Position numbers and translations under genes: made by a program
In this document: piece after piece, positions 1 to 43,972 of the stretch
How the letters are laid out: every line of letters begins with the position of its first letter
Position numbering within the stretch: the first letter of the stretch is position 1
Origin: a virus
Taxonomy: Duplodnaviria > Heunggongvirae > Uroviricota > Caudoviricetes
Reading direction: 5' to 3' (one strand)
DNA: 43,972 nt
Virus record (IMG/VR): IMGVR_UViG_2681813201_000019
Notes under the pieces: generated by a model
Databases searched by the model: none
The model's input: only the letters and a program-made list of their open reading frames with translations
What the model was told of the DNA's origin: nothing

Positions 1-879
1 ATAACAATCGACGATTGCTGGAAAGGCTGGGCCATACTCCTCCGGCAGAAGCAGAAAAAGCTTATTATGCTTCCATCGGAAACGATGATCTGGCAGCCTG
101 AGTTCACAGATAAAACACTCTCCAGGAAACCCGGGGCGGTTCAACTTCGCGACATCACGGCAGGAGAACTAGAACAATATGCTGCTGGCTTACGGGAAAA
201 ATTACGTCCGTCAACAGTAAACCGTATCCTCGCAATATTGTCCAAAATATGCTCTCTGGCAGTACGTGCTGGATGGATCACGCATTCCCCGATGTCACAT
301 GTCCGCTATCTGAAAGAAAATAACATTCGCTATCGCACACTATCAGCGACAGAAATCCCGCGCTTTATTGACGCGGCAACAGCGCTGCAAACACCGGCAG
401 CTGATTCTATATTGCTTGCTCTTTATACGGGGATGCGTATTGGTGAGGTATGTACCCTGAAATGGGAGTACTGGCACCTGGATATGCATCAACTCATACT
501 GCCTGATACAAAGTCCGGACACCCTTTCACCTGCCCACTTGCACCTCCAGCCATTGCAGTTGTCCAGTGCCAGCAGGACCTGATGCTCAGCAAAACTTAC
601 ATTTTTCCGCGACTAACCGACAATGCCCGCCCTCTGGCATATCCGCGTGCAACCTTTGCCCGTATTTGCCGGGATGCCGACATTGATAACCTGCGGATGC
701 ATGACCTGCGCCGTACCTTTGCCACCCGGGTACTACAGGCGACCGGGGATATTGCAATCGCTTCCCATCTGCTAAATCACCATTCACTCACGGCGACCCG
801 TCGCTACGCTTTTCACAATGCAGCGACATCACACGCAGTGGTTTCTCAGGTCATTGAAAGTTATGACACGAAAAAATGA
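1..879 (+). CDS. Tyrosine recombinase/integrase, catalytic C-terminal domain (5'-partial; reading frame is open to base 1)
   Basis: Frame 1 is open from position 1; catalytic motifs MHDLRRTFATR and LLNHHSLTATRRYA (R..HxxR..Y) are typical of phage-integrase-family tyrosine recombinases. Confidence 0.8.
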   Translation: MTIDDCWKGWAILLRQKQKKLIMLPSETMIWQPEFTDKTLSRKPGAVQLRDITAGELEQYAAGLREKLRPSTVNRILAILSKICSLAVRAGWITHSPMSHVRYLKENNIRYRTLSATEIPRFIDAATALQTPAADSILLALYTGMRIGEVCTLKWEYWHLDMHQLILPDTKSGHPFTCPLAPPAIAVVQCQQDLMLSKTYIFPRLTDNARPLAYPRATFARICRDADIDNLRMHDLRRTFATRVLQATGDIAIASHLLNHHSLTATRRYAFHNAATSHAVVSQVIESYDTKK

Positions 880-1076
880 ACCAATGATCTGTGATTCGTG
901 AAAGCAGTTCGCAGAAAGATTTAATCTTTCTGCATCCACGGTTGCGTCAGATATTTCTCGCAATCCCGGAAAACTCCCGCCCTTCATCAGAATTGGGCGG
1001 GCTATACGATTCTCTCTTGACGATATTGTTGATTGGGAAAATGCACATCGTCAAAACAAACTTAAAGGTGATATAA

Positions 1077-1715
1077 ATGGTTACTAAGAACACGGAAAAT
1101 AACGCTAATAATGCACTGAACATTCTTCCCGAATCAGCAAGCACAGCTGTAGACAACGATGAAAAATATCTGTCCTTTGCATTAGTTCTCGCTATCACGA
1201 TTATGGGCAACTTAGTAAAGCTCATCGGCACAGATGGCTTCATACTTTATACCTACACCCTGCAGGACACGGCTACTGCTCGTGCTGTTTTTAATGAATT
1301 AGCCAGGCGTCTCAAAAATTTCAATCGTCAGGAGGAGGTCTACACCACCGATTCCCTCACCTTTCGAATGAAATACATTTACGGTGTTACCCTGTTCGAA
1401 CATGATAGTAAATCTATCCTTAACCTTTTTGATAAGAAGGGTTATCCAGTATTGAGTGAATCAGGAGAACCCGGTTCTCTTGATGATATGTATCTTGACA
1501 TTCAAGCCCGATTACATGGCGGCTACGCCTCAAAAAAGTTTCTTCATTTACATGAACATTGTCTGTTATCTGCACACGTTACCCCGTCTGTGGAAAAGAC
1601 GCAACGTGGTATCCTGATTAAAGCAGGCAGGAAACTCGTTTCCTTTATCTATGCAGATAATGAATCTCGCAAAAATGATATTTTCAAAGCTGTAGTAGAC
1701 GTCATTAAATCCTGA
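1077..1715 (+). CDS. Hypothetical protein (212 aa)
   Basis: Intact ORF between the recombinase and the polymerase, followed by a hairpin plus T-run; no motif recognised. Confidence 0.45.
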   Translation: MVTKNTENNANNALNILPESASTAVDNDEKYLSFALVLAITIMGNLVKLIGTDGFILYTYTLQDTATARAVFNELARRLKNFNRQEEVYTTDSLTFRMKYIYGVTLFEHDSKSILNLFDKKGYPVLSESGEPGSLDDMYLDIQARLHGGYASKKFLHLHEHCLLSAHVTPSVEKTQRGILIKAGRKLVSFIYADNESRKNDIFKAVVDVIKS

Positions 1716-1718
1716 TTC

Positions 1719-1755
1719 ATTATGCCGGGGGGGACGAACTCCCGGCATTTTTTCG
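1719..1755 (+). terminator. Putative rho-independent terminator
   Basis: GC-rich inverted repeat (tgccggg...cccggca) followed by a T-run, directly after the 1077..1715 stop. Confidence 0.45.
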
Positions 1756-1764
1756 GAGTTAACT

Positions 1765-4320
1765 ATGAGCAATAATTTGCAGGACATCCTCGCTGCCGCA
1801 TCGGGGTATCAGTCCGTGACTTCAGAGCCAGCGCTCAATCTTAAAAGACCTAAAACGCTTGATGATTATCCTGTGATACCACCTGCATCAAAAAAAGTAT
1901 CTGTTATTTCAAGTGACCTGACACTCCATATCGGTTTTGATACCGAATATGTTTTCAATCCTGAAACACAACAGAATGATATTCTGTCATATCAGAGTTA
2001 TGTTGTCTTACCCGATAATACAGGTATATCGAACATTATCTATCCACCTGACTCACAGAAAAAATCCCGGCTGTCTTTTAAGAACTTTCTCTGTCAAACG
2101 ATTACACCGCTTCTTGAAACGGGTGTGATTACAAAATGGCCCGGTATTATTAATATATATGCGCATTTCATTCGTGCGGATATCACCTCCTTTGCCAATT
2201 TCTGGTCAGACTACAAAATTCTTCTGAAAGGAATACGCGGTACTGTCAGCAGCTTCAAAAATCGTTACGGTATCGATTTTGATGAACAGCAGGAACGTCG
2301 CGTAAAGACTGAACAGATAATGTTTGACAAACGAACTTCCCCTCCGCGTTGCAGTAACGTAGCTTTCATCGATACACTGCTTATCACTCCCGGGGGTATG
2401 GGTCTGGCTGAATGTGGTGAATTACTGGGTCTTCCCAAACTGACCATTCCTGCACCTTATTCCATAACCAATATGCGTGAATATCTTCTGGGCGACAGAG
2501 CAGGGTTTGAAGCCTATGCTCTGCGGGATGCCGAGATTGCGGTTCGTTATGCTTTACAGGTTCGCAATTTTTGCGCCCGGGAGCTGATGATTGATCGTGT
2601 CCCCGCCACCATCGGGGCGATGGCAGTTTCACGGTTCACCAAAACACTTAAAGAAAACAATATGTCTCCTGAAGTCTGCCTTGGGACACACATTAAAACC
2701 CGTGAACTCTGGCTCACGGAGAAACAGGCATTCCGGACGATTAAAAACCCCGCCAGTGTTCCTTCAAGAGAGCTGTTTGAAACGTTCCCGATCAACTGTT
2801 ACCACGGCGGACGCAATGAGTGTTTTATGATGGGGGTTACACCGTCTGATCACTGGTATGACTACGATCTGGCTGGAGCGTATACCACCGGGCTATTAGA
2901 TATCCTCATACCCGATTACGGAAACATCCGCCTCAGTAAAAATCCGGACGATTACTGTGGGCATGTAATGGGATTTGCGTTTGTCACATTTCAGTTCCCG
3001 GAATCAGTTCCCTATCCCAGCCTGCCGGTTCGGACCGATCAATATGGGTTATTCTTTCCATTAAGTGGCGAATCATGGGCAACGGCACCTGAAATCGAAC
3101 TTGCTCTGTCGCTCGGGGCAGAGATGACGATCCATAATGGGATCATCGTCCCCTGGATCTGTGACACCTCCCCACATAACAGCGAATCAACATCGGTGTT
3201 TCTTCCCTTTGTTCAACAGGTCCGTGAGAACCGTAATCGCCATATTAAAGGTTCTCTGGAGGAGAAATTCTGGAAAGAAATTGGCAACTCGCTTTATGGC
3301 AAACTTGCTCAGGGCCTTCGCGCCAAAACCGCCTTTGATACTGCCCGTGGATTAAACAGATCCCTCCCACCATCATCGGTTACTCAGCCATTCTTTGCTG
3401 CGCATGTGACGGGATTTATCCGCGCCGTTGTCGGGGAACTCATGAATGCTTTGCCTTCTGATTCATCGGTTGTCAGCGTCACAACCGATGGCTTTTTGAC
3501 AAATTGCCCACTTAACAAGATAAACATGAGCGGTCCACTGTCTTCCCGCTTCCAGTCGCTGTGCGATATTGTTGATCCGGGTTCATCAATGTTGACATGT
3601 AAGCATGAGGTCAGCCAGCTTATCGCCATGAAAACCCGGGGGCAGTTAACCTATAGAGCTATTCAGGGAAAACCTGTTGTTCATGCCAGGGCTGGCGTCA
3701 AACCTCCTGCCGATATTCCACGCAGTGACTATAACGACTATATGGTAGATCTTTACCTTAATCGTTTACCCGGTCAGACGTTATCCCGAAGTACGTTGAT
3801 ATCAACGCGTGAGATGTGGCTGTCGGAAAGCGATCTGGTATCCCGGGAACAGGATATCCGTCTTAATCTGGAATTCGATTTCAAACGCCAGCCCGTACAG
3901 CCCGCCATGAATGAAGGGCATTTACTGATGTCTTCCCGCCCATGGGATAATATGGAAGAGGCTCTGCAGCAACGCTCTCTTTTCGACGACTGGCGGCAAA
4001 CGCATACACTGAAGACCCTGGCTGACTGGGATGACTGGTGTGATTTTCTCTATTGCCGGACGGTGTTTTCTGATATGAAACTAAAAGTCGGAAGCAAACG
4101 TAGTGATGATATTTTAGTCAGACTATTTCTCCGGGCGCTGACTCAGTGCCAATGGGGGCTTATGCTGAAAGATAAAAAAAGTTATTCCTGTAAAGAGGTT
4201 GCTGAATGGCTGACGTCAGAAGGCTATTCAGTAACATGTCAAAAAGCACCTGCTGGATCTCCCGGGCCCGAAGGTCGCAGTAACGTATCTTCCCCAGACG
4301 AGGTTCAATGTATTGCGTGA
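1765..4320 (+). CDS. Family-B DNA polymerase, piPolB-like (primer-independent PolB of pipolins)
   Basis: 851 aa; Exo I-like HIGFDTEY, motif A-like YDYDLAGAY, motif B KEIGNSLYGKLAQ (Kx3NSxYG), motif C-like VSVTTDGF, and KTRG in AMKTRGQ; lies beside a recombinase and a UDG-like gene at a tRNA-Leu att site. Confidence 0.8.
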   Translation: MSNNLQDILAAASGYQSVTSEPALNLKRPKTLDDYPVIPPASKKVSVISSDLTLHIGFDTEYVFNPETQQNDILSYQSYVVLPDNTGISNIIYPPDSQKKSRLSFKNFLCQTITPLLETGVITKWPGIINIYAHFIRADITSFANFWSDYKILLKGIRGTVSSFKNRYGIDFDEQQERRVKTEQIMFDKRTSPPRCSNVAFIDTLLITPGGMGLAECGELLGLPKLTIPAPYSITNMREYLLGDRAGFEAYALRDAEIAVRYALQVRNFCARELMIDRVPATIGAMAVSRFTKTLKENNMSPEVCLGTHIKTRELWLTEKQAFRTIKNPASVPSRELFETFPINCYHGGRNECFMMGVTPSDHWYDYDLAGAYTTGLLDILIPDYGNIRLSKNPDDYCGHVMGFAFVTFQFPESVPYPSLPVRTDQYGLFFPLSGESWATAPEIELALSLGAEMTIHNGIIVPWICDTSPHNSESTSVFLPFVQQVRENRNRHIKGSLEEKFWKEIGNSLYGKLAQGLRAKTAFDTARGLNRSLPPSSVTQPFFAAHVTGFIRAVVGELMNALPSDSSVVSVTTDGFLTNCPLNKINMSGPLSSRFQSLCDIVDPGSSMLTCKHEVSQLIAMKTRGQLTYRAIQGKPVVHARAGVKPPADIPRSDYNDYMVDLYLNRLPGQTLSRSTLISTREMWLSESDLVSREQDIRLNLEFDFKRQPVQPAMNEGHLLMSSRPWDNMEEALQQRSLFDDWRQTHTLKTLADWDDWCDFLYCRTVFSDMKLKVGSKRSDDILVRLFLRALTQCQWGLMLKDKKSYSCKEVAEWLTSEGYSVTCQKAPAGSPGPEGRSNVSSPDEVQCIA

Positions 4321-4738
4321 AACGCTGAACATCCTTATCCCAGGACTTTTTATGGCGTTTGATGAACGGAACATAGGTCTGGTGAAAAAACTCACTAAGT
4401 GTTGGCATCGCACGATAATTATCGCGTTCTGCTTTAGGGTCATTTCCCAGTGCAATCGCCTCCTTGTGACGACGAGCTATCTGACGGGCTGTCCCCACAT
4501 CGATTTCAGGGAATCTGCCAATACTGATACTTTTTTTGGTACCGTGGAATGTGTAGCGCAGGAGGAAACGTTTGTTACCCGTTCGACCTGAGAGACATTT
4601 GAGGCCTATGACCTCGGTATCTGATACCTCAAGCTCTGTAGATCGGGTATCTGTGTTTGCCGGAAGGGCTTTGATGGATGAATTGGTGAATCGGAAGGAT
4701 TTTTGCATATTTATCCTCATGTATCTGATTGATATCAT
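4160..4738 (-). pseudogene. P4-type integrase N-terminal fragment (arm-binding and N-terminal domains only, catalytic domain missing)
   Basis: N-terminal region resembles the P4-like integrase arm-binding/SAM-like domain (LLRYTFHGTKKSISIGRFPEIDVGTARQIARRHKEAIALGNDP... FTQYIEPRLGKIRYCDLRAREIQQVLFDML); sequence then degenerates and the ORF runs into the convergent 3' end of the polymerase gene; no R..HxxR..Y domain. Confidence 0.55.
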
Positions 4739-4788
4739 GAAAATAATATATATCTGAAGGTGTTTTTATTACGGGGCAGGATTGAAGA

Positions 4789-5529
4789 ATGGAAAAGCTA
4801 TTAGACGCGTACAAACGGATATTGCAGGAAGTTAACGCCCAGTCATTTAACCTGAATGAGGATAAATACTCAGGCGTCTTTTTACCCGTGCCGTTTGAAG
4901 AATACTGGCATTCACCGATAAAAATCATGCTGGTTGGACGTGAAACCGCAGGCTGGAATACGCTGAATGGTAAGAATACGATATCACGGGTGTTGGGACT
5001 TATACCTGACGTCACCATCGGGCAAGTGGTTGAAGAAGCTGTAGATCGTTACAGGAAACATCTTCCGGTACAAAATTATGGCACCGCCAACCTCAAATCA
5101 CGTAGCCGCTTCACGCAATATCATTTCAGGCTGGCCCGGGAGCTTAATATTCTTCCCCAGGCAATCGTGTATGCCAATCTACTGGCGTGGGATTACGACG
5201 GACTGACCCCTCTCAATCGCCCTCAAAATGAAGTGCAGGAAGTCATATTAGCCTCGCTGAAGCTACTGGCGGTACAAATTAAACACCTTGAGCCTGATTT
5301 CATCATCTTTGCATCTGGAGCCCGGAGAACAGACTACATCATAAAACAGGTGCTTACTGAGCTAGGCGGCTATGAGACTTCTTCAGTCATTCCGGGGAAG
5401 CTGTGGGAGTTCAAAACAGGTAATACAATCTGTTTCAGAATTGCCCATCCAAGGGCTATGCGCGGACACCAGAAGTACAGAGATGAGGTGATTGCACGAA
5501 TTAAGCAACTTTGTACTCAGGGTGGCTAG
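4789..5529 (+). CDS. Uracil-DNA-glycosylase-like protein (family-4-like)
   Basis: N-terminal IMLVGRETAGW resembles the UDG GE(A/G)PG motif region and C-terminal FRIAHPRAMRGH resembles the HPS motif region; assignment by motif resemblance only. Confidence 0.45.
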   Translation: MEKLLDAYKRILQEVNAQSFNLNEDKYSGVFLPVPFEEYWHSPIKIMLVGRETAGWNTLNGKNTISRVLGLIPDVTIGQVVEEAVDRYRKHLPVQNYGTANLKSRSRFTQYHFRLARELNILPQAIVYANLLAWDYDGLTPLNRPQNEVQEVILASLKLLAVQIKHLEPDFIIFASGARRTDYIIKQVLTELGGYETSSVIPGKLWEFKTGNTICFRIAHPRAMRGHQKYRDEVIARIKQLCTQGG

Positions 5530-5702
5530 AGCATTACAGCTTGCTCAGCAGGGCCCCTTCCCGGAAGAGTACCGGAAAACAGGCAAAGCAACCTGGTTCT
5601 CTATGCTGGAGGCGACACGTTCGATTCGGCATTGCCAGGCTGGAGATTGCAGCTCATTGCACCCCGTGAGCACAGGATATGCACAGGACATGAATTTCAG
5701 GC

Positions 5703-5826
5703 ACAAAAAAACCACCCGGAGGTGGTTTCACGACACTGCTTATTGCTTTGATTTTATTCTTATCTTTCCCATGGTACCCGGAGCGGGACTTGAACCCGCA
5801 CAGCGCGAACGCCGAGGGATTTTAAA
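5703..5826. repeat. att direct repeat, left copy (3' 55 nt of leuZ plus 69 bp of downstream terminator region; not a complete tRNA)
   Basis: 124 bp identical, apart from 1 mismatch, to 42902..43025; identity ends exactly at the tRNA anticodon-loop position. Confidence 0.85.
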
Positions 5827-5932
5827 AACTATCAACCACCATTTATAAATCATAACCTTATGATTTTATTAACTTTGAAAATGGCTCTATACAACGCCAT
5901 TTGAATCTATTGTCACTTTTTATCGCCACTTT

Positions 5933-6934
5933 TTACCCTCTATTGTCAAAAGGGTTCAATTCAACAGCAGCCTCTAAATGACCTGGAGCAAAATGCGCAT
6001 AACGCATAGTCATTTTTATATCGCTATGCCCCAGTATTTTTTGCAACACAAGAATATTTCCGCCCCGCATCATAAAATGACTGGCAAACGTGTGACGTAG
6101 CACATGAGTTAATTGCCCATCAGGAAGCTCGATCTTCGCTCTCTTAATTGCAGCGTCAAAAGCCTCATAACATGGTGAAAATAGCGCTCCTCGTTTTTTG
6201 GGAAGCATAGCCTGCAATTGAGGTGAAATCGGTACAGTGCGGTTCTTCTTTCCTTTAGTTTTAACAAATGTGATTCGACCGGGCAGTACTTGAGATTGCT
6301 TTAATCCTTCTGCTTCACTCCACCGAGCACCAGTCGCAAGCCCAATACGGACAACAACCCCCAAATCTTTATTCCGTGACTCATCACACGCAATCAGAAG
6401 GCGTTCAATCTCATCTACATACAGAAACGCCAGTTCCTTTTCTTCCTCACGAAACTTGCGAATACCAGTCAGGGGGTTTTCACCAGACCACTCCCCAAGG
6501 CGCTTCAGTTCGGCAAAAACAGCATGTAGATATGACTGCTCGCGATTAACGGTTGCTTCACTAAGTTTTTTCTTCCCCTTGGGATTCCATTCTCCTGATA
6601 GCCTTCTTTCCCGATAAGTGGCAAACATATTTTTGTCAAACTGAGAAGCAAATGGATCTCCCAGCCTGGAACAAATCGCCTCAAGTTTGACTTTGCGCTC
6701 TGCACCAGAGGACAAGGTTTTACCGTACATCTCAAACCAACGAGCAATCAACTCAGAAAGACGAGGACCAGAACCATCTTGAAACTCGTCTCCAACTCTA
6801 CTATTCATTAAACGGCGCTCATAAGAGAGCGCCTCACTTTTTGTCGCAAACTGTTTACGAATGCGTTTTCCCGATGCCCCGTAGGGATAACATTCGCAAA
6901 GCCATTTACCTGATGGAATCTTACGAACCGACAT
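5933..6934 (-). CDS. int: Phage integrase (P2 Int family tyrosine recombinase)
   Basis: 333 aa; TGARWSEAEGLK, ITFVKTKGKKNRTVPIS and THVLRHTFASHFMMRGGNILVLQKILGHSDIKMTMRYAHF closely resemble P2 Int; lies about 100 bp from the att repeat. Confidence 0.9.
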   Translation of the reverse strand: MSVRKIPSGKWLCECYPYGASGKRIRKQFATKSEALSYERRLMNSRVGDEFQDGSGPRLSELIARWFEMYGKTLSSGAERKVKLEAICSRLGDPFASQFDKNMFATYRERRLSGEWNPKGKKKLSEATVNREQSYLHAVFAELKRLGEWSGENPLTGIRKFREEEKELAFLYVDEIERLLIACDESRNKDLGVVVRIGLATGARWSEAEGLKQSQVLPGRITFVKTKGKKNRTVPISPQLQAMLPKKRGALFSPCYEAFDAAIKRAKIELPDGQLTHVLRHTFASHFMMRGGNILVLQKILGHSDIKMTMRYAHFAPGHLEAAVELNPFDNRG

Positions 6935-6939
6935 TTTAG

Positions 6940-7287
6940 TTACTTATCACATAAATCAAATGCAGCCTTAGTGACATCCCCTAGGCTCTTTTTTAACCCT
7001 GGGGCGGCATCATTATCTAGCCAAAATGGATTATTGTTATCTAACGGTAACGCACCAAATGTTTTACCTTTTATTCGAGCCAAACCTGTAAGTGCATATA
7101 ACTTATTATCGTCAAAATTCATCACATAAGGATTACCATCAAGACACTGTAATTGAACCTCATCAGTATTAAATGGCCATACCCCATTGAAACTCTCACG
7201 TTCAATAGTTTTAAAAGGCATTGCGACGGCGGAAAAAGAAAACATAGATAAAAAAGTAACTAATAGTTGAACCTTTTTTACTTTCAT
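6940..7287 (-). CDS. Small secreted protein of unknown function (predicted signal peptide)
   Basis: N-terminus MKVKKVQLLVTFLSMFSFSAVA is signal-peptide-like; sits in the int to repressor cargo position. Confidence 0.5.
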   Translation of the reverse strand: MKVKKVQLLVTFLSMFSFSAVAMPFKTIERESFNGVWPFNTDEVQLQCLDGNPYVMNFDDNKLYALTGLARIKGKTFGALPLDNNNPFWLDNDAAPGLKKSLGDVTKAAFDLCDK

Positions 7288-7316
7288 ATCATTACCTCAA
7301 TTTAGCTCAAGTAAGA

Positions 7317-7967
7317 TTACAAATTAAAAAACGCCCTAGAAATGACACCGCCTACCAAAACCCCTACGCAGATAAAGAATATTATTTCTTTTGGATAAAG
7401 TCGGATTAATTCTGAAGCACGAAGTCGGACTTCTGGTAAGGTCGAACTCTCTGTGTGGCTTGATGCCGATTGTTGCTCTAACCACGACAATGCAGACTGT
7501 AACTGAGAACGAGTAAGATCGTTTAAACGTCCTGTACCGAAATTGATATGGCAATACCGCAGAAGTTTTTGTCGAAGTCCACAGTCTTCACTGTTACGTA
7601 GTAATAAACTTACAAGAGCCTTACAGGCATCATGATCTTTACATCGCTCAAGCATTGCATGCAGAAAACTCTCCGCTGTTTTATATTGATTTACTGTCAT
7701 ATCATCAATACCAGCTACACCAATCTCCGCATGTACTTTTTGCCAAATAATAAACGCTTCAGTATTGCTAGCTTCTGCAATAGCAGCAACCAAGCTATTC
7801 AGCTCCTTACGCTGAGCCTTAAGCAAAGGGCGATCGTCATCATCATTATTCGAAGGGATTGCGATATTGACGGTATGAGAACCATCATATCGCTCTATCT
7901 GAATATTCTTTTCGTGAAAATCACGCCCAGCAACGCGATTGTTTGAACCGTTTGAGTTGACGGCCAT
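7317..7967 (-). CDS. Hypothetical membrane-anchored protein (216 aa)
   Basis: C-terminal hydrophobic segment IIFFICVGVLVGGVI; N-terminal motif NNRVAGRDF resembles the C-terminal tail of the adjacent repressor. Confidence 0.45.
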   Translation of the reverse strand: MAVNSNGSNNRVAGRDFHEKNIQIERYDGSHTVNIAIPSNNDDDDRPLLKAQRKELNSLVAAIAEASNTEAFIIWQKVHAEIGVAGIDDMTVNQYKTAESFLHAMLERCKDHDACKALVSLLLRNSEDCGLRQKLLRYCHINFGTGRLNDLTRSQLQSALSWLEQQSASSHTESSTLPEVRLRASELIRLYPKEIIFFICVGVLVGGVISRAFFNL

Positions 7968-7982
7968 GTCACCTCCCTACTA

Positions 7983-8387
7983 TCACCTACCCTTAGTTTC
8001 GTTATAGTCACGACCAGCGATACGGTTATTACCACCAGAAATATTTAACTCACGTCCTGATAGCTGAGTTTCCTTTTCACTGATCGCACCTTTTAAAGCC
8101 CCAATCACCGCGTTTTTCACATCTAACGAAGCTGCTCGAAAGCGAGTAATCAACTCCTGCTCATCATCGTTATAAGTTTCAGGTGAGTGAATTCCCAACA
8201 CAACATACTGAACATCAAGGCCAAAACGAGACAGCGCTGCCAAATACGCAGCATCAGGAAAGCTATCTCCTTTCTCATATCTAAGCTGAGTTAGCTTTTT
8301 GACTCCACCAATGTCGCTCATGGCAACTTGACTAAGTCCCAATCTTTCCCTTTCCTCACGCAACCGCTGACCAATATCATTTTTCAT
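7983..8387 (-). CDS. Immunity repressor, XRE-family HTH (C/CI-like)
   Basis: N-terminal HTH (QRLREERERLGLSQVAMSDIGGVKKLTQLRYEKGDSFP); divergent from the early operon, the usual P2/186 immunity layout. Confidence 0.75.
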   Translation of the reverse strand: MKNDIGQRLREERERLGLSQVAMSDIGGVKKLTQLRYEKGDSFPDAAYLAALSRFGLDVQYVVLGIHSPETYNDDEQELITRFRAASLDVKNAVIGALKGAISEKETQLSGRELNISGGNNRIAGRDYNETKGR

Positions 8388-8462
8388 ACAAAAACCTTGA
8401 CAGGTATCTTTTTTGATACCAAAATGATTTCACGAGCTATTAGATGATCACAATATACCACT
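8388..8462. promoter_or_regulatory. Divergent early promoter/operator region between the repressor and the cox-like gene
   Basis: TTGACA -35-like hexamer followed by the palindrome GGTATC-tttttt-GATACC, plus a second TGATCA palindrome; position matches the Pe/Pc switch region of P2-like phages. Confidence 0.5.
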
Positions 8463-8669
8463 ATGAAACAAGTTCTTCACGATACCAGATCACGCATTCC
8501 GCGTAACACCGCCACAGGTCCAAGACTGGCACTTCGGCTGTCCCTCGAGGAGCGAGCCGTCATTGATGAAATGGCAGCTAAAGAACAACGCTCATCCTCT
8601 AACATGGCGCGCATGATCTTCCTTCGCGGCCTAGAGCTAACCCAGAAAGAACAAAACAAATCTTCCTGA
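8463..8669 (+). CDS. Small early regulatory protein (possible ribbon-helix-helix)
   Basis: 68 aa; first gene of the rightward early operon; RLALRLSLEERAVIDEMAAKE is RHH-like. Confidence 0.4.
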   Translation: MKQVLHDTRSRIPRNTATGPRLALRLSLEERAVIDEMAAKEQRSSSNMARMIFLRGLELTQKEQNKSS

Positions 8670-8685
8670 TCAGGAGGCTAGTGGG

Positions 8686-8889
8686 ATGTCAGGTATAACC
8701 ATCAATATCAATGTGAATGCCCCCTATGTATCCCTGCAGAAATATGCAGAGATAACAGGTATCCCTCTTAATACATGCAAAAAGATGTTGGCTGACGGTC
8801 GAATTATTATCCGCCCCAAACGCGCCAAAATGGAAAAGCCTGAAGTAAACCTTGTGGCGATGTTAAAAGACGCTTTGGCTAACAGCTAA
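8686..8889 (+). CDS. Cox/excisionase-like HTH protein
   Basis: 67 aa; YVSLQKYAEITGIPLNTCKKMLADGRIII resembles the Cox/AlpA HTH; position matches cox/apl. Confidence 0.5.
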   Translation: MSGITININVNAPYVSLQKYAEITGIPLNTCKKMLADGRIIIRPKRAKMEKPEVNLVAMLKDALANS

Positions 8890-8910
8890 AACAATGAACA
8901 GAGCACCATC

Positions 8911-9261
8911 ATGAAAAAAAACGCTAATAATCCATACTCCAAATTTCGTAATGGCGTAGAACGCCATGTACACCACGTCGCTACCAGTGCATCACGTAGT
9001 AACAGTCGCTATAACCTGAACGAAACACACGCAACACCGGATGGCCACGCTGTAAAACAAATCGGCGAGCATACCTGGCTGATTGAGAAAGCTGGAATCG
9101 TGGTCCACAAATGCCCACGCAATCCGTTTACCGGAAACCGCATTTTTGCATTGAGCTGCGGAGACAATCACTTCGGACAGGATTTCACATTATACGAAGC
9201 ACTTCGCACGGTTGATCGTCTGCTTCGCGGGCAAAGTTTTATTAAACAGGCTGATTTATAA
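8911..9261 (+). CDS. Hypothetical early protein
   Basis: 116-aa ORF in the early operon. Confidence 0.4.
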   Translation: MKKNANNPYSKFRNGVERHVHHVATSASRSNSRYNLNETHATPDGHAVKQIGEHTWLIEKAGIVVHKCPRNPFTGNRIFALSCGDNHFGQDFTLYEALRTVDRLLRGQSFIKQADL

Positions 9262-9271
9262 CAGGTGCTTT

Positions 9272-9586
9272 ATGACCAAAGAGCATGCACAAGGTGTATT
9301 TATCCGTTTTATTGATTTTCGCGGTGAACTGTTATTACGCGCATCCGCTATTGATGGAGTGGCTCCGGCGGGTAAAAACGGAGCCGACGAAGCCACTTAC
9401 GTTTATCTGAACGGCACGCGACTGCTTGTGGAACTTCCGTACCAGACCGTACGAGAAATCATTAGTGAAGCTGAAAAGGCACGCCTGGCTAATGGCGTGA
9501 ACCCTATATCGAAATTATTTGTATGGATTCAGAAACTGAAATTCAGAAAGCAGATTAAAGGGCGTTGCGATGGGCAAAGAATATAA
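9272..9586 (+). CDS. Hypothetical early protein (start taken at internal ATG, MTKEHAQGV...)
   Basis: ORF 9212..9586; the internal Met avoids overlap with the preceding gene. Confidence 0.4.
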   Translation: MTKEHAQGVFIRFIDFRGELLLRASAIDGVAPAGKNGADEATYVYLNGTRLLVELPYQTVREIISEAEKARLANGVNPISKLFVWIQKLKFRKQIKGRCDGQRI

Positions 9587-9812
9587 AACTCTCATTAACA
9601 AAGCACTTGAGCGTTTTTATTTTCGCTTAAGTGCATCAGGCGCTCATGCTGAACGAGCAGCCCGTGACTCATTGACCAGGGCAATCCGGAGTCTGTATGA
9701 CGTGGCTTTTTACGCTGATGATCTGGATGCACTTAACGAACTTTCCGAGCTGATCTGTGCCGCAGAATGCGGGGAACATATTGAACCGTATAAGCTGGGG
9801 AATATTGCATGA
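9570..9812 (+). CDS. Hypothetical early protein
   Basis: 80-aa ORF, overlaps its neighbours by a few bases (operon-like). Confidence 0.4.
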   Translation: MGKEYKTLINKALERFYFRLSASGAHAERAARDSLTRAIRSLYDVAFYADDLDALNELSELICAAECGEHIEPYKLGNIA

Positions 9813-9922
9813 GTATATTTATCTCATGGCTTGTTCTGATTATTTCGGTGGCCTGCGCCATTGGGATTATGCGAATTATTCATTCAGTAAAAAAGATTGA
9901 ACGCTTTTTCACTGGTGAATAA
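9809..9922 (+). CDS. Possible small hydrophobic membrane peptide (37 aa)
   Basis: ATGA start/stop overlap with the previous gene; predicted MSIFISWLVLIISVACAIGIMRIIHSVKKIERFFTGE; too short for the ORF track, read from the text. Confidence 0.3.
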   Translation: MSIFISWLVLIISVACAIGIMRIIHSVKKIERFFTGE

Positions 9923-10015
9923 CGATACAAATAAAGCATCAAATTAAATAAGAAAACGTGAAAACCATCCGTATTAACGGAGGTATTCGCACACGCAAAT
10001 AACGGAGATACAAAA

Positions 10016-10426
10016 ATGCACGCAAAAGAAGAAGGTATCATCAGAGCACTGAAAGAAATTTCAAAGACAGAAAACGAAGTAGCGAAAAAAGCCGTGGCAA
10101 ATGCACATATGGACGTCGCAACCCACACACTGATAGTCGCAAGAGTCACGGCAGAAGCAGCCGAAATTATCGCAAAACAGGATGCTGAACTGGCGGTTCT
10201 CAGAACACAACCAGTCACCGGACTGGATTTGTCTAACACCGGACGCCTTATTTACACAATTGGCTCGGAGCTACAGCGATACACCATTATCGCCGGATTA
10301 CAGGATAAATACCTGATCACTCCTCACCCCATAAGGGAATCAGAAATTCTGACAAATCTCCGCCTGATAGAACGCTCTCAAGTTGTATTCATTGATGACG
10401 CGCAATGTGCCGTATTTAACGCATAG
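10016..10426 (+). CDS. Hypothetical early protein
   Basis: 136-aa ORF. Confidence 0.45.
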   Translation: MHAKEEGIIRALKEISKTENEVAKKAVANAHMDVATHTLIVARVTAEAAEIIAKQDAELAVLRTQPVTGLDLSNTGRLIYTIGSELQRYTIIAGLQDKYLITPHPIRESEILTNLRLIERSQVVFIDDAQCAVFNA

Positions 10427-10449
10427 GGTTACTGGACAAAGGGGGCGCA

Positions 10450-10653
10450 ATGGCAATTAAGCATTTTCCCGTCGTTCGCTTTACCTCCAGAGGGCGCGAA
10501 TACGAGGTCGACGAACGCCTGATTACCACTATCGACAAACATCGTTCGGAAAAGGATGCACACCACATCTACCTCACTGACGGCACTTACTTCTGCGCCA
10601 CCAACGTGGCGCGGGTGAATCTTATCCGACAGGTACAGGAGCCACGCAGATGA
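10450..10653 (+). CDS. Hypothetical early protein
   Basis: 67-aa ORF. Confidence 0.4.
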   Translation: MAIKHFPVVRFTSRGREYEVDERLITTIDKHRSEKDAHHIYLTDGTYFCATNVARVNLIRQVQEPRR

Positions 10654-10916
10654 CCATTCTGGACTACATCGCTACTCATCCGGGGTGTAGCGGCGGAGAG
10701 ATCGCCGCAGCACTGAATACCCCAACCACAGCCATTAATGCTGAGTTACGCCGACTTTGGCGCGGCGGCTTAGTCATCAGAACAAACCGCAGCACAGGTG
10801 GTCGCGCTCGCAAAACAGGAGGCCAGGCTTCTTACCACGTAAACCCGATGCTGTTCGGGTGTAGTAATCCACTTACTCACATGTTTAACCAGCTACTGAA
10901 GGAAGCCAGAGCATGA
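10650..10916 (+). CDS. Small putative DNA-binding protein (winged-helix-like)
   Basis: 88 aa; ILDYIATHPGCSGGEIAAALNTPTTAINAELRRLWRGGLV resembles a winged HTH. Confidence 0.4.
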   Translation: MTILDYIATHPGCSGGEIAAALNTPTTAINAELRRLWRGGLVIRTNRSTGGRARKTGGQASYHVNPMLFGCSNPLTHMFNQLLKEARA

Positions 10917-11212
10917 GCACCATCAACCACCAGAAGCTACGCGAACTGGCATTTGCCCTGCAACGAATGGCAACGCCTCAAAAATTACTGGCATTTCGCG
11001 CAATGCTCTCGCCGTCTGCTGTGCTGGCACTGCTGGATCAGCTGGAGCACGCCAGAACCACTGCTCCAGCCATTCGCCTCACGCTCCATCATGAAATCGC
11101 TGATTTCTGCGCAACGCTGGGGGCACCTGGCGAACCGGAAACGCCGGAAGCAATGCAGCAAGAGCTGCTGCAACGCATCGATAACGTTTTTGATTTTTTT
11201 CTGAACCAGTAA
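10913..11212 (+). CDS. Hypothetical early protein
   Basis: 99-aa ORF, translationally coupled to the previous gene. Confidence 0.4.
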   Translation: MSTINHQKLRELAFALQRMATPQKLLAFRAMLSPSAVLALLDQLEHARTTAPAIRLTLHHEIADFCATLGAPGEPETPEAMQQELLQRIDNVFDFFLNQ

Positions 11213-11534
11213 GAAACCAGAACATGCACACACAAAAAAACCGCTTGCCATGCCTCAATCGGTCAGGTTACATTTCCGCTGCACCTCATAAAACGGGCGC
11301 CGGGATTCTCAACCCGATACAGAGCAAAGCGCATAACCGCGCAAGCGGTTTTTTTGTGCGTACTGTATTGCCACGTCTTTTTCGCGTCAGAATTATGGCG
11401 GGGCGTACGGGGCCGACTTCGGTCGGGCCGGATTCTTTGCTCTCCGGTGTTGAGAACCCTGTACGTCTCGCCACCCCGAGATTCTCAACTCTGGATGGTG
11501 AGTTATTTCTATCACCGAGCAAAGAGGCCACACC

Positions 11535-11765
11535 ATGGCAGACCGCAAACAGCACCGCGCTATCGCGGAGCGTCGTCACATCCAGACTGAAATCAACCGC
11601 AGACTTTCCCGCGCATCACGCGTCGCGCAAATCATGCACATCAATATGCTGCATGAGCGCAGCCACGCACTATCAAACATTTATTCCGCCTCTGTTTTCA
11701 GCTATCTGGCGGATGATCTGCACGAGCTTCAACAGCTCATCCAGCAGCAAAACAAACTCCATTAA
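11535..11765 (+). CDS. Hypothetical small basic protein
   Basis: 76-aa ORF with an AGAGG Shine-Dalgarno upstream; the overlapping 205-aa frame (11224..11841) looks non-coding. Confidence 0.35.
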   Translation: MADRKQHRAIAERRHIQTEINRRLSRASRVAQIMHINMLHERSHALSNIYSASVFSYLADDLHELQQLIQQQNKLH

Positions 11766-11837
11766 TTCCTGTTCCGGGCCTTTCCTGCACCTTGCGGCGG
11801 GAGGCCTTCGCACATCTGTAACAAGAGGATTGCCGCA

Positions 11838-12203
11838 ATGATTCTCGCCAACGACTTTCTTGAATACCTGCTCAACACAGAGCGTGATCTTGCCGCTCGC
11901 GTGCGTGATCGTTATGACATGTACCTGAAATCCCTGCCTGTACCGCAGCTCGCTGACGGAAAGATTGTTATTGATGGTCGCTACATGATTGACAGCCACG
12001 AGGGAAATTACAGGCTTTCCCGCATTGAAGGTGGCACCCCGTCCGTTATTGGCATTTACCAGCGCCCATCCTCTGCAATCGTCGATGTGATTGCCGACAG
12101 CATCCGCATCACACATCGCCATGCCGACACAGAAGACACCGTGCTGGAAATTCAGCGGCTGGCTACAGTCTGCCGCGACACCCTGAATGGCATGACGAAG
12201 TAA
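11838..12203 (+). CDS. Hypothetical protein upstream of the replication gene
   Basis: 121-aa ORF. Confidence 0.45.
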   Translation: MILANDFLEYLLNTERDLAARVRDRYDMYLKSLPVPQLADGKIVIDGRYMIDSHEGNYRLSRIEGGTPSVIGIYQRPSSAIVDVIADSIRITHRHADTEDTVLEIQRLATVCRDTLNGMTK

Positions 12204-12209
12204 ATCACT

Positions 12210-15032
12210 ATGACGGCAGAGTACATCAGGGACTGGCAACAACCGCGCCACGCAGTGGGGCGTGAAGGAACGGGGATCCCCGCTCCTGAATCCGCGCTTT
12301 CCTCCTGGCTGGATGCCTACCGGGTAGAGAACGAGCGCCGCCAGGAAATGGCTGATGCGGCGTTCTCCGCCACGCCGCTGGGCAACCTGATTAATAAAAG
12401 CCTGGACGCACAGGAAAAACAGGACAAAACCATCACACTGGCAGGAGACGCCAGAAAACAGGCACGCGGCGCAGTGGATGAAGCCATGACCTCGCTGCGC
12501 CTGCTGCCGTCCTATCTGCGCGATCCGCTTATTCGCCACCTCTCCTTCCTGCGCAAAAAACAGGAAGCCGATCGCCGGAAAGGCAAAAAGAGCTGGCAGG
12601 CGGAACGCTATGCACGCGGAACCCTGCGCAAAATATTCGAACGTCTGGACCGCACCGATCACCGCTGGCTGACACCGGGTTATCGCTCCCTTGCCGGACG
12701 CGAACGCCTGGACGATTTGCTTTACCTGCCGCAGCTCAACAAACACCAGATACAGACGCTGGCCACCATGACGGCGGCGATGTTCAGCAGCACCTTCGAA
12801 AAACTCTGCGATGGCTTTGGCGCGACTGATGGCGAACTGACCATGGATGTAACGCTGAAGGCGTATCAGATGCTGGCCCGCATGGCGTTACACCTGCACG
12901 CCATGCCTCCACATTATGACGCACTGACAACAGACAAAGACCGGAGGAACGAACCGGACACAGAGCTGCTGCCGGGCGCAATCCTTCGCCTGACCTGTGC
13001 GGAATGGTGGAAACGCAAACTGTGGCTGTTACGTTGCGAGTGGAGAGAAGAACAACTCCGCGCCGCCTGTCTGGTTTCCAGAAAAACATCGCCCTATCTG
13101 AGCCAGGACGCGTTAAGCGAGTTTCGCGCACAGCGCGAGAAAACACGCGATTTCCTGAAAAGTTTCATGCTGGAAAACGAAGACGGGTTCACGATTGATC
13201 TCGAGACAGTGTATTACGCGGGAGTAAGTAACCCGGTTCACCGTAAGGCAGAAATGATGGCCACCATGAAGGGACTGGAACTTCTGGCCGAAGCCCGTGG
13301 CGACAGAGCGGTGTTTCTGACTGTCACCTGCCCGTCAAAATACCACGCAACAACGGAGAACGGTCATCCGAACCCCAAATGGAACGGGGCCACCATGCGC
13401 GACTCCAGCGATTACCTGGTTAACACGTTTTTTGCGGCGGTCCGCAAAAAACTGAACCGCGACGGCCTGCGCTGGTATGGCATCCGCACGGTGGAGCCTC
13501 ACCATGACGGCACCGTGCACTGGCATATGATGGTCTTTGCTCATCCGGAAGAAATCGACAGCATCGTGGCCATCACCCGCGATATTGCCATTCAGGAAGA
13601 CCGCCACGAGCTGGGCAATGATATTACTCCGCGCTTTAAAGTGGAGTATGTCGACGGCTCAAAAGGCACACCAACCAGCTATATCGCGACCTACATCGGG
13701 AAAAACCTGGACAGCCGCGCCGTGGATGGCATCGACCCGAAAACGGGCAAACCACGCGTTGACCACGAAACCGGAAAATCAATGGCCGAGAGCGTGGAGC
13801 GCGCCATCGGTTGGGCACGCCTTCACCGGGTCCGCCAGTTCCAGTTCTTTGGCATCCCCTCCCGTCAGGTGTGGCGTGAACTCCGCCGCCTTGCCAGCCA
13901 GATGGCACGCAACCCGGAAGGCCCGCAACGGCTGAAGGATGACGCAATGGATGCGGTACTCGCTGCCGCTGATGCCGGATGTTTTGCCACCTACATAGAG
14001 AAACAGGGCGGCGTACTTGTTCCACGCAAAGACTACCTGATTCGCACCGCCTACGACCTCGCCGATGAGCTGAACGATTACGGCGAACAGAGTGTACAGA
14101 TTTACGGGATCTGGTCACCACTCATCGGGGAATCCTCCCGTGTGTGCACGCACCCGGATAACTGGAAGCTGGTAAGACGTAAACCGGAACAGGAAGGCAG
14201 CGCCCACGAAAATGGTTTTGACCTTCAGGGCGGCCCTGCCGCCCCTTGGACTCGTGGCAATAACTGTCCCCGTGTACAGGAAACGGACAACAACGGGACA
14301 GAACAGCCGGAAGAACGGCCAGCACCGTGGCCGCAGCTCCCTGACGGCGTTGAAGTGAACGAATGGATGCGCTCACTGAAACGGCACGAACGCCGGGCGC
14401 TGATGCGTTCGCTTCGTGACAAACAGGCAAAAAACAGCAGTGATGAAATGCAGAGCTGGACACAGAGCCGCAAACAGCAGCGGCCTTTGCCTGATAACCA
14501 CGAATTACTCGCTAAAGAATGGCGGGAGTCTGCTGAATCTCTCGGCCTGCATATCGGTGAACAACAGATGCAGCACCTGTTACGGGGCGGCAGTCTGTAC
14601 GTTGACGGCAGCATCATTGCACCGCAGGGGTTTGAAATTGTACGCAAACCGGATACCCGCCCGGACAGCCGAATCACGCAGCTCTGGCAGCGCCTGAGCC
14701 GTAATCACGGCGTAAGCAGCACGGAGATCCGCCATAACCCGGTCGCCAGCTATCTGGCGCAACTGGGGGCATCAGACCCTGAAGCCGCCGCACGCCTGGC
14801 ATCCACACTTCAGCAGGACCAGAACACCATGAAAACACCCGTTACCGTGCTTTCTGACATGCTGCGCGCCATCCGCGACACAGAGCACGCACAGAGAATC
14901 AGTGAAACCACTGAACGCGCCCGCCGCAAAGCAGACCTGCTGCGGGGTGGCCTGACCATTGGAAACAAAAAACAGACAGAAACGGGATTCACAAATCCCG
15001 TAAATGAGCAAAAAACGCGCCGCGATATATGA
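12210..15032 (+). CDS. A: Replication initiation endonuclease, gpA-like (rolling-circle HUH initiator)
   Basis: 940 aa; HUH motif HWHMMVF and tyrosine pair in TSYIATYIGKN typical of the P2 A / phiX174 A superfamily; expected position after the early genes. Confidence 0.85.
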   Translation: MTAEYIRDWQQPRHAVGREGTGIPAPESALSSWLDAYRVENERRQEMADAAFSATPLGNLINKSLDAQEKQDKTITLAGDARKQARGAVDEAMTSLRLLPSYLRDPLIRHLSFLRKKQEADRRKGKKSWQAERYARGTLRKIFERLDRTDHRWLTPGYRSLAGRERLDDLLYLPQLNKHQIQTLATMTAAMFSSTFEKLCDGFGATDGELTMDVTLKAYQMLARMALHLHAMPPHYDALTTDKDRRNEPDTELLPGAILRLTCAEWWKRKLWLLRCEWREEQLRAACLVSRKTSPYLSQDALSEFRAQREKTRDFLKSFMLENEDGFTIDLETVYYAGVSNPVHRKAEMMATMKGLELLAEARGDRAVFLTVTCPSKYHATTENGHPNPKWNGATMRDSSDYLVNTFFAAVRKKLNRDGLRWYGIRTVEPHHDGTVHWHMMVFAHPEEIDSIVAITRDIAIQEDRHELGNDITPRFKVEYVDGSKGTPTSYIATYIGKNLDSRAVDGIDPKTGKPRVDHETGKSMAESVERAIGWARLHRVRQFQFFGIPSRQVWRELRRLASQMARNPEGPQRLKDDAMDAVLAAADAGCFATYIEKQGGVLVPRKDYLIRTAYDLADELNDYGEQSVQIYGIWSPLIGESSRVCTHPDNWKLVRRKPEQEGSAHENGFDLQGGPAAPWTRGNNCPRVQETDNNGTEQPEERPAPWPQLPDGVEVNEWMRSLKRHERRALMRSLRDKQAKNSSDEMQSWTQSRKQQRPLPDNHELLAKEWRESAESLGLHIGEQQMQHLLRGGSLYVDGSIIAPQGFEIVRKPDTRPDSRITQLWQRLSRNHGVSSTEIRHNPVASYLAQLGASDPEAAARLASTLQQDQNTMKTPVTVLSDMLRAIRDTEHAQRISETTERARRKADLLRGGLTIGNKKQTETGFTNPVNEQKTRRDI

Positions 15033-15108
15033 AGCGCGCATAAAACAGGCAAAAACGGGATTTCAGAATCCCGTAAACGATTAATTAATCAACATAAGGA
15101 AAAGCGAC
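14975..15108. promoter_or_regulatory. Two 20-bp palindromes ACGGGATT-N4-AATCCCGT about 70 bp apart, immediately upstream of the parM-like gene (candidate parC/operator)
   Basis: Perfect 8-bp inverted arms with 4-bp spacers at about 14981..15000 and 15053..15072; no T-run, so not typical intrinsic terminators. Confidence 0.4.
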
Positions 15109-16068
15109 ATGAAAATTTGTATCGATGACGGCTCCACCAACATCAAGCTGGCATGGACTGAGAACGGCGAACGCCGCAACGCCATCAGCCCGAACAGCTT
15201 CAAGTCGGAATGGTCTGCGCCGTTCGGTGGCACGCAGCCCGCGAACTACATGCTTGATGGCGTGCGCTATGGTTTTGATCCGGTCAGCGATCGCTTTGTC
15301 CAGACGACCGACACGCAATACCAGTACAGCGATGTGAATGTCATTGCCATTCATCACGCGCTGGTCAAATCAGGCATCACACCACAGGAAGTGGATGTGG
15401 TTGTCACCCTGCCACTGAGCGAATATTTCGACACAAACGCACAGCCGGACATGGCCAACATCAACCGCAAAAAAGCAAACGTCATGCGCCCGGTGGCGTA
15501 CCAGAACGGAAAAGCATTCACTATCCGTAACGTACGGGTTATGCCTGAATCCATTCCGGCTGGTTTTAAAGCACTGGCTGACATGAGTCCGTTTGAATCC
15601 CTGCTGATTGTGGATTTAGGCGGAACCACGCTGGATGTGGCAAAGGTTCAGGGACAACTGGCAGGTATCAGCCAGGTGTTTTGCGATCCACACGTAGGCG
15701 TTTCCCTGATGGCCGATGCCGTACTGTCGGTGATGGCCACTAACGGTATGCGTACCAGTCACCACATCGCCAATACCATTATCGAACATCGCCATGATGA
15801 AGCCTGGCTGCGCCAGCACATCCACAATGACGCGCATTACGACAGCCTGATAGCGGTTATTCGTGAAAAGGAAGAAACACTGAAACAACGCGTGATCCGC
15901 GCGCTGGCGGGTTTTTCGGGTTACGGGCGGGTGATGGTTGTCGGTGGCGGGGCGGAGATTGTGGCACCCGCTATCCGCGAAGCCTGCGGAGTTAATGCGA
16001 CTTTCATCGCGGACGGGGTGCCACAGTTTGCTCTGGTTAATGGGCTGTACGCAATGGACAAGGAGTAA
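15109..16068 (+). CDS. parM: ParM/StbA-like actin-family segregation ATPase
   Basis: 319 aa; N-terminus MKICIDDGSTNIKLAW against R1 ParM MLVFIDDGSTNIKLQW, and similarity continues along the length (YSDVNVIAIHHAL, RRKANVMRPV, LLIVDLGGTTLDV, MVVGGGAE, LVNGLY). Confidence 0.85.
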   Translation: MKICIDDGSTNIKLAWTENGERRNAISPNSFKSEWSAPFGGTQPANYMLDGVRYGFDPVSDRFVQTTDTQYQYSDVNVIAIHHALVKSGITPQEVDVVVTLPLSEYFDTNAQPDMANINRKKANVMRPVAYQNGKAFTIRNVRVMPESIPAGFKALADMSPFESLLIVDLGGTTLDVAKVQGQLAGISQVFCDPHVGVSLMADAVLSVMATNGMRTSHHIANTIIEHRHDEAWLRQHIHNDAHYDSLIAVIREKEETLKQRVIRALAGFSGYGRVMVVGGGAEIVAPAIREACGVNATFIADGVPQFALVNGLYAMDKE

Positions 16069-16072
16069 ACCA

Positions 16073-16384
16073 ATGACGACACCAACCAGACGGATAAGTT
16101 TCTATCTGAAGCCCGCCGCCGTCAAGAACGAAGGCAAAGCATGCGCCTGGCTGGACAGCCTTACACCAGAAGCCCGCAAAAGTGGTCAACGTGTGGCTTT
16201 TCTGGCCGGACTGGCACTTATGAAAATTAATCCGGCAGAGGCTTACCGACTGGCTGCATGGGCTGACGATGAAGCGTTATCCCTGACACAAACCAGGACA
16301 GAACGCCCCGTGTCACAGCCAGCACCAACCGCACAGATAACCAGTCAGATGGCCGGAAATATCCGGGCGTTATTTCCCGAATAA
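16073..16384 (+). CDS. parR: ParR-like centromere-binding protein
   Basis: 103 aa from the internal ATG with AAGGAG Shine-Dalgarno; RRISFYLKP...ACAWLDSL...AFLAGLAL...NIRALFPE parallels R1 ParR (RRTIAFKLNP...VCDTLDSI...AALTAGLAL...ILRSLFPKE). Confidence 0.7.
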   Translation: MTTPTRRISFYLKPAAVKNEGKACAWLDSLTPEARKSGQRVAFLAGLALMKINPAEAYRLAAWADDEALSLTQTRTERPVSQPAPTAQITSQMAGNIRALFPE

Positions 16385-16447
16385 CACAACATCAGGGCGC
16401 ATCCGCCCTGATGACTTTAACCCGGGAACATAAACAAGGGGGACACA

Positions 16448-16780
16448 ATGCAACACATTGACAGAGAAAAAGCGCAGCGACTGATTGAGCGGATGGAAGC
16501 GCTGGCGCAAGAAGAAAATGTCAACATCCAAAAAATAGCTGAATGTGGCCAGATAGTTCTTCGTCGTGAAAAAGACCTCAAACAACTGATGTCTGGCAAA
16601 ACCAGCAAAACATGGGCTTCAGGCGAGGAAACGATTTATTGCAGCTTCTGCAATAAATCCCAGTACGAAGTCACAAAGGTGATTGCTGGACCGTCTGTTT
16701 ACATCTGCAATGAGTGCGTGGATTTGTGCAATGAAATTATCAGGAGAGAAGTGGCAGACAAAAAGGGAAAAAACACATGA
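16448..16780 (+). CDS. ClpX N-terminal zinc-binding-domain (C4 zinc finger) protein, no AAA+ module
   Basis: 110 aa; C-terminal [39 protein letters not shown] nearly matches the ClpX zinc-binding domain ([33 protein letters not shown]); N-terminal half is charged/helical. Confidence 0.75.
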
Positions 16781-17091
16781 ACAGAAAACAAAAACAAGAG
16801 TTGAAATACTTTTTACGTAAAGAAATTGCCAGGCTTGAAGATGCAGAATCACGATCATCAGAAATTCCGTTCGGAATGGATATCAACGACGCCCGTATGC
16901 TCCAGGCATACCGTATAGCTCAGGCTGCACTACAGGCAAAACCGTCAGATGGACTGGTTAGAGCAGTACGTTTCTATGAACTGGTAAAGCGTGAGAATCC
17001 GCCAACCGAAACCGGAGCATGGAAAGACGCTGTTGACTGGGTGCTCAGAGAAGCTTGCCAGACTGTAAACATTGGTATCAAAGGAGAGTGA
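16777..17091 (+). CDS. Hypothetical protein (104 aa)
   Basis: ORF translationally coupled to the ClpX-ZBD gene; ends ...NIGIKGE. Confidence 0.45.
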
Positions 17092-17093
17092 GA

Positions 17094-17585
17094 GTGCAGA
17101 TTTCACCGGTTACTCTTCGTGTTGCGAAGGCATTTATATCCAGACATCACCGACACAATAAACCCCCGGTGGGGCATAAATTCAGCATTGGTCTGAGAAA
17201 TGATGCCGGAGAATTGATAGGTGTGGCGACAGCCGGTCGACCTGTTGCACGACATTTGGATGATGGATTAACGCTTGAAGTAAATCGCACATGTACCACA
17301 GGAGAACGCAACGCTAACAGCGCGCTTTATGGTGCTGTCTGGCGGGCAGCAAAAGCTATGGGTTATCAACGTTGTATTACGTACACCCGGGCAGATGAAT
17401 CAGGAGCATCTCTTCGCGCAGCTGGTTTTGTTCGTGTGAAAGAGCTTCCTCCAAGAAAAAGCTGGGCGGAATCAAGCGTCGCCCTGCGGAGTAAACGCGA
17501 TCCAGTCGGAAACGGTGGTGTTCCTCGTGTGCTCTGGGAAATCAGGAGAATGAGTACCACTGGTATTCGCATCAAAGGAGAGTGA
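17094..17585 (+). CDS. Hypothetical protein, possibly GNAT-fold (GTG start)
   Basis: GTG 7 nt after AAGGAG; C-terminal region ...NANSALYGAVWRAAKAMGYQRCITYTRADESGASLRAAGF weakly resembles an acyl-CoA N-acyltransferase fold; ends ...GIRIKGE. Confidence 0.4.
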   Translation: MQISPVTLRVAKAFISRHHRHNKPPVGHKFSIGLRNDAGELIGVATAGRPVARHLDDGLTLEVNRTCTTGERNANSALYGAVWRAAKAMGYQRCITYTRADESGASLRAAGFVRVKELPPRKSWAESSVALRSKRDPVGNGGVPRVLWEIRRMSTTGIRIKGE

Positions 17586-17586
17586 T

Positions 17587-17850
17587 ATGGCAACTTTGAC
17601 AAAAAAAGAACGGGCATGGTTGAATGAATTACAGGACGTTCTTGATCGCTGCCCATCACCGAAAAAAATTGGTTTTTACACCATTGGCGATAAAAGCATT
17701 TACCTGTATGACCTGCGCCGCATGGATGAAATCATGGAGGCTCTTGATAATCGTTCGTCAATGGATTGGTGTGTTGCTGTTCATGATATGAATGCAGGGT
17801 TTGATGAAAAGATTTTGTTCCCCTCATCAGTTGAAAGCACAGCAGGATAA
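17587..17850 (+). CDS. Hypothetical protein (87 aa)
   Basis: ORF in the same operon. Confidence 0.45.
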   Translation: MATLTKKERAWLNELQDVLDRCPSPKKIGFYTIGDKSIYLYDLRRMDEIMEALDNRSSMDWCVAVHDMNAGFDEKILFPSSVESTAG

Positions 17851-17860
17851 GGACTAACAC

Positions 17861-18121
17861 ATGACAACTTTCACCGACAAAGAACTGATTAAAGAAATCA
17901 AAGAGCGCATAGGCAGCCTGGACGTTCGAGACAATATTGAGCGCCGTGCTTATGAAATTGCACTGGCATCACTGGAAGCAGAGCCAGTAGCATGGATGCA
18001 TGTAAATAACGGCATCGGAATACCAGCAATAACAAGGAGTAAAGAGGTTGCAGAGAGTTGGTTATCAAAAGGCTGGTATGTCCAACCCTTGCATCTAGCC
18101 CAGCCTGCATCAAAGCTATAG
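17861..18121 (+). CDS. Hypothetical protein (86 aa)
   Basis: Last ORF of the cargo operon, followed by a terminator. Confidence 0.45.
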   Translation: MTTFTDKELIKEIKERIGSLDVRDNIERRAYEIALASLEAEPVAWMHVNNGIGIPAITRSKEVAESWLSKGWYVQPLHLAQPASKL

Positions 18122-18130
18122 AAATGAGCC

Positions 18131-18160
18131 AAAACGCCCTCTTCCAGGGCGTTTATTTTA
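18131..18160 (+). terminator. Rho-independent terminator closing the cargo operon
   Basis: Hairpin aaacgccct-cttcc-agggcgttt followed by a T-rich run. Confidence 0.55.
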
Positions 18161-18161
18161 A

Positions 18162-18260
18162 TGCACAATAGTGCACAAATTTGCACAATTTTTTTGAACG
18201 ACTTTTTGCCCTTCCGGCCCCCGTGGCGGCTGGATCCGTCAAGGATCCGTGCGTGCACAA
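18162..18260. repeat. TGCACAA iterons (three copies at 10-bp spacing plus a fourth) and a GGATCCGT tandem pair in the cos-proximal region
   Basis: atGCACAAtagtGCACAAatttGCACAAttttttt at about 18162..18188; gGATCCGTcaaGGATCCGTgcgTGCACAAaaaaa at about 18231..18260. Confidence 0.4.
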
Positions 18261-18612
18261 AAAAACGCGTTTTTTCTGCGCGCAGGTGACGGGGGAACAG
18301 CCCGCGTTTCAGGGGGTAAATAGCGTTCCCTTAACGATGTCGCAGCGACACGACAGAATGGCCGTATTTCTCACGCTGAGCGTGAAAAATACGTGAGGGA
18401 TTCTGATTTGATGGGGTGAAAGGTAAGGCCGTCAAAATCGCACTGAGGCGGCGAGAACATGCAGTCAACGCGGTGGGATTGCGTAAGAGTCTGACCGTCG
18501 ATGGTGGCGATAAACTGGAAGGCGTCGTGAAATTATCTGACTGATACAGGAGCTGGAGAGTCGGGGCATAAATTTTTTATGCCCCGGCGAAGCAGCAGAC
18601 AAGCGAAGCGCG

Positions 18613-19659
18613 TCAGGATGTGGGCTGGATGTCTAACAGTGCGTAAGGGTTAAAGCGGATCACCTCTTCGCCAAGCCAGTCATTGATGTGCTTCATGGCC
18701 TCCATGACGGGCATCAGCTCGTTAATTGCGTAAACTCGCGCGGCCTTCTCCACATCACCAAACGCACTTTTTTCACCCGGCATCGCCCCCATCAGTTGCG
18801 GCGGAACGCGGTGCGCAGCCAGCACATCATCACGGGATGCCGCCTTAACATTCATGAACTCATCCTTTGCGGTGATCTGCTGGAACGGCAAAATTTGCAC
18901 CCCCTCTTTGCCCCCGTTGGGCGCATGAATGAGCACGTTTTTAAACGCACCACCACCACGCGCGCCCTGTAACGTTTCTTTCAGGGAGTCCATGCTTTCG
19001 CGGTTTACCTGCGCTGCACCAATGTAGATGATGCACCCGGCGTGGGAGCCGTTGTCGTAGTACAGTTTTCTGAACATGTCCGCCGAATGAGAAAGGCTGG
19101 CCGAGAGTAATGCGCCAAGATATTCCGGCATGCCGTAGATTTCCTGATTAATATCCGGATTCATCAGATGGCACACTTTGCCAGGGCGAAACTGAAACGC
19201 GTCCTTGCCATCCTGCACATACCACCATGATTCAAGATCGCTTCCGCGTCGCATGTATTTCGCCAGTGCGTGCCGTAATTTAAGCGGTTCGCCGAGCATA
19301 TTGCTTCGAAGCTCAAGGAATGCGTTACCGAACACAAACCAGTCCAGCGCCAGCGCCGAGAAATCCTGCCGGGAAAGCAGCGGGTGCGGAATATAGCAGC
19401 CGAGCAATACATTGCGCTTAAAGTAAAGCGCAGACTGATGCCAGGACGTTTGCCGGGCAGCTCTTGCCAGACCGTACCAGTCTACCGGGGTTTCATACCA
19501 CCGCCCGTTATCAGCACAGTACATATTGTCCAGCAGGTCATGCCCGGTCAGGCGATAAGGACCATCAAATGTGAATGCACTGAGCGATGATTCTTTCCTG
19601 AGCGCATCAGCGAGATCAATGCGTGAACTCATGCGCACTTTTTTATTTTTTCTGCTCAT
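18613..19659 (-). CDS. Q: Portal protein (gpQ)
   Basis: 348 aa, P2 gpQ-like in size and position, adjacent to the large terminase and divergent from O. Confidence 0.85.
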   Translation of the reverse strand: MSRKNKKVRMSSRIDLADALRKESSLSAFTFDGPYRLTGHDLLDNMYCADNGRWYETPVDWYGLARAARQTSWHQSALYFKRNVLLGCYIPHPLLSRQDFSALALDWFVFGNAFLELRSNMLGEPLKLRHALAKYMRRGSDLESWWYVQDGKDAFQFRPGKVCHLMNPDINQEIYGMPEYLGALLSASLSHSADMFRKLYYDNGSHAGCIIYIGAAQVNRESMDSLKETLQGARGGGAFKNVLIHAPNGGKEGVQILPFQQITAKDEFMNVKAASRDDVLAAHRVPPQLMGAMPGEKSAFGDVEKAARVYAINELMPVMEAMKHINDWLGEEVIRFNPYALLDIQPTS

Positions 19660-21410
19660 CAGAACTCCATAACCGTGAAACGCTCGTTTTCTCCTTCGCC
19701 GCCAATCGGTTCGTTAATGACAGCAAGCATGGTTGCCCACGCAAGGTCGCCGTGGCTGATCCCCCTCGCGCGGTCCGTTTCGTAAGTGATAAAGCCGCCC
19801 GGTGTTTTCACCTTACGCACGGCGTTAAAGGCCGCGACCAGCTCGCGTTCGGCGCGATCGTATTCCCACCGCCCGGCACGCATTATTTGCAGCATTTTCA
19901 GTACCAGCGACCGTTTTGATGACAGCGTGAAGGTGTACGGAATAGCAGCAGGGAAAAAACGTTTCACTATCTGATAAACAGCCTCCCCGTTCCCGCCCGT
20001 CACATCAATGCCGATGTGTTCCACGTTGTAGCGATACGTGAACTCTTCAATGACTCTGGCCTGTTCTTCAAACTCCAGCCCCTGAACGCGTCGCGTCTCC
20101 ACCGTTCGAAAACGGCCACCAGGAACAGCCGGAGGAACCACCACGGACACAGCGCCGCTGTCGCCGTTGCCACTGCTGCCGTTTGCGTCATACCCAATCC
20201 ATACCGGACGATTCCCCATCGGGCGGGGAGCAAAAGGTTTCCAGTCTTTCCAGTCGTCGTATCCGTCAACACCGCAGCCAATCAGGATATTCAGGTTAAA
20301 TGCCGATTCCCCTTCGCGAACAAACTCACACATATAGAGATTGAGGAACTCGTCTTCGGTATTTTCATCACGAATTTCGTCGATATCGGTGTGTTTCCAG
20401 CCGTGATTAACCACATCTTCCAGCGTGACAATTTGCCGCCACGTCCGGTCAGGGCAGATAAGCCCGTTATGCAGCGTTTTCCAGTCCACAGAAAAACGCT
20501 GGCGTTTATGCGAGGCCTTTTTCTCGTTCCAGCGGTCGCCGTTCCAGTAGGCGTATGCCTCGTGCGTTTCGGTGGATGGCGTGGAGAAGTAGGTGCGCCG
20601 CAGTCCGCTGAGGGTTGCCATAGCGCCAGCCACCTTGCGCAGTTCAGCAAAGCGACTGACCCAGAAAAATTCATCAAAATAAAAATTGCCCGTATAGGAC
20701 TGTGCCGACGCAGCAGAAGTGCCGAGAAAATGCAGCTCTGCGCCGTTGGAGAGGATGATTTTATCGCCCCCTTTCAGCTCCACATCAACTTCAGCCGCGG
20801 CCTTCTGAATAATGCTTTTAAACTGGAACGCCTGACGACGCGACGCAGACAAAAAAATCTGGTTACGCTGGTAAGGTTGCGCCACATCGTCACGCAGCGC
20901 CATCAGCAGTGCTTCCTGTGCAAAATACCAGGTCGCCCCAATCTGTCGGGATTTCAGGATCATCCTGTTACGTATCCCGGCTTCCCTGCAAAGGGTCAGG
21001 GAGTCAAACCAGCCCCGCTGATGCCACTCCAGCCTGCTGATGATTTTTTCCCGCAGTGCGGCAATCTGTTCCGGCGTGAAATGATTTTTGAGTTTTTTCG
21101 CCCGGCCTTTCTTTCCTGCGGCCATCACATCCGGCTGGCCATCATGTAGCTTTTTAAGCTGCCGGGTCAGCAGGTCTATTTCCTTAAAGTCACCGCCTGT
21201 TTTATTCTGTTTTTCAGTAAGCTGGATGAGGCGCGCATCGATGGACTGCGTGACACGCTGCACGGGTGGCGTTTCATCCCACTGGTCACGTTTTTTCCAC
21301 GCATAAATCGTGTTCGGGTTTATTCCCATCAGACGTGATATTTCTGCGGGCGGATAACCCTGCCAGTAAAGTTGCCGCGCACGCTGGCGCACAAAAGCGT
21401 CCTGAATCAT
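19659..21410 (-). CDS. P: Terminase large subunit (gpP)
   Basis: 583 aa; start overlaps the portal gene; terminase ATPase/nuclease in the P2 P position. Confidence 0.85.
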   Translation of the reverse strand: MIQDAFVRQRARQLYWQGYPPAEISRLMGINPNTIYAWKKRDQWDETPPVQRVTQSIDARLIQLTEKQNKTGGDFKEIDLLTRQLKKLHDGQPDVMAAGKKGRAKKLKNHFTPEQIAALREKIISRLEWHQRGWFDSLTLCREAGIRNRMILKSRQIGATWYFAQEALLMALRDDVAQPYQRNQIFLSASRRQAFQFKSIIQKAAAEVDVELKGGDKIILSNGAELHFLGTSAASAQSYTGNFYFDEFFWVSRFAELRKVAGAMATLSGLRRTYFSTPSTETHEAYAYWNGDRWNEKKASHKRQRFSVDWKTLHNGLICPDRTWRQIVTLEDVVNHGWKHTDIDEIRDENTEDEFLNLYMCEFVREGESAFNLNILIGCGVDGYDDWKDWKPFAPRPMGNRPVWIGYDANGSSGNGDSGAVSVVVPPAVPGGRFRTVETRRVQGLEFEEQARVIEEFTYRYNVEHIGIDVTGGNGEAVYQIVKRFFPAAIPYTFTLSSKRSLVLKMLQIMRAGRWEYDRAERELVAAFNAVRKVKTPGGFITYETDRARGISHGDLAWATMLAVINEPIGGEGENERFTVMEF

Positions 21411-21564
21411 TGCTCCCCCTGAGTAATTACAGGAAGATTACCCGCGAGCGAAACTGTTCTCCTTAACCCTCTGTTCTGGCCGTTTTCTTACAACAAAAGC
21501 CCTTTGTATCAGCCTGTTACGCTTTGCCATCATGACTGAAGAACCAGTCAGAGGGGCAAAAACT
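21411..21564. promoter_or_regulatory. Divergent late promoter region between P and O
   Basis: Intergenic region between divergently transcribed PQ and ONMLX operons; by analogy with P2 these are Ogr-dependent late promoters; no clean TGT-N12-ACA element seen by eye. Confidence 0.35.
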
Positions 21565-22401
21565 ATGGCTAATGAAAAAAAGACATCCCGCAAAAAGTTT
21601 CGCGTGGCTGTCTCCGGATCAACTGTTGATGGCCGTGAAATCAGTCCGGTGCATCTGCGTGAAGCCGCCGAGAACTTCAACCCGGATGTTTACGCTGCCC
21701 GCGTGAACGTTGAGCACTATCTCTCGCCATGCCCGTCAAGCGAATTTTCCGCAATGGGCGATGTCACCGCATTGAGTACGGAAGACATTACGGAAGGTCC
21801 GCTGGCCGGACGTACTGCGCTGTATGCAGAAATCGAACCGACCGAGCGCATGAAGCAGCTTGTTGCGGACGGCAAGAAAATCTATTCCAGTATCGAACTG
21901 CACCCGCAGTTCTCCGTTAACGGGCGCGCCTATCTGGTCGGGCTGGCGATGACCGACACCCCGGCAAGCCTGGGCACTGAGCGCCTGAAATTCACGGCAC
22001 AGCAACGTCAGGCGGTGATGACGTTTAACAGTATCCAGGGTGAAGCGCCGCTTATCTCCGAAGCCATCGAGTCTGAAATCATCGAAATGGCAGAACAACG
22101 CCAGGAAGAAGGCACCCAGTGGTTTAACCGCGTAATGGGGATTATTGGCCGTGGCCGCAAAGCGGATGACGCCAGTTTTTCCCGTATTCAGGAAGCGGTG
22201 GAAGGCGTCGCAACGTCACAGGCCGACATTATCGACCGTTTTAATGTGCTGGAAACCCGCCATCAGCAGGACCGCCAGAAAATTACGTCACTGACCACAG
22301 AGCTGGCAGCACTGAAGGAAAAACTGCGCACGCAGGACGGCGATCCGCAGAACCGCTTCACCGCAACGGGCGCAGCCTCCGACCAGCTGGCCGACTTCTG
22401 A
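21565..22401 (+). CDS. O: Capsid scaffolding protein (gpO); start at internal ATG (MANEKKTSRKKFRVAVSG...)
   Basis: N-terminus parallels P2 gpO (MAKKVSKFFRIGVEGDTCDGRVIS...); GAGGGG Shine-Dalgarno before the internal ATG. Confidence 0.85.
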   Translation: MANEKKTSRKKFRVAVSGSTVDGREISPVHLREAAENFNPDVYAARVNVEHYLSPCPSSEFSAMGDVTALSTEDITEGPLAGRTALYAEIEPTERMKQLVADGKKIYSSIELHPQFSVNGRAYLVGLAMTDTPASLGTERLKFTAQQRQAVMTFNSIQGEAPLISEAIESEIIEMAEQRQEEGTQWFNRVMGIIGRGRKADDASFSRIQEAVEGVATSQADIIDRFNVLETRHQQDRQKITSLTTELAALKEKLRTQDGDPQNRFTATGAASDQLADF

Positions 22402-22424
22402 TAAGACAAAGGAGCAAATTTTTT

Positions 22425-23477
22425 ATGAATCTGGTGATGTCAGATATTACCCGCAACAAGCTGGGTTGCTATATGGCGCAGCAGGCGTCGCTTAATAATA
22501 TCCCGGTATCTGCACTGGTGTCGCGATTTACCGTGGAACCCGCGGTGCAGCAGCGTTTTGAAAACGCCTCAAAGGAAAGTACCGAATTTACGAAAAGAAT
22601 TAACGTGATCGGCGTGACCGACCAGAAAGGCGAAAAAATCCTCCTGGATACCACAGGACCGATTGCGCGCACGAATACCAGTTATGACGGCACAAAACGC
22701 CGTAACCCGAATAACGTGGTTGATCTGAAAAACCGCAAATATCAGTGTGAACAGGTGAACTACGACACGTTTATTTCGTATCCGCAGCTTGATGCCTGGT
22801 CGGCACACCCTGATTTTCAGTCCCGCATCAGCGCACAGATTGCCCGACAGGTGGCGCTTGACCGCATCATGATCGGTTTCAACGGCACGTCTCACGCGGA
22901 TGAGTCCAACTTCAGCACCAACAAGCTGCTTCAGGACGTTAACGTGGGCTGGCTGGAGCACATCAGAACCGACGCCAGCGAACGCGTTATGAATGACGTG
23001 ACGCTGACCTCCCGCAACATGGACAACACCGTGGCGCACGCGGGTAAGTATGCGAACGCTGATGCACTGGTACAGGACGCGCGTTCATCCCTGCTGGATG
23101 AATGGCACAAGGAAGCTGACGACCTCGTGGTGATTATGGGGCGCAACCTGTTTAACTCGCTGCGTCTGCCCGTGCTGAACAGCATCAGCGGCCAGAATCC
23201 CAATGCGGAATTACTCGCCGGGCAGCTCATCCTGTCATCGCGCACCATTGGCGGGCTGGGCGTGTTCCTTGCGCCGTTCTTCCCGGATGCAACGATGCTG
23301 ATCACCTCGTTCAACAACCTGTCGATTTACTGGCAGAAAGGTTCAATGCGTCGCCTGATGAAAGACGAGCCGGAATACAACCGCATCGCCACCTACCAGT
23401 CCATCAATGACGCTTATGTCGTTGAAGACTATGGCAAGTGCGCGATGGTTACTGGCCTGAAGTTCGCCGACAGCTAA
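22425..23477 (+). CDS. N: Major capsid protein (gpN)
   Basis: 350 aa, P2 gpN-like, follows O. Confidence 0.9.
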   Translation: MNLVMSDITRNKLGCYMAQQASLNNIPVSALVSRFTVEPAVQQRFENASKESTEFTKRINVIGVTDQKGEKILLDTTGPIARTNTSYDGTKRRNPNNVVDLKNRKYQCEQVNYDTFISYPQLDAWSAHPDFQSRISAQIARQVALDRIMIGFNGTSHADESNFSTNKLLQDVNVGWLEHIRTDASERVMNDVTLTSRNMDNTVAHAGKYANADALVQDARSSLLDEWHKEADDLVVIMGRNLFNSLRLPVLNSISGQNPNAELLAGQLILSSRTIGGLGVFLAPFFPDATMLITSFNNLSIYWQKGSMRRLMKDEPEYNRIATYQSINDAYVVEDYGKCAMVTGLKFADS

Positions 23478-23522
23478 TCAACTCACGGCGGGCATCATGC
23501 CCGCCTGTAACGGAGAGAAAAA

Positions 23523-24323
23523 ATGATTACTCCTGCACAACAACACTGGCAGAACGTGATGGCACAGCGCGCAGGCCGGGCGAATGAAGGCGTGGACCAC
23601 GCCGCGCGTACCGCGCATGAAGAGGTGCTGTATCGTCTGCGTCTGGCACAGGCCCGGCTTAAGGGCGTACAGGCCAGAAGCGCGAAAGCCGCCATCAAAA
23701 AAGAGTTGTTGCCGGATTTTTCCGGCTGGATTGAGGGAACGCTGGAGGCTGACGGCGGGCAGCAGGATGAAGTGATTGCCACGCTGATGGTGTGGGCGAT
23801 TGACTGTGGCGATCTTCCGCTTGCGCTGCGTATTGGTGCGTATGTGGTCCGTCACAACCTCATCATGCCGGATAACTTTGGCCGTACTGCTGCCACGGTA
23901 CTGACCGAAGAAATCTGTAATCCGGTACTGACGCAGGCCGGGACGGATGCCGACGCGGATTTGTCCGCCTTTATCGAACCACTGGACACCCTCCGGGAGA
24001 TTGTCACCGACCAGGACATGCCGGACGAAGTGCGCGCCAAATTATGCAAAGCGTGCGCCTTTGCCCGCCGTGGCCTGAGTGATGCGGACAGCATGGCCCT
24101 GTCACTGAAGCTGCTGCGCGAAGCAATGCACCTGAACCCGAACGCAGGTGTGAAACGCGAGATTGCAACCCTTTCCCGCGCCCTGAAAAAAGCCGATTCC
24201 GCAGCCGAACCAGAAGACGCCAGCGCACAGCAGGCGCAGGACGAAAGCAGCAAAAGTAAAAAGACAACGCGGAAGCCTGCAACACGAAAAACCACCGCGA
24301 CGCAGAAGGCGAAGCGCGGTTAA
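23523..24323 (+). CDS. M: Terminase small subunit / endonuclease (gpM)
   Basis: MITPAQQHW...KKELLPDFSGWIEG...MPDEVRAKLCKA parallels P2 gpM (MTSPAQRHM...KRELLPFWLPWVNG...MPDEVRAKLHKI). Confidence 0.85.
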   Translation: MITPAQQHWQNVMAQRAGRANEGVDHAARTAHEEVLYRLRLAQARLKGVQARSAKAAIKKELLPDFSGWIEGTLEADGGQQDEVIATLMVWAIDCGDLPLALRIGAYVVRHNLIMPDNFGRTAATVLTEEICNPVLTQAGTDADADLSAFIEPLDTLREIVTDQDMPDEVRAKLCKACAFARRGLSDADSMALSLKLLREAMHLNPNAGVKREIATLSRALKKADSAAEPEDASAQQAQDESSKSKKTTRKPATRKTTATQKAKRG

Positions 24324-24426
24324 CGACTGACCCCGTCAGCGGGCGGCGTGCGCGGTGTTCCGGTTTGACTCCGTGACCGTTTACACCGCGCACCCACCGC
24401 CCGATTTTTTTTCAGGAGTGAACCCC

Positions 24427-24921
24427 ATGACTATGGTTGCCAGAACTGAACCCGGACCCGCAGAGGACGACATCACCGATACCGATGATGGCGATACCCG
24501 CATTTCAGCGGGTGCATTCTGGCCGGATATTGTGCTGCGCGAGCTGCGTCTGGCGGTACGACTGCCGGGGCGCGTGACCACCTCCCGCCTGCTGCATACT
24601 GCCACCGGGGCTGTGGCACACGTTACCCGCGAGCTGGAAGCATGGCAGCAGGAACAGCAGGCAGCTGGCCATCAGACGCTGGCCGATGTTCCGGCACCCG
24701 TAATTAACGGAGAAAGCGTCAATCTCTGGCACTGGCGCAATGCTGTTTATACCGCCACGCGCGCCCTGATTCTGGAGCGTTATCGTGATGCAGACACTAC
24801 GGACAAGGGAGACCGCCGGGCGGACGCTCTGGATATACAGACATCGGATTTGTGGCGTGATGTGAGCTGGGCCATCTCTGACATTCTGTGCCGCCCGCGA
24901 ATCTTTGCGGAGTTGTGCTGA
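24427..24921 (+). CDS. L: Head completion/stabilisation protein (gpL); start at internal ATG
   Basis: ORF 24355..24921 with AGGAG before the internal ATG (MTMVARTEPG...); size and position match gpL. Confidence 0.75.
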   Translation: MTMVARTEPGPAEDDITDTDDGDTRISAGAFWPDIVLRELRLAVRLPGRVTTSRLLHTATGAVAHVTRELEAWQQEQQAAGHQTLADVPAPVINGESVNLWHWRNAVYTATRALILERYRDADTTDKGDRRADALDIQTSDLWRDVSWAISDILCRPRIFAELC

Positions 24922-25121
24922 TGAAAGTGAAGGCACTGGAAGGCGACACCGTGGATTCGCTCTGTTTCCGGTACTACGGCACGACGCAGGGCGTCACCGA
25001 AAAGGTGCTGGATGCCAACCCCGGACTCTGTCAGCAGGTATTTCTGGACGCCGGGCAGGAAGTGGAGATGCCGGAGCCGGAGAAGAAGAAACGAGAAATG
25101 ATTCAGTTGTGGGGGGAGTAG
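24921..25121 (+). CDS. X: Tail protein X (gpX)
   Basis: 67 aa from the ATG overlapping the L stop (TGATG); same length as P2 gpX. Confidence 0.7.
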   Translation: MKVKALEGDTVDSLCFRYYGTTQGVTEKVLDANPGLCQQVFLDAGQEVEMPEPEKKKREMIQLWGE

Positions 25122-25123
25122 CA

Positions 25124-25447
25124 GTGAGCACCATTCAAACAGGGATCACAGAGCAGGTTATTGCGTGGCTCTTTGACCACCTGCCAACTGTGTATGCAGT
25201 AGGCGCGGCGGTCAGCATTTCCGCGCTGATGAGCCTTTATGACGGACGAACACTGGTTCAGACCGTAACGGGATCGCTGGCGTGCGGCGTTCTTGCCATG
25301 GCCGTGGCCGGGTCGTTGCGCTTCTTCGGGTTTCCTGAAGATGCCGTGACGTTTATCGGCGCATCAATCGGTTTTATGGGTGCAGAGAAAGCACGCGACA
25401 AGGTTATTGCGGCCTTTAATCGCAGGGTGAAGGAGAAGGACGAATGA
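25124..25447 (+). CDS. Putative holin (GTG start)
   Basis: About 107 aa with three hydrophobic segments, directly upstream of the endolysin; start codon uncertain. Confidence 0.5.
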   Translation: MSTIQTGITEQVIAWLFDHLPTVYAVGAAVSISALMSLYDGRTLVQTVTGSLACGVLAMAVAGSLRFFGFPEDAVTFIGASIGFMGAEKARDKVIAAFNRRVKEKDE

Positions 25448-25836
25448 GCAACACATTTAAATTCAGCAGCCGGAGCGAAAAGAATTTGCAGGGCGTAAAT
25501 CCTGATCTGGTGAAAGTGACCCGACGGGCACTGGAAATCTCGGAAGTGGATTTTGGTATCACCGAAGGGTTGCGCAGCCGTTACCGCCAGAAGCAACTGG
25601 TGGCCACGGGTAAGAGCCAGACCATGAACAGCCGCCACCTTACGGGGCATGCCGTGGATGTTGTGGCTTATATCGGCAGCCAGGTGTCATGGGAATGGCC
25701 GCTGTACGAAAAAATCGCAGCAGCATTCAGACAGGCCAGCCGGGAACTGAATATTCCGGTGGAATGGGGCGGCGACTGGAAGACCCTGAAAGACGGACCG
25801 CATTTTCAGTTACCACACGGAGCCTATCCGGCATGA
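25444..25836 (+). CDS. Endolysin, peptidase M15-type (L-alanyl-D-glutamate peptidase-like)
   Basis: 130 aa; zinc-ligand-like SRHLTGHAVD and DGPHFQL; in the lysis cassette position, though P2 gpK itself is a lysozyme. Confidence 0.7.
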   Translation: MSNTFKFSSRSEKNLQGVNPDLVKVTRRALEISEVDFGITEGLRSRYRQKQLVATGKSQTMNSRHLTGHAVDVVAYIGSQVSWEWPLYEKIAAAFRQASRELNIPVEWGGDWKTLKDGPHFQLPHGAYPA

Positions 25837-26240
25837 AGCTCTGGCCCACGCTGGGCGTCGCTTTCCTTCTGATTGCCGCATGGGGAACATCCATGCGTCT
25901 GTCGTGGTCGCTGGGCCGGGAGAACGCCAGAAACGAAGCGCAGGCCAGCACCCTGAAAAGTACCGTCGACACCCTGAATATCATCAGCGCCGGGGTACAG
26001 GATATGCAGCAGGTGCTGGCGCAACTCCGCGTGGAAAATCAGCAACGCAATCAGGACGGAGAGGTAAGACGTGAACAGCTACGCAACGATATTGCAAAAG
26101 ATGAATGCGCCCACGCTTTGCCTGACGCTCGTTTTACTGACAGGTTGCGCAGGCACGCAGAACGCGCCACGGCCAGCGCCGTCAGTCCGGCTTATACCGC
26201 AGACGCTGACCATACCGGTAATGCCTCCCCCCTTCCCTGA
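25833..26240 (+). CDS. i-spanin (Rz/LysB-like)
   Basis: N-terminal transmembrane segment (LWPTLGVAFLLIAAWGTSM) then a coiled-coil-like region; start overlaps the endolysin stop. Confidence 0.55.
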   Translation: MKLWPTLGVAFLLIAAWGTSMRLSWSLGRENARNEAQASTLKSTVDTLNIISAGVQDMQQVLAQLRVENQQRNQDGEVRREQLRNDIAKDECAHALPDARFTDRLRRHAERATASAVSPAYTADADHTGNASPLP

Positions 26241-26391
26241 CACTCCCACATGGGGAAATCTCGGTATATGGGGCGACCGCCTCCTGGATGCACTGGAAAC
26301 CTGTAACGCGGATAAACGGGCCATTGAATTACTGGAGCAGCGCAGACTGCAACGACTGAACAACGAGGACAACAGCCATGCTGAAAACTGA
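26101..26391 (+). CDS. o-spanin (Rz1/LysC-like lipoprotein), overlapping the i-spanin in another frame
   Basis: Lipobox LLTGC followed by a proline-rich sequence; overlaps the 3' end of the i-spanin gene. Confidence 0.5.
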   Translation: MNAPTLCLTLVLLTGCAGTQNAPRPAPSVRLIPQTLTIPVMPPPFPDTPTWGNLGIWGDRLLDALETCNADKRAIELLEQRRLQRLNNEDNSHAEN

Positions 26392-26845
26392 TTCCCTGCG
26401 TGAAGCCATGACCCGTTCATGCCGATGGTGTCAGGCCAACCCGGAAAAATTCACCATTTTCGTGGAGAGCGGCAACATTGAAACGACCGGAGAAACGCCC
26501 TCGTTTGTTTACCGCTATCAGATGGTGATGTTTGTCATGGATTACGCCGGGGAGCTGGACGACCTCACGCTGCCGCTACTGGCGTGGTTATCCGAAAATC
26601 AGCCACAGTTGTTGCTCAATCCGGAGCGTAATCAGGACATCAAATTCTCCGCCGTTATCAATGACGATGACAGCGCCGATCTCCTGTTTACGCTCCCCCT
26701 GCGGGAACGCGTTCGCATCACGCGCAGCAGTCAGGGCACACCGCAGGCAGAACACCTGCCTGAGCCAAAACCCCGCCTGCCATCTTCCGAAGGCGACTGG
26801 TCGCATGTATTCCAGGATGTGACGTGGGGTGAAAGCGATGGATAA
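26378..26845 (+). CDS. R: Tail completion protein (gpR)
   Basis: 155 aa, position and size as P2 gpR. Confidence 0.75.
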   Translation: MLKTDSLREAMTRSCRWCQANPEKFTIFVESGNIETTGETPSFVYRYQMVMFVMDYAGELDDLTLPLLAWLSENQPQLLLNPERNQDIKFSAVINDDDSADLLFTLPLRERVRITRSSQGTPQAEHLPEPKPRLPSSEGDWSHVFQDVTWGESDG

Positions 26846-27473
26846 GGCATTCACCCGCGTGGATGAAACCTTTGAGGCCATCCGCGACAGCCTGAATCAG
26901 CAGGCCATCAATAACATCGCCAGAAAGCTGGCACAGGATTTACGCCGCGCCCAGCAGGCGCGTATCCGGTCACAGAAAGCGCCGGACGGGACCGCGTGGA
27001 CACCACGCAGACGCCGCGTAACCCGGATACAGGAACGCATTCGCTTTATCTGGAATAACGAAGCACGCACGCTGAAAAACTGGCATCACGACACGGGGAA
27101 ATACGGGCGAACCATTACCGGGTGGGATGAGGATAAAAACAATATCCGCACGTTTTACCGGGATGACATCGACCGTTTTCTGGAAATACGCACCCGGCGC
27201 ATCAACCAGGACAGCACAAAGCGCGTCCCCATGTTCGTAAAACTGCGCACCGCCCGCTACCTGAAAGCCCGTGCAGATGCTTCCGGTGTGACGGTGGGTT
27301 ACAGCGGCGTGGCCGCACGTATTGCACGCGTTCATCAGTTCGGTGAGCGCGATCAGGTTGCGCCGGGCATTTTCACCGATTACCCGGTACGTGAGCTGCT
27401 GGGTATCAGCCAGGCAGATGAGCGCCTGATTTATAACACGGTGCTGGGCCGGATTGCGGAGGCTGTACGGTGA
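26829..27473 (+). CDS. S: Tail completion / virion morphogenesis protein (gpS)
   Basis: 214 aa in the P2 S position. Confidence 0.75.
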   Translation: MKAMDKAFTRVDETFEAIRDSLNQQAINNIARKLAQDLRRAQQARIRSQKAPDGTAWTPRRRRVTRIQERIRFIWNNEARTLKNWHHDTGKYGRTITGWDEDKNNIRTFYRDDIDRFLEIRTRRINQDSTKRVPMFVKLRTARYLKARADASGVTVGYSGVAARIARVHQFGERDQVAPGIFTDYPVRELLGISQADERLIYNTVLGRIAEAVR

Positions 27474-28051
27474 GCGCAGAACTCATGCGACTGCTGAGCA
27501 ACATCATCCGTACCGGGATCATCTCTGAAGTTGATGAGGAATCCTGGTGCGTGCGCGTTCGCAGCGGCGAACTGGAAACAGGCTGGCTGCGCTGGAACAC
27601 CACGCGCGCGGGAGCCTTCAATGTGTGGCTGCCGCCATCACCCGGCGAACAGGTGGTAATTGCCTGCATTGGCGGCAACCCGGAAACCGCCATGATAATT
27701 GGCAGCCTGTGGAGTGATGCCATTCCGGCCCCCGGCAAAAGCCTGAAAGAAATCGTGGTCAGCGCGCCGGATGGCGCGGTGTTCCGCTACGACGCGGACG
27801 CAGGCGCACTGAGCGCCAGCGGCATGAAAACAGCCACCCTGCAGGCATCCGTCAGCGTGACACTGGATACGCCCGTCGTGGAATGCACAGACCTTCTGAG
27901 AACGGCGACGCTTGACGTCACAAAAGGGGGAAAGATGAGCGGCAATATCACGCACAGCGGCGGCAATTTCACCTCAAACGGCATCACAGTGCATACGCAT
28001 AAACACGGTGGCGTTAAAGGTGGCAGCGATTCGACAGGAGGCCCGCAGTGA
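27470..28051 (+). CDS. V: Baseplate spike/assembly protein (gpV)
   Basis: 193 aa; glycine-rich C-terminus, P2 gpV-like. Confidence 0.85.
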   Translation: MSAELMRLLSNIIRTGIISEVDEESWCVRVRSGELETGWLRWNTTRAGAFNVWLPPSPGEQVVIACIGGNPETAMIIGSLWSDAIPAPGKSLKEIVVSAPDGAVFRYDADAGALSASGMKTATLQASVSVTLDTPVVECTDLLRTATLDVTKGGKMSGNITHSGGNFTSNGITVHTHKHGGVKGGSDSTGGPQ

Positions 28052-28398
28052 CAACCCGCTACACAGGAATGAACCCGGACGGAACGGGAAACCTGAACGA
28101 TATGGAGCACCTGAAACAGTCAGTCAGGGACATCCTGACCACCCCGCTGGCAAGCCGGGTTATGCGACGGGAATATGGCAGCCTTGTGCCTGATTTGATT
28201 GACGAACCCATGAATAACACCACGCGTCTGCAATGCATGAGTGCTGCCGTGATTGCGCTGACACGATGGGAACCCCGCATTGCCCTGGACGCTATCGACG
28301 TTGTCTGGAAGGCAGGAGGCCGCGCCGGGGTGACGCTGTCGGGCACTGTCATGCAGACCATGCAGAATGTTGAATTAACCATCACGCTGAGGGAGTAA
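28048..28398 (+). CDS. W: Baseplate wedge protein (gpW, GPW/gp25 family)
   Basis: 116 aa, P2 gpW-like. Confidence 0.85.
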   Translation: MTTRYTGMNPDGTGNLNDMEHLKQSVRDILTTPLASRVMRREYGSLVPDLIDEPMNNTTRLQCMSAAVIALTRWEPRIALDAIDVVWKAGGRAGVTLSGTVMQTMQNVELTITLRE

Positions 28399-28401
28399 AT
28401 C

Positions 28402-29298
28402 ATGCCTGCCGTTGACCTTTCCCAGTTACCGGACCCCGCCATTATCGCGGAGCCTGACTTTGAGGCAATTCTGGCTGACACAAAGGCCATGATGATTGCG
28501 GCTTATCCCGCCGAACAGCGTGAAGCCGTCTCCGCCGCGCTGGAGCTGGAATCGGAACCCCTGAACGTTATCGCCCAGACAACAGCGTTTCGTGAAATGC
28601 TGTTACGCCAGCGGGTCAATGAGGGGGCACGGGCCTGCATGTTAAGCCACAGCACCGGGACAGACCTGGACAACCTCGCGGGCAATATGAACACAAAGCG
28701 CCTGACCATCACTCCGGCAACGGATACCACCGACGCGGTGATGGAGAGTGACACCTCGCTGAGACTGCGGGCGCAGCGGGCGTACGACGGCCTGAGTGTT
28801 GCTGGCCCGTCAGGTGCATACGAGTATTTTGCCCGCAGCGCCAGCGGTCTGGTGCGTGATGCGCGGGCTATCAGTCCGTCTCCGGCCAACGTGACGGTTT
28901 CCATTCTGTCCACTGAAGGCGACGGCACAGCAACGGAGGCGTTGCTTAATACCGTTCGCGCCGTTCTGAATGCAGAGGATACCCGCCCGGTGGCCGACCG
29001 CCTGACCGTACAGAGTGCCAGAATCGTGACATGGCGGCTGAATGCAAAACTGTACTTTTACCCCGGCCCGGAATCCGAACCTATTCTGGCTGCGGCTGAA
29101 TCGTCGTTCAGGAAGTGGCTGGCTGAGCAGGGGCTTATCGGTCAGGACGTGGCGTTGTCCGCCATTGCTGCCGCACTGCATGTGCACGGTGTGCAACGCG
29201 TGGAGATAATCGAACCCACACAAAATATGGCCATCAGCGACATACAGGCGGCGCGCTGTGAGTCATTCACCATCAGCGAAGGTGGGCGTAATGAGTAA
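28402..29298 (+). CDS. J: Baseplate protein J (gpJ)
   Basis: 298 aa, P2 gpJ-like. Confidence 0.85.
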   Translation: MPAVDLSQLPDPAIIAEPDFEAILADTKAMMIAAYPAEQREAVSAALELESEPLNVIAQTTAFREMLLRQRVNEGARACMLSHSTGTDLDNLAGNMNTKRLTITPATDTTDAVMESDTSLRLRAQRAYDGLSVAGPSGAYEYFARSASGLVRDARAISPSPANVTVSILSTEGDGTATEALLNTVRAVLNAEDTRPVADRLTVQSARIVTWRLNAKLYFYPGPESEPILAAAESSFRKWLAEQGLIGQDVALSAIAAALHVHGVQRVEIIEPTQNMAISDIQAARCESFTISEGGRNE

Positions 29299-29821
29299 TT
29301 CACTGTTACCGCCATCAGCCAGCAATTTCATGCGTTGTGCCGAAGCTGTCGGAACGCGCATTACAGACATTCCGGTAGACCTCAACACACTGTGGTCGCC
29401 GGACACCTGCCCGGTGCATCTGCTGCCTTATCTCGCCTGGGCATTTTCCGTTGACCGCTGGGATCGCAACTGGCCGGAAGAGACAAAGCGACAGGTGATT
29501 CGTGATGCATGGCTGATACACCGACACAAAGGGACCATCAGCGCACTGCGCCGGGCCATTGAGCCGCTGGGATACCTCATTCGTGTGTCTGAGTGGTGGG
29601 AGTTCGGCGGAGAACCGGGAACATTTACCGTTGAAGTCGGCACGCTGGACAGTGGCGTGACGGAGGAAATGTATCTGGAAATGGAGCGGTTGATTGCTGA
29701 TGCCCGCCCGGTCAGCCGCCACATGACAGGGCTGAATATCATTCAGGAGATCCCGGGGGATATTTTCGCGGCGGCAGCAACTTACGACGGTGAAGTCATT
29801 ACCATTTATCCGGACGATTAA
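29291..29821 (+). CDS. I: Baseplate protein I (gpI); start at internal ATG overlapping the J stop
   Basis: MSNSLLPP...LWSPDTCPVHLLPYLAWAFSVDRWD parallels the P2 gpI N-terminus. Confidence 0.85.
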   Translation: MSNSLLPPSASNFMRCAEAVGTRITDIPVDLNTLWSPDTCPVHLLPYLAWAFSVDRWDRNWPEETKRQVIRDAWLIHRHKGTISALRRAIEPLGYLIRVSEWWEFGGEPGTFTVEVGTLDSGVTEEMYLEMERLIADARPVSRHMTGLNIIQEIPGDIFAAAATYDGEVITIYPDD

Positions 29822-29823
29822 GC

Positions 29824-31974
29824 ATGAGTACCACAACACGAAAATTTAAAACCATTATCACTGATACTGGTGCCAAAAAATTAGCTCAGGCAGCCGCGCC
29901 AGGTGGTAATCCTGTCCGCCTGACTCACATGGCCGTGGGCGACGGTGGCGGCACGTTGCCCACACCAGACAGTAAGCAGACCCGTCTGGTGCATGAGGTG
30001 TGGCGACATACTGTTAATCGCGTCATCCTGGACGCAACACATCAGAACCGCATTATTGCGGAGCTGGTTATTCCTCCTGAAACGGGCGGATTCTGGATCC
30101 GGGAAATTGGTGTATTTGATGAGCACGGCGATTTGATCGCGGTGGGCAATACTGCCGAAAGTTACAAGCCAGCCGTTGCCAAAGGATCCGGACGTGCACA
30201 AACATTTCGCACCATTCTGACCGTATCCAGCACTGCCACCGTGGCGCTTACCGTGGATAACACCATGGTTATGGCCACAGTGGATTACGTGAATGACAAA
30301 CTGAAAGAACATGAACAGTCACGACGTCACCCGGACGCCTCGCTGACCGCAAAAGGCTTTGTTCAACTCAGTAGCGCCACCAACAGCACGTCTGAAGCAC
30401 TGGCCGCAACGCCGAAAGCGGTCAAGGCAGCCTATGACCTTGCTAACGGGAAATATACCGCACAGGACGCCACTACAGCGCGAAAAGGTCTTGTCCAGCT
30501 CAGTAGTGCCACCAACAGCACGTCTGAAACGCTCGCCGCAACACCAAAAGCGGTAAAGGCCGCGTATGATCTTGCTAACGCAAAATATACCGCTCAGGAC
30601 GCCACGACGGCACAAAAAGGGATTGTCCAGCTCAGTAGTGCCACCAACAGCACGTCTGAAACACTGGCCGCGACATCGAAAGCGGTTAAGGCAGTAATGG
30701 ATGAAACAAATAAGAAAGCCCCATTAAACAGCCCGGCGCTGACCGGAACGCCAACAACACCAACTGCGCGACAGGGAACGAATAATACCCAAATCGCAAG
30801 CACGGCTTTCGTTATGGCTGCGATTGCCGCCCTTGTAGATTCGTCACCTGATGCACTGAACACGCTGAACGAGCTGGCTGCGGCGCTGGGCAACGACCCG
30901 AATTTTGCGACCACCATGACTAACGCGCTTGCGGGTAAGCAACCGAAAGATGCCACCCTGACGGCGCTGGCCGGGCTTGCTACTGCGGCAGACAGGTTTC
31001 CGTATTTTACGGGGAATGATGTCGCCAGCCTGGCAACTCTGACAAAAGTCGGGCGGGATATTCTTGCGAAATCGACCGTTGCCGCCGTTATCGAATACCT
31101 CGGTTTACAGGAAACGGTAAACAGGGCTGGTAACGCCGTGCAAAAAAATGGCGATACCTTGTCCGGTGGGCTTACTTTTGAAAATGACTCAATCCTTGCC
31201 TGGATTCGAAATACTGACTGGGCGAAGATTGGATTTAAAAATGATGCCGATGGTGACACTGATTCATACATGTGGTTTGAAACAGGCGACAACGGCAATG
31301 AATATTTCAAATGGAGAAGCCGCCAGAGCACCACAACAAAAGACCTGATGACGCTGAAATGGGATGCACTAAATATTCTTGTTAATGCTGTCATTAATGG
31401 CAGTCTTGGAGTTGGTTCGACGAATGCGTTAGGTGGTAGCTCTATTGTTCTTGGTGATAATGACACCGGATTTAAACAGAATGGAGACGGTATTCTGGAT
31501 GTTTATGCTAATAGTCAGCGTGTATTCCGCTTTCAGAATGGAGTGGCTATTGCTTTTAAAAATATTCAGGCCGGGGATGGTAAAAAATTCACGCTATCCA
31601 GCTCCAACAACTCCACAAAGAATGCAATGTTTAATTTATGGGGTGCTTCAACCCGTCCAGTAGTTGCAGAGTTAGGCGATGAGGCAGGATGGCATTTCTA
31701 TAGCCAGCGAAATACAGATAACTCGGTAATATTTTCTGTTAACGGTCAGATACAGCCCAGCAACTGGGGGAATTTTGATTCACGCTATGTAAAAGATGTT
31801 CGCCTGGGTACGCGTGTTGTTCAATTGATGGCGCGTGGTGGTCGTTATGAAAAAGCCGGACACGCAATTACCGGATTAAGAATCATTGGTGAAGTAGATG
31901 GCGATGATGAAGCCATCTTCAGACCAATACAAAAATACATCAATGGCACATGGTATAACGTCGCACAGGTGTAA
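29824..31974 (+). CDS. H: Tail fibre protein (gpH): constant N-terminal part plus invertible C-terminal part
   Basis: 716 aa; N-terminus MSTTTRKFKTIITDTGAKKLA...MAVGDGGG...HEVWRH parallels P2 gpH; three tandem copies of a roughly 44-aa repeat (KGxVQLSSATNSTSExLAAT(P/S)KAVKA...) at aa 177-295. Confidence 0.85.
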   Translation: MSTTTRKFKTIITDTGAKKLAQAAAPGGNPVRLTHMAVGDGGGTLPTPDSKQTRLVHEVWRHTVNRVILDATHQNRIIAELVIPPETGGFWIREIGVFDEHGDLIAVGNTAESYKPAVAKGSGRAQTFRTILTVSSTATVALTVDNTMVMATVDYVNDKLKEHEQSRRHPDASLTAKGFVQLSSATNSTSEALAATPKAVKAAYDLANGKYTAQDATTARKGLVQLSSATNSTSETLAATPKAVKAAYDLANAKYTAQDATTAQKGIVQLSSATNSTSETLAATSKAVKAVMDETNKKAPLNSPALTGTPTTPTARQGTNNTQIASTAFVMAAIAALVDSSPDALNTLNELAAALGNDPNFATTMTNALAGKQPKDATLTALAGLATAADRFPYFTGNDVASLATLTKVGRDILAKSTVAAVIEYLGLQETVNRAGNAVQKNGDTLSGGLTFENDSILAWIRNTDWAKIGFKNDADGDTDSYMWFETGDNGNEYFKWRSRQSTTTKDLMTLKWDALNILVNAVINGSLGVGSTNALGGSSIVLGDNDTGFKQNGDGILDVYANSQRVFRFQNGVAIAFKNIQAGDGKKFTLSSSNNSTKNAMFNLWGASTRPVVAELGDEAGWHFYSQRNTDNSVIFSVNGQIQPSNWGNFDSRYVKDVRLGTRVVQLMARGGRYEKAGHAITGLRIIGEVDGDDEAIFRPIQKYINGTWYNVAQV
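31088..31113. other. gix/hix-like recombination site (left boundary of the invertible segment), inside gpH at codons 422-430
   Basis: TTATCGAATACCTCGGTTTACAGGAA; inverted partner at 33766..33791; the core ACCTCGGTTTAC resembles the Mu gix site (TTCCTGTAAACCGAGGTTTTGGATAA, as recalled). Confidence 0.6.
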
Positions 31975-31977
31975 ATT

Positions 31978-32505
31978 ATGCAGCATTTAAAAAATATTAA
32001 GTCCGGAAATCCAAAAACAAAAGAACAATATCAGCTAACAAAGAATTTTGATGTTATCTGGTTATGGTCCGAAGACGGTAAAAACTGGTATGAGGAAGTA
32101 AATAACTTTCAGGACGACACCATAAAGATTGTATACGACGAAAATAATATTATTGTTGCCATAACCAAAGATGCCTCAACGCTTAATCCCGAAGGCTTTA
32201 GTGTCGTTGAGATTCCAGATATAACAGCCAATCGTCGTGCCGATGATTCAGGGAAGTGGATGTTTAAGGACGGAACTGTGGTTAAGCGGATTTATACAGC
32301 AGACGAACAGCAACAACAGGCCGAATCACAAAAGGTCGCGTTGCTTTCTGAAGCTGAAAGCGTTATTCAGCCACTGGAACGCGCTGTCAGGCTGAATATG
32401 GCGACGGATGAGGAACGCACACGACTGGAGTCATGGGAACGCTACAGCGTTCTGGTCAGCCGTGTGGATACAGCAAATCCCGAATGGCCACAAAAGCCTG
32501 AGTAA
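31978..32505 (+). CDS. G: Tail fibre assembly chaperone (gpG), currently in the expressed orientation
   Basis: 175 aa; [21 protein letters not shown]...; paired with the tail-fibre C-terminus. Confidence 0.85.
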
Positions 32506-32510
32506 AAATT

Positions 32511-32530
32511 AAGGCCCGATATCGGGCCTT
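32511..32530. terminator. Palindromic hairpin between the convergent G and G' genes (possible bidirectional terminator)
   Basis: aaggcccgatatcgggcctt. Confidence 0.4.
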
Positions 32531-32533
32531 CTC

Positions 32534-33067
32534 TCATTCTGGTTGTTCGGGAAACGTTACTGGCAGGCTGGAGGTGTCTGTAGATTCGACTTTCTGCGCA
32601 AAGAGCATCCACTCGGTTAATTTCTGCTTATTCTCGTCGGAAATGATGCCCAGCCGTAGCTGTGAGTCCCATAGCTGGGTTTTATCCCTGACAAGTTGCA
32701 ACAGGCTTTGCTTTTCATTTTCCGCTTGTTGTCTCTGCTCTTCCTCGGTATAAGTTCGCTTTATCACTACGCCATCTTTGAACATCCATTTCCCCGAAAT
32801 ATCAGCCCGGCGATTTGCTGTAATATCAGGTAATTCAACGACGCTTGCGCCTTCCGGATTAATTGCTGAAACATCCTTTTCAATACAAATAATAACGCCG
32901 TTATGGTCATAGACCATTTTCAAAGTGTCTGGCTGGAAATTCTTTTGTTCCTCATACCAGTTTTTTCCATCATCTGAATAAAGCCATTTGATGTTAAATT
33001 GCTTTGTTAGCTGGTATTGCTCTTTTGTTTTAGGGTTGCCAGCAGTAATGTTTTTTAAGTGCATCAT
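32534..33067 (-). CDS. Alternative tail fibre assembly chaperone (G'), inverted orientation
   Basis: 177 aa; [24 protein letters not shown]... is a paralogue of gpG on the opposite strand inside the invertible segment. Confidence 0.8.
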   Translation of the reverse strand: MMHLKNITAGNPKTKEQYQLTKQFNIKWLYSDDGKNWYEEQKNFQPDTLKMVYDHNGVIICIEKDVSAINPEGASVVELPDITANRRADISGKWMFKDGVVIKRTYTEEEQRQQAENEKQSLLQLVRDKTQLWDSQLRLGIISDENKQKLTEWMLFAQKVESTDTSSLPVTFPEQPE

Positions 33068-33069
33068 CG

Positions 33070-33780
33070 TTAAATACTCCCCGCGTTATACCACGTCCCA
33101 TTAATGCAATACTGAATTGGCCTTGCCTGTGTTGTATCAATTAATTCATCACGGTTTCCGTTAACTGAACCCGTAACGACATAACCTGACCTGTCAGACC
33201 AGCCGGGACCATTCCATGTCTGAACAGATGACAGACCGCCAAGGCGAATACCTGTAATAAACCTTGAGTTACATTCTGCCTGCGTATATGCACCAACATC
33301 TCCCGCTGAAGGTTTTCGTGTCGTGGTATAGAAATCTGACCAACCTAATTCAAACCCATAACCATCACGAGCCGACCTGTAGGAAATGCCACCATTTTTA
33401 TAATTCACACGGAATTGTACGGCAGGACAGCTACCAGCATTTATATTAAAGTGAAGAATTAATACAGATGCACCACCAATCAGGGCGTTATATGCACCAC
33501 TATCCCAATTCCATCCAACGGATGTATCACCATTAACAGTATTACCTGTTTGTCGGAGTGCAAATGCATTGACATTTTTGGCACTAATTGAAATATCGCT
33601 AGAACCATCAAAACCAACTCCAGCAATTTTTCGTGCTGTTTTCAGCTTTGTTGCAGTAGCGGCATTGCCGGACAGTTCCCCAGAAAGGCCACCGCTGAAT
33701 GTTTGTCGATTGGTCCAGGTATTCGCTGTACTGAGTAACGGTATTTTCTCCCCGCTTGTGCCGAGTTCTCGTAAACCGAG
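33070..33780 (-). CDS. Alternative tail-fibre C-terminal cassette with no start codon (would fuse to the gpH constant region after inversion)
   Basis: Reading the minus strand from the gix-like site gives an open frame of about 232 codons (LGLRELGTSGEKIPLL...INGTWYNAGSI) in phase with the gpH crossover codons; ends with the same INGTWYN motif as the current gpH C-terminus. Confidence 0.6.
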   Translation of the reverse strand, partial: LGLRELGTSGEKIPLLSTANTWTNRQTFSGGLSGELSGNAATATKLKTARKIAGVGFDGSSDISISAKNVNAFALRQTGNTVNGDTSVGWNWDSGAYNALIGGASVLILHFNINAGSCPAVQFRVNYKNGGISYRSARDGYGFELGWSDFYTTTRKPSAGDVGAYTQAECNSRFITGIRLGGLSSVQTWNGPGWSDRSGYVVTGSVNGNRDELIDTTQARPIQYCINGTWYNAGSI

Positions 33781-33791
33781 GTTTTAAATAA
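33766..33791. other. gix/hix-like recombination site (right boundary of the invertible segment)
   Basis: TTCTCGTAAACCGAGGTTTTAAATAA, inverted relative to 31088..31113 and just upstream of the invertase gene. Confidence 0.6.
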
Positions 33792-33827
33792 TGGCCGTTT
33801 CTGGCCTGCATGGCATGATTTGCGCTT

Positions 33828-34445
33828 TTGGACGGGAGATTCAGTGTGCTGATTGGCTATGTAAGGGTATCAACAAATGACCAGAATACAGACCTGCAAC
33901 GAAACGCTCTTGTTTGTGCAGGATGTGAACAAATATTTGAAGATAAATTAAGCGGGACAAAGACAGACCGACCGGGATTAAAACGCGCTTTAAAGCGCCT
34001 TCAAAAAGGTGACACGCTGGTTGTCTGGAAACTGGATCGCCTCGGGCGAAGCATGAAACATCTGATTTCTCTCGTCGGGGAACTACGGGAGCGAGGGATT
34101 AATTTTCGCAGTCTGACCGACAGCATAGACACATCTTCTCCAATGGGGCGTTTTTTCTTCCACGTGATGGGTGCCCTGGCTGAAATGGAACGTGAATTAA
34201 TTGTTGAACGTACACTGGCCGGGCTGGCGGCAGCGCGCGCAAGGGGGCGCACAGGCGGACGTCGACCGAAGCTGACAAAAGAACAGCATGAGCAAATAGC
34301 AAGGCTAATCAAAAACGGGCACGACAGAAAACAACTGGCAATAATTTACGGCATTGGCACATCGACGATTTATCGTTATCACCCTGTAGGCGATATACAG
34401 ACTGAAGAAACAACCGGGCAGACTCAGGAAAATGAAAACCGCTAA
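33828..34445 (+). CDS. Serine DNA invertase (Gin/Hin/Cin/Pin family)
   Basis: LIGYVRVSTNDQNTDLQRNAL...GDTLVVWKLDRLGRS... and a C-terminal HTH; the true start may be the internal GTG (VLIGY...) 18 nt downstream. Confidence 0.9.
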   Translation: MDGRFSVLIGYVRVSTNDQNTDLQRNALVCAGCEQIFEDKLSGTKTDRPGLKRALKRLQKGDTLVVWKLDRLGRSMKHLISLVGELRERGINFRSLTDSIDTSSPMGRFFFHVMGALAEMERELIVERTLAGLAAARARGRTGGRRPKLTKEQHEQIARLIKNGHDRKQLAIIYGIGTSTIYRYHPVGDIQTEETTGQTQENENR

Positions 34446-34468
34446 TCTGACCATTAGCGGTTTTTGTG
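34439..34468. terminator. Hairpin plus T-run after the invertase gene (between convergent invertase and gpU)
   Basis: ccgctaatctgaccattagcgg followed by tttttg. Confidence 0.45.
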
Positions 34469-34473
34469 TTAAA

Positions 34474-34968
34474 TCAGAACAGCCCTTTAACTGAACTGGC
34501 CGCGCTGTTAAGAGATGATGTCACCTTATCTTTGAATCCGGACAGCATATCACTGAACGATGAGGATTGCAGGCGCTCCCGCAAATCCTCATCACAGCGT
34601 TCAAGAGTCAGTGAAAATTCTATCTTTTTCGCCTTACCGTAGCGATCAAACTCGGAGCGGGTCGTATTCGTTTCAGTCAGGACATACATGCCGTAAATCT
34701 GCCCGACGCCATCAATCAAAGGCCAGGGTCGTCCTGTATACGCCTGCGTGGTCAGCAGCGACAGCGACACTTCGCCACCTGTAATTTCAGGATAAAGCAC
34801 ACCAGAAAGAACGATGCGATCATCACCTGCACCGATATACTGCCAGCTTGCTGAACGGTTAACGCGTTCATTTTTCACATGCCGCCAGCTTTTGTTTTGC
34901 TGTAACTGCTGATGCGGCAGCGTGCGCAGCTCAAAAACAAACATGCCGTAGATCATCATCATGGCCAT
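34474..34968 (-). CDS. U: Tail protein U (gpU)
   Basis: RSWRHVKN.RVNRS...IGAGDD...LSGVLYPEITGG...GRPWPLIDGVG parallels P2 gpU. Confidence 0.85.
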   Translation of the reverse strand: MAMMMIYGMFVFELRTLPHQQLQQNKSWRHVKNERVNRSASWQYIGAGDDRIVLSGVLYPEITGGEVSLSLLTTQAYTGRPWPLIDGVGQIYGMYVLTETNTTRSEFDRYGKAKKIEFSLTLERCDEDLRERLQSSSFSDMLSGFKDKVTSSLNSAASSVKGLF

Positions 34969-34974
34969 GACTCC

Positions 34975-37818
34975 TCAATCTTTATCGTAAAAACTGCCAC
35001 GCCCGGCACGGGCGCGCCGTTCCATTTCTGCCCTGACCATTTCACCGACCAGTTTCGCCAGTTCGCGGGGATTCTGCGTAACAACGTTATGCAGATGAAC
35101 ATGAATTTCACCACCAAATCCGGAGGCAACAGGCTCCCGGTTACGGGAAGTTACAGGAACTGATGCCACTGGAGATCGTATAGCCTCCGCCACCGGGCGG
35201 GAGCTGGCCGCAACAACAGGGACCAGCGCCGGAGGCAGCGGAGCCGGGACCACGGGTGTGATATTAATTGCGGGGGCAGGCTTACTGACCTGCGCAATCT
35301 TCCGCTCCTGCCACTCCCCACGAACAGCAAGTGCTCGGGGCAGGTTTTTAAAGACAATATCGCCGGGGCCAATGCGTTTTTTCGTCTCCTCAACCAGCTT
35401 ACCTGTGTTATCAGCAATTTTGCTGAGTCTGCGCAGCGTACCGGTATTGCTGTCTGTGAGCGGTTTATTGTCTTTGGGGTTATCACCTCCGGTGCCATTG
35501 CCATTTTCCACAGGCTTCGGCGGATTGATTTTCGCCAGGTCCCCCTGAAGCAAGGCAACCTTGTCCTGAAGAATGGCCGCACGCTGTGCGTCTTCGATTT
35601 TCTTGCGCGCCCTTTCCGCTTCATCCGGAAGCACACCAAGCTTTTCAAGTATCCACGCCAGCGTATCCAGCAACATTTTTGCAGGTGTCAGAACAAGTTG
35701 TAACGCACCGCCAAGAACGTTACCGAATATCTCGCCAGCACTGGTACATTTATCCAGAGTTTCCTTGCTGGACTCCATCGGTGACAGCAGCGATTTAAAC
35801 CAGTTAAACACCTGGCTGATCCCACTCCCGATTGCGTCAAAAACAGGACCAAACCGTTCAAAGGTTTCGCGCAACGGGGTCAGCCTTTCCATAATCCCGC
35901 TGAACACCCAGGCAAAAAATGCCCTGATGGGATCCCAGTATTTCCAGATAAGAACGGCAGCTCCGGCAAGCGCAGCCACGATAAGACCAACCGGACTGAA
36001 CAACGCCCCGATAGCGCCTCCCAGTAAAGAAACGGAACCCGTCACCATTCCCCATAGTGCTGGCAGAACCCTGACAGCATTCATTGATCCGGTCAGGAGG
36101 GAAAAACCAAGACGCAGTTTTGCCAGCGGGCCAGCAAGCACACCAATAGCCAGCGACAACGAGCCAACCGTTGCAGTCATTGCCAGCAGTGCACCGCCTG
36201 CAATCAGTAGCTGGCGCGTCAGTGCGGGATGGGCCTGCGCCAGCGCCGTCACCTTTGATACCACACGCGTGAGCCACTGCGTGACAGAACGCAGCGGACC
36301 GTCAATCAGATCTGCAATGCGGATGCGCAACCCTTCCCATGCACTGCTGAGTGATTTCAGATCGCCGTCAAGGTTGTTGGCCATAACCTTTGCCGTGCGT
36401 TCAGCCTCACCGCGCGCGCCTTCAAGTTCTTTTCTCAGTTTGGGTAAGGAGCCGTCACCTGCCGCATCAACGAGGGCCATAAATGATGTGAAAGCCTCTT
36501 CTCCGGCAATGTCCTTAAAGAACGATACCCGGTCAACTTCCCCGTATTTGCGGGTAGCTTTATAAAGGTCAGCCAGCACATCCTCCATCGGGCGCATTTT
36601 GCCCCCGGCATCCGAGACAGACACGCCAAGCTCTTTCAGCGCCTCTGCTGCCGCCTTTGGCGGTGATGCCAGACGAGCCAGGCTGGCACGCATTGCCGTA
36701 CCAGCATCACTCCCCCTGATACCCATATTCGCCAGCACGCCCGCCATCGCTGCGGCCTGCTCCAGCGATATTCCCAGCTTACCCGCCACCGGACCTGCAT
36801 ATTTCATGGTTTCACCCAGTGCGCGAAGGTCAGTGTTGGTACGGGTAAACGCTGCGGTGAGTGTGTCGCCGACCCGGTCCATCTGGTCAGCAGAAAGACC
36901 GAACTGCGTCAGAATATTTGAGCCAATATCCGCCGTCTCACCGAGGTCCATACCGCCAGCCGTTGCCATGCTCAGTACGCCAGGGAGCGCAGCCTGAATG
37001 GCCTGTGGTGTAAAGCCAGCCATTGCAAGAAATGCCTGTCCACTGGCGGCATCGCCTGCGGTGAACTGCGTTTCAGAGCCAAGTTTTAACGCCTGCTCAC
37101 GCAGCGCCTTAAACTGCGGGCTGTTCTGGTCGATTCGCGTCAGTGCCTGAACGCGGGACATCTCTTTGCCGAACCCGATCGCAGGCTGCAAAAAACGCCC
37201 GGCAGCATAGCCGCCCGCCGCTGCCGCACCAATTGCCAGCGCACCACCTGTTTTCAGTTTTCCCGCTGTTTCCTGCGCGCGCGAATACCGCTCACGCGCC
37301 CGTGTTACACGCGCAAGCGCCTGCCGTTCGCGTTCAAGCTGGTTGTTGTACTGTTCGGTGCGTCTGATGGCCTGCTGGATGGTGTTATCGCTGCCTGTCA
37401 GGGAAATGCCGTGGCGTTTCAGCTCTCCGCCAAGCTCCCGCATTTTCTGAATTTCCCGTGTGCGCGATTCATTCAGGCGTTCAAGCCGGGTGCTTAACTG
37501 CTGCATCAGCTTTTGTTGTTTTTCGCTGAGCACTGTACCCGTGCGTTGTAACTGATTAAGGGCGTTAAGCTGGCGTCGTGCTTTCACGATGCCCGCATCC
37601 GCTTTACTGACAGCGTCACGGGCGCGCTCAAATGATCGCGCCTGACGCTCGAGATTTTTGATCGCCCCCTGCGTTCGCTGGATGGAGTCACCAAACTGCC
37701 CCATCAGGCGGCGGGCGTTTTCGGCAGGCCGGGTCAGCCTGTCAACGGCGCTGAAAGCGACCCGGATATCAAGAGTCTTCATTGTCTGCATTCCCGCTAC
37801 GAAGTGCCGCCCGCTCAC
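34975..37818 (-). CDS. T: Tail tape measure protein (gpT)
   Basis: 947 aa, coiled-coil and Ala/Gly-rich central region; lies between E/E' and U. Confidence 0.85.
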   Translation of the reverse strand: MSGRHFVAGMQTMKTLDIRVAFSAVDRLTRPAENARRLMGQFGDSIQRTQGAIKNLERQARSFERARDAVSKADAGIVKARRQLNALNQLQRTGTVLSEKQQKLMQQLSTRLERLNESRTREIQKMRELGGELKRHGISLTGSDNTIQQAIRRTEQYNNQLERERQALARVTRARERYSRAQETAGKLKTGGALAIGAAAAGGYAAGRFLQPAIGFGKEMSRVQALTRIDQNSPQFKALREQALKLGSETQFTAGDAASGQAFLAMAGFTPQAIQAALPGVLSMATAGGMDLGETADIGSNILTQFGLSADQMDRVGDTLTAAFTRTNTDLRALGETMKYAGPVAGKLGISLEQAAAMAGVLANMGIRGSDAGTAMRASLARLASPPKAAAEALKELGVSVSDAGGKMRPMEDVLADLYKATRKYGEVDRVSFFKDIAGEEAFTSFMALVDAAGDGSLPKLRKELEGARGEAERTAKVMANNLDGDLKSLSSAWEGLRIRIADLIDGPLRSVTQWLTRVVSKVTALAQAHPALTRQLLIAGGALLAMTATVGSLSLAIGVLAGPLAKLRLGFSLLTGSMNAVRVLPALWGMVTGSVSLLGGAIGALFSPVGLIVAALAGAAVLIWKYWDPIRAFFAWVFSGIMERLTPLRETFERFGPVFDAIGSGISQVFNWFKSLLSPMESSKETLDKCTSAGEIFGNVLGGALQLVLTPAKMLLDTLAWILEKLGVLPDEAERARKKIEDAQRAAILQDKVALLQGDLAKINPPKPVENGNGTGGDNPKDNKPLTDSNTGTLRRLSKIADNTGKLVEETKKRIGPGDIVFKNLPRALAVRGEWQERKIAQVSKPAPAINITPVVPAPLPPALVPVVAASSRPVAEAIRSPVASVPVTSRNREPVASGFGGEIHVHLHNVVTQNPRELAKLVGEMVRAEMERRARAGRGSFYDKD

Positions 37819-38005
37819 GCCAGCTAACCACTTCGCCGGGCGTCATCATGAAGATTTCGGCGGGCGACCAGTTAAAAATGGCGGCAATATCCGCCACCAG
37901 ATCTTCGATGTGCTCAAAGCACACCAGGGTGATTACGCTGCCGTCTCCTGCACGCTCTTCGCGCCAGAGTCTGGCTCGCTCATAAAATTTACAGCCACAG
38001 CGCAC
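37769..38005 (-). CDS. E' frame: extension of the tail assembly chaperone reached by a -1 frameshift (E+E' fusion)
   Basis: Open -1 frame overlapping the 3' part of E and the start of T, as in the P2 E/E' arrangement; an A7 run (about 38031..38037) and a TTTT slip site lie just upstream in the E frame. Confidence 0.4.
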   Translation of the reverse strand: MRCGCKFYERARLWREERAGDGSVITLVCFEHIEDLVADIAAIFNWSPAEIFMMTPGEVVSWRERAALRSGNADNEDS

Positions 38006-38307
38006 AACTGAATAAAATCGCGTGACGACATTTTTTTAATCATCACTTCATCCAGTCGTGGCGAGGTCACGCGAGGCAACAGCGTGAACATGGTATCCGC
38101 TTTCAGATTCAGCACATCAGACAGCGACAGACCACGCAGGGATCCAGCCTGCTCAATAGCCCCGGTGATCTCCACATACGTGATTTTTTCGCCACCACGC
38201 TCAATTGGTCGGGTCAGTTTTACGCCACGTTCGACAGCCATATCCTCAACTGCCGTCACATTATCCGCCACGGTGTTATTCCGGGTTTCAGTATCGATGT
38301 CTTTCAT
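37933..38307 (-). CDS. E: Tail assembly chaperone (gpE)
   Basis: 124-aa ORF between the tail tube and tape measure genes. Confidence 0.7.
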   Translation of the reverse strand: MKDIDTETRNNTVADNVTAVEDMAVERGVKLTRPIERGGEKITYVEITGAIEQAGSLRGLSLSDVLNLKADTMFTLLPRVTSPRLDEVMIKKMSSRDFIQLCAVAVNFMSEPDSGAKSVQETAA

Positions 38308-38362
38308 CTGTTGTCTCCTTTTCAGTCAGAGGCGACGCACTGCGCCGCCAGCATATTACTTA

Positions 38363-38875
38363 TCAGCCAAGCCCAAGCGCGGAACGGATGCGATCGGGCA
38401 CAATGTCCTTGCCGTCCTTCCGGTAAATGAAGTTCAGCAGGTCAATCTCCCACAACGGGCGATCGTTAACACTCAGCTTGTAGTAGGTGTTTTTAATGGC
38501 GTAAGTGTGTGATGTGGCTTCGCCCTGTTTGGCTTCCCCCATATCAATTTCCGTCACACGTCCGCGCATTTCGACTTCATACAGGTCGCTTTCTGCATCG
38601 GTGTAGTATTCACCCGCAAAACGCAGCAGCGTGCCGTCAATCGTGCCGCCATACTTAAGGAACAGCTCACGAACTGCGCCCCCCATGACAAAGCTCGCAT
38701 CAAGCGCGGAGTCGTCCAGACCGAGATCAATACTTACCGCACCCATCATGCCACCACCCCGGTAGCTGTCGGTTTTGCGCGTCAGCTTAGGCAGAGTGAC
38801 GGACGTCACCTTACCCACTTCGTTTTCACCATCCACAAACAGCGTAAAAAAGCGAAGATGTTTTGGCACAGCCAT
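38363..38875 (-). CDS. FII: Tail tube protein (gpFII)
   Basis: 170 aa, immediately downstream of the sheath gene. Confidence 0.85.
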   Translation of the reverse strand: MAVPKHLRFFTLFVDGENEVGKVTSVTLPKLTRKTDSYRGGGMMGAVSIDLGLDDSALDASFVMGGAVRELFLKYGGTIDGTLLRFAGEYYTDAESDLYEVEMRGRVTEIDMGEAKQGEATSHTYAIKNTYYKLSVNDRPLWEIDLLNFIYRKDGKDIVPDRIRSALGLG

Positions 38876-40059
38876 CAGGCACCTCCCAGCACCGCAAATG
38901 CGGGTTCAAAGTATTCATCAGTAAACGTCTGGTAAAGCTCCATGTCTTCCAGTGGCGGAACGGGCGTATATTTGTAGCGAATACGCACACGTCCCTGACG
39001 TAAATCCGTGGTGCTGTTATCCACCACGTCATACCAGCACTCCGCGCCAATCAGTTTCCCGGCAGTCACCAGTGAATCCAGTTTTGCCCTGATGGCACTG
39101 ATAACATCCTTCACATTCGCAGGCGTCAGTGGACTGTCGATGGTTTCAAACTGCGCTTCCGCAATTGAATCAGCCAGCACCTGTGCGGTTCGGGTATACA
39201 CCTCAAAGATGTAGGCGTTCGTTTCCGGTGTGCGGTTACCCCAGAAGCGGAACCCGTTGCGACGAATAATGGTCGTGATTTCTTTGTTGTTGAGGCTGTT
39301 GGCATCGCTGTCTTCGGCCTGCAACGACCAGAACACATGCCTGGACATTCCCAGCACATTTTTAACCGGAACGTTGGACAGCGATTTGTGCCAGCCCTGC
39401 TCATGGTCAATGTACGCACGAAGGCCGCACGCATAAGCAGGCGCGGGGAACGTTTCGTTTTTGCCACTTTTCGGGTTGTAGGCGATGAAGTCAGGCCATA
39501 AGAGCATCACCTCACGTTCGTTGAATTTCTGGCGGTAGGTAATCGCCTCAGCCATCGTGTTACAACCATGACATGTGGCATACACAAACGCGCGCAGTTT
39601 ACCTGCAATCACGCACAGGGATTTTGTTACCGCCTCCGTGTCCAGCTCCGGCGCGGCCAGAATACGCGGACGGTATCCGATGCTTTCATCCTGCTCTGCA
39701 ACAAGCAGCGCATACATCCCCGTATAGCTGCCGTCATCCTCAGAACCACCGATAACCAGTTGATCCTGCGTCTTTCCGTCTTCTTCTTTGTGTTCAGCCA
39801 CGCGAACGACGATCACCTTTGTGCTCACCTGGTCTGCGATGGCCTTAAGCGCACGATAAAGCGTCCCCGTTGTTCCGCATTTTCCCAGCACGTCATTGAC
39901 GCGGGTCAGCAGTGTGGGCTTGTTCAGCGGGAACAGCTCCGCGTCCGCATCATCCGCCGTTGCCACGATACCGATAACGCTGGAATCAACATCGTTAATC
40001 GCTGTTACCAGGTCGGTATTTTCCGTAACACGGGCACCATGAAAACGAGTTTCACTCAT
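38875..40059 (-). CDS. FI: Tail sheath protein (gpFI)
   Basis: 394 aa, contractile-tail sheath in size and position. Confidence 0.85.
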   Translation of the reverse strand: MSETRFHGARVTENTDLVTAINDVDSSVIGIVATADDADAELFPLNKPTLLTRVNDVLGKCGTTGTLYRALKAIADQVSTKVIVVRVAEHKEEDGKTQDQLVIGGSEDDGSYTGMYALLVAEQDESIGYRPRILAAPELDTEAVTKSLCVIAGKLRAFVYATCHGCNTMAEAITYRQKFNEREVMLLWPDFIAYNPKSGKNETFPAPAYACGLRAYIDHEQGWHKSLSNVPVKNVLGMSRHVFWSLQAEDSDANSLNNKEITTIIRRNGFRFWGNRTPETNAYIFEVYTRTAQVLADSIAEAQFETIDSPLTPANVKDVISAIRAKLDSLVTAGKLIGAECWYDVVDNSTTDLRQGRVRIRYKYTPVPPLEDMELYQTFTDEYFEPAFAVLGGA

Positions 40060-40216
40060 AGCTTCAGCCCCTTGTATCCGTTAAATGATTCGGCAACAAT
40101 CATCACCCACCACGCGCGTAATCTCACCCCTGCGCCGTTCTCCCGACCCGGCGACAACAAAAAGCAGTAACCCCCTCCGCACACACATGCGACCATGCCG
40201 CACAGGGAGGGAGCAG
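40060..40216. promoter_or_regulatory. Divergent promoter region between FI (leftward) and D (rightward)
   Basis: 157-bp intergenic region separating divergently transcribed late genes; a GGGAGGG Shine-Dalgarno precedes the D start. Confidence 0.35.
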
Positions 40217-41326
40217 ATGACCGACACCACCATGCAATTGCTCAGCCAGGGCACAGACCCCGTAAAAATGCCGGATTTTGATATTCTCGCGGAGGGTAAA
40301 ACGCTGTCCGGCGTGGCAGAGCGCCTGATGAGCCTGTCGCTGACCGACAACCGGGGATTTGAGGCAGACCAGCTCACCATCACGCTGGATGATGCGGATG
40401 GTCAGTTGCAGCTACCGCCACGGGGCGCGCGCCTGACGGTTCTCATTGGCTGGAAAGGCGAACCGCTGACAGAAAAAGGGTCTTACATTGTTGATGAAAT
40501 CGCACACGAAGGACCGCCGGACAGGCTGACTGTTTCAGCCAGAAGCGCAGATTTCCGGGATGAATTTAACGTTAAACGTGAGGTGTCCTGGCATGATGTG
40601 ACCGTTGAGCGTGTGGTATCCGCCATCGCTCATCGGTACGGTCTGAAACCGCAAATCAGCGAAATGCTGATGGATATCGAAATCGACCACGCCGACCAGA
40701 CCGAAGAAAGTGACATGTCCTTCCTTACGCGCATGGCGGAAATGCTGGGCGCAATCACTACGGTAAAAAGCGGTAATCTGTTATTCATCATGCCCGGTGG
40801 TGGCGTGAACGCACAGGGCCAGCCGTTGCCATCGTTCGCCATCACGCGCAGCAGCGGCGATCGCCATCAGTTCCGCATTGCTGACCGCGAGGCGTATACG
40901 GGGGTACGCGCCTACTGGCTTGATCTTAATTACGGGAAAAAGAAAAAAGTCAGCGTGAAACGCCGCAAACCGCCAAAACCGAAAAAAGAGAAAAGCAGCA
41001 GCCGTGAAGGTGATTATATGGAAGGCGCGGAAGGCAATGTGTTTGTGTTACGCAAGACTTATCAGAACGAGCAGGCAGCAAGACGCGCAGCGGCGGCAAA
41101 GTGGCAACAACTACAACGCGGAGCCGCATCATTCTCCATCACGCTGGCACGTGGACGAGCAGAACTCTACCCCGAAATGCATGGCACGGTAACAGGATTT
41201 AAAAGCGAGATTGATAATCAGGACTGGATTATTGCAAAAGCCGAGCACACCATTGATAACAGCGGCTTTACCACGCAGCTTGAGCTTGAGGCAAAAATCC
41301 CGGAATGGATAGCGGAAACAGAGTGA
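40217..41326 (+). CDS. D: Tail protein D (gpD); start at internal ATG (MTDTTMQLL...)
   Basis: About 370 aa, P2 gpD-like, upstream of ogr; the ORF-track start at 40085 lies inside the divergent promoter region. Confidence 0.8.
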   Translation: MTDTTMQLLSQGTDPVKMPDFDILAEGKTLSGVAERLMSLSLTDNRGFEADQLTITLDDADGQLQLPPRGARLTVLIGWKGEPLTEKGSYIVDEIAHEGPPDRLTVSARSADFRDEFNVKREVSWHDVTVERVVSAIAHRYGLKPQISEMLMDIEIDHADQTEESDMSFLTRMAEMLGAITTVKSGNLLFIMPGGGVNAQGQPLPSFAITRSSGDRHQFRIADREAYTGVRAYWLDLNYGKKKKVSVKRRKPPKPKKEKSSSREGDYMEGAEGNVFVLRKTYQNEQAARRAAAAKWQQLQRGAASFSITLARGRAELYPEMHGTVTGFKSEIDNQDWIIAKAEHTIDNSGFTTQLELEAKIPEWIAETE

Positions 41327-41368
41327 GCAACTTAGAATAGCGGCAGCACCACGTTAAAGGAGGTCGCT

Positions 41369-41629
41369 ATGTTCCGTTGTCCGCTTTGTGGCGCATCTGC
41401 CCGTATCCGCACCAGTCGTCCGGAAAATGATTCAAACACCGTGCGGCAAAAGTATTACCAGTGTAACAACCTGGAATGCGGCGTATGCTTCTCAACACTG
41501 GAAGCTTTCCATAAATTCACATCGAAACACGCCTCCGGCGTTCACTCATCAGAAGGTATCCCGTGGCATGAGCTGCCAGCTTCACACAGGGGAAACAATC
41601 AGATGAGTTTGCCTTTACCTCAGAATTAA
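41369..41629 (+). CDS. ogr: Ogr/Delta-family zinc-finger late transcription activator
   Basis: MFRCPLCGASARIRTSR...YYQCNNLECGVCF parallels P2 Ogr (MFHCPLCQHAAHARTSR...YHQCQNVNCSATF). Confidence 0.85.
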   Translation: MFRCPLCGASARIRTSRPENDSNTVRQKYYQCNNLECGVCFSTLEAFHKFTSKHASGVHSSEGIPWHELPASHRGNNQMSLPLPQN

Positions 41630-41818
41630 CAGGCAGAATTGCCGGAGTAACAAAAAAGCGATAGATTACGTGCGGGTGCCTTTCGGCTGATGGTCGGAGG
41701 GAATACCCGAAGGCCGGATGTGGAAAGGCCCCGGAAAACATTTCTGTTTAACCGAGGCCCTAACCCGTCAACCTAGCAAGTGATAGGTTAGCGCCTCTCC
41801 AACAAAGGAGCAAGCGCT

Positions 41819-41959
41819 ATGTCGCAAAAATCGCTTACGGCCATCACGTTCTGCGTGACGGTAATCCTCATCATCTGGATGCTGCACGGTTCGCTGTGTG
41901 AAATACGGATGAGCTTCTGGGGAGCGGAGTTTGCGGCGTTCTTACAGTGTAAGCAGTAA
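41819..41959 (+). CDS. Hok/Gef-family type I toxin (46 aa)
   Basis: MSQKSLTAITFCVTVILIIWMLHGSLCEIRMSFWGAEFAAFLQCKQ has one transmembrane helix and the SLCEIR...AAF signature of Hok; a long structured leader lies upstream and a terminator downstream. Confidence 0.7.
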   Translation: MSQKSLTAITFCVTVILIIWMLHGSLCEIRMSFWGAEFAAFLQCKQ

Positions 41960-42046
41960 GGAAACCGCGACGGGGAGGCAACTCCCCGTCAATCGGTTGC
42001 CAGGGTAAGGCCGATAAGGCACCCTATCTCATAGGCATGAATAACA

Positions 42047-42080
42047 ACCCCGCAGCGTAAAAACTGCGGGGTTTCTTTTT
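42047..42080 (+). terminator. Rho-independent terminator of the hok-like transcript
   Basis: ccccgcagcgtaaaaactgcgggg followed by tttcttttt. Confidence 0.5.
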
Positions 42081-42148
42081 GGAACTCTCACTAGCTAGTG
42101 AGCCGTTAACTGCACATAATGCTCGCACAACAAATCAGTTAAAAGAGA

Positions 42149-42544
42149 TTACTCAGCATTCTCCTGCTTCCATTGCCGGATCATTTCATCGGTAACATCA
42201 CTTTCATAACATACCACGTCATACCCTCCAGTACGGCTATATGCACTGCGTCCACCACATCTACTACCATTCCTTGCATGATTATACGGACACGCACAAT
42301 TGCCTGGATAAGATTCAATGGATTCTTTAATTATTTCTTTCTTGATCTGAGCATCTGACTTTCCTGTTGCTGCATACCCACTAAAAGATACCAAACAAAG
42401 GCAGATTGCCATTAATAAACCACATCGCATACCGATACACTCTATTACTAACCAATCATAGCCCACATCATAAAATCGAGATGAGGAGTACAACACCTTT
42501 AACAAGAAGGTGCCATCACGATAATATGCCGTGCAATTCATCAA
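42149..42544 (-). CDS. Hypothetical Cys-rich secreted protein (start possibly at an internal Met)
   Basis: Signal-peptide-like MRCGLLMAICLCLVSFSGYAA and a Cys-rich region PGNCACPYNHARNGSRCGG; prophage cargo between ogr and attR. Confidence 0.4.
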   Translation of the reverse strand: MMNCTAYYRDGTFLLKVLYSSSRFYDVGYDWLVIECIGMRCGLLMAICLCLVSFSGYAATGKSDAQIKKEIIKESIESYPGNCACPYNHARNGSRCGGRSAYSRTGGYDVVCYESDVTDEMIRQWKQENAE

Positions 42545-42901
42545 AAAAAAGATCTATATCAAAGAGATAGAGTTATTATCAGTGCTGCAGACATCAGCAT
42601 TCGAGGCAGCAGAAAGACAGTAAATCTAACGAATTTGTCTTTTTCTCAAGATGTTGTCAGATTAAAAAAGATAGAGTAGCGCAGACACCTTTTGGTGGAT
42701 GGTAGGAGGAAAAATGAAGTTGAGTGGGAAGATCCCAGAAAAAACTTTGGTTTAACCAAGGCCCTAGTTCAATATGCGAAATGCAGATGAGTTGCAGGAG
42801 AGTTTTGCTTCACCCTTAGAGTTTAAACAGACGTGTACTATCATTATTTCTGCATATCGCCACACCATCGCCACTTTACCGCCATTTAACAAAATACAAA
42901 T

Positions 42902-43025
42902 ACAAAAAAACCACCCGAAGGTGGTTTCACGACACTGCTTATTGCTTTGATTTTATTCTTATCTTTCCCATGGTACCCGGAGCGGGACTTGAACCCGCAC
43001 AGCGCGAACGCCGAGGGATTTTAAA
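42902..43025. repeat. att direct repeat, right copy (overlaps the functional leuZ 3' half and its terminator)
   Basis: Identical to 5703..5826 except for one base in the terminator loop. Confidence 0.85.
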
Positions 43026-43057
43026 TCCCTTGTGTCTACCGATTCCACCATCCGGGC
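42971..43057 (-). tRNA. leuZ: tRNA-Leu (anticodon UAA-type)
   Basis: Minus-strand 87-nt sequence gcccggatggtggaatcggtagacacaagggatttaaaatccctcggcgttcgcgctgtgcgggttcaagtcccgctccgggtacca; last gene of the pgsA-glyW-cysT-leuZ cluster. Confidence 0.95.
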
Positions 43058-43069
43058 TCGGGAAGAAAG

Positions 43070-43143
43070 TGGAGGCGCGTTCCGGAGTCGAACCGGACTA
43101 GACGGATTTGCAATCCGCTACATAACCGCTTTGTTAACGCGCC
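43070..43143 (-). tRNA. cysT: tRNA-Cys (GCA)
   Basis: Minus-strand 74 nt ggcgcgttaacaaagcggttatgtagcggattgcaaatccgtctagtccggttcgactccggaacgcgcctcca. Confidence 0.95.
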
Positions 43144-43196
43144 AAATTCTTCAGGCCTTTCAGCCAGACATCCGCTGACGCCGATGTCTTTTAAAC

Positions 43197-43272
<76 letters not shown>

Positions 43273-43423
43273 ATTCATCAAGCAATCAGTTAATCACTTG
43301 ATTTTATTATCGTCTGGCAATCAGTGCCGCCGTTCGATGCGTTGCATTCTACTTACCTGGCGCGATGAGTCAACGATATTTTTCACCACTTTTGATCGTT
43401 TGCTGAAAATTGCGCCGAAACGA

Positions 43424-43972
43424 TCACTGATCAAGCAAATCTGCACGCGCAGCGCTCAAATATTGCAACATTGACCACAGAGTCAGTACCGCAGCCACAA
43501 AGAAAAGTGCAATACCGGCGTACTCAACCCAAATGTTCGGACGCCACAGCAGCCATGCCAACGCCACCATCTGGGCAGTGGTTTTCACTTTCCCAATCCA
43601 GGAGACAGCCACGCTACTGCGTTTACCCAACTCCGCCATCCATTCGCGTAGCGCAGAAATAATAATTTCACGGGCGATCATCGTTGCCGCCGGTAAGGTC
43701 ACCCACCAGCTGTGGTAATGCTCGGTTACCAGCACCATGGCGATAGCCACGAGAACTTTATCTGCTACAGGGTCAAGGAAAGCACCAAACCGGGTACTCT
43801 GGTTCCAGCGGCGTGCCAGAAAACCATCGAACCAGTCAGTCACCGCCGCGACGCAGAAAATGAGCGCGGCGGCAAACGGCGACCAGGTGACAGGCAGATA
43901 AAAGACCAATACAAAGAATGGGATAAGGATGACACGGAACAGTGTAAGCAACGTAGGGATATTAAATTGCAT
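43424..43972 (-). CDS. pgsA: CDP-diacylglycerol--glycerol-3-phosphate 3-phosphatidyltransferase
   Basis: 182 aa; [27 protein letters not shown]...[10 protein letters not shown]... matches the CDP-alcohol phosphatidyltransferase PgsA; lies upstream of glyW-cysT-leuZ as in E. coli. Confidence 0.95.

Follow-up and report, generated by a model that had tools for sequence, protein, structure and literature searches.

The locus described here raises the question of why a temperate phage of Escherichia coli should encode, as a gene of its own, the domain through which the host unfoldase ClpX receives its ligands, and of what such a protein might do when it is separated from the motor. The adaptors SspB and RssB, as well as lambda O, MuA and MqsA, gain access to ClpXP by way of the ClpX N-domain, which serves as their common hub. 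In the window, by which we mean the whole 43,972-nucleotide stretch of DNA that was analysed, an intact open reading frame on the plus strand at 16448..16780 (333 bp, with an ATG start and the stop codon included) encodes a protein of 110 residues. A Shine-Dalgarno-like AAGGGGGA can be read off the plus strand at 16433..16440, 7 nt 5' of the ATG, and the putative ribosome-binding site is strong. The product is identical to RefSeq WP_001163786, the product of an E. coli NU14 gene annotated as 'ClpX C4-type zinc finger protein', and its residues 1-106 align with positions 5-107 of the 107 in PHROG 6797 (phrog_6797; E=6.8e-58), to which no function is assigned in that resource. The name 'carboxylate--amine ligase', which is attached to it in older records, is a misnomer.

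[quoted passage not shown] Pfam zf-C4_ClpX (PF06689) matches with 66 bits against a gathering cut-off of 27 (E=2.8e-18), residues 64-99 aligning with profile positions 2-38 of 39 (37/39 covered), and a phmmer search of PDB sequences places the ClpX ZBD entries 1ovx (E=2.5e-19) and 2ds5 (E=6.4e-19) on top, with all of the significant matches being ClpX entries. The domain spans residues 63-101 (16634..16750, plus strand), and 31 of 40 positions are identical to residues 12-51 of E. coli ClpX (78%). When aligned with the ClpX N-domain, cysteines C65, C68, C87 and C90 (plus-strand codons 16640-16642, 16649-16651, 16706-16708 and 16715-16717) all fall on the positions of the four ClpX zinc ligands, and the same four are invariant throughout the family; the fifth conserved cysteine of ClpX is also kept, as C94. 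In an AlphaFold2 model with a mean pLDDT of 80.6 and a pTM of 0.39, the ZBD superimposes on the 2ds5, 2ds6 and 2ds8 crystal structures with an rmsd of 0.7 A and TM scores of 0.88-0.92 (normalised to the target). The C-terminal ~40 residues are predicted to fold as a zinc-bound treble-clef domain, modelled as a hairpin followed by a helix, that would also dimerise, and by profile, cysteine register and predicted fold the protein is assigned a ClpX-type ZBD.

The ATPase module of ClpX is missing, as the same note had it. The 110-residue protein contains no AAA+ module, no ClpP-docking loops and no IGF loop, and the ClpX equivalog models (TIGR00382 / NF003745) match only over their first ~50 positions (6-52 of 414), with 49.9 bits against a cut-off of 370.75. 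The protein stops 9 residues past the ZBD helix, and these form a short charged tail, VADKKGKNT (16751..16777, plus strand), which varies within the family and from which the Ala-Ala ClpX degron is absent. Because it has neither an AAA+ module nor an IGF loop, the protein would be unable itself to feed ClpP.

The host element is a P2-like prophage of E. coli (Peduoviridae, P88/Xuanwuvirus-type), and the gene is, as the note proposed, prophage-encoded, being located between P2-type gpA, ParM and ParR genes and the portal and terminase genes. Copies of the 333-bp gene that are 100% identical are present in E. coli NU14 and in two further genomes, and the proteins encoded in the gpA-to-portal region of NU14 are 99-100% identical to those of the window. 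The genes are arranged in the order gpA replication endonuclease, ParM, ParR, the ZBD gene, orf104, an XF1762/Mom-like gene, orf87 and orf86, followed by a terminator-like hairpin and the convergent portal and terminase genes. The five co-directional genes from the ZBD gene to orf86 constitute a low-GC cargo module (16441..18161, plus strand; GC 0.41-0.52 versus 0.49-0.62 in the flanks), at the end of which a terminator scan finds the terminator-like hairpin (18132-18154, plus strand). In P2-like phages that have ParMR and lack the ZBD gene, nucleotide homology detected by megablast stops at ~16440 and resumes at ~18162. The gap between parR and the ZBD gene also contains a perfect 10-bp GC-rich hairpin (16390..16413, plus strand) that has no plus-strand U-tract and lies in a region with z=-4.8; situated ~27 nt before the cargo junction (~16440), it belongs with the ParMR module. 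The ATGA overlap between the ZBD gene and orf104 is of the kind associated with translational coupling. A simple scan reveals no sigma-70 consensus promoter near the ZBD gene, and for this reason expression is probably by read-through from the early promoters, the parMR promoters, or both.

The family to which the protein belongs is widespread. Of 5426 complete E. coli genomes, 112 have full-length copies; the places counted are 128 on chromosomes and 105 on plasmids. In PLSDB there are 146 matching records overall, 134 of which are non-mobilizable; in 94 plasmid records the copy extends over 80% or more of the protein, the matching records include Shigella, and the examples listed are ~90-kb and ~110-kb plasmids, pECOH89 included. 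A copy with 48-51% identity is found in phage D6 (91 kb) and in CMS-2020a and PhiR41_1, two phages of ~108 kb, and the remoter members in other peduoviruses are always situated between gpA and the portal gene. The family is found in three temperate-phage lineages, among accessory genes, in peduoviruses and in phage-plasmids (D6 included), and the sources name as its hosts Escherichia coli, E. albertii, E. marmotae, Salmonella enterica, Yersinia enterocolitica and Serratia. A scan of genome contigs with ZBD patterns was uninformative, the matches listed being just ordinary tig-clpP-clpX operons.

The neighbours of the gene vary among the 80 loci compared. The upstream gene is ParR in 43 of them (the E. 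coli P88-type IMG/VR set contributes 40 of its 43 loci, to which NU14, phage P88 and the locus L078 are added). Elsewhere a winged-helix-like ORF, an Ead/Ea22-like gene, or an ORF of 96 aa preceded by a methyltransferase-like gene takes this place, and on the downstream side there is orf104, an ASCH-like ORF, or others. As the neighbours are not conserved, we conclude that the ZBD gene is an autonomous single-gene module. A two-gene system with orf104 was rejected, since orf104 is swapped for unrelated ORFs at other loci. We also considered whether the protein is an accessory factor of ParM/ParR partition or of a plasmid-like lifestyle, for which one could cite both the 43 loci with ParR directly upstream and the presence of the other large group on phage-plasmids. 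However, there is no ParM or ParR match near the gene in the peduovirus loci L046, L047, L077 and L080, the gene does not adjoin the partition genes on phage-plasmids, and there are ParMR-bearing P2-like phages without it, with homology stopping just 5' of the ATG. An obligate ParMR accessory is rejected on these grounds, and we regard the broader proposal as very improbable.

The relationship to the host gene was examined using a 5' sequence of clpX as the reference, which proved to be 100% identical to clpX in the E. coli genomes listed, with an identity of no less than 99% across all 5425 genomes giving a match. Against codons 12-51 of E. coli clpX the phage gene has a nucleotide identity of 65% and a pS of 0.98, which is saturated; the third codon base is common to only 12 of the 31 identical residues, the longest exact nucleotide run is 7, and blastn searches from the phage gene never found clpX among the 5426 E. 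coli genomes. The pooled pairwise dN/dS is 0.29-0.36 for the N-terminal region described below, 0.38-0.45 for the ZBD and 0.72-0.78 for the linker between them. Both domains are under purifying selection and hence functional, whereas the linker is relaxed and is a tether. The ZBD gene is an old acquisition held ClpX-like by selection, not a fresh fragment of clpX, and a recent clpX capture or a pseudogene is excluded by the lack of a blastn match, the saturated synonymous sites and the purifying selection. That only the first domain of ClpX is represented could suggest a captured clpX 5' end that has lost its function. However, 112 complete E. coli genomes have the gene in intact form, it is under purifying selection, it is fused to a conserved non-ClpX domain behind a strong ribosome-binding site, and no nucleotide-level trace of clpX is found in it, all of which effectively refutes this explanation.

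The N-terminal region, which accounts for almost half of the protein and was not mentioned in the earlier note, requires separate consideration. Family alignments show residues 1-48 to be a conserved amphipathic two-helix hairpin in which E23 is invariant and C33 is present in most members, and the AlphaFold2 model places the hairpin at residues 6-48 (helices 6-22 and 27-48; 16463..16591, plus strand) with block-mean pLDDT values of 76-95 across residues 1-50. It is followed by a flexible linker of residues 49-62 (16592..16633, plus strand), which has a pLDDT below 50 at residues 53-59 and varies in length and sequence within the family, and the geometry of the hairpin relative to the ZBD is not confidently predicted (pTM 0.39). 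The architecture of hairpin, linker and C-terminal ZBD is that of the family as a whole, whose members are ~101-129 aa long, and the window protein fits it. No Pfam or NCBIfam model matches the hairpin region, and searches with an N-domain profile returned 59 matches in 5.8 billion clustered proteins and, run exhaustively, 23 in 1.84 billion representatives, almost all of which have the ZBD or are truncated copies of the family; there are a few weak matches of ~60-85 aa that have no ZBD (P0173, P0175 and P0177; E 1e-4 to 1e-6). Identity with a known domain is ruled out because these profile searches return essentially the family itself and Pfam and NCBIfam give nothing, and judged by the same searches the hairpin is a private, family-specific domain.

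There are several ways in which the hairpin might contribute. The sequence LKQL at residues 44-47 resembles the XB motif (LRVVK / LKxh), raising the possibility of a peptide that docks on the protein's own ZBD or on ClpX, but these residues close helix 2, in a part of the model confidently predicted as helical, and they are not conserved, relatives having IERL, IARL or IDRV instead. No substrate-binding domain, such as adaptors of the SspB/RssB type carry, can be recognised in the window protein. The amphipathic heptad pattern suggests that the hairpin most plausibly oligomerises the protein, adding avidity, or adds a second contact, adding selectivity.

The ClpX ZBD has a hydrophobic patch near F16 and I46 that serves SspB, RssB, trigger factor and lambda O alike as a docking site (PMC7804408), and the alignment shows that the docking-patch residues F16, Y34 and I46 of ClpX are present in the window protein as F67, Y85 and I97. 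Three other positions differ, with L12, L13 and H23 of ClpX corresponding to T62, I63 and Y73; mutation of L12, L13 and H23 abolishes recognition of the MqsA degron by ClpX, and H23 contributes to binding of the SspB tail (PMC8808172). Some family alleles keep histidine at the equivalent of H23; at the equivalent of position 12 the family has T, E, K or A, almost all members having a polar or small residue there. Because L12, L13 and H23 are changed and position 12 has this character, the predicted mimicry of the ClpX docking surface is imperfect.

We propose, by analogy and as a tentative reading that is nonetheless the best supported, that the protein is a free mimic of the ClpX N-domain that competes with ClpX's own ZBDs for their ligands. 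The gene product would present a ClpX-like hydrophobic docking patch in the absence of the ATPase ring and the ClpP-binding loops, and because it has no motor and no ClpP-docking loops, any ligand bound to it would be held away from the protease. It would compete with the three ZBD dimers of ClpX for those ligands that dock on the ZBD, including the adaptors SspB and RssB and N-domain substrates that are lambda-O-like, MuA-like or unfolded and MqsA-like, and ZBD-dependent proteolysis by ClpXP would be dampened selectively, with pore-recognised substrates spared. The hairpin on its flexible linker would provide a second function, either through oligomerisation and the resulting avidity or through a second contact and the resulting target selectivity. 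Candidate payoffs are protection of an antitoxin or phage protein that is labile to ClpXP, an increase in sigma-S, and exclusion of rival phages that depend on ClpX.

Ligand binding by the window protein, and every physiological effect that it may have, we infer by analogy, our literature search having returned no study of a stand-alone phage ClpX ZBD and no experiment on any family member. The most pertinent observations are that the isolated ClpX ZBD forms dimers, can be cross-linked to RssB and, added at 5-20 uM, inhibits the RssB-dependent degradation of sigma-S by ClpXP (Micevski et al. 2020, PMC7226468), and that ClpX and its isolated ZBD both bind the SspB XB peptide in the range of tens of nM (PMC12373786). 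Retention of the F/Y/I docking patch and of 78% identity to E. coli ClpX in spite of saturated synonymous divergence are in favour of such a decoy. Against it are the changes at L12, L13 and H23 and the strongly altered beta-hairpin or helix of some relatives (e.g. LMLTGETVCIC and CVKDCN), which are hard to reconcile with strict conservation of a single set of ClpX ligands. Moreover, free ClpX ZBD competes weakly for RssB, at micromolar concentrations (PMC7226468), so a decoy would need either high expression or extra avidity.

The same departures from ClpX could instead reflect a use that is independent of ClpXP, in which the ZBD serves as a generic peptide-binding or dimerisation module for a phage or host factor such as a replication, partition or regulatory protein. 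Divergent members alter the ClpX-like hairpin and the contact residues L12 and H23 are lost, and there are other stand-alone architectures of this domain, namely the phage proteins of phrog_12435, which are ~65 aa long and consist of the ZBD alone (e.g. the 'Clp protease' of Pseudomonas phage PP9W2), and actinobacterial proteins of ~136 aa in which the ZBD is joined to an HTH-like tail. These resemble the window protein in having a ClpX-type ZBD without an ATPase, but they have no N-terminal hairpin, and in the actinobacterial proteins the ZBD is N-terminal. We consider this use possible but somewhat unlikely, because the known docking-patch residues are kept and the identity to ClpX, with synonymous change saturated, is beyond what upkeep of the fold alone seems to need. 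If ClpXP is untouched, the family would illustrate reuse of the ZBD fold as a general peptide-binding module.

A plain decoy also leaves the conserved family-specific N-terminal domain unexplained, and a second set of models gives it a role. In one of these the protein is a hijacker or adaptor, its ZBD attaching to ClpX, for example as mixed dimers, while the hairpin recruits a host or rival-phage target for ClpXP, or covers the pore and reprograms substrate choice. A conserved and selected N-terminal domain is what one would expect of a target-binding module, the ZBD ends in a helix nearly identical to that of ClpX, which makes hetero-dimerisation with ClpX conceivable, and a phage pseudo-adaptor of a host Clp unfoldase has been described in SPO1 Gp53, which acts on ClpC (PMC6873191). 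However, known ClpX adaptors offer a peptide to the ZBD and do not carry one, the ClpX hexamer already has its ZBDs in pairs, a free ZBD would be expected to self-associate before anything else, the gene has no conserved partner next to it, and the interdomain geometry is not predicted; we regard this model as unlikely. A viral specificity switch, in which the ZBD would enter or dock on the N-domain layer of ClpX and the hairpin would pick a host or rival-phage protein, such as an immunity factor, to be delivered to ClpXP or shielded from it, we consider decidedly unlikely. Were it true, it would be a bacterial counterpart of the re-targeting of ubiquitin ligases by eukaryotic viruses, built by copying a piece of the protease.

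The position of the gene bears on a further possibility, that free ZBD defends the lysogen by decoy chemistry, blocking rival phages that need the ClpX N-domain. Mu-type transposable phages need ClpX for MuA remodelling, and the exclusion genes old and tin are located at the same locus in P2. The gpA-gpQ interval, in which the gene lies, is an accessory and defence hotspot of P2 that is rich in exclusion and defence genes, and the supplementary table of the study describing it lists 'StbA + Plasmid_stab_B + zf-C4_ClpX' cassettes that include the exact protein of the window, although its main text mentions neither Clp nor zinc (Rousset et al. 2022, PMC9122126). Against this, partition systems are an example of cargo in the hotspot that is unrelated to defence (PMC9122126), and the gene runs in the direction of the early replication operon, the simple scan giving it no separate promoter. 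Its neighbours are of an early accessory or counter-defence type (Mom-like/XF1762, Ead/Ea22-like, orphan methyltransferase-like and ASCH-like). PADLOC (PADLOC-DB v2) gives no match for the ZBD protein or its six neighbours, on which basis a known defence system was rejected, and a role in lysogen defence is in our estimation highly doubtful.

Comparison with characterised systems places the proposed decoy in context. The protein shares with the ClpX ZBD its Pfam family, the four ligand cysteines and the fifth, the 31/40 identity, a predicted fold within 0.7 A, and the F/Y/I patch. It differs in that its ZBD is C-terminal whereas that of ClpX is N-terminal, in the unrelated helical hairpin that precedes it, in the lack of an AAA+ ring and ClpP-binding loops, in being phage-encoded with no nucleotide similarity to clpX, and in residues L12, L13 and H23, replaced by T, I and Y, and G18 and D37, both replaced by N. 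Wojtyra et al. (2003, JBC 278:48981) are said to have used the isolated ClpX ZBD in trans in biochemical assays. The isolated domain studied in trans by Micevski et al. (2020, PMC7226468) is likewise a motorless free ZBD, and its demonstrated activity is the one that we propose here; it is, however, a laboratory fragment, whereas the phage protein is the product of a natural, selected gene with an extra domain and a putative activity. Mycobacterial ClpC2, as it is described, offers a parallel as a motorless partial homologue of ClpC1 that binds a ClpC1 ligand and protects ClpC1-dependent degradation from it, but that description concerns another unfoldase and fold, a chromosomal gene, and the antibiotic cyclomarin A as the ligand (PMC10030653).

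Phage modulators of host AAA+ proteases are also familiar, and include lambda RexB (ClpXP/ClpAP substrates), T4 PinA and T7 Gp4.5 (Lon). SPO1 Gp53, which is reported to act on ClpC (PMC6873191), is similarly a small phage accessory protein that alters the targets of a host ATP-dependent protease. None of these four proteins copies a domain of the protease, and their sequences and folds are unrelated to that of the ZBD protein. The anti-adaptors IraD, IraM and IraP stabilise sigma-S by acting at the RssB step, where they stop it from being delivered to ClpXP, and AppY has reportedly been linked to sigma-S stabilisation. AppY is described as a prophage gene that acts on E. coli physiology (PMC10057817), and an overlapping site on RssB for the ZBD and IraD has been proposed (PMC7226468), from which it would follow that a free ZBD behaves as an anti-adaptor. 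The ZBD protein has no sequence or fold relation to IraD, IraM, IraP or AppY, and an effect of it on RssB and sigma-S is conjectural. By analogy, the protein is best filed with phage modulators of host AAA+ proteases and with stand-alone unfoldase N-domain decoys such as ClpC2.

The assignment of the domain was already known from the RefSeq annotation, the PHROGs cluster and the 2022 supplementary table. What is new is the two-domain architecture with its private hairpin, the selection on both domains, and the ancient likeness to ClpX that selection has kept, together with the distribution of the gene as an autonomous module across peduoviruses and phage-plasmids of several enterobacterial genera and the mismatch at three ligand-contact positions. 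If the proposed decoy activity is correct, this would be a viral protein that inhibits or re-programs a bacterial protease by domain mimicry, the first of its kind, and it would provide a ready genetic tool for switching off only the N-domain-dependent part of ClpXP proteolysis. It could also explain effects of prophages on the stress response (sigma-S), on the activation of toxin-antitoxin systems, and on rival phages.

The gene 3' of the ZBD gene but one (17094-17585) encodes a protein of the XF1762 family (NCBIfam, 203 bits) that also matches the PHROG profile for a Mom-like DNA modification protein, with a weak match to Pfam Mom as well, and we regard it as a candidate DNA-modification or anti-restriction gene. 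Stretches of this gene, and of orf87 and orf86 that accompany it in the gpA-portal accessory interval, are common to Stx and other lambdoid phages. Two further genes in the interval, orf104 (16777-17091) and orf86 (17861-18121), match PHROG 660 and have Ead/Ea22-like coiled-coil N-termini in common; they are mosaic accessory genes to which we assign no function. The start codon of orf104 overlaps the stop codon of the ZBD gene in an ATGA motif, but the pairing of the two genes is not conserved.

The ParMR cassette is associated with two 42-nt direct repeats (14966-15080), each containing the palindrome ACGGGATT-N4-AATCCCGT, with one repeat lying within the 3' end of gpA and the other in the gpA-parM gap. 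These likely correspond to the parC centromere or a ParR operator of the cassette. Between parR and the ZBD gene there is a perfect 10-bp GC-rich hairpin (16390-16413; region z-score -4.8) that is terminator-like on the minus strand only; at this junction of modules it may stabilise the mRNA or cause attenuation.

At the integrase side, a second tyrosine integrase gene (67..879) is located a short way outward of the P2-like integrase gene (5933..6934, minus strand). It is followed by three ORFs in the same direction, coding for 212, 851 and 246 residues, none of which has a match in Pfam, NCBIfam or PADLOC, and the 67-5529 segment beside the prophage could represent a small integrative island or a defence cassette that is as yet uncharacterised. 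A 216-residue ORF (7320-7967, minus strand) between the integrase and repressor-like HTH genes has partial likeness to the flagellar regulator Flk at 58 bits, far under the cut-off, and is possibly a membrane-anchored lysogenic-conversion gene.

Among relatives of the ZBD protein, the docking-patch tyrosine at the ClpX Y34 position is replaced (Y85C, numbered by the protein of the window) in a subclade of seven IMG/VR loci (L017-L020, L023, L025 and L029) whose alleles are otherwise near-identical, and one phage-plasmid subgroup has Y64C. These changes may reflect diversification of the ligand surface. Three metagenomic proteins of 62-85 residues (P0173, P0175 and P0177) match the N-terminal hairpin profile weakly (E 1e-4 to 1e-6) and lack the ZBD, with two of the three ending in a Pro-rich tail; they could be relatives that consist of the hairpin alone, or copies with a frameshift. 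In two IMG/VR peduovirus loci, L077 and L080 (4954-5685), whose ZBD protein groups with records of Yersinia enterocolitica, the ZBD gene is preceded in the gpA-portal interval by a methyltransferase-like ORF of about 240 residues with a DPPY motif and a 96-residue ORF, a setting that is consistent with a counter-restriction type of cargo.

Follow-up and report, generated by a model that had tools for sequence, protein, structure and literature searches.

Two consecutive genes of this phage end with the same four residues and the same 15 nt. Is this repeat a private duplication that marks the arrival of one gene, or does it belong to something that other phages share, and what does the gene between the two copies encode? 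We addressed these questions in the whole stretch of 43,972 bp that was analyzed (the window), in which both genes lie within a region of known variability:

15033..18612, unstranded: gpA-gpQ variable hotspot of P2-like phages, between gene A and the portal gene

Replication gene A (12210-15032) was identified by Pfam (Phage_GPA, E 1.7e-130), and the portal gene (18613-19659, minus strand) is named after the annotations of P88 and PhiR44_2. GC content is lower in the hotspot interval (41-52% vs 52-60%). The gpA-gpQ hotspot of P2-like phages has been described (Rousset et al., 2022, PMC9122126), and the interval resembles it in occupying the same locus, from replication gene A to the portal gene next to cos, and in having a content that varies among P88-like prophages that are otherwise 97-99% identical. 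The cargo is different, however: here it consists of small genes of the lambdoid exo-xis type with no recognized defense system, and none of the five small proteins matched a PADLOC defense model. The route of exchange with unrelated phages was left open in a 2026 paper (PMC13586616). The features that concern us are as follows:

16777..17091, plus strand: 104-aa gene from the ORF list, with an N-terminus that is Ea22-like by PHROG only
17071..17091, plus strand: junction copy 1, the short linker variant ATTGGTATCAAAGGAGAGTGA, holding the end codons and stop of the 104-aa gene
17094..17585, plus strand: XF1762-family gene, 163 aa, with a GTG start, ending in GIRIKGE and the stop
17559..17585, plus strand: junction copy 2, the full lambda-ea22-type linker ACT GGT ATT CGC ATC AAA GGA GAG TGA
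17587..17850, plus strand: 87-aa gene, phrog_1714, to which PHROG assigns no function; a separately shuffled cassette
17861..18121, plus strand: 86-aa gene, Ea22-like by PHROG only (phrog_5117, 660, 60)
18132..18154, plus strand: terminator-like hairpin that closes the rightward gene string and is conserved in P88

The hairpin directly precedes the cos-proximal noncoding stretch and the portal gene. The 104-aa protein matched phrog_660, 26213, and 250, the first of which also matched the 86-aa protein (E 1.5e-27 and 7.6e-22, respectively). The Pfam Ead_Ea22 domain (PF13935) was found in neither protein at E ≤ 0.1, and the 104-aa protein had no match of any kind in Pfam (E ≤ 0.1) or NCBIfam. 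The last eight codons of the 86-aa gene (LAQPASKL and the stop) form the end of a fused 112-aa gene in phage P88.

The initial annotation had described the repeat correctly. ATCAAAGGAGAGTGA occurs in the window as two exact copies (17077-17091 and 17571-17585, both on the plus strand; 43,972 bp scanned), both of which encode IKGE and the stop, and the gene lengths of 104 and 163 aa agree with the ORF list. No other site with up to two mismatches to ATCAAAGGAGAGTGA was found in the 43,972-bp window, and shuffled sequences contained a mean of 0.04 matches, with two or more matches in 0 of 100 shuffles. The repeat is longer than the 15 nt first noted: ATTGGTAT and CAAAGGAGAGTGA, which stand on either side of a gap at 17071-17091, align with ACTGGTATTCGCATCAAAGGAGAGTGA at 17559-17585, so that the two copies are identical at 20 of 21 positions and differ by a 6-nt indel (TCGCAT). 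An ungapped comparison gave 78% identity over 36 nt. In both copies, the TGA stop lies 1-2 nt and an AAGGAG sequence 6-7 nt 5' of the next start codon. Copy 1 places this ribosome-binding site 7 nt 5' of the XF1762 start (GTG, 17094), and copy 2, which carries the XF1762 stop, places it 6 nt 5' of the next gene's ATG (17587).

A single gene flanked by direct repeats could be the product of a dedicated site-specific mover acting at the junction, such as an integron-like recombinase, a transposase that duplicates its target, or a homing endonuclease, and one HNH endonuclease gene (L123) does carry the linker tail. We regard such a mover as very improbable. Neither terminal inverted repeats nor a site able to form a hairpin was found at the cassette ends, recombinase and transposase genes are absent among the ORFs of the interval, the repeats vary in length from 15 to 32 nt, and the HNH gene stands alone and showed no clear repeat at its flanks. 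The folding energy of the two junctions is ordinary (z +1.4 and -1.6), no stable RNA or DNA hairpin was found at the junction, and no Rfam family was found there. In the PeSL cassettes of T4-type phages and the attC cassettes of integrons, single genes are bracketed by a short repeated regulatory sequence that allows them to be shuffled. The arrangement described here differs from both in having no promoter or stem-loop, no integrase, and no attC-like inverted repeat, and in that the repeat is a translation junction inside coding sequence.

Beyond the window, the junction proved to be widespread. Its consensus in E. coli is GCC GCT GGC ATT CGC ATC AAA GGA GAG TGA followed by one base and ATG; this is the 3' end of lambda ea22, and it reads in frame as A-A-G-I-R-I-K-G-E and the stop of the upstream gene. 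Junction copy 2 matches the 3' end of lambda ea22 over the final 24 of 27 bases but for one (GGT vs lambda GGC). Of 5426 complete E. coli genomes, 2877 contain the 34-nt consensus, with 5798 matches in all and up to 10 in one genome. At least 120 viral contigs contain the exact 15-mer, with the 12 nt upstream and the ATG downstream conserved too, and among the 15-mer occurrences listed the conserved linker is about 27-33 nt long. It is found in lambda-like, P22-like, and P2-like phages and at places on plasmid records. Separately, a 21-mer scan of the genome collection was mostly uninformative for taxonomic range, and its matches suggest lambda DNA contamination of unrelated assemblies in most cases.

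The linker ends many Ead/Ea22-like genes that have unrelated C-terminal domains, and unrelated genes come after it. The upstream proteins among the matches listed fall into 13 groups by C-terminal domain, mostly Ead/Ea22-like, three of the groups being singletons that lack the extended motif and may be chance matches. The 126 occurrences of the 15-mer among the matches listed comprise 21 upstream clusters and 31 downstream clusters, joined in 69 different combinations. When 79 Ea22-like genes were chosen by their N-terminus only, about 38 were found to end with the junction, and the tail AGIRIKGE with its stop also occurs on genes that are not Ea22, namely XF1762 and the HNH endonuclease. The 104-aa protein ends in VNIGIKGE; its C-terminal domain and tail are common to lambdoid Ead/Ea22-like proteins, and in other phages the same C-terminal domain stands behind an Ea22 N-terminus that begins MSEIN (U3). 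On the downstream side, the 87-aa gene is preceded in other phages by at least nine different upstream gene types. Variants of the linker in Salmonella and Enterobacter also terminate many different Ea22-like genes, which are followed by different genes. Judged from these sequences, the two 15-mers of the window are copies of a widespread gene-end linker and not a private duplication.

The linker could be conserved for the peptide that it encodes. A '+GE' (K/R-G-E) C-terminal motif has been reported for four Ea22 proteins, with 'significance unknown' (Dydecka et al., 2020, PMC7093339), and the two genes in the window end in KGE like lambda Ea22, with the same residues in the same place. In addition, other genera keep the pattern AAGI-x-[IVL]-...-GE before the stop while their DNA differs (GIRIKGE, GIQVIEGE, GIKLQIEGE, GINLETGGE, and GITLVVGGE), which counts against a pure DNA-level constraint and favors the view that the tail A-A-G-I-R-I-K-G-E acts as a C-terminal interaction or degradation signal, with DNA identity being secondary. 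We nevertheless consider a peptide function unlikely to be the explanation. The junction codons of the E. coli Ea22-like set are nearly invariant, and synonymous types of change are no more numerous than nonsynonymous ones, which indicates that the conservation is at the DNA level. AAGGAG is kept where the peptide has changed (GIKE in Kapi1, and KESA, each followed by the stop), the 'GE' codons GGA GAG, GGG GAG, and GGT GAG are the ribosome-binding site read in frame, and the tail of XF1762 is predicted to be disordered and is absent from homologs in other genera. The K-G-E at the ribosome-binding site is encoded by AAAGGAGAG, and AAGGGCGAA is a recoding in which K-G-E is kept. We therefore attribute the '+GE' ending of Ea22 proteins to a ribosome-binding site and stop that are read in frame; what was reported as a peptide motif is here the reading of AAA GGA GAG TGA, within a longer DNA element that also ends genes other than Ea22.

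Many BLAST alignments of the window to other phages begin or end at the junctions. The most direct comparison, which the initial annotation had proposed, is with a relative that lacks the 163-aa gene, and it is provided by the P88-like prophage L062 (97% identity in GpA, 98% in ParM, and 97% in the portal protein). In L062, the 104-type C-terminal domain is followed by one junction and then by the 87-aa gene, and the two BLAST segments share 21 nt there, so this single junction is the predicted empty site. The proposal that a cassette was exchanged by recombination at a conserved junction is thus supported by the widespread linker, by L062, and by the combinatorial flanks. The comparative data can be read equally well as insertion or as deletion, and the direction cannot be told from them. 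Homology to P88 ends within junction copy 1, after 17087, and the P88 break at 17087/17088 is joined to 18096 with no homology on the right side, indicating that at least that rearrangement was illegitimate.

The neighbors of XF1762 also vary. Upstream genes are of the P88 type, the Kapi1 type, or carry one of two Ea22 C-terminal domains (L258 and L259), and three different genes lie downstream across phages. A conserved downstream partner was considered and rejected, as the overlapping genes of 149 aa (L125) and 163 aa (L129) are not homologous. In four other genera, too, XF1762 lies between direct repeats, each time of the local variant of the linker (Salmonella, 32 nt, 31/32 identical; Klebsiella, 28 nt, 26/28; Enterobacter, 31/31; Cronobacter, 16/16). 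No flanking repeat was found at XF1762 genes without the tail, and the neighbors of these homologs are unrelated.

In five genera the flanking repeats lie a comparable distance apart (482-500 nt), and the copies are almost identical within a genome and different between genera. Such a pattern could have arisen if a single ancient insertion of XF1762 behind an Ea22-like gene duplicated the gene end and gene conversion then kept the copies alike. This history is quite unlikely, however. Within a host group, many other genes terminate in that group's local linker variant, the same XF1762 protein is found behind two Ea22 C-terminal domains (L258 and L259), the two copies in the window are different variants from the pool (one short and one long), and both the tail and the repeat are missing from many XF1762 genes.

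The initial annotation had further suggested that the 104-aa and 163-aa proteins form a two-gene module. Their genes follow each other closely, with 2 nt between stop and start, and XF1762 often lies directly 3' of an Ead/Ea22-like gene; GNAT-fold toxins exist, and the GNAT protein Mom is toxic if overexpressed (10.1101/861617). These observations would suit a GNAT-type toxin-antitoxin pair or another obligate two-gene module, but the suggestion did not survive the comparison with other phages, and we now judge it highly unlikely. The upstream partner varies while XF1762 is constant, the tail-less homologs have unrelated neighbors, neither Pfam nor PADLOC gave a match for the 104-aa protein, and P88 has the 104-aa gene type without XF1762. 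A search for a pair of the TacT/AtaT type found no conserved cognate antitoxin gene beside XF1762. We conclude that the recurrent adjacency of XF1762 to Ead/Ea22-like genes is due to the shared linker.

The 163-aa protein belongs to NCBIfam NF045478 (XF1762_fam; E 1e-60, 203.7 bits vs a cutoff of 50), with residues 3-136 aligned to positions 2-130 of the 143 in the profile, and an identical gene is labeled XF1762 family protein in RefSeq. Proteins of the family from E. coli and Mycobacterium prophages share 55% identity. In the AF2 model (pLDDT 82), residues 1-151 adopt a Mom-like GNAT fold, with the mixed beta-sheet and the beta4-alpha3 and beta5-alpha4 core of the GNAT superfamily. The protein's own fold ends at RVLWEIR. 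Residues ~152-163 (RMSTTGIRIKGE) are the linker translated in frame, homologs from other genera stop right after RVLWEIR(R) and have no tail, and residues 156-163 are predicted to be disordered (pLDDT below 50). The earlier description of a GNAT-like C-terminal region was therefore right about the fold but not about its place, as the fold spans residues 1-151 and the last ~12 residues are linker. Because the last ~12 codons of XF1762 are the linker, the gene is bracketed by two linker copies.

The closest solved structure is that of phage Mu Mom (PDB 8bv8), which was the best structural match by two methods. Mom is a Gly-tRNA-dependent DNA adenine modifier in which R111 and S124 are essential, the Arg being specific to Mom among GNATs (PMC13219725; 10.1101/861617), and an HTH-like insertion between beta6 and beta7 (~residues 175-209) is also essential for activity (PMC13219725). 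It was the fold comparison alone that reached Mom: a search of the sequences of solved structures with an XF1762 alignment profile gave no match at E ≤ 1, hhalign gave a weak match to the single Mom sequence (probability 2%) and E 1e-3 (probability 20%) with a 28-sequence Mom alignment, and the Pfam Mom profile (PF25680) scored below its gathering threshold (22.1 vs 27.1 bits, profile positions 3-126 of 202). Some close XF1762 homologs have a precomputed weak match to PF25680. The weak hhalign alignment (E 1e-3) pairs H19, N64-R65, N73, and S76 of XF1762 with Mom H58, N110-R111, N121, and S124, and R65 is invariant and S76 at least 90% conserved in the XF1762 alignment. XF1762 thus resembles Mom in its GNAT fold, in being phage borne, and in keeping these equivalents.

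The two proteins also differ. Mom has 231-241 aa and XF1762 163 aa, and in XF1762 the HTH-like insertion is missing: beta6 and beta7 are joined by no more than 26 residues (119-144), modeled with low confidence, which form a conserved loop (W124, S128, D136, G139, and G141). The C-terminal half of Mom lies outside the hhalign alignment; for Asp149, Arg151, and Tyr159, a comparison by eye of RADESGA with FADERCG would keep D/E but not R151, no Tyr was seen by eye in XF1762 helix alpha4, and Mom R151 and Y159 are without evident equivalents. Unlike Mom, XF1762 has no com-like regulator, and it sits among early/accessory genes rather than late genes. XF1762 is most likely an acyl or aminoacyl transferase, and its target would be a nucleic acid or something else that is highly conserved. 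The term 'XF1762' was not mentioned in the literature searched, and searches for 'Mom-like' returned only papers on mitochondria or annotation notes.

Phage mosaicism has been debated as the outcome either of targeted recombination at short boundaries or of random illegitimate joining followed by selection. The arrangement at the junction clearly exemplifies a recognized mode of phage genome shuffling, and we think it probable that the shared gene-end linker is a swap point for genes and that XF1762 is one Mom-like GNAT cassette exchanged there. The linker would start translation of the next gene through its AAGGAG ribosome-binding site. The near-identical ~27-33 nt present in many phages would also provide a patch of homology at which Red, RecT, Erf, or host RecA could promote a crossover, so that flanking genes would be swapped, inserted, or deleted with their reading frames and translation signals intact. 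Of the two linkers that bracket XF1762, one would serve its own translation and the other that of the next gene, and this bracketing may let XF1762 move among lambda-like, P22-like, and P2-like phages; in the window, the gene occupies the gpA-gpQ hotspot of a prophage that is P88-like. The minimal homology for Red or RecA recombination is ~30 bp (PMC2327257). The exact 15-mer falls short of the ~30 bp usually quoted for efficient recombination, and so does junction copy 1, given its 6-nt indel, which counts against a swap at the linker.

In the account summarized in PMC3233612, a boundary-sequence model of phage mosaicism is established (Susskind and Botstein, 1978; Clark et al., 2001, on HK620). 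As described there, the lambdoid boundary sequences are, like the linker, short conserved sequences at gene boundaries with unrelated flanking genes and mosaic breakpoints, and homologous recombination at the short patch was proposed for exchange. The linker differs from them in three respects: it lies inside the upstream coding end, producing a common peptide tail; it is the ribosome-binding site of the next gene, with variants specific to host groups; and it connects lambda-like, P22-like, and P2-like families and places on plasmid records. About half of complete E. coli genomes contain the linker, its flanks are combinatorial, a relative offers an empty site, and its variants are specific to host groups, which makes this a rare case in which the boundary-recombination model can be put to a direct test.

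More tentatively, and with considerable doubt, we suggest that the linker may be a translation-coupled docking site for single-gene cargo across phage families and that XF1762 may be a minimal Mom-type modifier of nucleic acid that uses an aminoacyl-tRNA or another acyl donor. A docking site of this kind would have variants specific to host groups, with traffic among the exo-xis and nin regions of lambda-like phages, P22-like phages, and the gpA-gpQ locus. If true, this would give a concrete mechanism for the turnover of hotspots, and XF1762 would represent a further branch of tRNA-dependent modification in phages, the second and by far the more widespread. As a small, widely conserved relative of Mom with key catalytic residues, XF1762 is a promising candidate for a previously undescribed activity that modifies nucleic acids, and the linker offers a concrete route by which accessory genes may pass between unrelated phage families and into the gpA-gpQ hotspot of P2-like phages.

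The window is a P88-like prophage (Peduoviridae, P2-like), and a BLAST search found E. coli O145 RM11626-C1 to be 100% identical over the query. The genes considered here occupy the gene A-to-portal interval, which has a lower GC content than the core genes and which Rousset et al. (PMC9122126) have described as the variable hotspot of P2-like phages. From gene A to the hairpin the features follow one another on the + strand, and the portal gene is then encoded on the - strand.

Features of the gene A-to-portal interval
12210-15032, +, replication gene A
15109-16068, +, ParM
16448-16780, +, ClpX-zinc-finger-only protein
16777-17091, +, 104-aa ORF ending ...NIGIKGE*, closed by the 15-mer ATCAAAGGAGAGTGA
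17094 (GTG) to 17585, +, 163-aa ORF (XF1762) ending ...GIRIKGE*, closed by the same 15-mer
17587-17850, +, 87-aa gene
17861-18121, +, 86-aa gene
18132-18154, +, terminator-like hairpin
18613-19659, -, portal gene (named from the P88 and PhiR44_2 annotations)

The initial annotation had reported that two consecutive genes end with the same 15 nt, and this was borne out: the window contains exactly two copies (17077-17091 and 17571-17585), whereas shuffled sequence gave a mean of 0.04 matches and never reached two. If a 6-nt indel is allowed, the likeness extends upstream, with ATTGGTAT------CAAAGGAGAGTGA in copy 1 (17071-17091) corresponding to ACTGGTATTCGCATCAAAGGAGAGTGA in copy 2 (17559-17585). 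In both copies, AAGGAG is 6-7 nt and the stop codon 1-2 nt from the next start codon. We found no Rfam family for the junction and no unusual RNA folding in it, no terminal inverted repeats at the cassette, and no recombinase in the gene A-portal interval.

The exact 15-mer is present at at least 120 loci in viral contigs. Comparison of the 126 occurrences with sufficient flank revealed that the 12 nt upstream and the downstream ATG are likewise conserved, giving the linker consensus GCC GCT GGC ATT CGC ATC AAA GGA GAG TGA, t or g, ATG. Beyond this linker the flanks are unrelated, falling into 21 upstream and 31 downstream clusters in 69 combinations. A few singletons lack the extended motif and are probably chance matches, as some are to be expected for a 15-mer in a collection that large. 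The upstream proteins are mostly Ead/Ea22-like, sharing an N-terminus (MSEINSQALREAAEKA...) and a coiled coil; their C-terminal domains are unrelated, and the tail (A)GIRIKGE* is constant. The junction is therefore a linker shared among phages and no duplication peculiar to the window. Lambda ea22 itself has this linker as its 3' end, and the linker's tail is also found on XF1762 and one HNH endonuclease.

Of 5426 complete E. coli genomes, 2877 contain a 34-nt consensus; its 5798 sites include 281 on plasmids, and no genome has more than 10. A scan of one genome per species with a 21-mer from the lambda ea22 end matched Escherichia and Shimwellia, as well as Streptomyces, Prevotella, Streptococcus, Bacillus, Pseudomonas, and others (L210-L248). 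The matches in unrelated taxa lie on contigs of ~48.5 kb, or of ~1 kb with low coverage, and look like phage lambda DNA contaminating the assemblies.

The HNH-type endonuclease gene (locus L123, 1075-1608, -; 177 aa) has the full E. coli tail ...GVAGIRIKGE* and is the sole other non-Ea22 gene found with it; the gene preceding it ends in the loosely similar CGCAAAGGAGGCAAACAGTGA. In lambda (L249, 560-660, -), the ea22 linker (GAGTGAGATCGG...) is not followed by a gene start, and ea8.5 begins ~190 nt further on, as if a coupled downstream start had been lost; the related locus L097 has GAGTGAtATG and then similar sequence.

We sampled 79 Ea22-like genes by N-terminal similarity alone, and ~38 of them end in the junction or a near variant. 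Codons in these junctions are almost invariant, and among the rare changes synonymous types are not more numerous than non-synonymous types. Variants that change the peptide and retain AAGGAG exist, such as GIKE* before XF1762 in phage Kapi1. Dydecka et al. reported K/R-G-E as the ending of all Ea22 proteins, with unknown significance (PMC7093339). The simplest reading of AAA GGA GAG TGA is that it is the ribosome-binding site and stop codon read in frame. The linker probably drives translation of the next gene. An identical early end, ...AKIKTQRAA*, was seen in 16 of the 79 sampled genes (L130-L209).

Among P88-like phages whose replication, ParM, and portal genes are 97-99% identical, the content of the gene A-portal interval differs. 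In P88 it comprises nothing more than the zinc-finger gene and the 104-aa gene in a 112-aa version; XF1762 and the 87-aa gene are added in PhiR44_2 and L011, and the 86-aa gene as well in the window. L062, a P88-like prophage, carries a different Ea22-like gene with the same C-terminal domain, a single junction, and then directly the 87-aa gene. It is the empty site that the initial annotation proposed to look for, a relative without the 163-aa segment; the two segments of its BLAST alignment share 21 nt at the junction. In other phages the 87-aa gene follows at least nine different genes and XF1762 precedes three, and BLAST alignments to lambdoid, P22-like, and large (~100-kb) phage records start or stop at both junctions. 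The proposal of recombination at a conserved junction is thus supported by the empty site and the combinatorial flanks, and it is generalized by repeats in other genera (see below). Short conserved boundary sequences that target phage recombination are an established idea (PMC3233612), and the full linker is about as long as the minimal homology quoted for Red or RecA recombination (~30 bp; PMC2327257). Recombination probably takes place within the linker.

The break relative to P88 is of another kind. Window position 17087 is joined in frame to 18096, and the right side of the break is without homology. The 112-aa gene of P88 (L001, 2830-3168) consists of the 104-aa gene as far as IKG(D), followed in frame by the final 8 codons of the 86-aa gene (LAQPASKL*). 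P88 looks as if 17088-18095 had been deleted, and this rearrangement was illegitimate. A second mosaic break lies within XF1762 (window 17094-17123 against Kapi1 [L003] 1971-2000): the P88-type and Kapi1-type alleles differ in their first 10 codons, and lambdoid and P22-like DNA matches set in only after the first ~30 nt of the gene (query position 677).

Other features of the prophage were also recorded. GpA has 940 aa, with the Pfam GPA domain at residues 179-503 only, and a full-length ParM/StbA actin-like partition protein is encoded directly 3' of gene A in this P2-like prophage. The zinc-finger protein (110 aa) joins an N-terminal part of unknown type to a ClpX C4 zinc finger (Pfam zf-C4_ClpX, E 2.8e-18) and lacks an ATPase domain; its gene is found in P88 and PhiR44_2 and is missing from L062, and a 51%-identical version stands 3' of the linker at lambdoid loci L009 and L076. 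Upstream of the replication gene, isrK (11281-11355, +, 58 bits) and C4 antisense RNA (11391-11478, +, 78.5 bits), both above the Rfam gathering score, form a P1/P7-type immunity RNA pair (11281-11478), which in this case belongs to a P2-like prophage. Three clustered tRNA genes (42974-43272, -; Rfam tRNA, 54-66 bits) lie near the window end.

In four other genera, a local linker variant occurs as direct repeats on both sides of tailed XF1762 genes.

Repeats flanking tailed XF1762 genes (length, matching positions, sequence)
Salmonella (L254): 32 nt, 31/32, CGCCG[T/C]TGGCATCCAGGTTATCGAAGGAGAAG
Klebsiella (L251): 28 nt, 26/28
Enterobacter (L257): 31 nt, 31/31, TGGCATCAAATTGCAGATCGAGGGGGAGTGA
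Cronobacter (L258, L259): 16 nt, 16/16, TTGAGACAGGGGGTGA

Every variant begins with GGCATC and closes with a purine-rich, ribosome-binding-site-like stretch and a stop codon. Those of Salmonella and Enterobacter also terminate many different Ea22-like genes with different genes downstream, so the phage pool of each host group has a linker version of its own. At L258 and L259, one and the same XF1762 protein is encoded after Ea22-like genes whose C-domains differ. No flanking repeat was found at tail-less XF1762 genes (Pantoea L129, metagenome L125), and XF1762 homologs of other genera terminate right after ...RVLWEIR(R).

The 163-aa protein matches NCBIfam XF1762_fam (203.7 bits, cutoff 50) and phrog_1384, "Mom-like DNA modification protein"; its score against Pfam Mom is below threshold. 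The GNAT-like call made from the sequence was correct but understated: an AF2 model (pLDDT 82) shows a GNAT fold over residues 1-151 and a disordered tail, and profile-profile alignment to the Mom family alignment (E 1e-3) equates H19, N64-R65, N73, and S76 with Mom H58, N110-R111, N121, and S124. In Mom, R111 and S124 are essential, and R111 is kept in Mom homologs and not in GNATs at large (PMC13219725; 10.1101/861617). Mom moves glycine from Gly-tRNA to DNA adenine and requires an HTH-like insertion (~residues 175-209) (PMC13219725). XF1762 has only a conserved 26-residue loop in its place and no evident R151 or Y159, and we therefore class it not as a Mom but as a sister family. Its enzymatic activity is putative.

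XF1762 homologs form >5000 clusters, and 153 of 5426 E. coli genomes carry the gene. Proteins of Mycobacterium, Burkholderia, Synechococcus, and Microbacterium phages are 50-60% identical to XF1762, which suggests that its substrate is very conserved. A Mycobacterium abscessus prophage "acetyltransferase" (H130-H135) is 55% identical over 91% of E. coli XF1762, an unusually high cross-phylum conservation for a small phage accessory protein. In the Salmonella prophage, XF1762 lies two genes upstream of a 664-aa DNA methylase (C5), the gene between encoding an 86-aa protein (phrog "DNA methyltransferase"; L254 5491-7742 and 9183-10154), and an AcrVA2-like gene is nearby. In the Klebsiella prophage (L251 5796-7381), it adjoins the Kiwa defence system genes KwaA and KwaB.

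A two-gene module with the 104-aa protein, as had been suggested, is not supported: the neighbors on both sides of XF1762 vary while XF1762 persists, and neither Pfam nor PADLOC gave a match for the 104-aa protein. XF1762 is often beside Ead/Ea22-like genes because the linker is common to both. The sequence facts, the distributions, the empty site, and the GNAT fold are direct results of the analysis; crossing over in the linker, its role in translating the next gene, and the function of the enzyme are inferred. The linker is a well-documented further example of the already known phage boundary sequences, and the gene that it brackets here belongs to an annotated but uncharacterized Mom-related family.

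Follow-up and report, generated by a model that had tools for sequence, protein, structure and literature searches.

The stretch of DNA analysed here, hereafter the window, is 43,972 nt long and carries a prophage that, judging from its annotation, appears complete, from the integrase to ogr and with the full set of genes for head, tail and lysis. Its tail-fibre gene H starts with a constant N-terminal part (29824..31099, plus strand; codons 1 to ~425), an open reading frame common to both orientations described below, which encodes a tail-collar domain and three 44-aa fibre repeats (Pfam Phage_tail_fib and Phage_fiber_2 ×3). This part is now joined to a variable C-terminus of the P2-H type (31102..31974, plus strand), so that residues 427–716 of gpH are nearly identical to P2 gpH. 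The first ~110 residues of this tip past the crossover site are also Mu-S-like, with 47% identity to Mu S overall and a near-identical N-terminal block. The following gene encodes a tail-fibre assembly chaperone of 175 aa (31978..32505, plus strand; gpG/Mu U type), which matches Pfam Caudo_TAP (E 2.5e-36) and is annotated as a tail fiber assembly protein. A 290-aa open reading frame of the minus strand (30594-31466), located inside gpH, was discarded as antisense noise.

The next two coding pieces are read from the minus strand. The chaperone of this second cassette (32534..33067; 177 aa; Mu U' type) also belongs to Pfam Caudo_TAP and shares 97% identity with Mu U'. It is accompanied by a silent, start-less alternative C-terminus of the Mu S' type (33070-33783, minus strand; Pfam gp37_C), whose frame opens inside the right crossover site and whose last 165 residues are 89% identical to Mu S'. 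Of this frame, 33070..33777 is the part that an inversion would join to gpH. The 2.68-kb invertible segment is thus made of two convergent cassettes, each providing a fibre C-terminus and its own chaperone; these four coding pieces, including the two Caudo_TAP chaperones, bear out the opposed cassettes and second chaperone described in the initial annotation. Between the convergent chaperone genes lies a GC-rich hairpin (32511..32530; terminator-like match with 8 pairs, of which 6 GC), which is likely a terminator for whichever cassette is read, a function suggested by its sequence. Outside the segment, a Gin-family serine DNA invertase of 199 aa with a GTG start is encoded on the plus strand (33846..34445). 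A perfect palindrome with 12-bp arms (34435..34464), which is at the same time a terminator-like match, covers its stop codon and likely acts as a two-way terminator between the invertase gene and a convergent tail gene (34474-34962), again as judged from the sequence.

The segment is bordered by two 26-bp crossover sites of 12-2-12 bp architecture. The left one (gixL-like; 31088-31113, plus strand) reads TTATCGAATACC-TC-GGTTTACAGGAA, with its central TC at 31100-31101 and a single mismatch to the Mu gix consensus. The right one (gixR-like; 33766-33791) reads TTATTTAAAACC-TC-GGTTTACGAGAA on the minus strand, its central dinucleotide appearing as GA at 33778-33779 on the plus strand, and shows two mismatches to the same consensus. 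The central dinucleotide is TC in both sites, each on its own strand, and a dinucleotide common to the pair is what a Gin-type system calls for. The two sites are in inverted orientation, are complementary at 21 of their 26 positions and share an identical core of 12 bp. Scanning the whole 44-kb window with the Mu gix consensus, with up to 3 mismatches allowed, returned exactly these two matches, and 100 shuffles yielded 0 sites, with 0 expected by chance, in agreement with the inverted 26-bp gix-like sites initially proposed. No third crossover site was found in the window even with 3 mismatches allowed, and a multi-site shuffling system, such as a shufflon-like one or the three-repeat locus of EPEC, was ruled out on the basis of these two sites only. 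The left site begins within gpH codon 422 (V, starting at nt 31087), at its second base; this is the very codon that had been pointed out beforehand, and the site spans codons 422–430. A spacer of 54 nt separates the right site from the start of the invertase gene. At their outer positions the sites depart from Mu gix, and the kinetics could for this reason differ from those of Mu.

The consequences of an inversion were examined by flipping the segment in silico about the central dinucleotides. This operation produces an uninterrupted gpH of 661 aa, compared with 716 aa in the window orientation, which confirms the prediction that the start-less cassette is in phase with gpH. A 1986-nt H gene, the same as the product of the in-silico flip, is indeed annotated in genomes with the other orientation. 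The locus thus holds two alternative fibre C-termini, each with its chaperone, in frame with one constant N-terminus. The start-less frame is labelled by PGAP as a pseudogene 'missing N-terminus'; despite this RefSeq flag, the cassette is not a pseudogene, and two sequences, one of 716 and the other of 661 aa, are legitimate for the tail-fibre protein of the prophage.

Both orientations are found in nature, the evidence coming from public genome assemblies of other strains. Inverting the segment of the window gives the sequence of strain RM12581, with 0 differences over 9800 bp. Comparison of RM12581 with RM11626-C1, after in-silico inversion, leaves 2 SNPs over 9800 bp, both located outside the segment. 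In-silico inversion of one member makes UTI89 and NU14 identical along 9800 bp, and the same holds for 33F4 and 33E over the same length. Since these three near-identical E. coli pairs differ only by the inversion, apart from the 2 SNPs just mentioned, the segment does flip in nature, as expected from the invertible segment initially annotated. At a larger scale, the flipped junction was detected in 327 E. coli genomes and the window-type junction in 355.

Inverted repeats can mislead assemblers, and the two chaperone genes form an inverted repeat of 357 nt with 70% identity; the opposite orientations could thus in principle reflect assembly errors or RecA-dependent recombination between inverted repeats. 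The position of the breakpoints argues otherwise. They lie within the 12 bp shared by the two 26-bp sites rather than in the chaperone repeat, so an origin of the inversion by homologous recombination at this repeat was rejected. The exchange of half-sites in the flipped genomes is precisely the one predicted for a site-specific crossover. RecA cannot recombine efficiently over an identity of 12 bp, which is also much shorter than a sequencing read. The same event recurs in three lineages unrelated to one another, and hundreds of genomes show it. Moreover, an assembler picking one state of a mixed culture would itself imply switching. Artefact or RecA-dependent exchange is consequently regarded as extremely unlikely, and the DNA-flipping switch, exchanging the tail-fibre tip of a P2-family E. 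coli prophage, as real.

The enzyme encoded next to the segment has the features of a Gin-type invertase. Its frame is intact, with both a Resolvase (E 1.4e-50) and an HTH_7 domain (E 4e-13) recognized by Pfam, and its best PDB matches are the Gin structures 4m6f/3uj3. It shares 80% identity overall with Mu Gin, and 118 of its first 119 residues, which make up a Gin-like catalytic domain, are the same. Ser9, the catalytic nucleophile (PMC3575834), is present. The divergence from Gin is much greater in the C-terminal DNA-binding domain than in the catalytic one. The Gin-like nature of the invertase that had been proposed from the sequence alone, supported by the two domains and by the near-Gin residues 1–119, is thus retained. 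The gene most likely starts at GTG 33846 and not at TTG 33828; the former is favoured because it agrees with the Mu gin start and with the P88_4B11 and RefSeq annotations.

The recombinational enhancer is expected within the same gene. The general layout of such enhancers with Fis sites has been described (PMC3798978), and the Mu enhancer maps within gin (Kahmann 1985, as cited in PMC10434027). The first ~110 nt of the present gene are identical to Mu gin, with few differences over the next ~250 nt, and a Fis-dependent enhancer is presumed, by analogy, to be carried by this 5' part. A crude search for Fis motifs (G-N13-C with an AT-rich centre), covering the initial 200 nt of this gene, was non-discriminating, this motif occurring at 2.4/kb across the window; because of this high frequency, the enhancer placement rests on the identity to Mu gin. 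A similarly crude scan for a sigma-70-like promoter between the right site and the invertase start gave no match, which is uninformative because of the crudeness of the scan and because gin-type promoters are weak.

The divergence of the DNA-binding domain could suggest that the locus is a fossil, i.e., a segment from a Mu-like donor whose resident invertase is dead, the two orientations being produced in trans by other Din-family invertases, for example Pin of e14 or those of other prophages. Din-family enzymes can indeed act in trans, Gin, Cin, Hin and Pin being interchangeable, and several of them are often present in one E. coli genome. However, the invertase frame is uninterrupted, only 1 of 119 catalytic-domain residues differs from Gin, with the nucleophilic serine kept, and the HTH_7 score is well over threshold. 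The identical invertase protein (WP_000905061.1) is moreover found in all six of the genomes compared, and the 5' part of the gene, the enhancer stretch in Mu gin, is conserved. A dead invertase complemented in trans therefore appears quite improbable. The same divergence may be read in another way, the invertase being a natural chimera between a Gin catalytic domain and a different DNA-binding domain, co-evolved with the altered outer site positions and leading to a site preference distinct from that of Gin. It is also conceivable that the flip alters the sensitivity of the lysogen to other phages, as reported for PinQ and PinR of cryptic prophages. These last two readings, taken jointly, are given a slim chance, and the data can be explained without either of them.

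The best explanation, held with high confidence, is that the window contains a P88-like prophage of E. coli (genus Xuanwuvirus, P2 family) with a Mu-type G segment at its tail-fibre locus, which works as a two-state switch driven by the Gin-like invertase. According to this model, dimers of the invertase would bind both inverted gix-like sites, with the assistance of host Fis bound to the enhancer in the 5' end of the invertase gene. Cleavage would then occur at the central dinucleotides, and the 2.68-kb segment would be rotated by 180 degrees; we infer both the Fis and enhancer dependence and the cleavage at the central TC from the Mu system. Whatever the orientation, the constant part of gene H would be where transcription and translation begin. 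The window orientation completes H with the P2-type receptor-binding tip, its chaperone coming next, whereas the flipped one completes it in frame with the Mu-S'-type tip, and the U'-type chaperone comes next. Two kinds of virions differing in receptor specificity would thus be released by a lysogenic population. The tip swap probably changes the host range, by analogy with the systems from which the two tips are known, one being near-identical to P2 gpH and the other 89% identical to Mu S'.

A different beneficiary has to be considered, since adsorption of T2 is reported to be inhibited when PinQ/PinR invert tail-fibre DNA of cryptic prophages (PMC12529663; bioRxiv 10.1101/2025.03.28.646004). 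The flip could similarly be real and yet serve the lysogen, the product of one orientation altering the host surface or blocking superinfecting phages. The present prophage, however, appears complete, and P88 and phiSM, which are closely related to it, are inducible (PMC6456863), so an ordinary phage function suffices and a benefit restricted to the lysogen is considered very unlikely. Under the preferred two-state switch, the locus looks like a textbook bet-hedging device, one prophage producing two kinds of particles with different receptor-binding tips. Its importance here is mostly a matter of annotation, and it opens no new question. For such E. coli prophages, among them those of O145:H28 and of the UTI89 lineage, host-range prediction and phage typing should consider both states.

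The locus was compared with several known systems. The G region of Mu/D108 displays the same order of parts, namely the constant S/H part, gixL, Sv-U, U'-Sv', gixR and the invertase, with ~92% nucleotide identity over the aligned parts of the segment and invertase. In contrast to Mu, which is a transposable phage, the window phage is a P2-family myovirus, its constant part is that of P2 gpH and its expressed tip is of P2-H type past the first ~110 residues. The silent cassette is shorter than in Mu (237 versus 328 aa for the annotated reading frames), with a different proximal part. The invertase comprises 199 aa versus 193 in Mu Gin, with a diverged DNA-binding domain and tail, and the segment, at ~2.68 kb, is smaller than in Mu, whose record has the annotated G-segment boundaries ~3.06 kb apart.

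The canonical P2 H-G locus resembles the constant part, expressed tip and chaperone (89% nucleotide identity, and 83% protein identity for gpH overall, including an indel of one 44-aa repeat unit) and even has a gix-like sequence at the same place in H. P2 lacks, however, the second site, the alternative cassette and the invertase, G being followed by a terminator and Z/fun. The match with P2 is limited to 30052-32489 of the window, which sets the locus apart from the canonical P2 (Peduovirus) one. This single orphan gix-like site, the match restricted to the H/G part and the Z/fun genes downstream of G agree with the earlier remark that the switch is not part of canonical P2. A further comparison is offered by the P2-like prophages of EPEC E2348/69, where an invertase and inverted repeats give one fibre protein alternative C-termini, and where inversion was shown experimentally, with coexisting orientations detected by sequencing (Goldberg et al. 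2014, PMC4272514). One EPEC locus has three repeats and four variants, in contrast to the two sites and two states found here. Another publication also reports inversion in prophages of the P2-like type (bioRxiv 10.1101/2024.10.15.618418).

The closest relatives are found within Xuanwuvirus. P88 (NC_026014) matches only 60% of the region, at 92%, and thus carries other tip alleles; the paper on its host range makes no mention of inversion (PMC5285337). Xuanwuvirus P88_4B11 (NC_049391) shows 98.2% nucleotide identity over 4701 nt, for the tail-fibre/invertase region only, and its genes are annotated in an identical order, with tail fiber, two tail fiber assembly proteins, a short opposite-strand 'tail fiber protein' and DNA invertase. 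Citrobacter phage phiSM (OR565851) is 96.7% identical over the whole 4.7 kb, its invertase being 99.5% identical. Only allelic differences distinguish these last two phages from the window, and near-identity together with the same gene order assigns the prophage to the P88-like Xuanwuvirus on the basis of this region. The exact arrangement is already catalogued in this P2-family genus, in P88, P88_4B11 and phiSM, with the invertase and both chaperones annotated in the latter two. Since Mu and P88-like phages have had the same switch described and annotated before, the present one is an ordinary member of this group.

The stretch between 28.5 and 36.5 kb of the window was examined closely. A repeat search revealed a 30-nt inverted repeat (31084-31113 / 33766-33795), both arms of which, on direct reading, are 26-bp sites with a 12-2-12 layout. 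The left site, TTATCGAATACC-TC-GGTTTACAGGAA, lies at 31088-31113 on the + strand and the right one, TTATTTAAAACC-TC-GGTTTACGAGAA, at 33766-33791 on the opposite strand; the two agree at 21 of 26 positions. Throughout the whole 44-kb window, the Mu gix consensus (up to three mismatches) matches these two sites and nothing else, with 0 matches in 100 shuffles, and a 13-bp core used as query recovered the same pair. The left site starts within codon 422 of the tail-fibre protein gpH, and 54 nt separate the end of the right site from the invertase start. The initial annotation, which had placed inverted gix-like sites within gpH and upstream of an invertase, was thus correct in its coordinates.

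Gene H (29824-31974, + strand) encodes 716 residues, with a P2-type tail-collar N-terminus, three 44-aa fibre repeats and a long-tail-fibre trimerisation domain. Its C-terminal 290 codons, located between the sites, form the expressed tip and are followed on the same strand by the gene of a 175-aa Caudo_TAP chaperone (31978-32505). The silent tip is a start-less frame on the - strand, running from 33783 (inside the right site) to 33070, next to a second Caudo_TAP chaperone gene (177 aa, 32534-33067). A GC-rich hairpin (32511-32530) lies between the convergent chaperone genes. The alternative cassette had been described as being in phase with the gpH crossover codons, and this holds, since swapping in silico the DNA between the central dinucleotides yields an unbroken 661-aa gpH (...AAVIEYLGL/RELGTSGEK...). 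In the constant part of gpH, three tandem 132-nt copies (30351-30746; 100/84/66% identity) correspond to the 44-aa Phage_fiber_2 units. P2 gpH is one such unit short (a 44-aa alignment gap), and shaft length thus varies in whole repeats.

The ORF list puts the invertase start at TTG 33828; a GTG start at 33846, giving 199 aa, is favoured by the Mu gin alignment, the annotation of P88_4B11 (NC_049391, Xuanwuvirus) and RefSeq. The proposed Gin-like nature of this protein is borne out by its Resolvase and HTH_7 domains, its 80% overall identity to Mu Gin and its closest solved structures, two Gin entries (4m6f and 3uj3). Residues 1-119 show a single change relative to Gin (K39 for R39), and Ser9, the residue that becomes covalently linked to DNA (PMC3575834), is kept. 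Far greater divergence from Gin is found in the C-terminal DNA-binding part. A perfect palindrome with 12-nt arms (AAAACCGCTAAT / ATTAGCGGTTTT, 34435-34464) overlaps the invertase stop codon; placed between two convergent genes, the invertase and a tail gene, it probably acts as a terminator in both directions.

The segment is indeed found in both orientations. The predicted post-inversion junction, 400 nt either side of 31100, was searched in 5,426 complete E. coli genomes. Of these, 327 carry it over its full length, six at 100% identity, and 355 carry the window-type junction, a count that may include switch-less P2-like prophages. Three closely related strain pairs were then compared over 9.8 kb around the locus. 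Inverting the segment of the window gives the sequence of RM12581 (O145:H28), with 0 differences in 9800 bp, and RM11626-C1 has the window orientation with two positions different. UTI89 and NU14, as well as the Swiss farm isolates 33F4 and 33E, are identical over 9800 bp once one partner is inverted in silico. Recent flipping of the segment has thus occurred in three or more lineages, by this or another invertase. Where the segment is flipped, the left site is TTATCGAATACCTCGGTTTACGAGAA and the right one TTCCTGTAAACCGAGGTTTTAAATAA: half-sites are swapped within the 12-bp common core, as predicted for site-specific crossover. Together, these comparisons rule out recombination through the 357-nt chaperone repeat, and make assembly error unlikely as a source of both orientations.

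The locus most likely works as in Mu. For the steps beyond sequence anatomy and natural flipping, we infer from the Gin and Hin literature that invertase dimers would bind both sites and that a Fis-bound enhancer in the 5' end of the invertase gene would assemble the active tetramer. Double-strand cleavage at the central TC, 180-degree subunit rotation and religation would follow. The enhancer is probably retained, because the first ~110 nt of the invertase gene match Mu gin exactly (the next ~250 nt show a few differences) and the stimulatory site was mapped inside the invertase gene, in the account of Kahmann et al. 1985 cited in PMC10434027. For Hin, ~100 bp separate the enhancer from one of the sites, and each enhancer end holds a Fis dimer (PMC3798978); a Fis-motif scan of our sequence was non-specific. 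Expression would start from the constant part of H, within the late operon. The segment requires no separate promoter, and transcription would end at the central hairpin, beyond the active chaperone gene. A host-range change upon inversion may be expected from the identity of the tips.

Nothing of substance is new in this switch; the initial annotation is accurate in its description, yet the case is ordinary. Coexisting orientations were shown in tail-fibre loci of EPEC P2-like prophages (Goldberg et al. 2014, PMC4272514). According to a 2024 preprint, a DNA invertase and inversion of the neighbouring genes are frequent in the Z/fun hotspot of P2-like phages (10.1101/2024.10.15.618418), and tail-fibre genes are a recognised target class of programmed inversion (PMC9881135). 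The switch goes unmentioned in the P88 host-range paper, a gap of that paper and not of the field. The main practical value of the locus concerns annotation, since RefSeq labels the silent cassette a pseudogene. In either orientation, RefSeq/PGAP either flags it as pseudogenic ('incomplete; missing N-terminus') or lets a shorter protein begin at an internal start codon, at 33070-33780 of the window and at the equivalent positions in other compared sequences with this locus (L003-L006, L009, L010); a 112-aa 'tail fiber protein' is called there in the P88_4B11 record. Such calls are an annotation artefact of invertible cassettes.

The surrounding P2-family prophage looks complete, from the integrase (5933-6934) to ogr (41369-41629), and adjoins pgsA and tRNA genes for Leu, Cys and Gly. 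The genes for sheath, tube and tape measure, together with the gpE and gpU-like genes (34474-40059), are on the - strand, opposite to V-W-J-I-H-G; D and ogr are on the + strand (40217-41629). In P2, these genes are generally described as running in one direction; here, the invertase thus stands at a convergent junction. P88_4B11 has the same opposed layout. Adjacent Rfam matches to isrK (11281-11355, 58 bits) and C4 antisense RNA (11391-11478, 78 bits), both above gathering score, occupy an unannotated gap of the early region and suggest a P1/P7-type antisense immunity or anti-repressor control module. ParM/ParR-like plasmid segregation genes (15109-16384) and, just past ogr at the right end, a Hok/Gef toxin gene (41819-41959) were also observed. 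Beside the prophage integrase, the left flank (1-5529) resembles what is left of another integrated element: it holds an IS3 transposase, hypothetical genes, an 851-aa 'DNA-directed DNA polymerase' and a pseudogene of a truncated integrase Arm domain.

Among relatives, P88_4B11 is 98.2% identical over all 4701 nt of the region, with the same genes annotated, 'DNA invertase' included, and Citrobacter phage phiSM is 96.7% identical. The Mu and D108 G regions share ~92% identity with the segment and invertase, and the order is also that of the Mu record, where S, U, U', S', the G-segment boundaries and gin are annotated. Identity to Mu U' is 97% for the silent chaperone, and over its last 165 aa the silent tip reaches 89% identity to Mu S'. 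From residue 427 onward, the expressed tip nearly matches P2 gpH right to its end; Mu S is close to it only over the first ~110 aa. By these identities, the P2-type shaft carries a P2-type tip in one state and a Mu G(-)-type tip in the other. In P2, Wphi and relatives, matches are confined to the H-G part. The switch is absent from canonical P2, as had been stated: the P2 sequence (L008, 2405-2430) carries in H a lone gix-like site, TTATCGAATATCTCGGTTTACAGGAA, with two mismatches to the consensus, at the position homologous to the left site, without partner site or invertase, and with Z/fun after G. P2 resembles one half of such a switch in a frozen state.

Follow-up and report, generated by a model that had tools for sequence, protein, structure and literature searches.

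Inverted order of the FI–U tail genes relative to D and ogr in a P88-like prophage: a lineage-typical layout among P2-like phages

In the window considered here (the whole analysed stretch of 43,972 nucleotides, which carries a P2-like prophage), the tail genes FI to U lie on the minus strand and the genes D and ogr on the plus strand, which according to Pfam, PGAP and the P2 record is inverted relative to P2. The first-pass annotation had noticed this arrangement and read it as a rearrangement of this element that uncoupled D and ogr from the tail operon. The locus raises two questions: whether the inversion is peculiar to this prophage, and whether D is still subject to late control.

Layout of the tail block, D and ogr

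Judged from its sequence, the element is a P88-like prophage of the genus Xuanwuvirus (Peduoviridae). A total of 31.1 kb (31,095 bases) is collinear with P88 at a mean identity of 95.2 %, and the P88-aligned share amounts to ~0.82 of the roughly 36-kb prophage, which places it within Xuanwuvirus, above the ICTV genus level of ~70 % identity × coverage (nucleotide similarity to the type phage over the whole genome). The Xuanwuvirus order of the late region, including FI on the minus strand next to D on the plus strand, is shared by the window.

The window contains a cluster of homologues of all F-operon genes (FI, FII, E/E', T, U, D) according to Pfam, tblastn against P2 and PGAP. Gene starts (Table 1) were compared with the PGAP annotation of an identical prophage in Escherichia coli O145:H28 (RM12581), whose gene identities and strands agree with the Pfam-based assignments. 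U, T, E/E', FII and FI occupy the minus strand from 34474 to 40059, D and ogr the plus strand from 40217 to 41629. The open reading frame of gpT extends beyond its PGAP start to a GTG at 37818, gpE yields a weak Pfam match below the cut-off (Phage_TAC_7, 4.4e-4), FI is 46 % identical to P2 FI, and the start of D is the same in PGAP and in P88-type annotations. In the P2-type F operon, D directly follows U on the same strand and is co-transcribed from pF; here, it occupies the opposite strand and diverges from FI. The intergenic region described earlier between the two genes does exist. Since FI–U is inverted, D and ogr cannot belong to the FI–U transcription unit. No RNA families were found by Rfam between 34 and 42 kb. 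The layout is a matter of gene order and carries no statistical signal, so that chance is no issue.

Table 1 Coordinates of features in the window
Feature	Position	Strand	Remarks
Second Ogr-type box copy	21473–21494		divergent P/O intergenic region
Gin/Pin-type serine DNA invertase	33846–34445	+	Pfam Resolvase 1.5e-50 and HTH_7; PGAP start 33846
Bidirectional intrinsic-terminator-like hairpin	34435–34464		convergent invertase/U junction; left boundary of block
gpU, tail protein	34474–34968	−	Pfam Phage_P2_GpU 5.5e-39; PGAP start 34962
gpT, tape measure	34975–37782	−	Pfam PhageMin_Tail 3.7e-58; PGAP start 37782
E' part of E+E' frameshift chaperone	37769–37924	−	PGAP 'GpE family phage tail protein'; P88 gp46
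gpE, tail assembly chaperone	37933–38307	−	position matches P2 E
gpFII, tail tube	38363–38875	−	Pfam Phage_tube 7.5e-47
gpFI, tail sheath	38875–40059	−	Pfam Phage_sheath_1, Gp18_domIII_N, sheath_1C
FI/D divergent intergenic region	40060–40216		157 bp
Candidate −10 of P_F, GATGAT	40099–40104	−	46 bp from box centre; predicted start near 40092
Ogr-type box, GTTCT-N12-ACAAC (core TCT-N12-ACA)	40137–40158		centre 40147.5
Candidate −10 of P_D, GACCAT	40191–40196	+	46 bp from box centre; predicted start near 40203
gpD, late control D/baseplate hub, 369 aa	40217–41326	+	Pfam Phage_GPD 4.4e-17
Possible −10 of ogr's own promoter, TAGAAT	41333–41338	+	in 42-bp D–ogr spacer
ogr, late transcription activator, 86 aa	41369–41629	+	Pfam Ogr_Delta 5.1e-14

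Distribution and origin of the inverted order

Alignment with P2 and its relatives, proposed earlier as a check, bears out the orientation: at the nucleotide level, an FI fragment (39230–39567) aligns to P2 in reverse and H/G forward, and positions 33400–42000 (8.6 kb) are collinear in one piece, at 94–98 % identity, with P88, P884B11, Citrobacter phage phiSM, 520873, 500465-2, PhiR44_2 and Chuche. The annotated strands of the Xuanwuvirus relatives are the same as in the window, and Senquatrovirus SEN5 and Reginaelenavirus Kp4871-3 are also inverted. Searches by tblastn revealed FI on the minus and D on the plus strand in all 43 determinable GTDB species-representative loci, distributed over ~20 Enterobacterales genera and with 65–99 % identity to the D of the window, and in 80 of 80 IMG/VR loci; the canonical order occurred in none of these 123 loci, which were retrieved via peptide words from the window's D and are relatives by construction. 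Of 5426 complete E. coli genomes, 1374 (25 %) contain the FI/D junction, which is 100 % identical in several independent complete O145:H28 genomes. Canonical order was found in P2, Wadgaonvirus, Kapieceevirus, Elveevirus, Arsenicumvirus, Kisquinquevirus, Baylorvirus and Vhmlvirus, the clade boundary being drawn from three inverted and eight canonical named genera, a subset of the 525 phage records in which D has a homologue. Next to Xuanwuvirus, Senquatrovirus and Reginaelenavirus, the clade with the inverted order contains many unnamed prophages.

These comparisons show that the order U-T-E'-E-FII-FI / D-ogr is fixed in, and inherited throughout, a large P2-like clade in Enterobacterales. Being the norm in the three named genera and in every related locus examined, an outcome that the first-pass annotation had named as refuting, the orientation is no rearrangement of this element, as had been supposed, but ordinary and lineage-typical. 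Two phages of this group, P88 and phiSM, are viable and form plaques (PMC5285337; PMC6456863), and the layout is already public in the annotated genomes of isolated phages; a literature search did not find the inversion described in the P88, phiSM, SEN4/5 or P2 hotspot papers.

That the inversion is recent and strain-specific, or an error of assembly, as comparison with P2 alone might suggest, has virtually no probability in view of the identical junction in independent O145:H28 genomes, its frequency in E. coli, its presence in the virion-derived sequences of P88, phiSM and SEN5, and the uniform order of the GTDB and IMG/VR loci.

The first-pass annotation had placed one breakpoint at the terminator of the neighbouring invertase gene, which over 33771–34202 is 93–97 % identical to gin of Mu and D108. 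A hairpin does bound the block here. Located between the stop codons of the invertase and U, with a 12–15-bp stem preceded by an A-run and followed by a T-run, it was picked up on the minus strand by a terminator scan and can fold on either strand (dG −17.1/−15.7 kcal/mol, z −4.5/−4.1). It thus has the make-up expected of a bidirectional intrinsic terminator, a stable GC-containing hairpin with a T-run on each strand. The link to the invertase, in contrast, is incidental: most relatives have hairpins after U that are not homologous, whether an invertase is present or absent, and an invertase adjoins U in only 6 of 40 GTDB and 27 of 63 IMG/VR loci.

That this Gin-like invertase created the inversion, or still flips the FI–U block via secondary crossover sites as a programmed switch, could be suspected from the mere 29 bp between the end of its gene and the U stop codon, and is extremely unlikely. 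Its own sites, a 30-nt inverted pair (31084–31113 / 33766–33795), flank the tail-fibre cassette, and the segment 31084–33795 is its real target; at ≤3 mismatches, the crossover site recurs nowhere else in the window. Between 34446–34474 and 40060–40216 there are no inverted repeats, and no gix-like site flanks the FI–U block. One pair of 22 nt (34162–34183 / 40242–40263, 82 %) was rejected as a block-end repeat; it lies within the coding sequences of the invertase and D and is equalled by dozens of chance pairs. Segments inverted by Gin, Hin, Cin or Pin have crossover sites at their ends and occur in both orientations; the FI–U block displays neither, all 123 loci sharing one orientation. In addition, U lacks an adjoining invertase in 34 of 40 GTDB and 36 of 63 IMG/VR loci, and Wadgaonvirus 500465-1 combines the canonical order with an invertase directly upstream of FI. 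The inversion is, therefore, shown to be neither strain-specific nor an assembly artefact, and neither made nor switched by the invertase, which is a neighbour of the block and not its cause.

In neighbour-joining (NJ) trees of both D and FI, calculated without bootstrap values, the 24 inverted taxa form a monophyletic group that branches from among the canonical ones. Since the inverted set forms one clade in both, the trees imply a single ancient inversion of the segment comprising the pF promoter, FI, FII, E, T and U in the ancestor of the clade. Several independent origins of the same order would be conceivable insofar as monophyly derives from simple NJ trees of just two proteins, but are highly improbable considering the long stem that carries the clade in each tree, the clade-wide homology of the intergenic box, its spacing and flanking blocks, and the gap in D identity to the window's D (at least 63 % in inverted, at most 53 % in canonical taxa).

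The FI/D intergenic region and late control of D

Late promoters dependent on Ogr/Delta are characterized by a partial dyad TGT-N12-ACA, centred near −55, in front of a −10 and without a good −35, and by activity requiring Ogr and the alpha subunit of RNA polymerase. A strict search for TGT-N12-ACA gave four matches in the window, none of them in late intergenic regions; the motif used in its place was the lineage's own, built from P/O, FI/D and 27 relatives. In the 44 kb, GTTCT-N12-ACAACAAAA has exactly two occurrences, both in divergent late intergenic regions (FI/D and P/O), and 0.4 matches are expected in the window at ≤2 mismatches. At both places the left half-site is TCT, one mismatch from the consensus TGT. 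Across 27 diverse FI/D intergenic regions, region length and internal blocks are conserved, and the box always measures 22 nt with a 12-nt spacer, its halves being conserved and the spacer sequence free (perfect GTTGT-N12-ACAAC in 12 of the 27). The distance from the FI ATG to the box ranges from 67 to 77 nt, and the pF boxes of canonical relatives are as far from FI as that of the window. Towards the D ATG, 56–60 nt were counted in 24 of 27 regions; the outliers (34, 67 and 82 nt) look like ATG mis-calls or truncation.

The P/O region served as internal comparator, its motif having been found post hoc. Here, the box is flanked at 46–47 bp by the −10-like hexamers TAATCT (21440–21435, −) and CATCAT (21528–21533, +). 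O most likely starts at 21565, which gives the 278 aa annotated for O of P88; from a start at 21532 the box would be too near, and the second ATG at 21565 restores the geometry. Beyond the box, the similarity between FI/D and P/O is not significant (score 21 versus a shuffle maximum of 25).

On these grounds, 40060–40216 is proposed to hold two back-to-back late promoters. The inversion would have moved pF's dyad-symmetric Ogr box close to D. Two divergent late promoters would now have this box ~55 bp upstream: P_F, reading leftward from FI to U and ending at the hairpin, and P_D, reading rightward through D and possibly into ogr. D would thereby stay under Ogr-dependent late control despite having left the F operon. 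The candidate −10 columns read GATTAT/GAATAT (P_F) and, preceded by a conserved CGCGCGCGCATG block, AACTAT/AATCAT (P_D) in the relatives; in the window, both proposed hexamers are weak, and hexamers of the NA..T type are common by chance.

For ogr, the 40–45 bp upstream of the gene, including TAGAAT, are conserved even where relatives carry 1–4 kb of cargo between D and ogr, and the TAGAAT position is equivalent to the annotated −10 of P2 ogr; ogr, therefore, probably keeps a promoter of its own.

Alternatively, the box could serve P_F only, with D (and ogr) transcribed from an Ogr-independent promoter and D uncoupled from late control. The weak D-side hexamer and a predicted D leader of only ~14 nt would fit such an arrangement, as would the apparent promoter of ogr and its frequent separation from D by cargo, which indicate that the units can be independent. 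Against it stand the tightly kept distance between box and D, the conservation of the CGCGCGCGCATG block and hexamer, and the absence of any sigma-70 promoter from 40060–40216 in a consensus scan, as is expected of activator-dependent promoters. Moreover, the box and D-side promoter of SEN5 together nearly duplicate the late P_V promoter cassette (~84 % identity over 49 nt; local alignment score 57 versus a shuffle maximum of 26). P2 gpD is a structural baseplate protein required alongside other tail proteins, which also argues against separate control. Uncoupling is accordingly regarded as rather unlikely. Of the earlier claim that D and ogr are uncoupled, the part that places them outside the FI–U transcription unit stands, whereas release from late control is improbable given the conserved Ogr-type box upstream of D.

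The box thus probably drives both the FI–U operon and D, and D is probably still under late control. That one inversion turned the unidirectional pF into a bidirectional promoter region, a single symmetric box activating FI–U as well as a short D(-ogr) unit, is slightly favoured; no description of such a bidirectional reading was found in the P88, phiSM or SEN4/5 papers. If true, this would be a natural case of an inversion tolerated because the activator site is symmetric, and the distance over which an Ogr-dependent promoter feeds back positively on ogr would shrink from ~6.4 kb to ~1.2 kb. The explanation as a whole, joining a single clade-wide inversion with the shared Ogr box, is considered likely. 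It provides a small testable prediction, namely that a symmetric activator site lets an inversion split an operon while late regulation is kept. In practical terms, the inverted order is a clean marker by which the clade of P88, SEN4 and Reginaelenavirus can be told from P2, 186 and other Peduoviridae, and annotators should not flag it as a rearrangement.

Comparison with known phage systems

Among the Xuanwuvirus phages (P88, P884B11, phiSM, 520873, 500465-2), content, order and strands of the tail/D/ogr region are those of the window at 94–98 % nucleotide identity; differences from P88-type phages concern the early region and the tips of the tail fibres, and the D–ogr spacer, empty in the window, bears cargo in many relatives.

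In the P2 record, a single strand carries FI, FII, E, E', T, U, D and ogr, with D inside the F operon. All P2 F-operon genes have homologues in the window (33–49 % amino-acid identity), and H/G is 91.5 % identical to P2. Likewise shared are an Ogr-type box at a matching distance from FI on its upstream side (P2, 83 nt; window, 89 nt) and the position of ogr after D with a −10 within the spacer. Unlike in P2, FI–U is inverted and D lies outside the operon, which requires the FI–U transcript to end at a terminator behind U (34435–34464) and not, as in P2, after ogr. The FI/D geometry, predicted solely from sequence and conservation with the box 46 bp from each −10-like hexamer, resembles that of P/O in this prophage and of P2 pP/pO, where one activator site (3057–3087), annotated for both promoters, lies between starts at 3016 and 3127, i.e., units ~110 bp apart.

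As in the Mu G and P1 C segments (Gin/Cin), the window combines gix-like inverted sites and a gin-like gene with alternative tail-fibre tips and chaperones. This Gin-like system spans the tail-fibre cassette only; the FI–U block lies outside it and is devoid of crossover sites.

Gene order and the invertible segment

The P2-like prophage in the window extends from int at its left to ogr at its right, beside genes for tRNA-Leu, tRNA-Cys and tRNA-Gly. In the P2 reference record FI, FII, E, E', T, U, D and ogr all share one strand, and D is listed in the F operon. In the window, Pfam assigned FI to U to the minus strand and D and ogr to the plus strand; a fragment of the window FI matched P2 in reverse orientation, while H/G aligned forward. 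The first-pass annotation was thus correct in describing the FI-U block as inverted relative to P2, and likewise in placing a divergent region between FI and D (40060–40216, 157 bp).

Coordinates of features in the window (PGAP coordinates from the 100 %-identical prophage of E. coli O145:H28 RM12581)
Feature	Position	Strand	Basis or remark
int	5933–6934		left end of prophage
isrK and C4 antisense RNA	11281–11478	+	Rfam; early region
parM/parR-like genes	15109–16400	+	early/replication region
P/O divergent late region	21411–21564		comparator
G	31978–32505	+	
G'	32534–33067	-	70 % complementary to G
Alternative H C-terminus	within 31084–33795	-	
Hairpin with A-run and T-run	34435–34464		left boundary; folds well on both strands
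Serine invertase	end 34445	+	Pfam
gpU	34474–34968	-	Pfam
Tape measure (T)	34975–37818; PGAP 34975–37782	-	Pfam; PGAP
E'	37769–37924		PGAP
E-type chaperone	37933–38307	-	Pfam
FII tube	38363–38875	-	Pfam
FI sheath	38875–40059	-	Pfam
gpD	40217–41326	+	Pfam (gene, strand); PGAP (coordinates)
D-ogr spacer	41327–41368		42 bp, empty
Ogr/Delta	41369–41629	+	Pfam
Hok/Gef-family toxin	41819–41959	+	downstream of ogr
Bidirectional hairpin	about 42046–42073		
tRNA-Leu(taa), tRNA-Cys, tRNA-Gly (leuZ-cysT-glyW)	42971–43272	-	beside right end; followed by pgsA/uvrC in RM12581

A link between the rearrangement and the invertase, at whose terminator the first-pass annotation placed one breakpoint, was not supported. 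A 30-nt inverted pair (31084–31113 and 33766–33795) brackets G, G' in the opposite orientation and the alternative C-terminus of H, which identifies 31084–33795, as judged from sequence, as a genuine Gin-type invertible tail-fibre segment and the invertase's own target; the 5' part of the invertase gene is 93–97 % identical to Mu/D108 gin. Further copies of the crossover site were found nowhere else in the window, and the FI-U block has no inverted repeats at either end. An invertase adjoins U in just 6/40 GTDB and 27/63 IMG/VR loci, and in Wadgaonvirus, with its canonical order, one lies directly upstream of FI. That the left boundary falls at the invertase terminator is therefore incidental. 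The FI-U block is not an invertible segment. The hairpin at this boundary can, by its predicted fold, terminate both invertase and FI-U transcripts; most relatives carry non-homologous hairpins 3' of U, with or without an invertase. H/G are 91.5 % identical to P2, versus 33–49 % (protein level) for the rest of the tail.

Distribution and origin of the inverted order

The region 33400–42000 aligns collinearly and without a break, at 94–98 % identity and with the same annotated strands, to Xuanwuvirus P884B11, Citrobacter phage phiSM, P88, 520873, 500465-2, PhiR44_2 and Chuche. P88 and phiSM are functional temperate phages that form plaques (PMC5285337; PMC6456863), so the inverted layout is fully compatible with virion production. 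Loci encoding gpD relatives, drawn from IMG/VR and from GTDB species represented by one genome each, were classified by tblastn with the window proteins. All 43 determinable GTDB loci (D identity to the window 65–99 %) had U, T, E, FII and FI on minus and D and ogr on plus, none being canonical; they derive from Salmonella, Edwardsiella, Serratia, Kluyvera, Erwinia, Enterobacter, Pantoea, Kosakonia, Citrobacter, Pectobacterium, Brenneria, Klebsiella, Raoultella, Yokenella, Rouxiella, Symbiopectobacterium and others. The same layout was found in 80/80 IMG/VR loci, and a 761-bp FI/D junction probe matched 1374 of 5426 complete E. coli genomes, at least 80 % of it being covered in one place in 1358 of these. 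Collinear phages, both sets of loci and the E. coli genomes together rule out a rearrangement of the window element itself.

Two side observations concern this survey. The sole irregular locus among about 125, L109 (IMGVR_UViG_2654587728_000014, 430–7612), contains T, U and an invertase each way round, together with a truncated T and a second copy of the invertase gene; either its two invertase genes took part in a rearrangement or the contig is chimeric. Two loci (L005, L046) with D genes 98–99 % identical to that of the window lie on contigs that carry the labels Vagococcus sp. and Planococcaceae (Firmicutes), likely enterobacterial DNA contaminating those assemblies.

Phage records with a D homologue numbered 13 at an identity of at least 90 %, 35 at 60–80 % and 477 below 60 %. 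From the upper bands, Senquatrovirus SEN5 and Reginaelenavirus Kp4871-3 are inverted; in the lower band, FI through U and D share a strand in all eight genera examined (Peduovirus P2, Wadgaonvirus 500465-1, Kapieceevirus, Elveevirus, Arsenicumvirus, Kisquinquevirus KS5, Baylorvirus and the non-Peduoviridae Vhmlvirus MAR). In neighbour-joining trees of D and FI (simple BLOSUM62 distances, without bootstrap), the 24 inverted taxa grouped as a single clade within the canonical ones. The parsimonious reading is that their common ancestor underwent one ancient inversion. The first-pass interpretation as a rearrangement is accordingly abandoned: the orientation is the norm of a P2-like subgroup and, on comparative grounds, an ordinary lineage character.

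Predicted late promoters of FI, D and ogr

After the inversion D would be out of reach of pF and would need a promoter within 40060–40216. Both divergent late regions of the window share the motif GTTCT-N12-ACAACAAAA, at 21473–21498 (P/O) and 40137–40162 (FI/D); the exact motif occurs at these two places only, 0.4 matches being expected at up to 2 mismatches. Among 27 distinct aligned FI/D regions of relatives (FI and D 60–99 % identical to those of the window), the right half-box GACAACAAA is near-invariant, the left one reads GTTGT, GTCTG or GTTCT, and the spacer, constant at 12 nt, is freely variable in sequence. The box lies 67–77 nt from the FI ATG and, in 24/27 regions, 56–60 nt from the D ATG. 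Twelve relatives have a perfect GTTGT-N12-ACAAC, matching the P2 late-promoter activator element TGT-N12-ACA, whereas the window's own box reads TCT-N12-ACA. As its distance upstream of FI equals that of the P2 pF site and of the boxes in canonical relatives, the box evidently moved along with the inverted segment.

Hexamers resembling -10 elements lie in conserved columns 46 bp from the box centre on either side (GATGAT, 40104–40099, minus strand; GACCAT, 40191–40196, plus strand), and the P/O box of the window has the same geometry. This geometry also matches P2, in which pP and pO share one annotated activator site (3057–3087) and have their starts 56 and 55 bp away from the centre of that site. 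In SEN5, box plus D-side shares about 84 % identity across 49 nt with box plus V-side of the S/V late promoter (alignment score 57 versus a shuffle maximum of 26), by which the promoter on the D side is recognisable as a late-promoter cassette. Both proposed -10 elements are weak, and D is predicted to have a leader of only about 14 nt. A single Ogr box probably drives both a leftward FI and a rightward D promoter, by which D would remain late-regulated. TAGAAT (41333–41338) and the 40–45 bp before ogr are conserved even in relatives with cargo between D and ogr, and the hexamer matches the annotated P2 ogr -10; ogr thus probably keeps its own promoter.

S and V overlap in the window (26829–28051), which has no separate pV promoter region and only two Ogr-type boxes within the prophage, so that in Xuanwuvirus the O operon may extend from O as far as G. 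SEN5 (L141) has a 157-bp S/V intergenic region (9262–9418) with its own box.

Accessory features and comparison with known systems

Many close relatives (L051, L071, L075, L076, L095, L102, L111, L125, L127 and other loci) carry 1–4 kb of highly variable cargo between D and ogr, bounded by repeated CAACTTAGA-type sequence and including SIR2+HerA (E=2.8e-155 and 7.6e-253), a PifA-like KAP NTPase, PDC-S06, and GmrSD-like, PIN and radical-SAM proteins; this spacer looks like an anti-phage defence hotspot. In the early region, the isrK (58.4 bits) and C4 antisense RNA (78.5 bits) matches lie side by side and adjoin a gene annotated 'derepression protein' in P88; they represent a P1/P7-type immunity RNA within a P2-like prophage. 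The parM/parR-like partition genes, recognised by homology to the gene that is annotated 'plasmid segregation protein ParM' in P88, are unusual in an integrating P2-like phage. The Hok/Gef toxin gene, with the bidirectional hairpin behind it, shares 84 % DNA identity with a stretch present in many Stx-converting phages, and the tRNA cluster is the probable attachment region.

P88 is collinear with the whole prophage over 31.1 kb at 95 % identity, and the element is assigned by sequence to the P88-like genus. It shares the defining features of the P2 F operon except that D is not co-oriented with U. No comment on the FI-U inversion or a bidirectional FI/D promoter was found in the searchable P88, phiSM, SEN4/5 and P2-hotspot literature, so the shared-box model would constitute a small prediction and no novel type of system; the inverted arrangement itself is already known from public annotated genomes.

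Follow-up and report, generated by a model that had tools for sequence, protein, structure and literature searches.

A probable hok/sok-type toxin-antitoxin module behind ogr in a P88-like prophage of Escherichia coli

Does the spacer behind the late-gene activator of a P2-like prophage carry a type I toxin-antitoxin module, or a short open reading frame (ORF) that only looks like one? The question is raised by a stretch of 43,972 nucleotides (IMG/VR record IMGVR_UViG_2681813201_000019; this whole stretch is called the window below), for which a sequence-only reading had proposed a Hok-like type I toxin locus, carried as cargo, at positions 41630-42080. These coordinates frame the module described here (41639-42080, plus strand) almost exactly. 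I consider it probable, at roughly 0.85, that the locus is a hok/sok-type type I toxin-antitoxin (TA) module of Hok cluster 72, closest to HokA, which is carried as a moron by a P88-like prophage of the P2 family. The peptide, the leader, the predicted pairing of tac and fbi and the Sok-like elements all point to this core reading, as far as sequence can tell.

The genomic setting is straightforward. The part of the window from 41300 to 42960 is 100% identical to the chromosomes of O145:H28 and related STEC, and the host DNA is that of E. coli. The prophage is P88-like (Xuanwuvirus, Peduoviridae; P2 family) and is located in the 3' end of the tRNA-Leu gene leuZ, with the following landmarks:

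5703-5826: attL, a 124-nt direct repeat with its copy at 42902-43025
5933-6934, minus strand: tyrosine integrase gene, adjoining attL
12210-15032: gene A (replication)
ending at 41326: gpD, at the right-hand prophage end before ogr
41369-41629, plus strand: ogr, the late-gene activator (Pfam Ogr_Delta, 52.4 bits), with its stop at 41629
42902-43025: attR, the 124-nt direct repeat of 5703-5826, overlapping the 3' part of leuZ

The module starts 10 nt 3' of the ogr stop (41639 vs 41629), and no terminator-like site is found on the plus strand between 41560 and 41968, hence none between ogr and hok. To the right of the module follow, in order, a 93-aa ORF on the opposite strand, attR with leuZ, cysT, glyW and pgsA. 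The proposed position at an ogr-attR junction is therefore correct on one side only: the module abuts ogr, but attR lies some 820 bp further right, and the interval holds the 93-aa ORF, apparently secreted, and the fossil of a second hok leader.

The 93-aa ORF (42149-42430, minus strand) has a signal-like segment at its N-terminus and several cysteines (...GNCACPYNHARNGSRCGGRSAY...), is annotated as hypothetical, matches phrog_27544 (unknown function) and has neither a Pfam nor a PADLOC match; it travels with the hok fossil beside leuZ. Elsewhere in the prophage, adjacent Rfam matches to isrK (58.4 bits) and C4 antisense RNA (78.5 bits), both above the gathering score, are located at 11281-11478 (plus strand) in the early region, just upstream of the replication gene A, and this pair suggests RNA-based immunity or antirepressor control of the P1/P7 or Gifsy type in this P2-like phage. 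A tandem repeat at 30351-30694 (plus strand; unit of 132 nt or 44 codons, 2.6 copies, 85% match) is probably situated inside a tail-fibre gene.

The toxin candidate itself is short:

41819-41959, plus strand: hok-family toxin ORF of 46 aa, MSQKSLTAITFCVTVILIIWMLHGSLCEIRMSFWGAEFAAFLQCKQ

This ORF scores above the curated cut-off of the Pfam family PF01848 HOK_GEF (30.1 bits, cut-off 22, E 3.7e-7) and matches PHROG 251 with an E-value of 2.5e-23, which bears out the Hok signature that the sequence-only reading had seen in it. Its identity is 43% with HokA of K-12 and 39% with Hok of plasmid R1, while the HokA equivalog model NCBIfam NF007290 failed by a wide distance (35.8 bits vs a cut-off of 89), so that, judged from its sequence, the peptide is a relative of HokA but not HokA. 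In the cluster alignment C12, T14, C27 and E28 are invariant, and these residues correspond to C16, T18, C31 and E32 of the published logo; RefSeq lists the protein as WP_000078920.1, 'Hok/Gef family protein'. All 47 distinct sequences keep the 46-codon frame open, even those that encode proteins of only 48-76% identity, and the variable columns are distributed over the three codon positions as 28/21/36, the third position varying most. The hok Shine-Dalgarno sequence (SD), AGGAG at 41806-41810, is kept in the relatives together with its spacing of 8 nt. In a recent preprint 42 of 45 Hok homologs were toxic on induction, among them 72_1621 and 72_1589 (bioRxiv 10.1101/2025.08.07.668861). The first of these differs from the peptide of the window by a single residue (V15A), and the second is the lambdoid variant.

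Upstream and downstream of this ORF the elements of a hok transcription unit can be placed:

41639-41667, plus strand: putative hok promoter, -35 TTGCCG (41639-41644), 17-nt spacer, -10 TAGATT (41662-41667)
41674-42080, plus strand: predicted full-length hok mRNA of ~407 nt, its 5' end taken from position 1 of RF01794
42046-42080, plus strand: intrinsic terminator, stem 42046-42073 and T run to 42080; the stem is bidirectional, with the T run on the plus side

The leader is 145 nt long (41674-41818) and starts near G41674. In a permissive Rfam scan 41674-41829 aligns to all 157 positions of RF01794 with 47.3 bits and an E-value of 4.9e-9, a score that stays under the gathering score of 59, so that a default Rfam scan shows no hok/sok match. 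The Rfam search that had been suggested as a check thus gave a full-length match at a score below the curated limit. As a control, an R1-type hok/sok locus reached 87.2 bits on its hok strand, and all tested relatives of the cluster (about six) scored between 31 and 51. RF01794, although named 'sok antitoxin', in fact models the hok-sense leader. A profile built from the family leaders and run over the whole window gave two matches and no others, one to this locus (E 2e-50), one to the fossil (E 7e-8). From these alignments the homology to the hok mRNA leader is clear, and the long leader with hok-like elements as well as the 3' terminator, both claimed earlier, can be located.

The pattern of the putative promoter, TTGNNN/17 nt/TA(G/C/A)A(T/G)T, is conserved in relatives with unrelated upstream flanks. 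A consensus promoter scan did not list it (8 of 12 consensus positions, below the threshold), nor did it list the Sok-like promoter described below; both are accordingly placed by homology and conservation. The terminators differ in other genomic contexts, so the one at 42046-42080 does not belong to the conserved module.

In order to describe the predicted folding of the mRNA, the following elements are needed:

41674-41688, plus strand: tac-like 5' element, GGGUGCCUUUCGGCU, pairing with 42009-42024 in both the minimum free energy (MFE) and the centroid fold
41723-41732, plus strand: ucb-like box, GAAAGGCCCC, pairing with tac in the fold of the truncated mRNA
41789-41819, plus strand: SD-sequestering hairpin (helix 8), covering AGGAG at 41806-41810 as well as the initial base of the AUG
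41969-41990, plus strand: 3'-UTR hairpin (helix 16), GACGGGGAG-GCAA-CUCCCCGUC
42009-42024, plus strand: fbi-like 3' element, GGCCGA-U-AAGGCACCC, forming a 15-bp helix with tac

The 407-nt mRNA folds with an MFE of -178.4 kcal/mol (z = -7.84 vs shuffled sequences). Conservation of the fold was assessed in an alignment of 48 distinct relatives from E. coli genomes, phages and IMG/VR; since a scan of genome contigs retrieved only 6 loci, 3 of them in contaminated-looking assemblies, this alignment leans on closely related E. coli and IMG/VR sequences, and its power to detect covariation is limited. The helix between tac and fbi is 94.6% paired among these relatives, vs 39-44% when the partners are slid against each other, and of its 15 pairs 7 vary on one side in a wobble-compatible manner (GC to GU) and 2 on both sides. 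Closure of the 5' end upon the 3' end is thus predicted by the folding and shown to be maintained in evolution, and module conservation stops about 6 nt past fbi. Helix 16 is 99.8% paired, with compensatory two-sided changes at 4 of its 9 pairs.

When the 3' end is removed from the model, tac re-pairs with 41723-41732 in the MFE and centroid folds, and GAGGC (41754-41758) pairs with GCCUC (41793-41797) in the MFE fold only. This predicted refolding parallels the switch that follows 3' shortening in R1, where tac/ucb and SD-mok/dcb pairings are formed (PMC9841398). The helix of tac and ucb (98% paired) and that of GAGGC and GCCUC are invariant, and neither gives a covariation signal. Helix 8, which would sequester the hok SD, is 96.8% paired across the 48 sequences, with one-sided variation alone at 6 of its 11 pairs. 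In the ensembles of 14 family members the SD is about 75% paired in the full-length, the truncated and the Sok-masked state alike. A gating of the SD by refolding alone, in which truncation would free it by way of GAGGC/GCCUC and Sok would close it again, is therefore not supported, as its pairing is about equal in all states.

The three doubtful assemblies of the genome-contig search deserve a remark of their own. Two of the loci (L012, L013) are 100% identical to the hok locus of the window and the third (L016) is 74% identical, and the assemblies are labelled as the Planococcaceae MAG UBA3378, Vagococcus sp. WN89Y (on a contig of 226 kb) and Xanthomonas pisi (on one of 857 nt), which are most likely cases of enterobacterial contamination or mislabelling. 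Among 80 IMG/VR contigs retrieved, about 20 (L022, L027, L030 and others) end exactly at the hok stop codon; this is probably the result of provirus trimming at the last called gene and not a biological end.

The sequence-only reading had expected an antisense Sok-like RNA opposite the leader, which it had left unmapped. Such a gene can be placed by homology:

41785-41813, minus strand: Sok-like promoter, -35 TTGCTC (41813-41808), 17-nt spacer, -10 TAACCT (41790-41785)
41722-41778, minus strand: predicted Sok-like antisense RNA of ~55 nt, homologous in position to R1 Sok according to the Rfam alignment
41760-41779, either strand: hypervariable patch, the part of the leader with which Sok's 5' tail would pair

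The putative promoter aligns with TTGCGC/17/TATCCT of the R1-type locus. In the relatives the -10 hexamer is identical in 47 of 47 sequences, the -35 hexamer in 44 and the 17-nt spacer again in all 47, even though the match to the consensus is weak (6 of 12). As this promoter overlaps the hok SD, its conservation could have several causes. In the predicted RNA an unpaired 5' tail precedes a hairpin (41759-41727) and UUUCC; the folding energy is -23.6 kcal/mol (z = -2.67; -17 to -28 kcal/mol within the family), and promoter and hairpin vary little or not at all in 47 relatives.

The patch shows a different pattern. It occurs in 17 variants of 20-22 nt among 47 sequences and is the most variable transcribed segment, with a mean pairwise identity of 0.76 vs 0.89-0.96 for the adjacent leader segments. 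Such variability matches what would be expected, from sequence comparison, of a specificity determinant between co-resident hok/sok pairs.

The lack of a mok frame hinders a straightforward transfer of the R1 model. In R1 the translation of mok up to the hok SD is mandatory, and toxicity is lost when mok carries premature stops upstream of hok (PMC9841398). At the homologous site of the window GAGG is kept (41754-41757), and it is followed by neither ATG, GTG nor TTG. Two other ORFs are present in the leader:

41690-41776, plus strand: leader ORF 1, 28 codons, with its stop 43 nt before the hok AUG
41718-41783, plus strand: leader ORF 2, 21 codons, with its stop 36 nt before the hok AUG

The ORFs that open at the conserved leader ATGs range from 1 to 87 codons among 46 relatives and use all three frames, so that neither frame nor length is conserved; a frame of 61-87 codons that overlaps hok is found in only 13 of the 46. 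One of the sequences with such an overlapping frame, L028, is 98% identical to the window and differs from it by an indel in the patch. Any N-terminal extension of Hok is closed off by a TAG that lies in frame and never varies (41789-41791, in GGTTAG). Three candidates for mok were tried and rejected. The ATG at 41718, which follows a GAAGG, occurs in 46 of 46 relatives, but its ORF varies from 1 to 79 codons over three frames; that at 41690 opens an ORF equally inconstant in length and frame; and a GTG mini-ORF at 41780-41791, present in 43 of 47 relatives, has no SD.

Judged from these sequences the whole 46-aa Hok cluster appears to be devoid of mok, and this is the sole point of modest interest in the locus. 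I put forward, tentatively and with more doubt than conviction, that the cluster forms a natural branch of mok-less hok/sok loci, in which Hok is released without a leader peptide reaching the SD and the patch serves as a coexistence code. Possible routes for such a release are a short frame-independent upstream ORF, termination-reinitiation at GUGA (41780-41783) or kinetic folding.

The locus is widespread. A blastn search found it in 1751 of 5426 complete E. coli genomes, where it is always annotated as 'Hok/Gef family protein', with related places numbering up to nine per E. coli genome, and the exact 46-aa protein is present on more than 1000 contigs. What is conserved is the unit from the -35 hexamer to about 6 nt past fbi, whereas flanks and terminators vary with the context. 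This unit is located 3' of ogr in P2-like prophages at leuZ, beside serS and at other sites; lambdoid prophages, Stx2a phages among them, have it adjacent to lom or in the interval from J to the tail-fibre gene; and in O157:H7 it adjoins a type-B L31 gene. The occurrence of the promoter-to-fbi module in at least four unrelated contexts agrees with its description as prophage cargo.

A remnant of a second copy is present within the window itself:

42688-42768, plus strand: fossil second hok leader, corresponding to the 5' 85 nt only and without a toxin ORF; the wider similarity covers 42664-42775

The fossil shares about 70% identity with the intact leader over the latter's first 85-110 nt (nhmmer E 6.9e-8, profile positions 7-92), and the stretch upstream of the fossil resembles the hok promoter region, with decayed hexamers. 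I considered whether it could be an orphan Sok or decoy RNA; there is no stable fold on either strand, and together with the decayed hexamers this leaves it a fossil. The segment 42600-42901 beside leuZ, unannotated, is present in 643 of 5426 E. coli genomes including O157:H7 EDL933, in which an IS30 element lies upstream of the segment.

Compared with hok/mok/sok of plasmid R1 (parB), the locus shares the SLCEIR core and, as predicted from its sequence, an mRNA of about 400 nt, closure by tac and fbi, and a cis-antisense gene that has a terminal hairpin and a promoter covering the region of the hok SD; an upstream re-pairing of tac after 3' shortening, as in R1, appears in the folding models. 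It differs in its protein (46 aa vs 52, with the 39% identity extending over 31 residues), in the lack of mok, in its location in a prophage and not on a plasmid, and in its RF01794 score (47 vs 87 bits). The chromosomal hokA/mokA/sokA locus has the nearest named protein, the best NCBIfam match and the same C-terminal ...AAFL.CK motif; in the annotation of K-12, however, mokA extends hokA in frame at its N-terminus, which the TAG at 41789-41791 forbids here. The hokW-sokW locus of the Stx2 prophages Sp5 and 933W is likewise a prophage-borne hok/sok, and PHROG 251 ('MokW-like host killing') covers both. It is the only hok/sok of a prophage to have been studied by experiment, and in Sp5 it is a proven type I TA system with toxin and antisense antitoxin (PMC8621323). 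HokW is nevertheless a peptide of 51 aa (MKQQKAM..., HokC/D-like) from another Hok cluster, and the 46-aa relative found in Stx phages (83% nucleotide identity) is a separate locus beside lom, not hokW.

The gene as such is not new. Gp52 of phage P88 is the same gene, with an identical protein in P88 and in O145:H28 genomes, and so is Hok 'cluster 72' of Escalera-Maurer et al. 2026, who catalogued 44,248 Hok homologs, enriched in prophages (bioRxiv 10.1101/2025.08.07.668861). The locus is thus already known from RefSeq, from P88 gp52 and from cluster 72, which has been catalogued and, at the level of the peptide, examined for toxicity. That catalogue covers coding sequences only and deliberately leaves Mok, Sok and the mRNA structure unannotated (bioRxiv 10.1101/2025.08.07.668861); the element map and the absence of mok are what is added here. 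A search of the literature for hok in P2-like or P88 phages returned nothing specific.

How the module would act can be proposed by homology with R1, from which the transcription of both RNAs, the 3' processing, the cleavage by RNase III and the trigger are inferred. A weak constitutive promoter would give rise to the stable ~407-nt mRNA, which would be locked by the 15-bp pairing of tac (41674-41688) with fbi (42009-42024). Slow trimming of the 3' end would remove fbi, upon which the 5' end would re-pair with 41723-41732 and the leader would refold. A short and unstable Sok of the minus strand (~41778 to 41722), made from TTGCTC/17/TAACCT, would pair with the refolded leader, beginning at the hypervariable patch, and the resulting duplex would be degraded, presumably by RNase III. 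The 46-aa inner-membrane peptide Hok would be made only when the supply of Sok fails, which could happen upon loss of the prophage, when an infecting phage shuts down host transcription, or when ogr read-through collides with sok on induction. The module should then be lethal to, or arrest, cells that no longer make Sok but still contain the stable hok mRNA. Stabilisation of the prophage, exclusion of other phages and help with lysis on induction are all plausible roles.

Could the resemblance be fortuitous, with an ORF and hok-like elements arising by chance in an intergenic spacer? The ORF is short and the Rfam match stays under its gathering score, and these are the only observations that favour this explanation. 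The Pfam score above the curated cut-off, the PHROG match, the exact protein on more than 1000 contigs and the z-score of the fold all speak against it, and as the leader profile finds only the hok locus and the fossil in the window, I regard chance as refuted, with a negligible probability. More serious is the suggestion that the copy is silent, its elements folding while its native transcript never yields the toxin, so that it persists by hitch-hiking or through a role of the RNA only. In the window copy and in 33 of 46 relatives no ORF extends from the leader to the hok SD, which itself is predicted to be paired in all modelled states, and the effect of premature mok stops in R1 would fit such silence. 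In addition, the chromosomal hok loci of K-12 and ECOR strains are reported as unable to mediate killing (cited in bioRxiv 10.1101/2025.08.07.668861). A silent copy would not, however, be expected to keep its 46-codon frame intact in all distinct sequences, its SD and 8-nt spacing, and an excess of variation at third codon positions, nor its promoter-to-fbi module in four unrelated contexts and about a third of the genomes searched. I consider silence rather improbable, and a hok/sok-type module remains the preferred reading.

Alternatively, the same hok/sok-type module may serve mainly to speed up lysis and phage release on induction, instead of post-segregational killing or abortive infection. 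Read-through from ogr would collide with sok and titrate it, and Hok would depolarise the membrane and advance the triggering of the holin. As hok follows the ogr stop after 10 nt without an intervening terminator, read-through would run head-on into sok and its promoter, which fits such a role. There is also a precedent in hokW-sokW of Sp5, where mitomycin C lowers sokW and raises HokW, lysis and phage release after mitomycin C are accelerated by the locus, and its deletion halves the phage yield (PMC8621323). However, HokW comes from another type of phage and is a member of another Hok cluster, and the module is also located where no late gene lies upstream, for instance beside the L31 paralogue. 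As the main role I hold this to be possible yet doubtful, if less so than silence.

For annotation these observations imply that the label 'MokW-like' misleads when it is given to a Hok peptide and that HokA is the wrong name for it, and that the gathering score of 59 of RF01794 misses the whole 46-aa Hok cluster (tested on L003-L017), which is present in about one third of E. coli genomes. For the family as such, the route by which an mRNA with a sequestered SD and without mok is translated into Hok would show whether the coupling to mok is dispensable in part of it.
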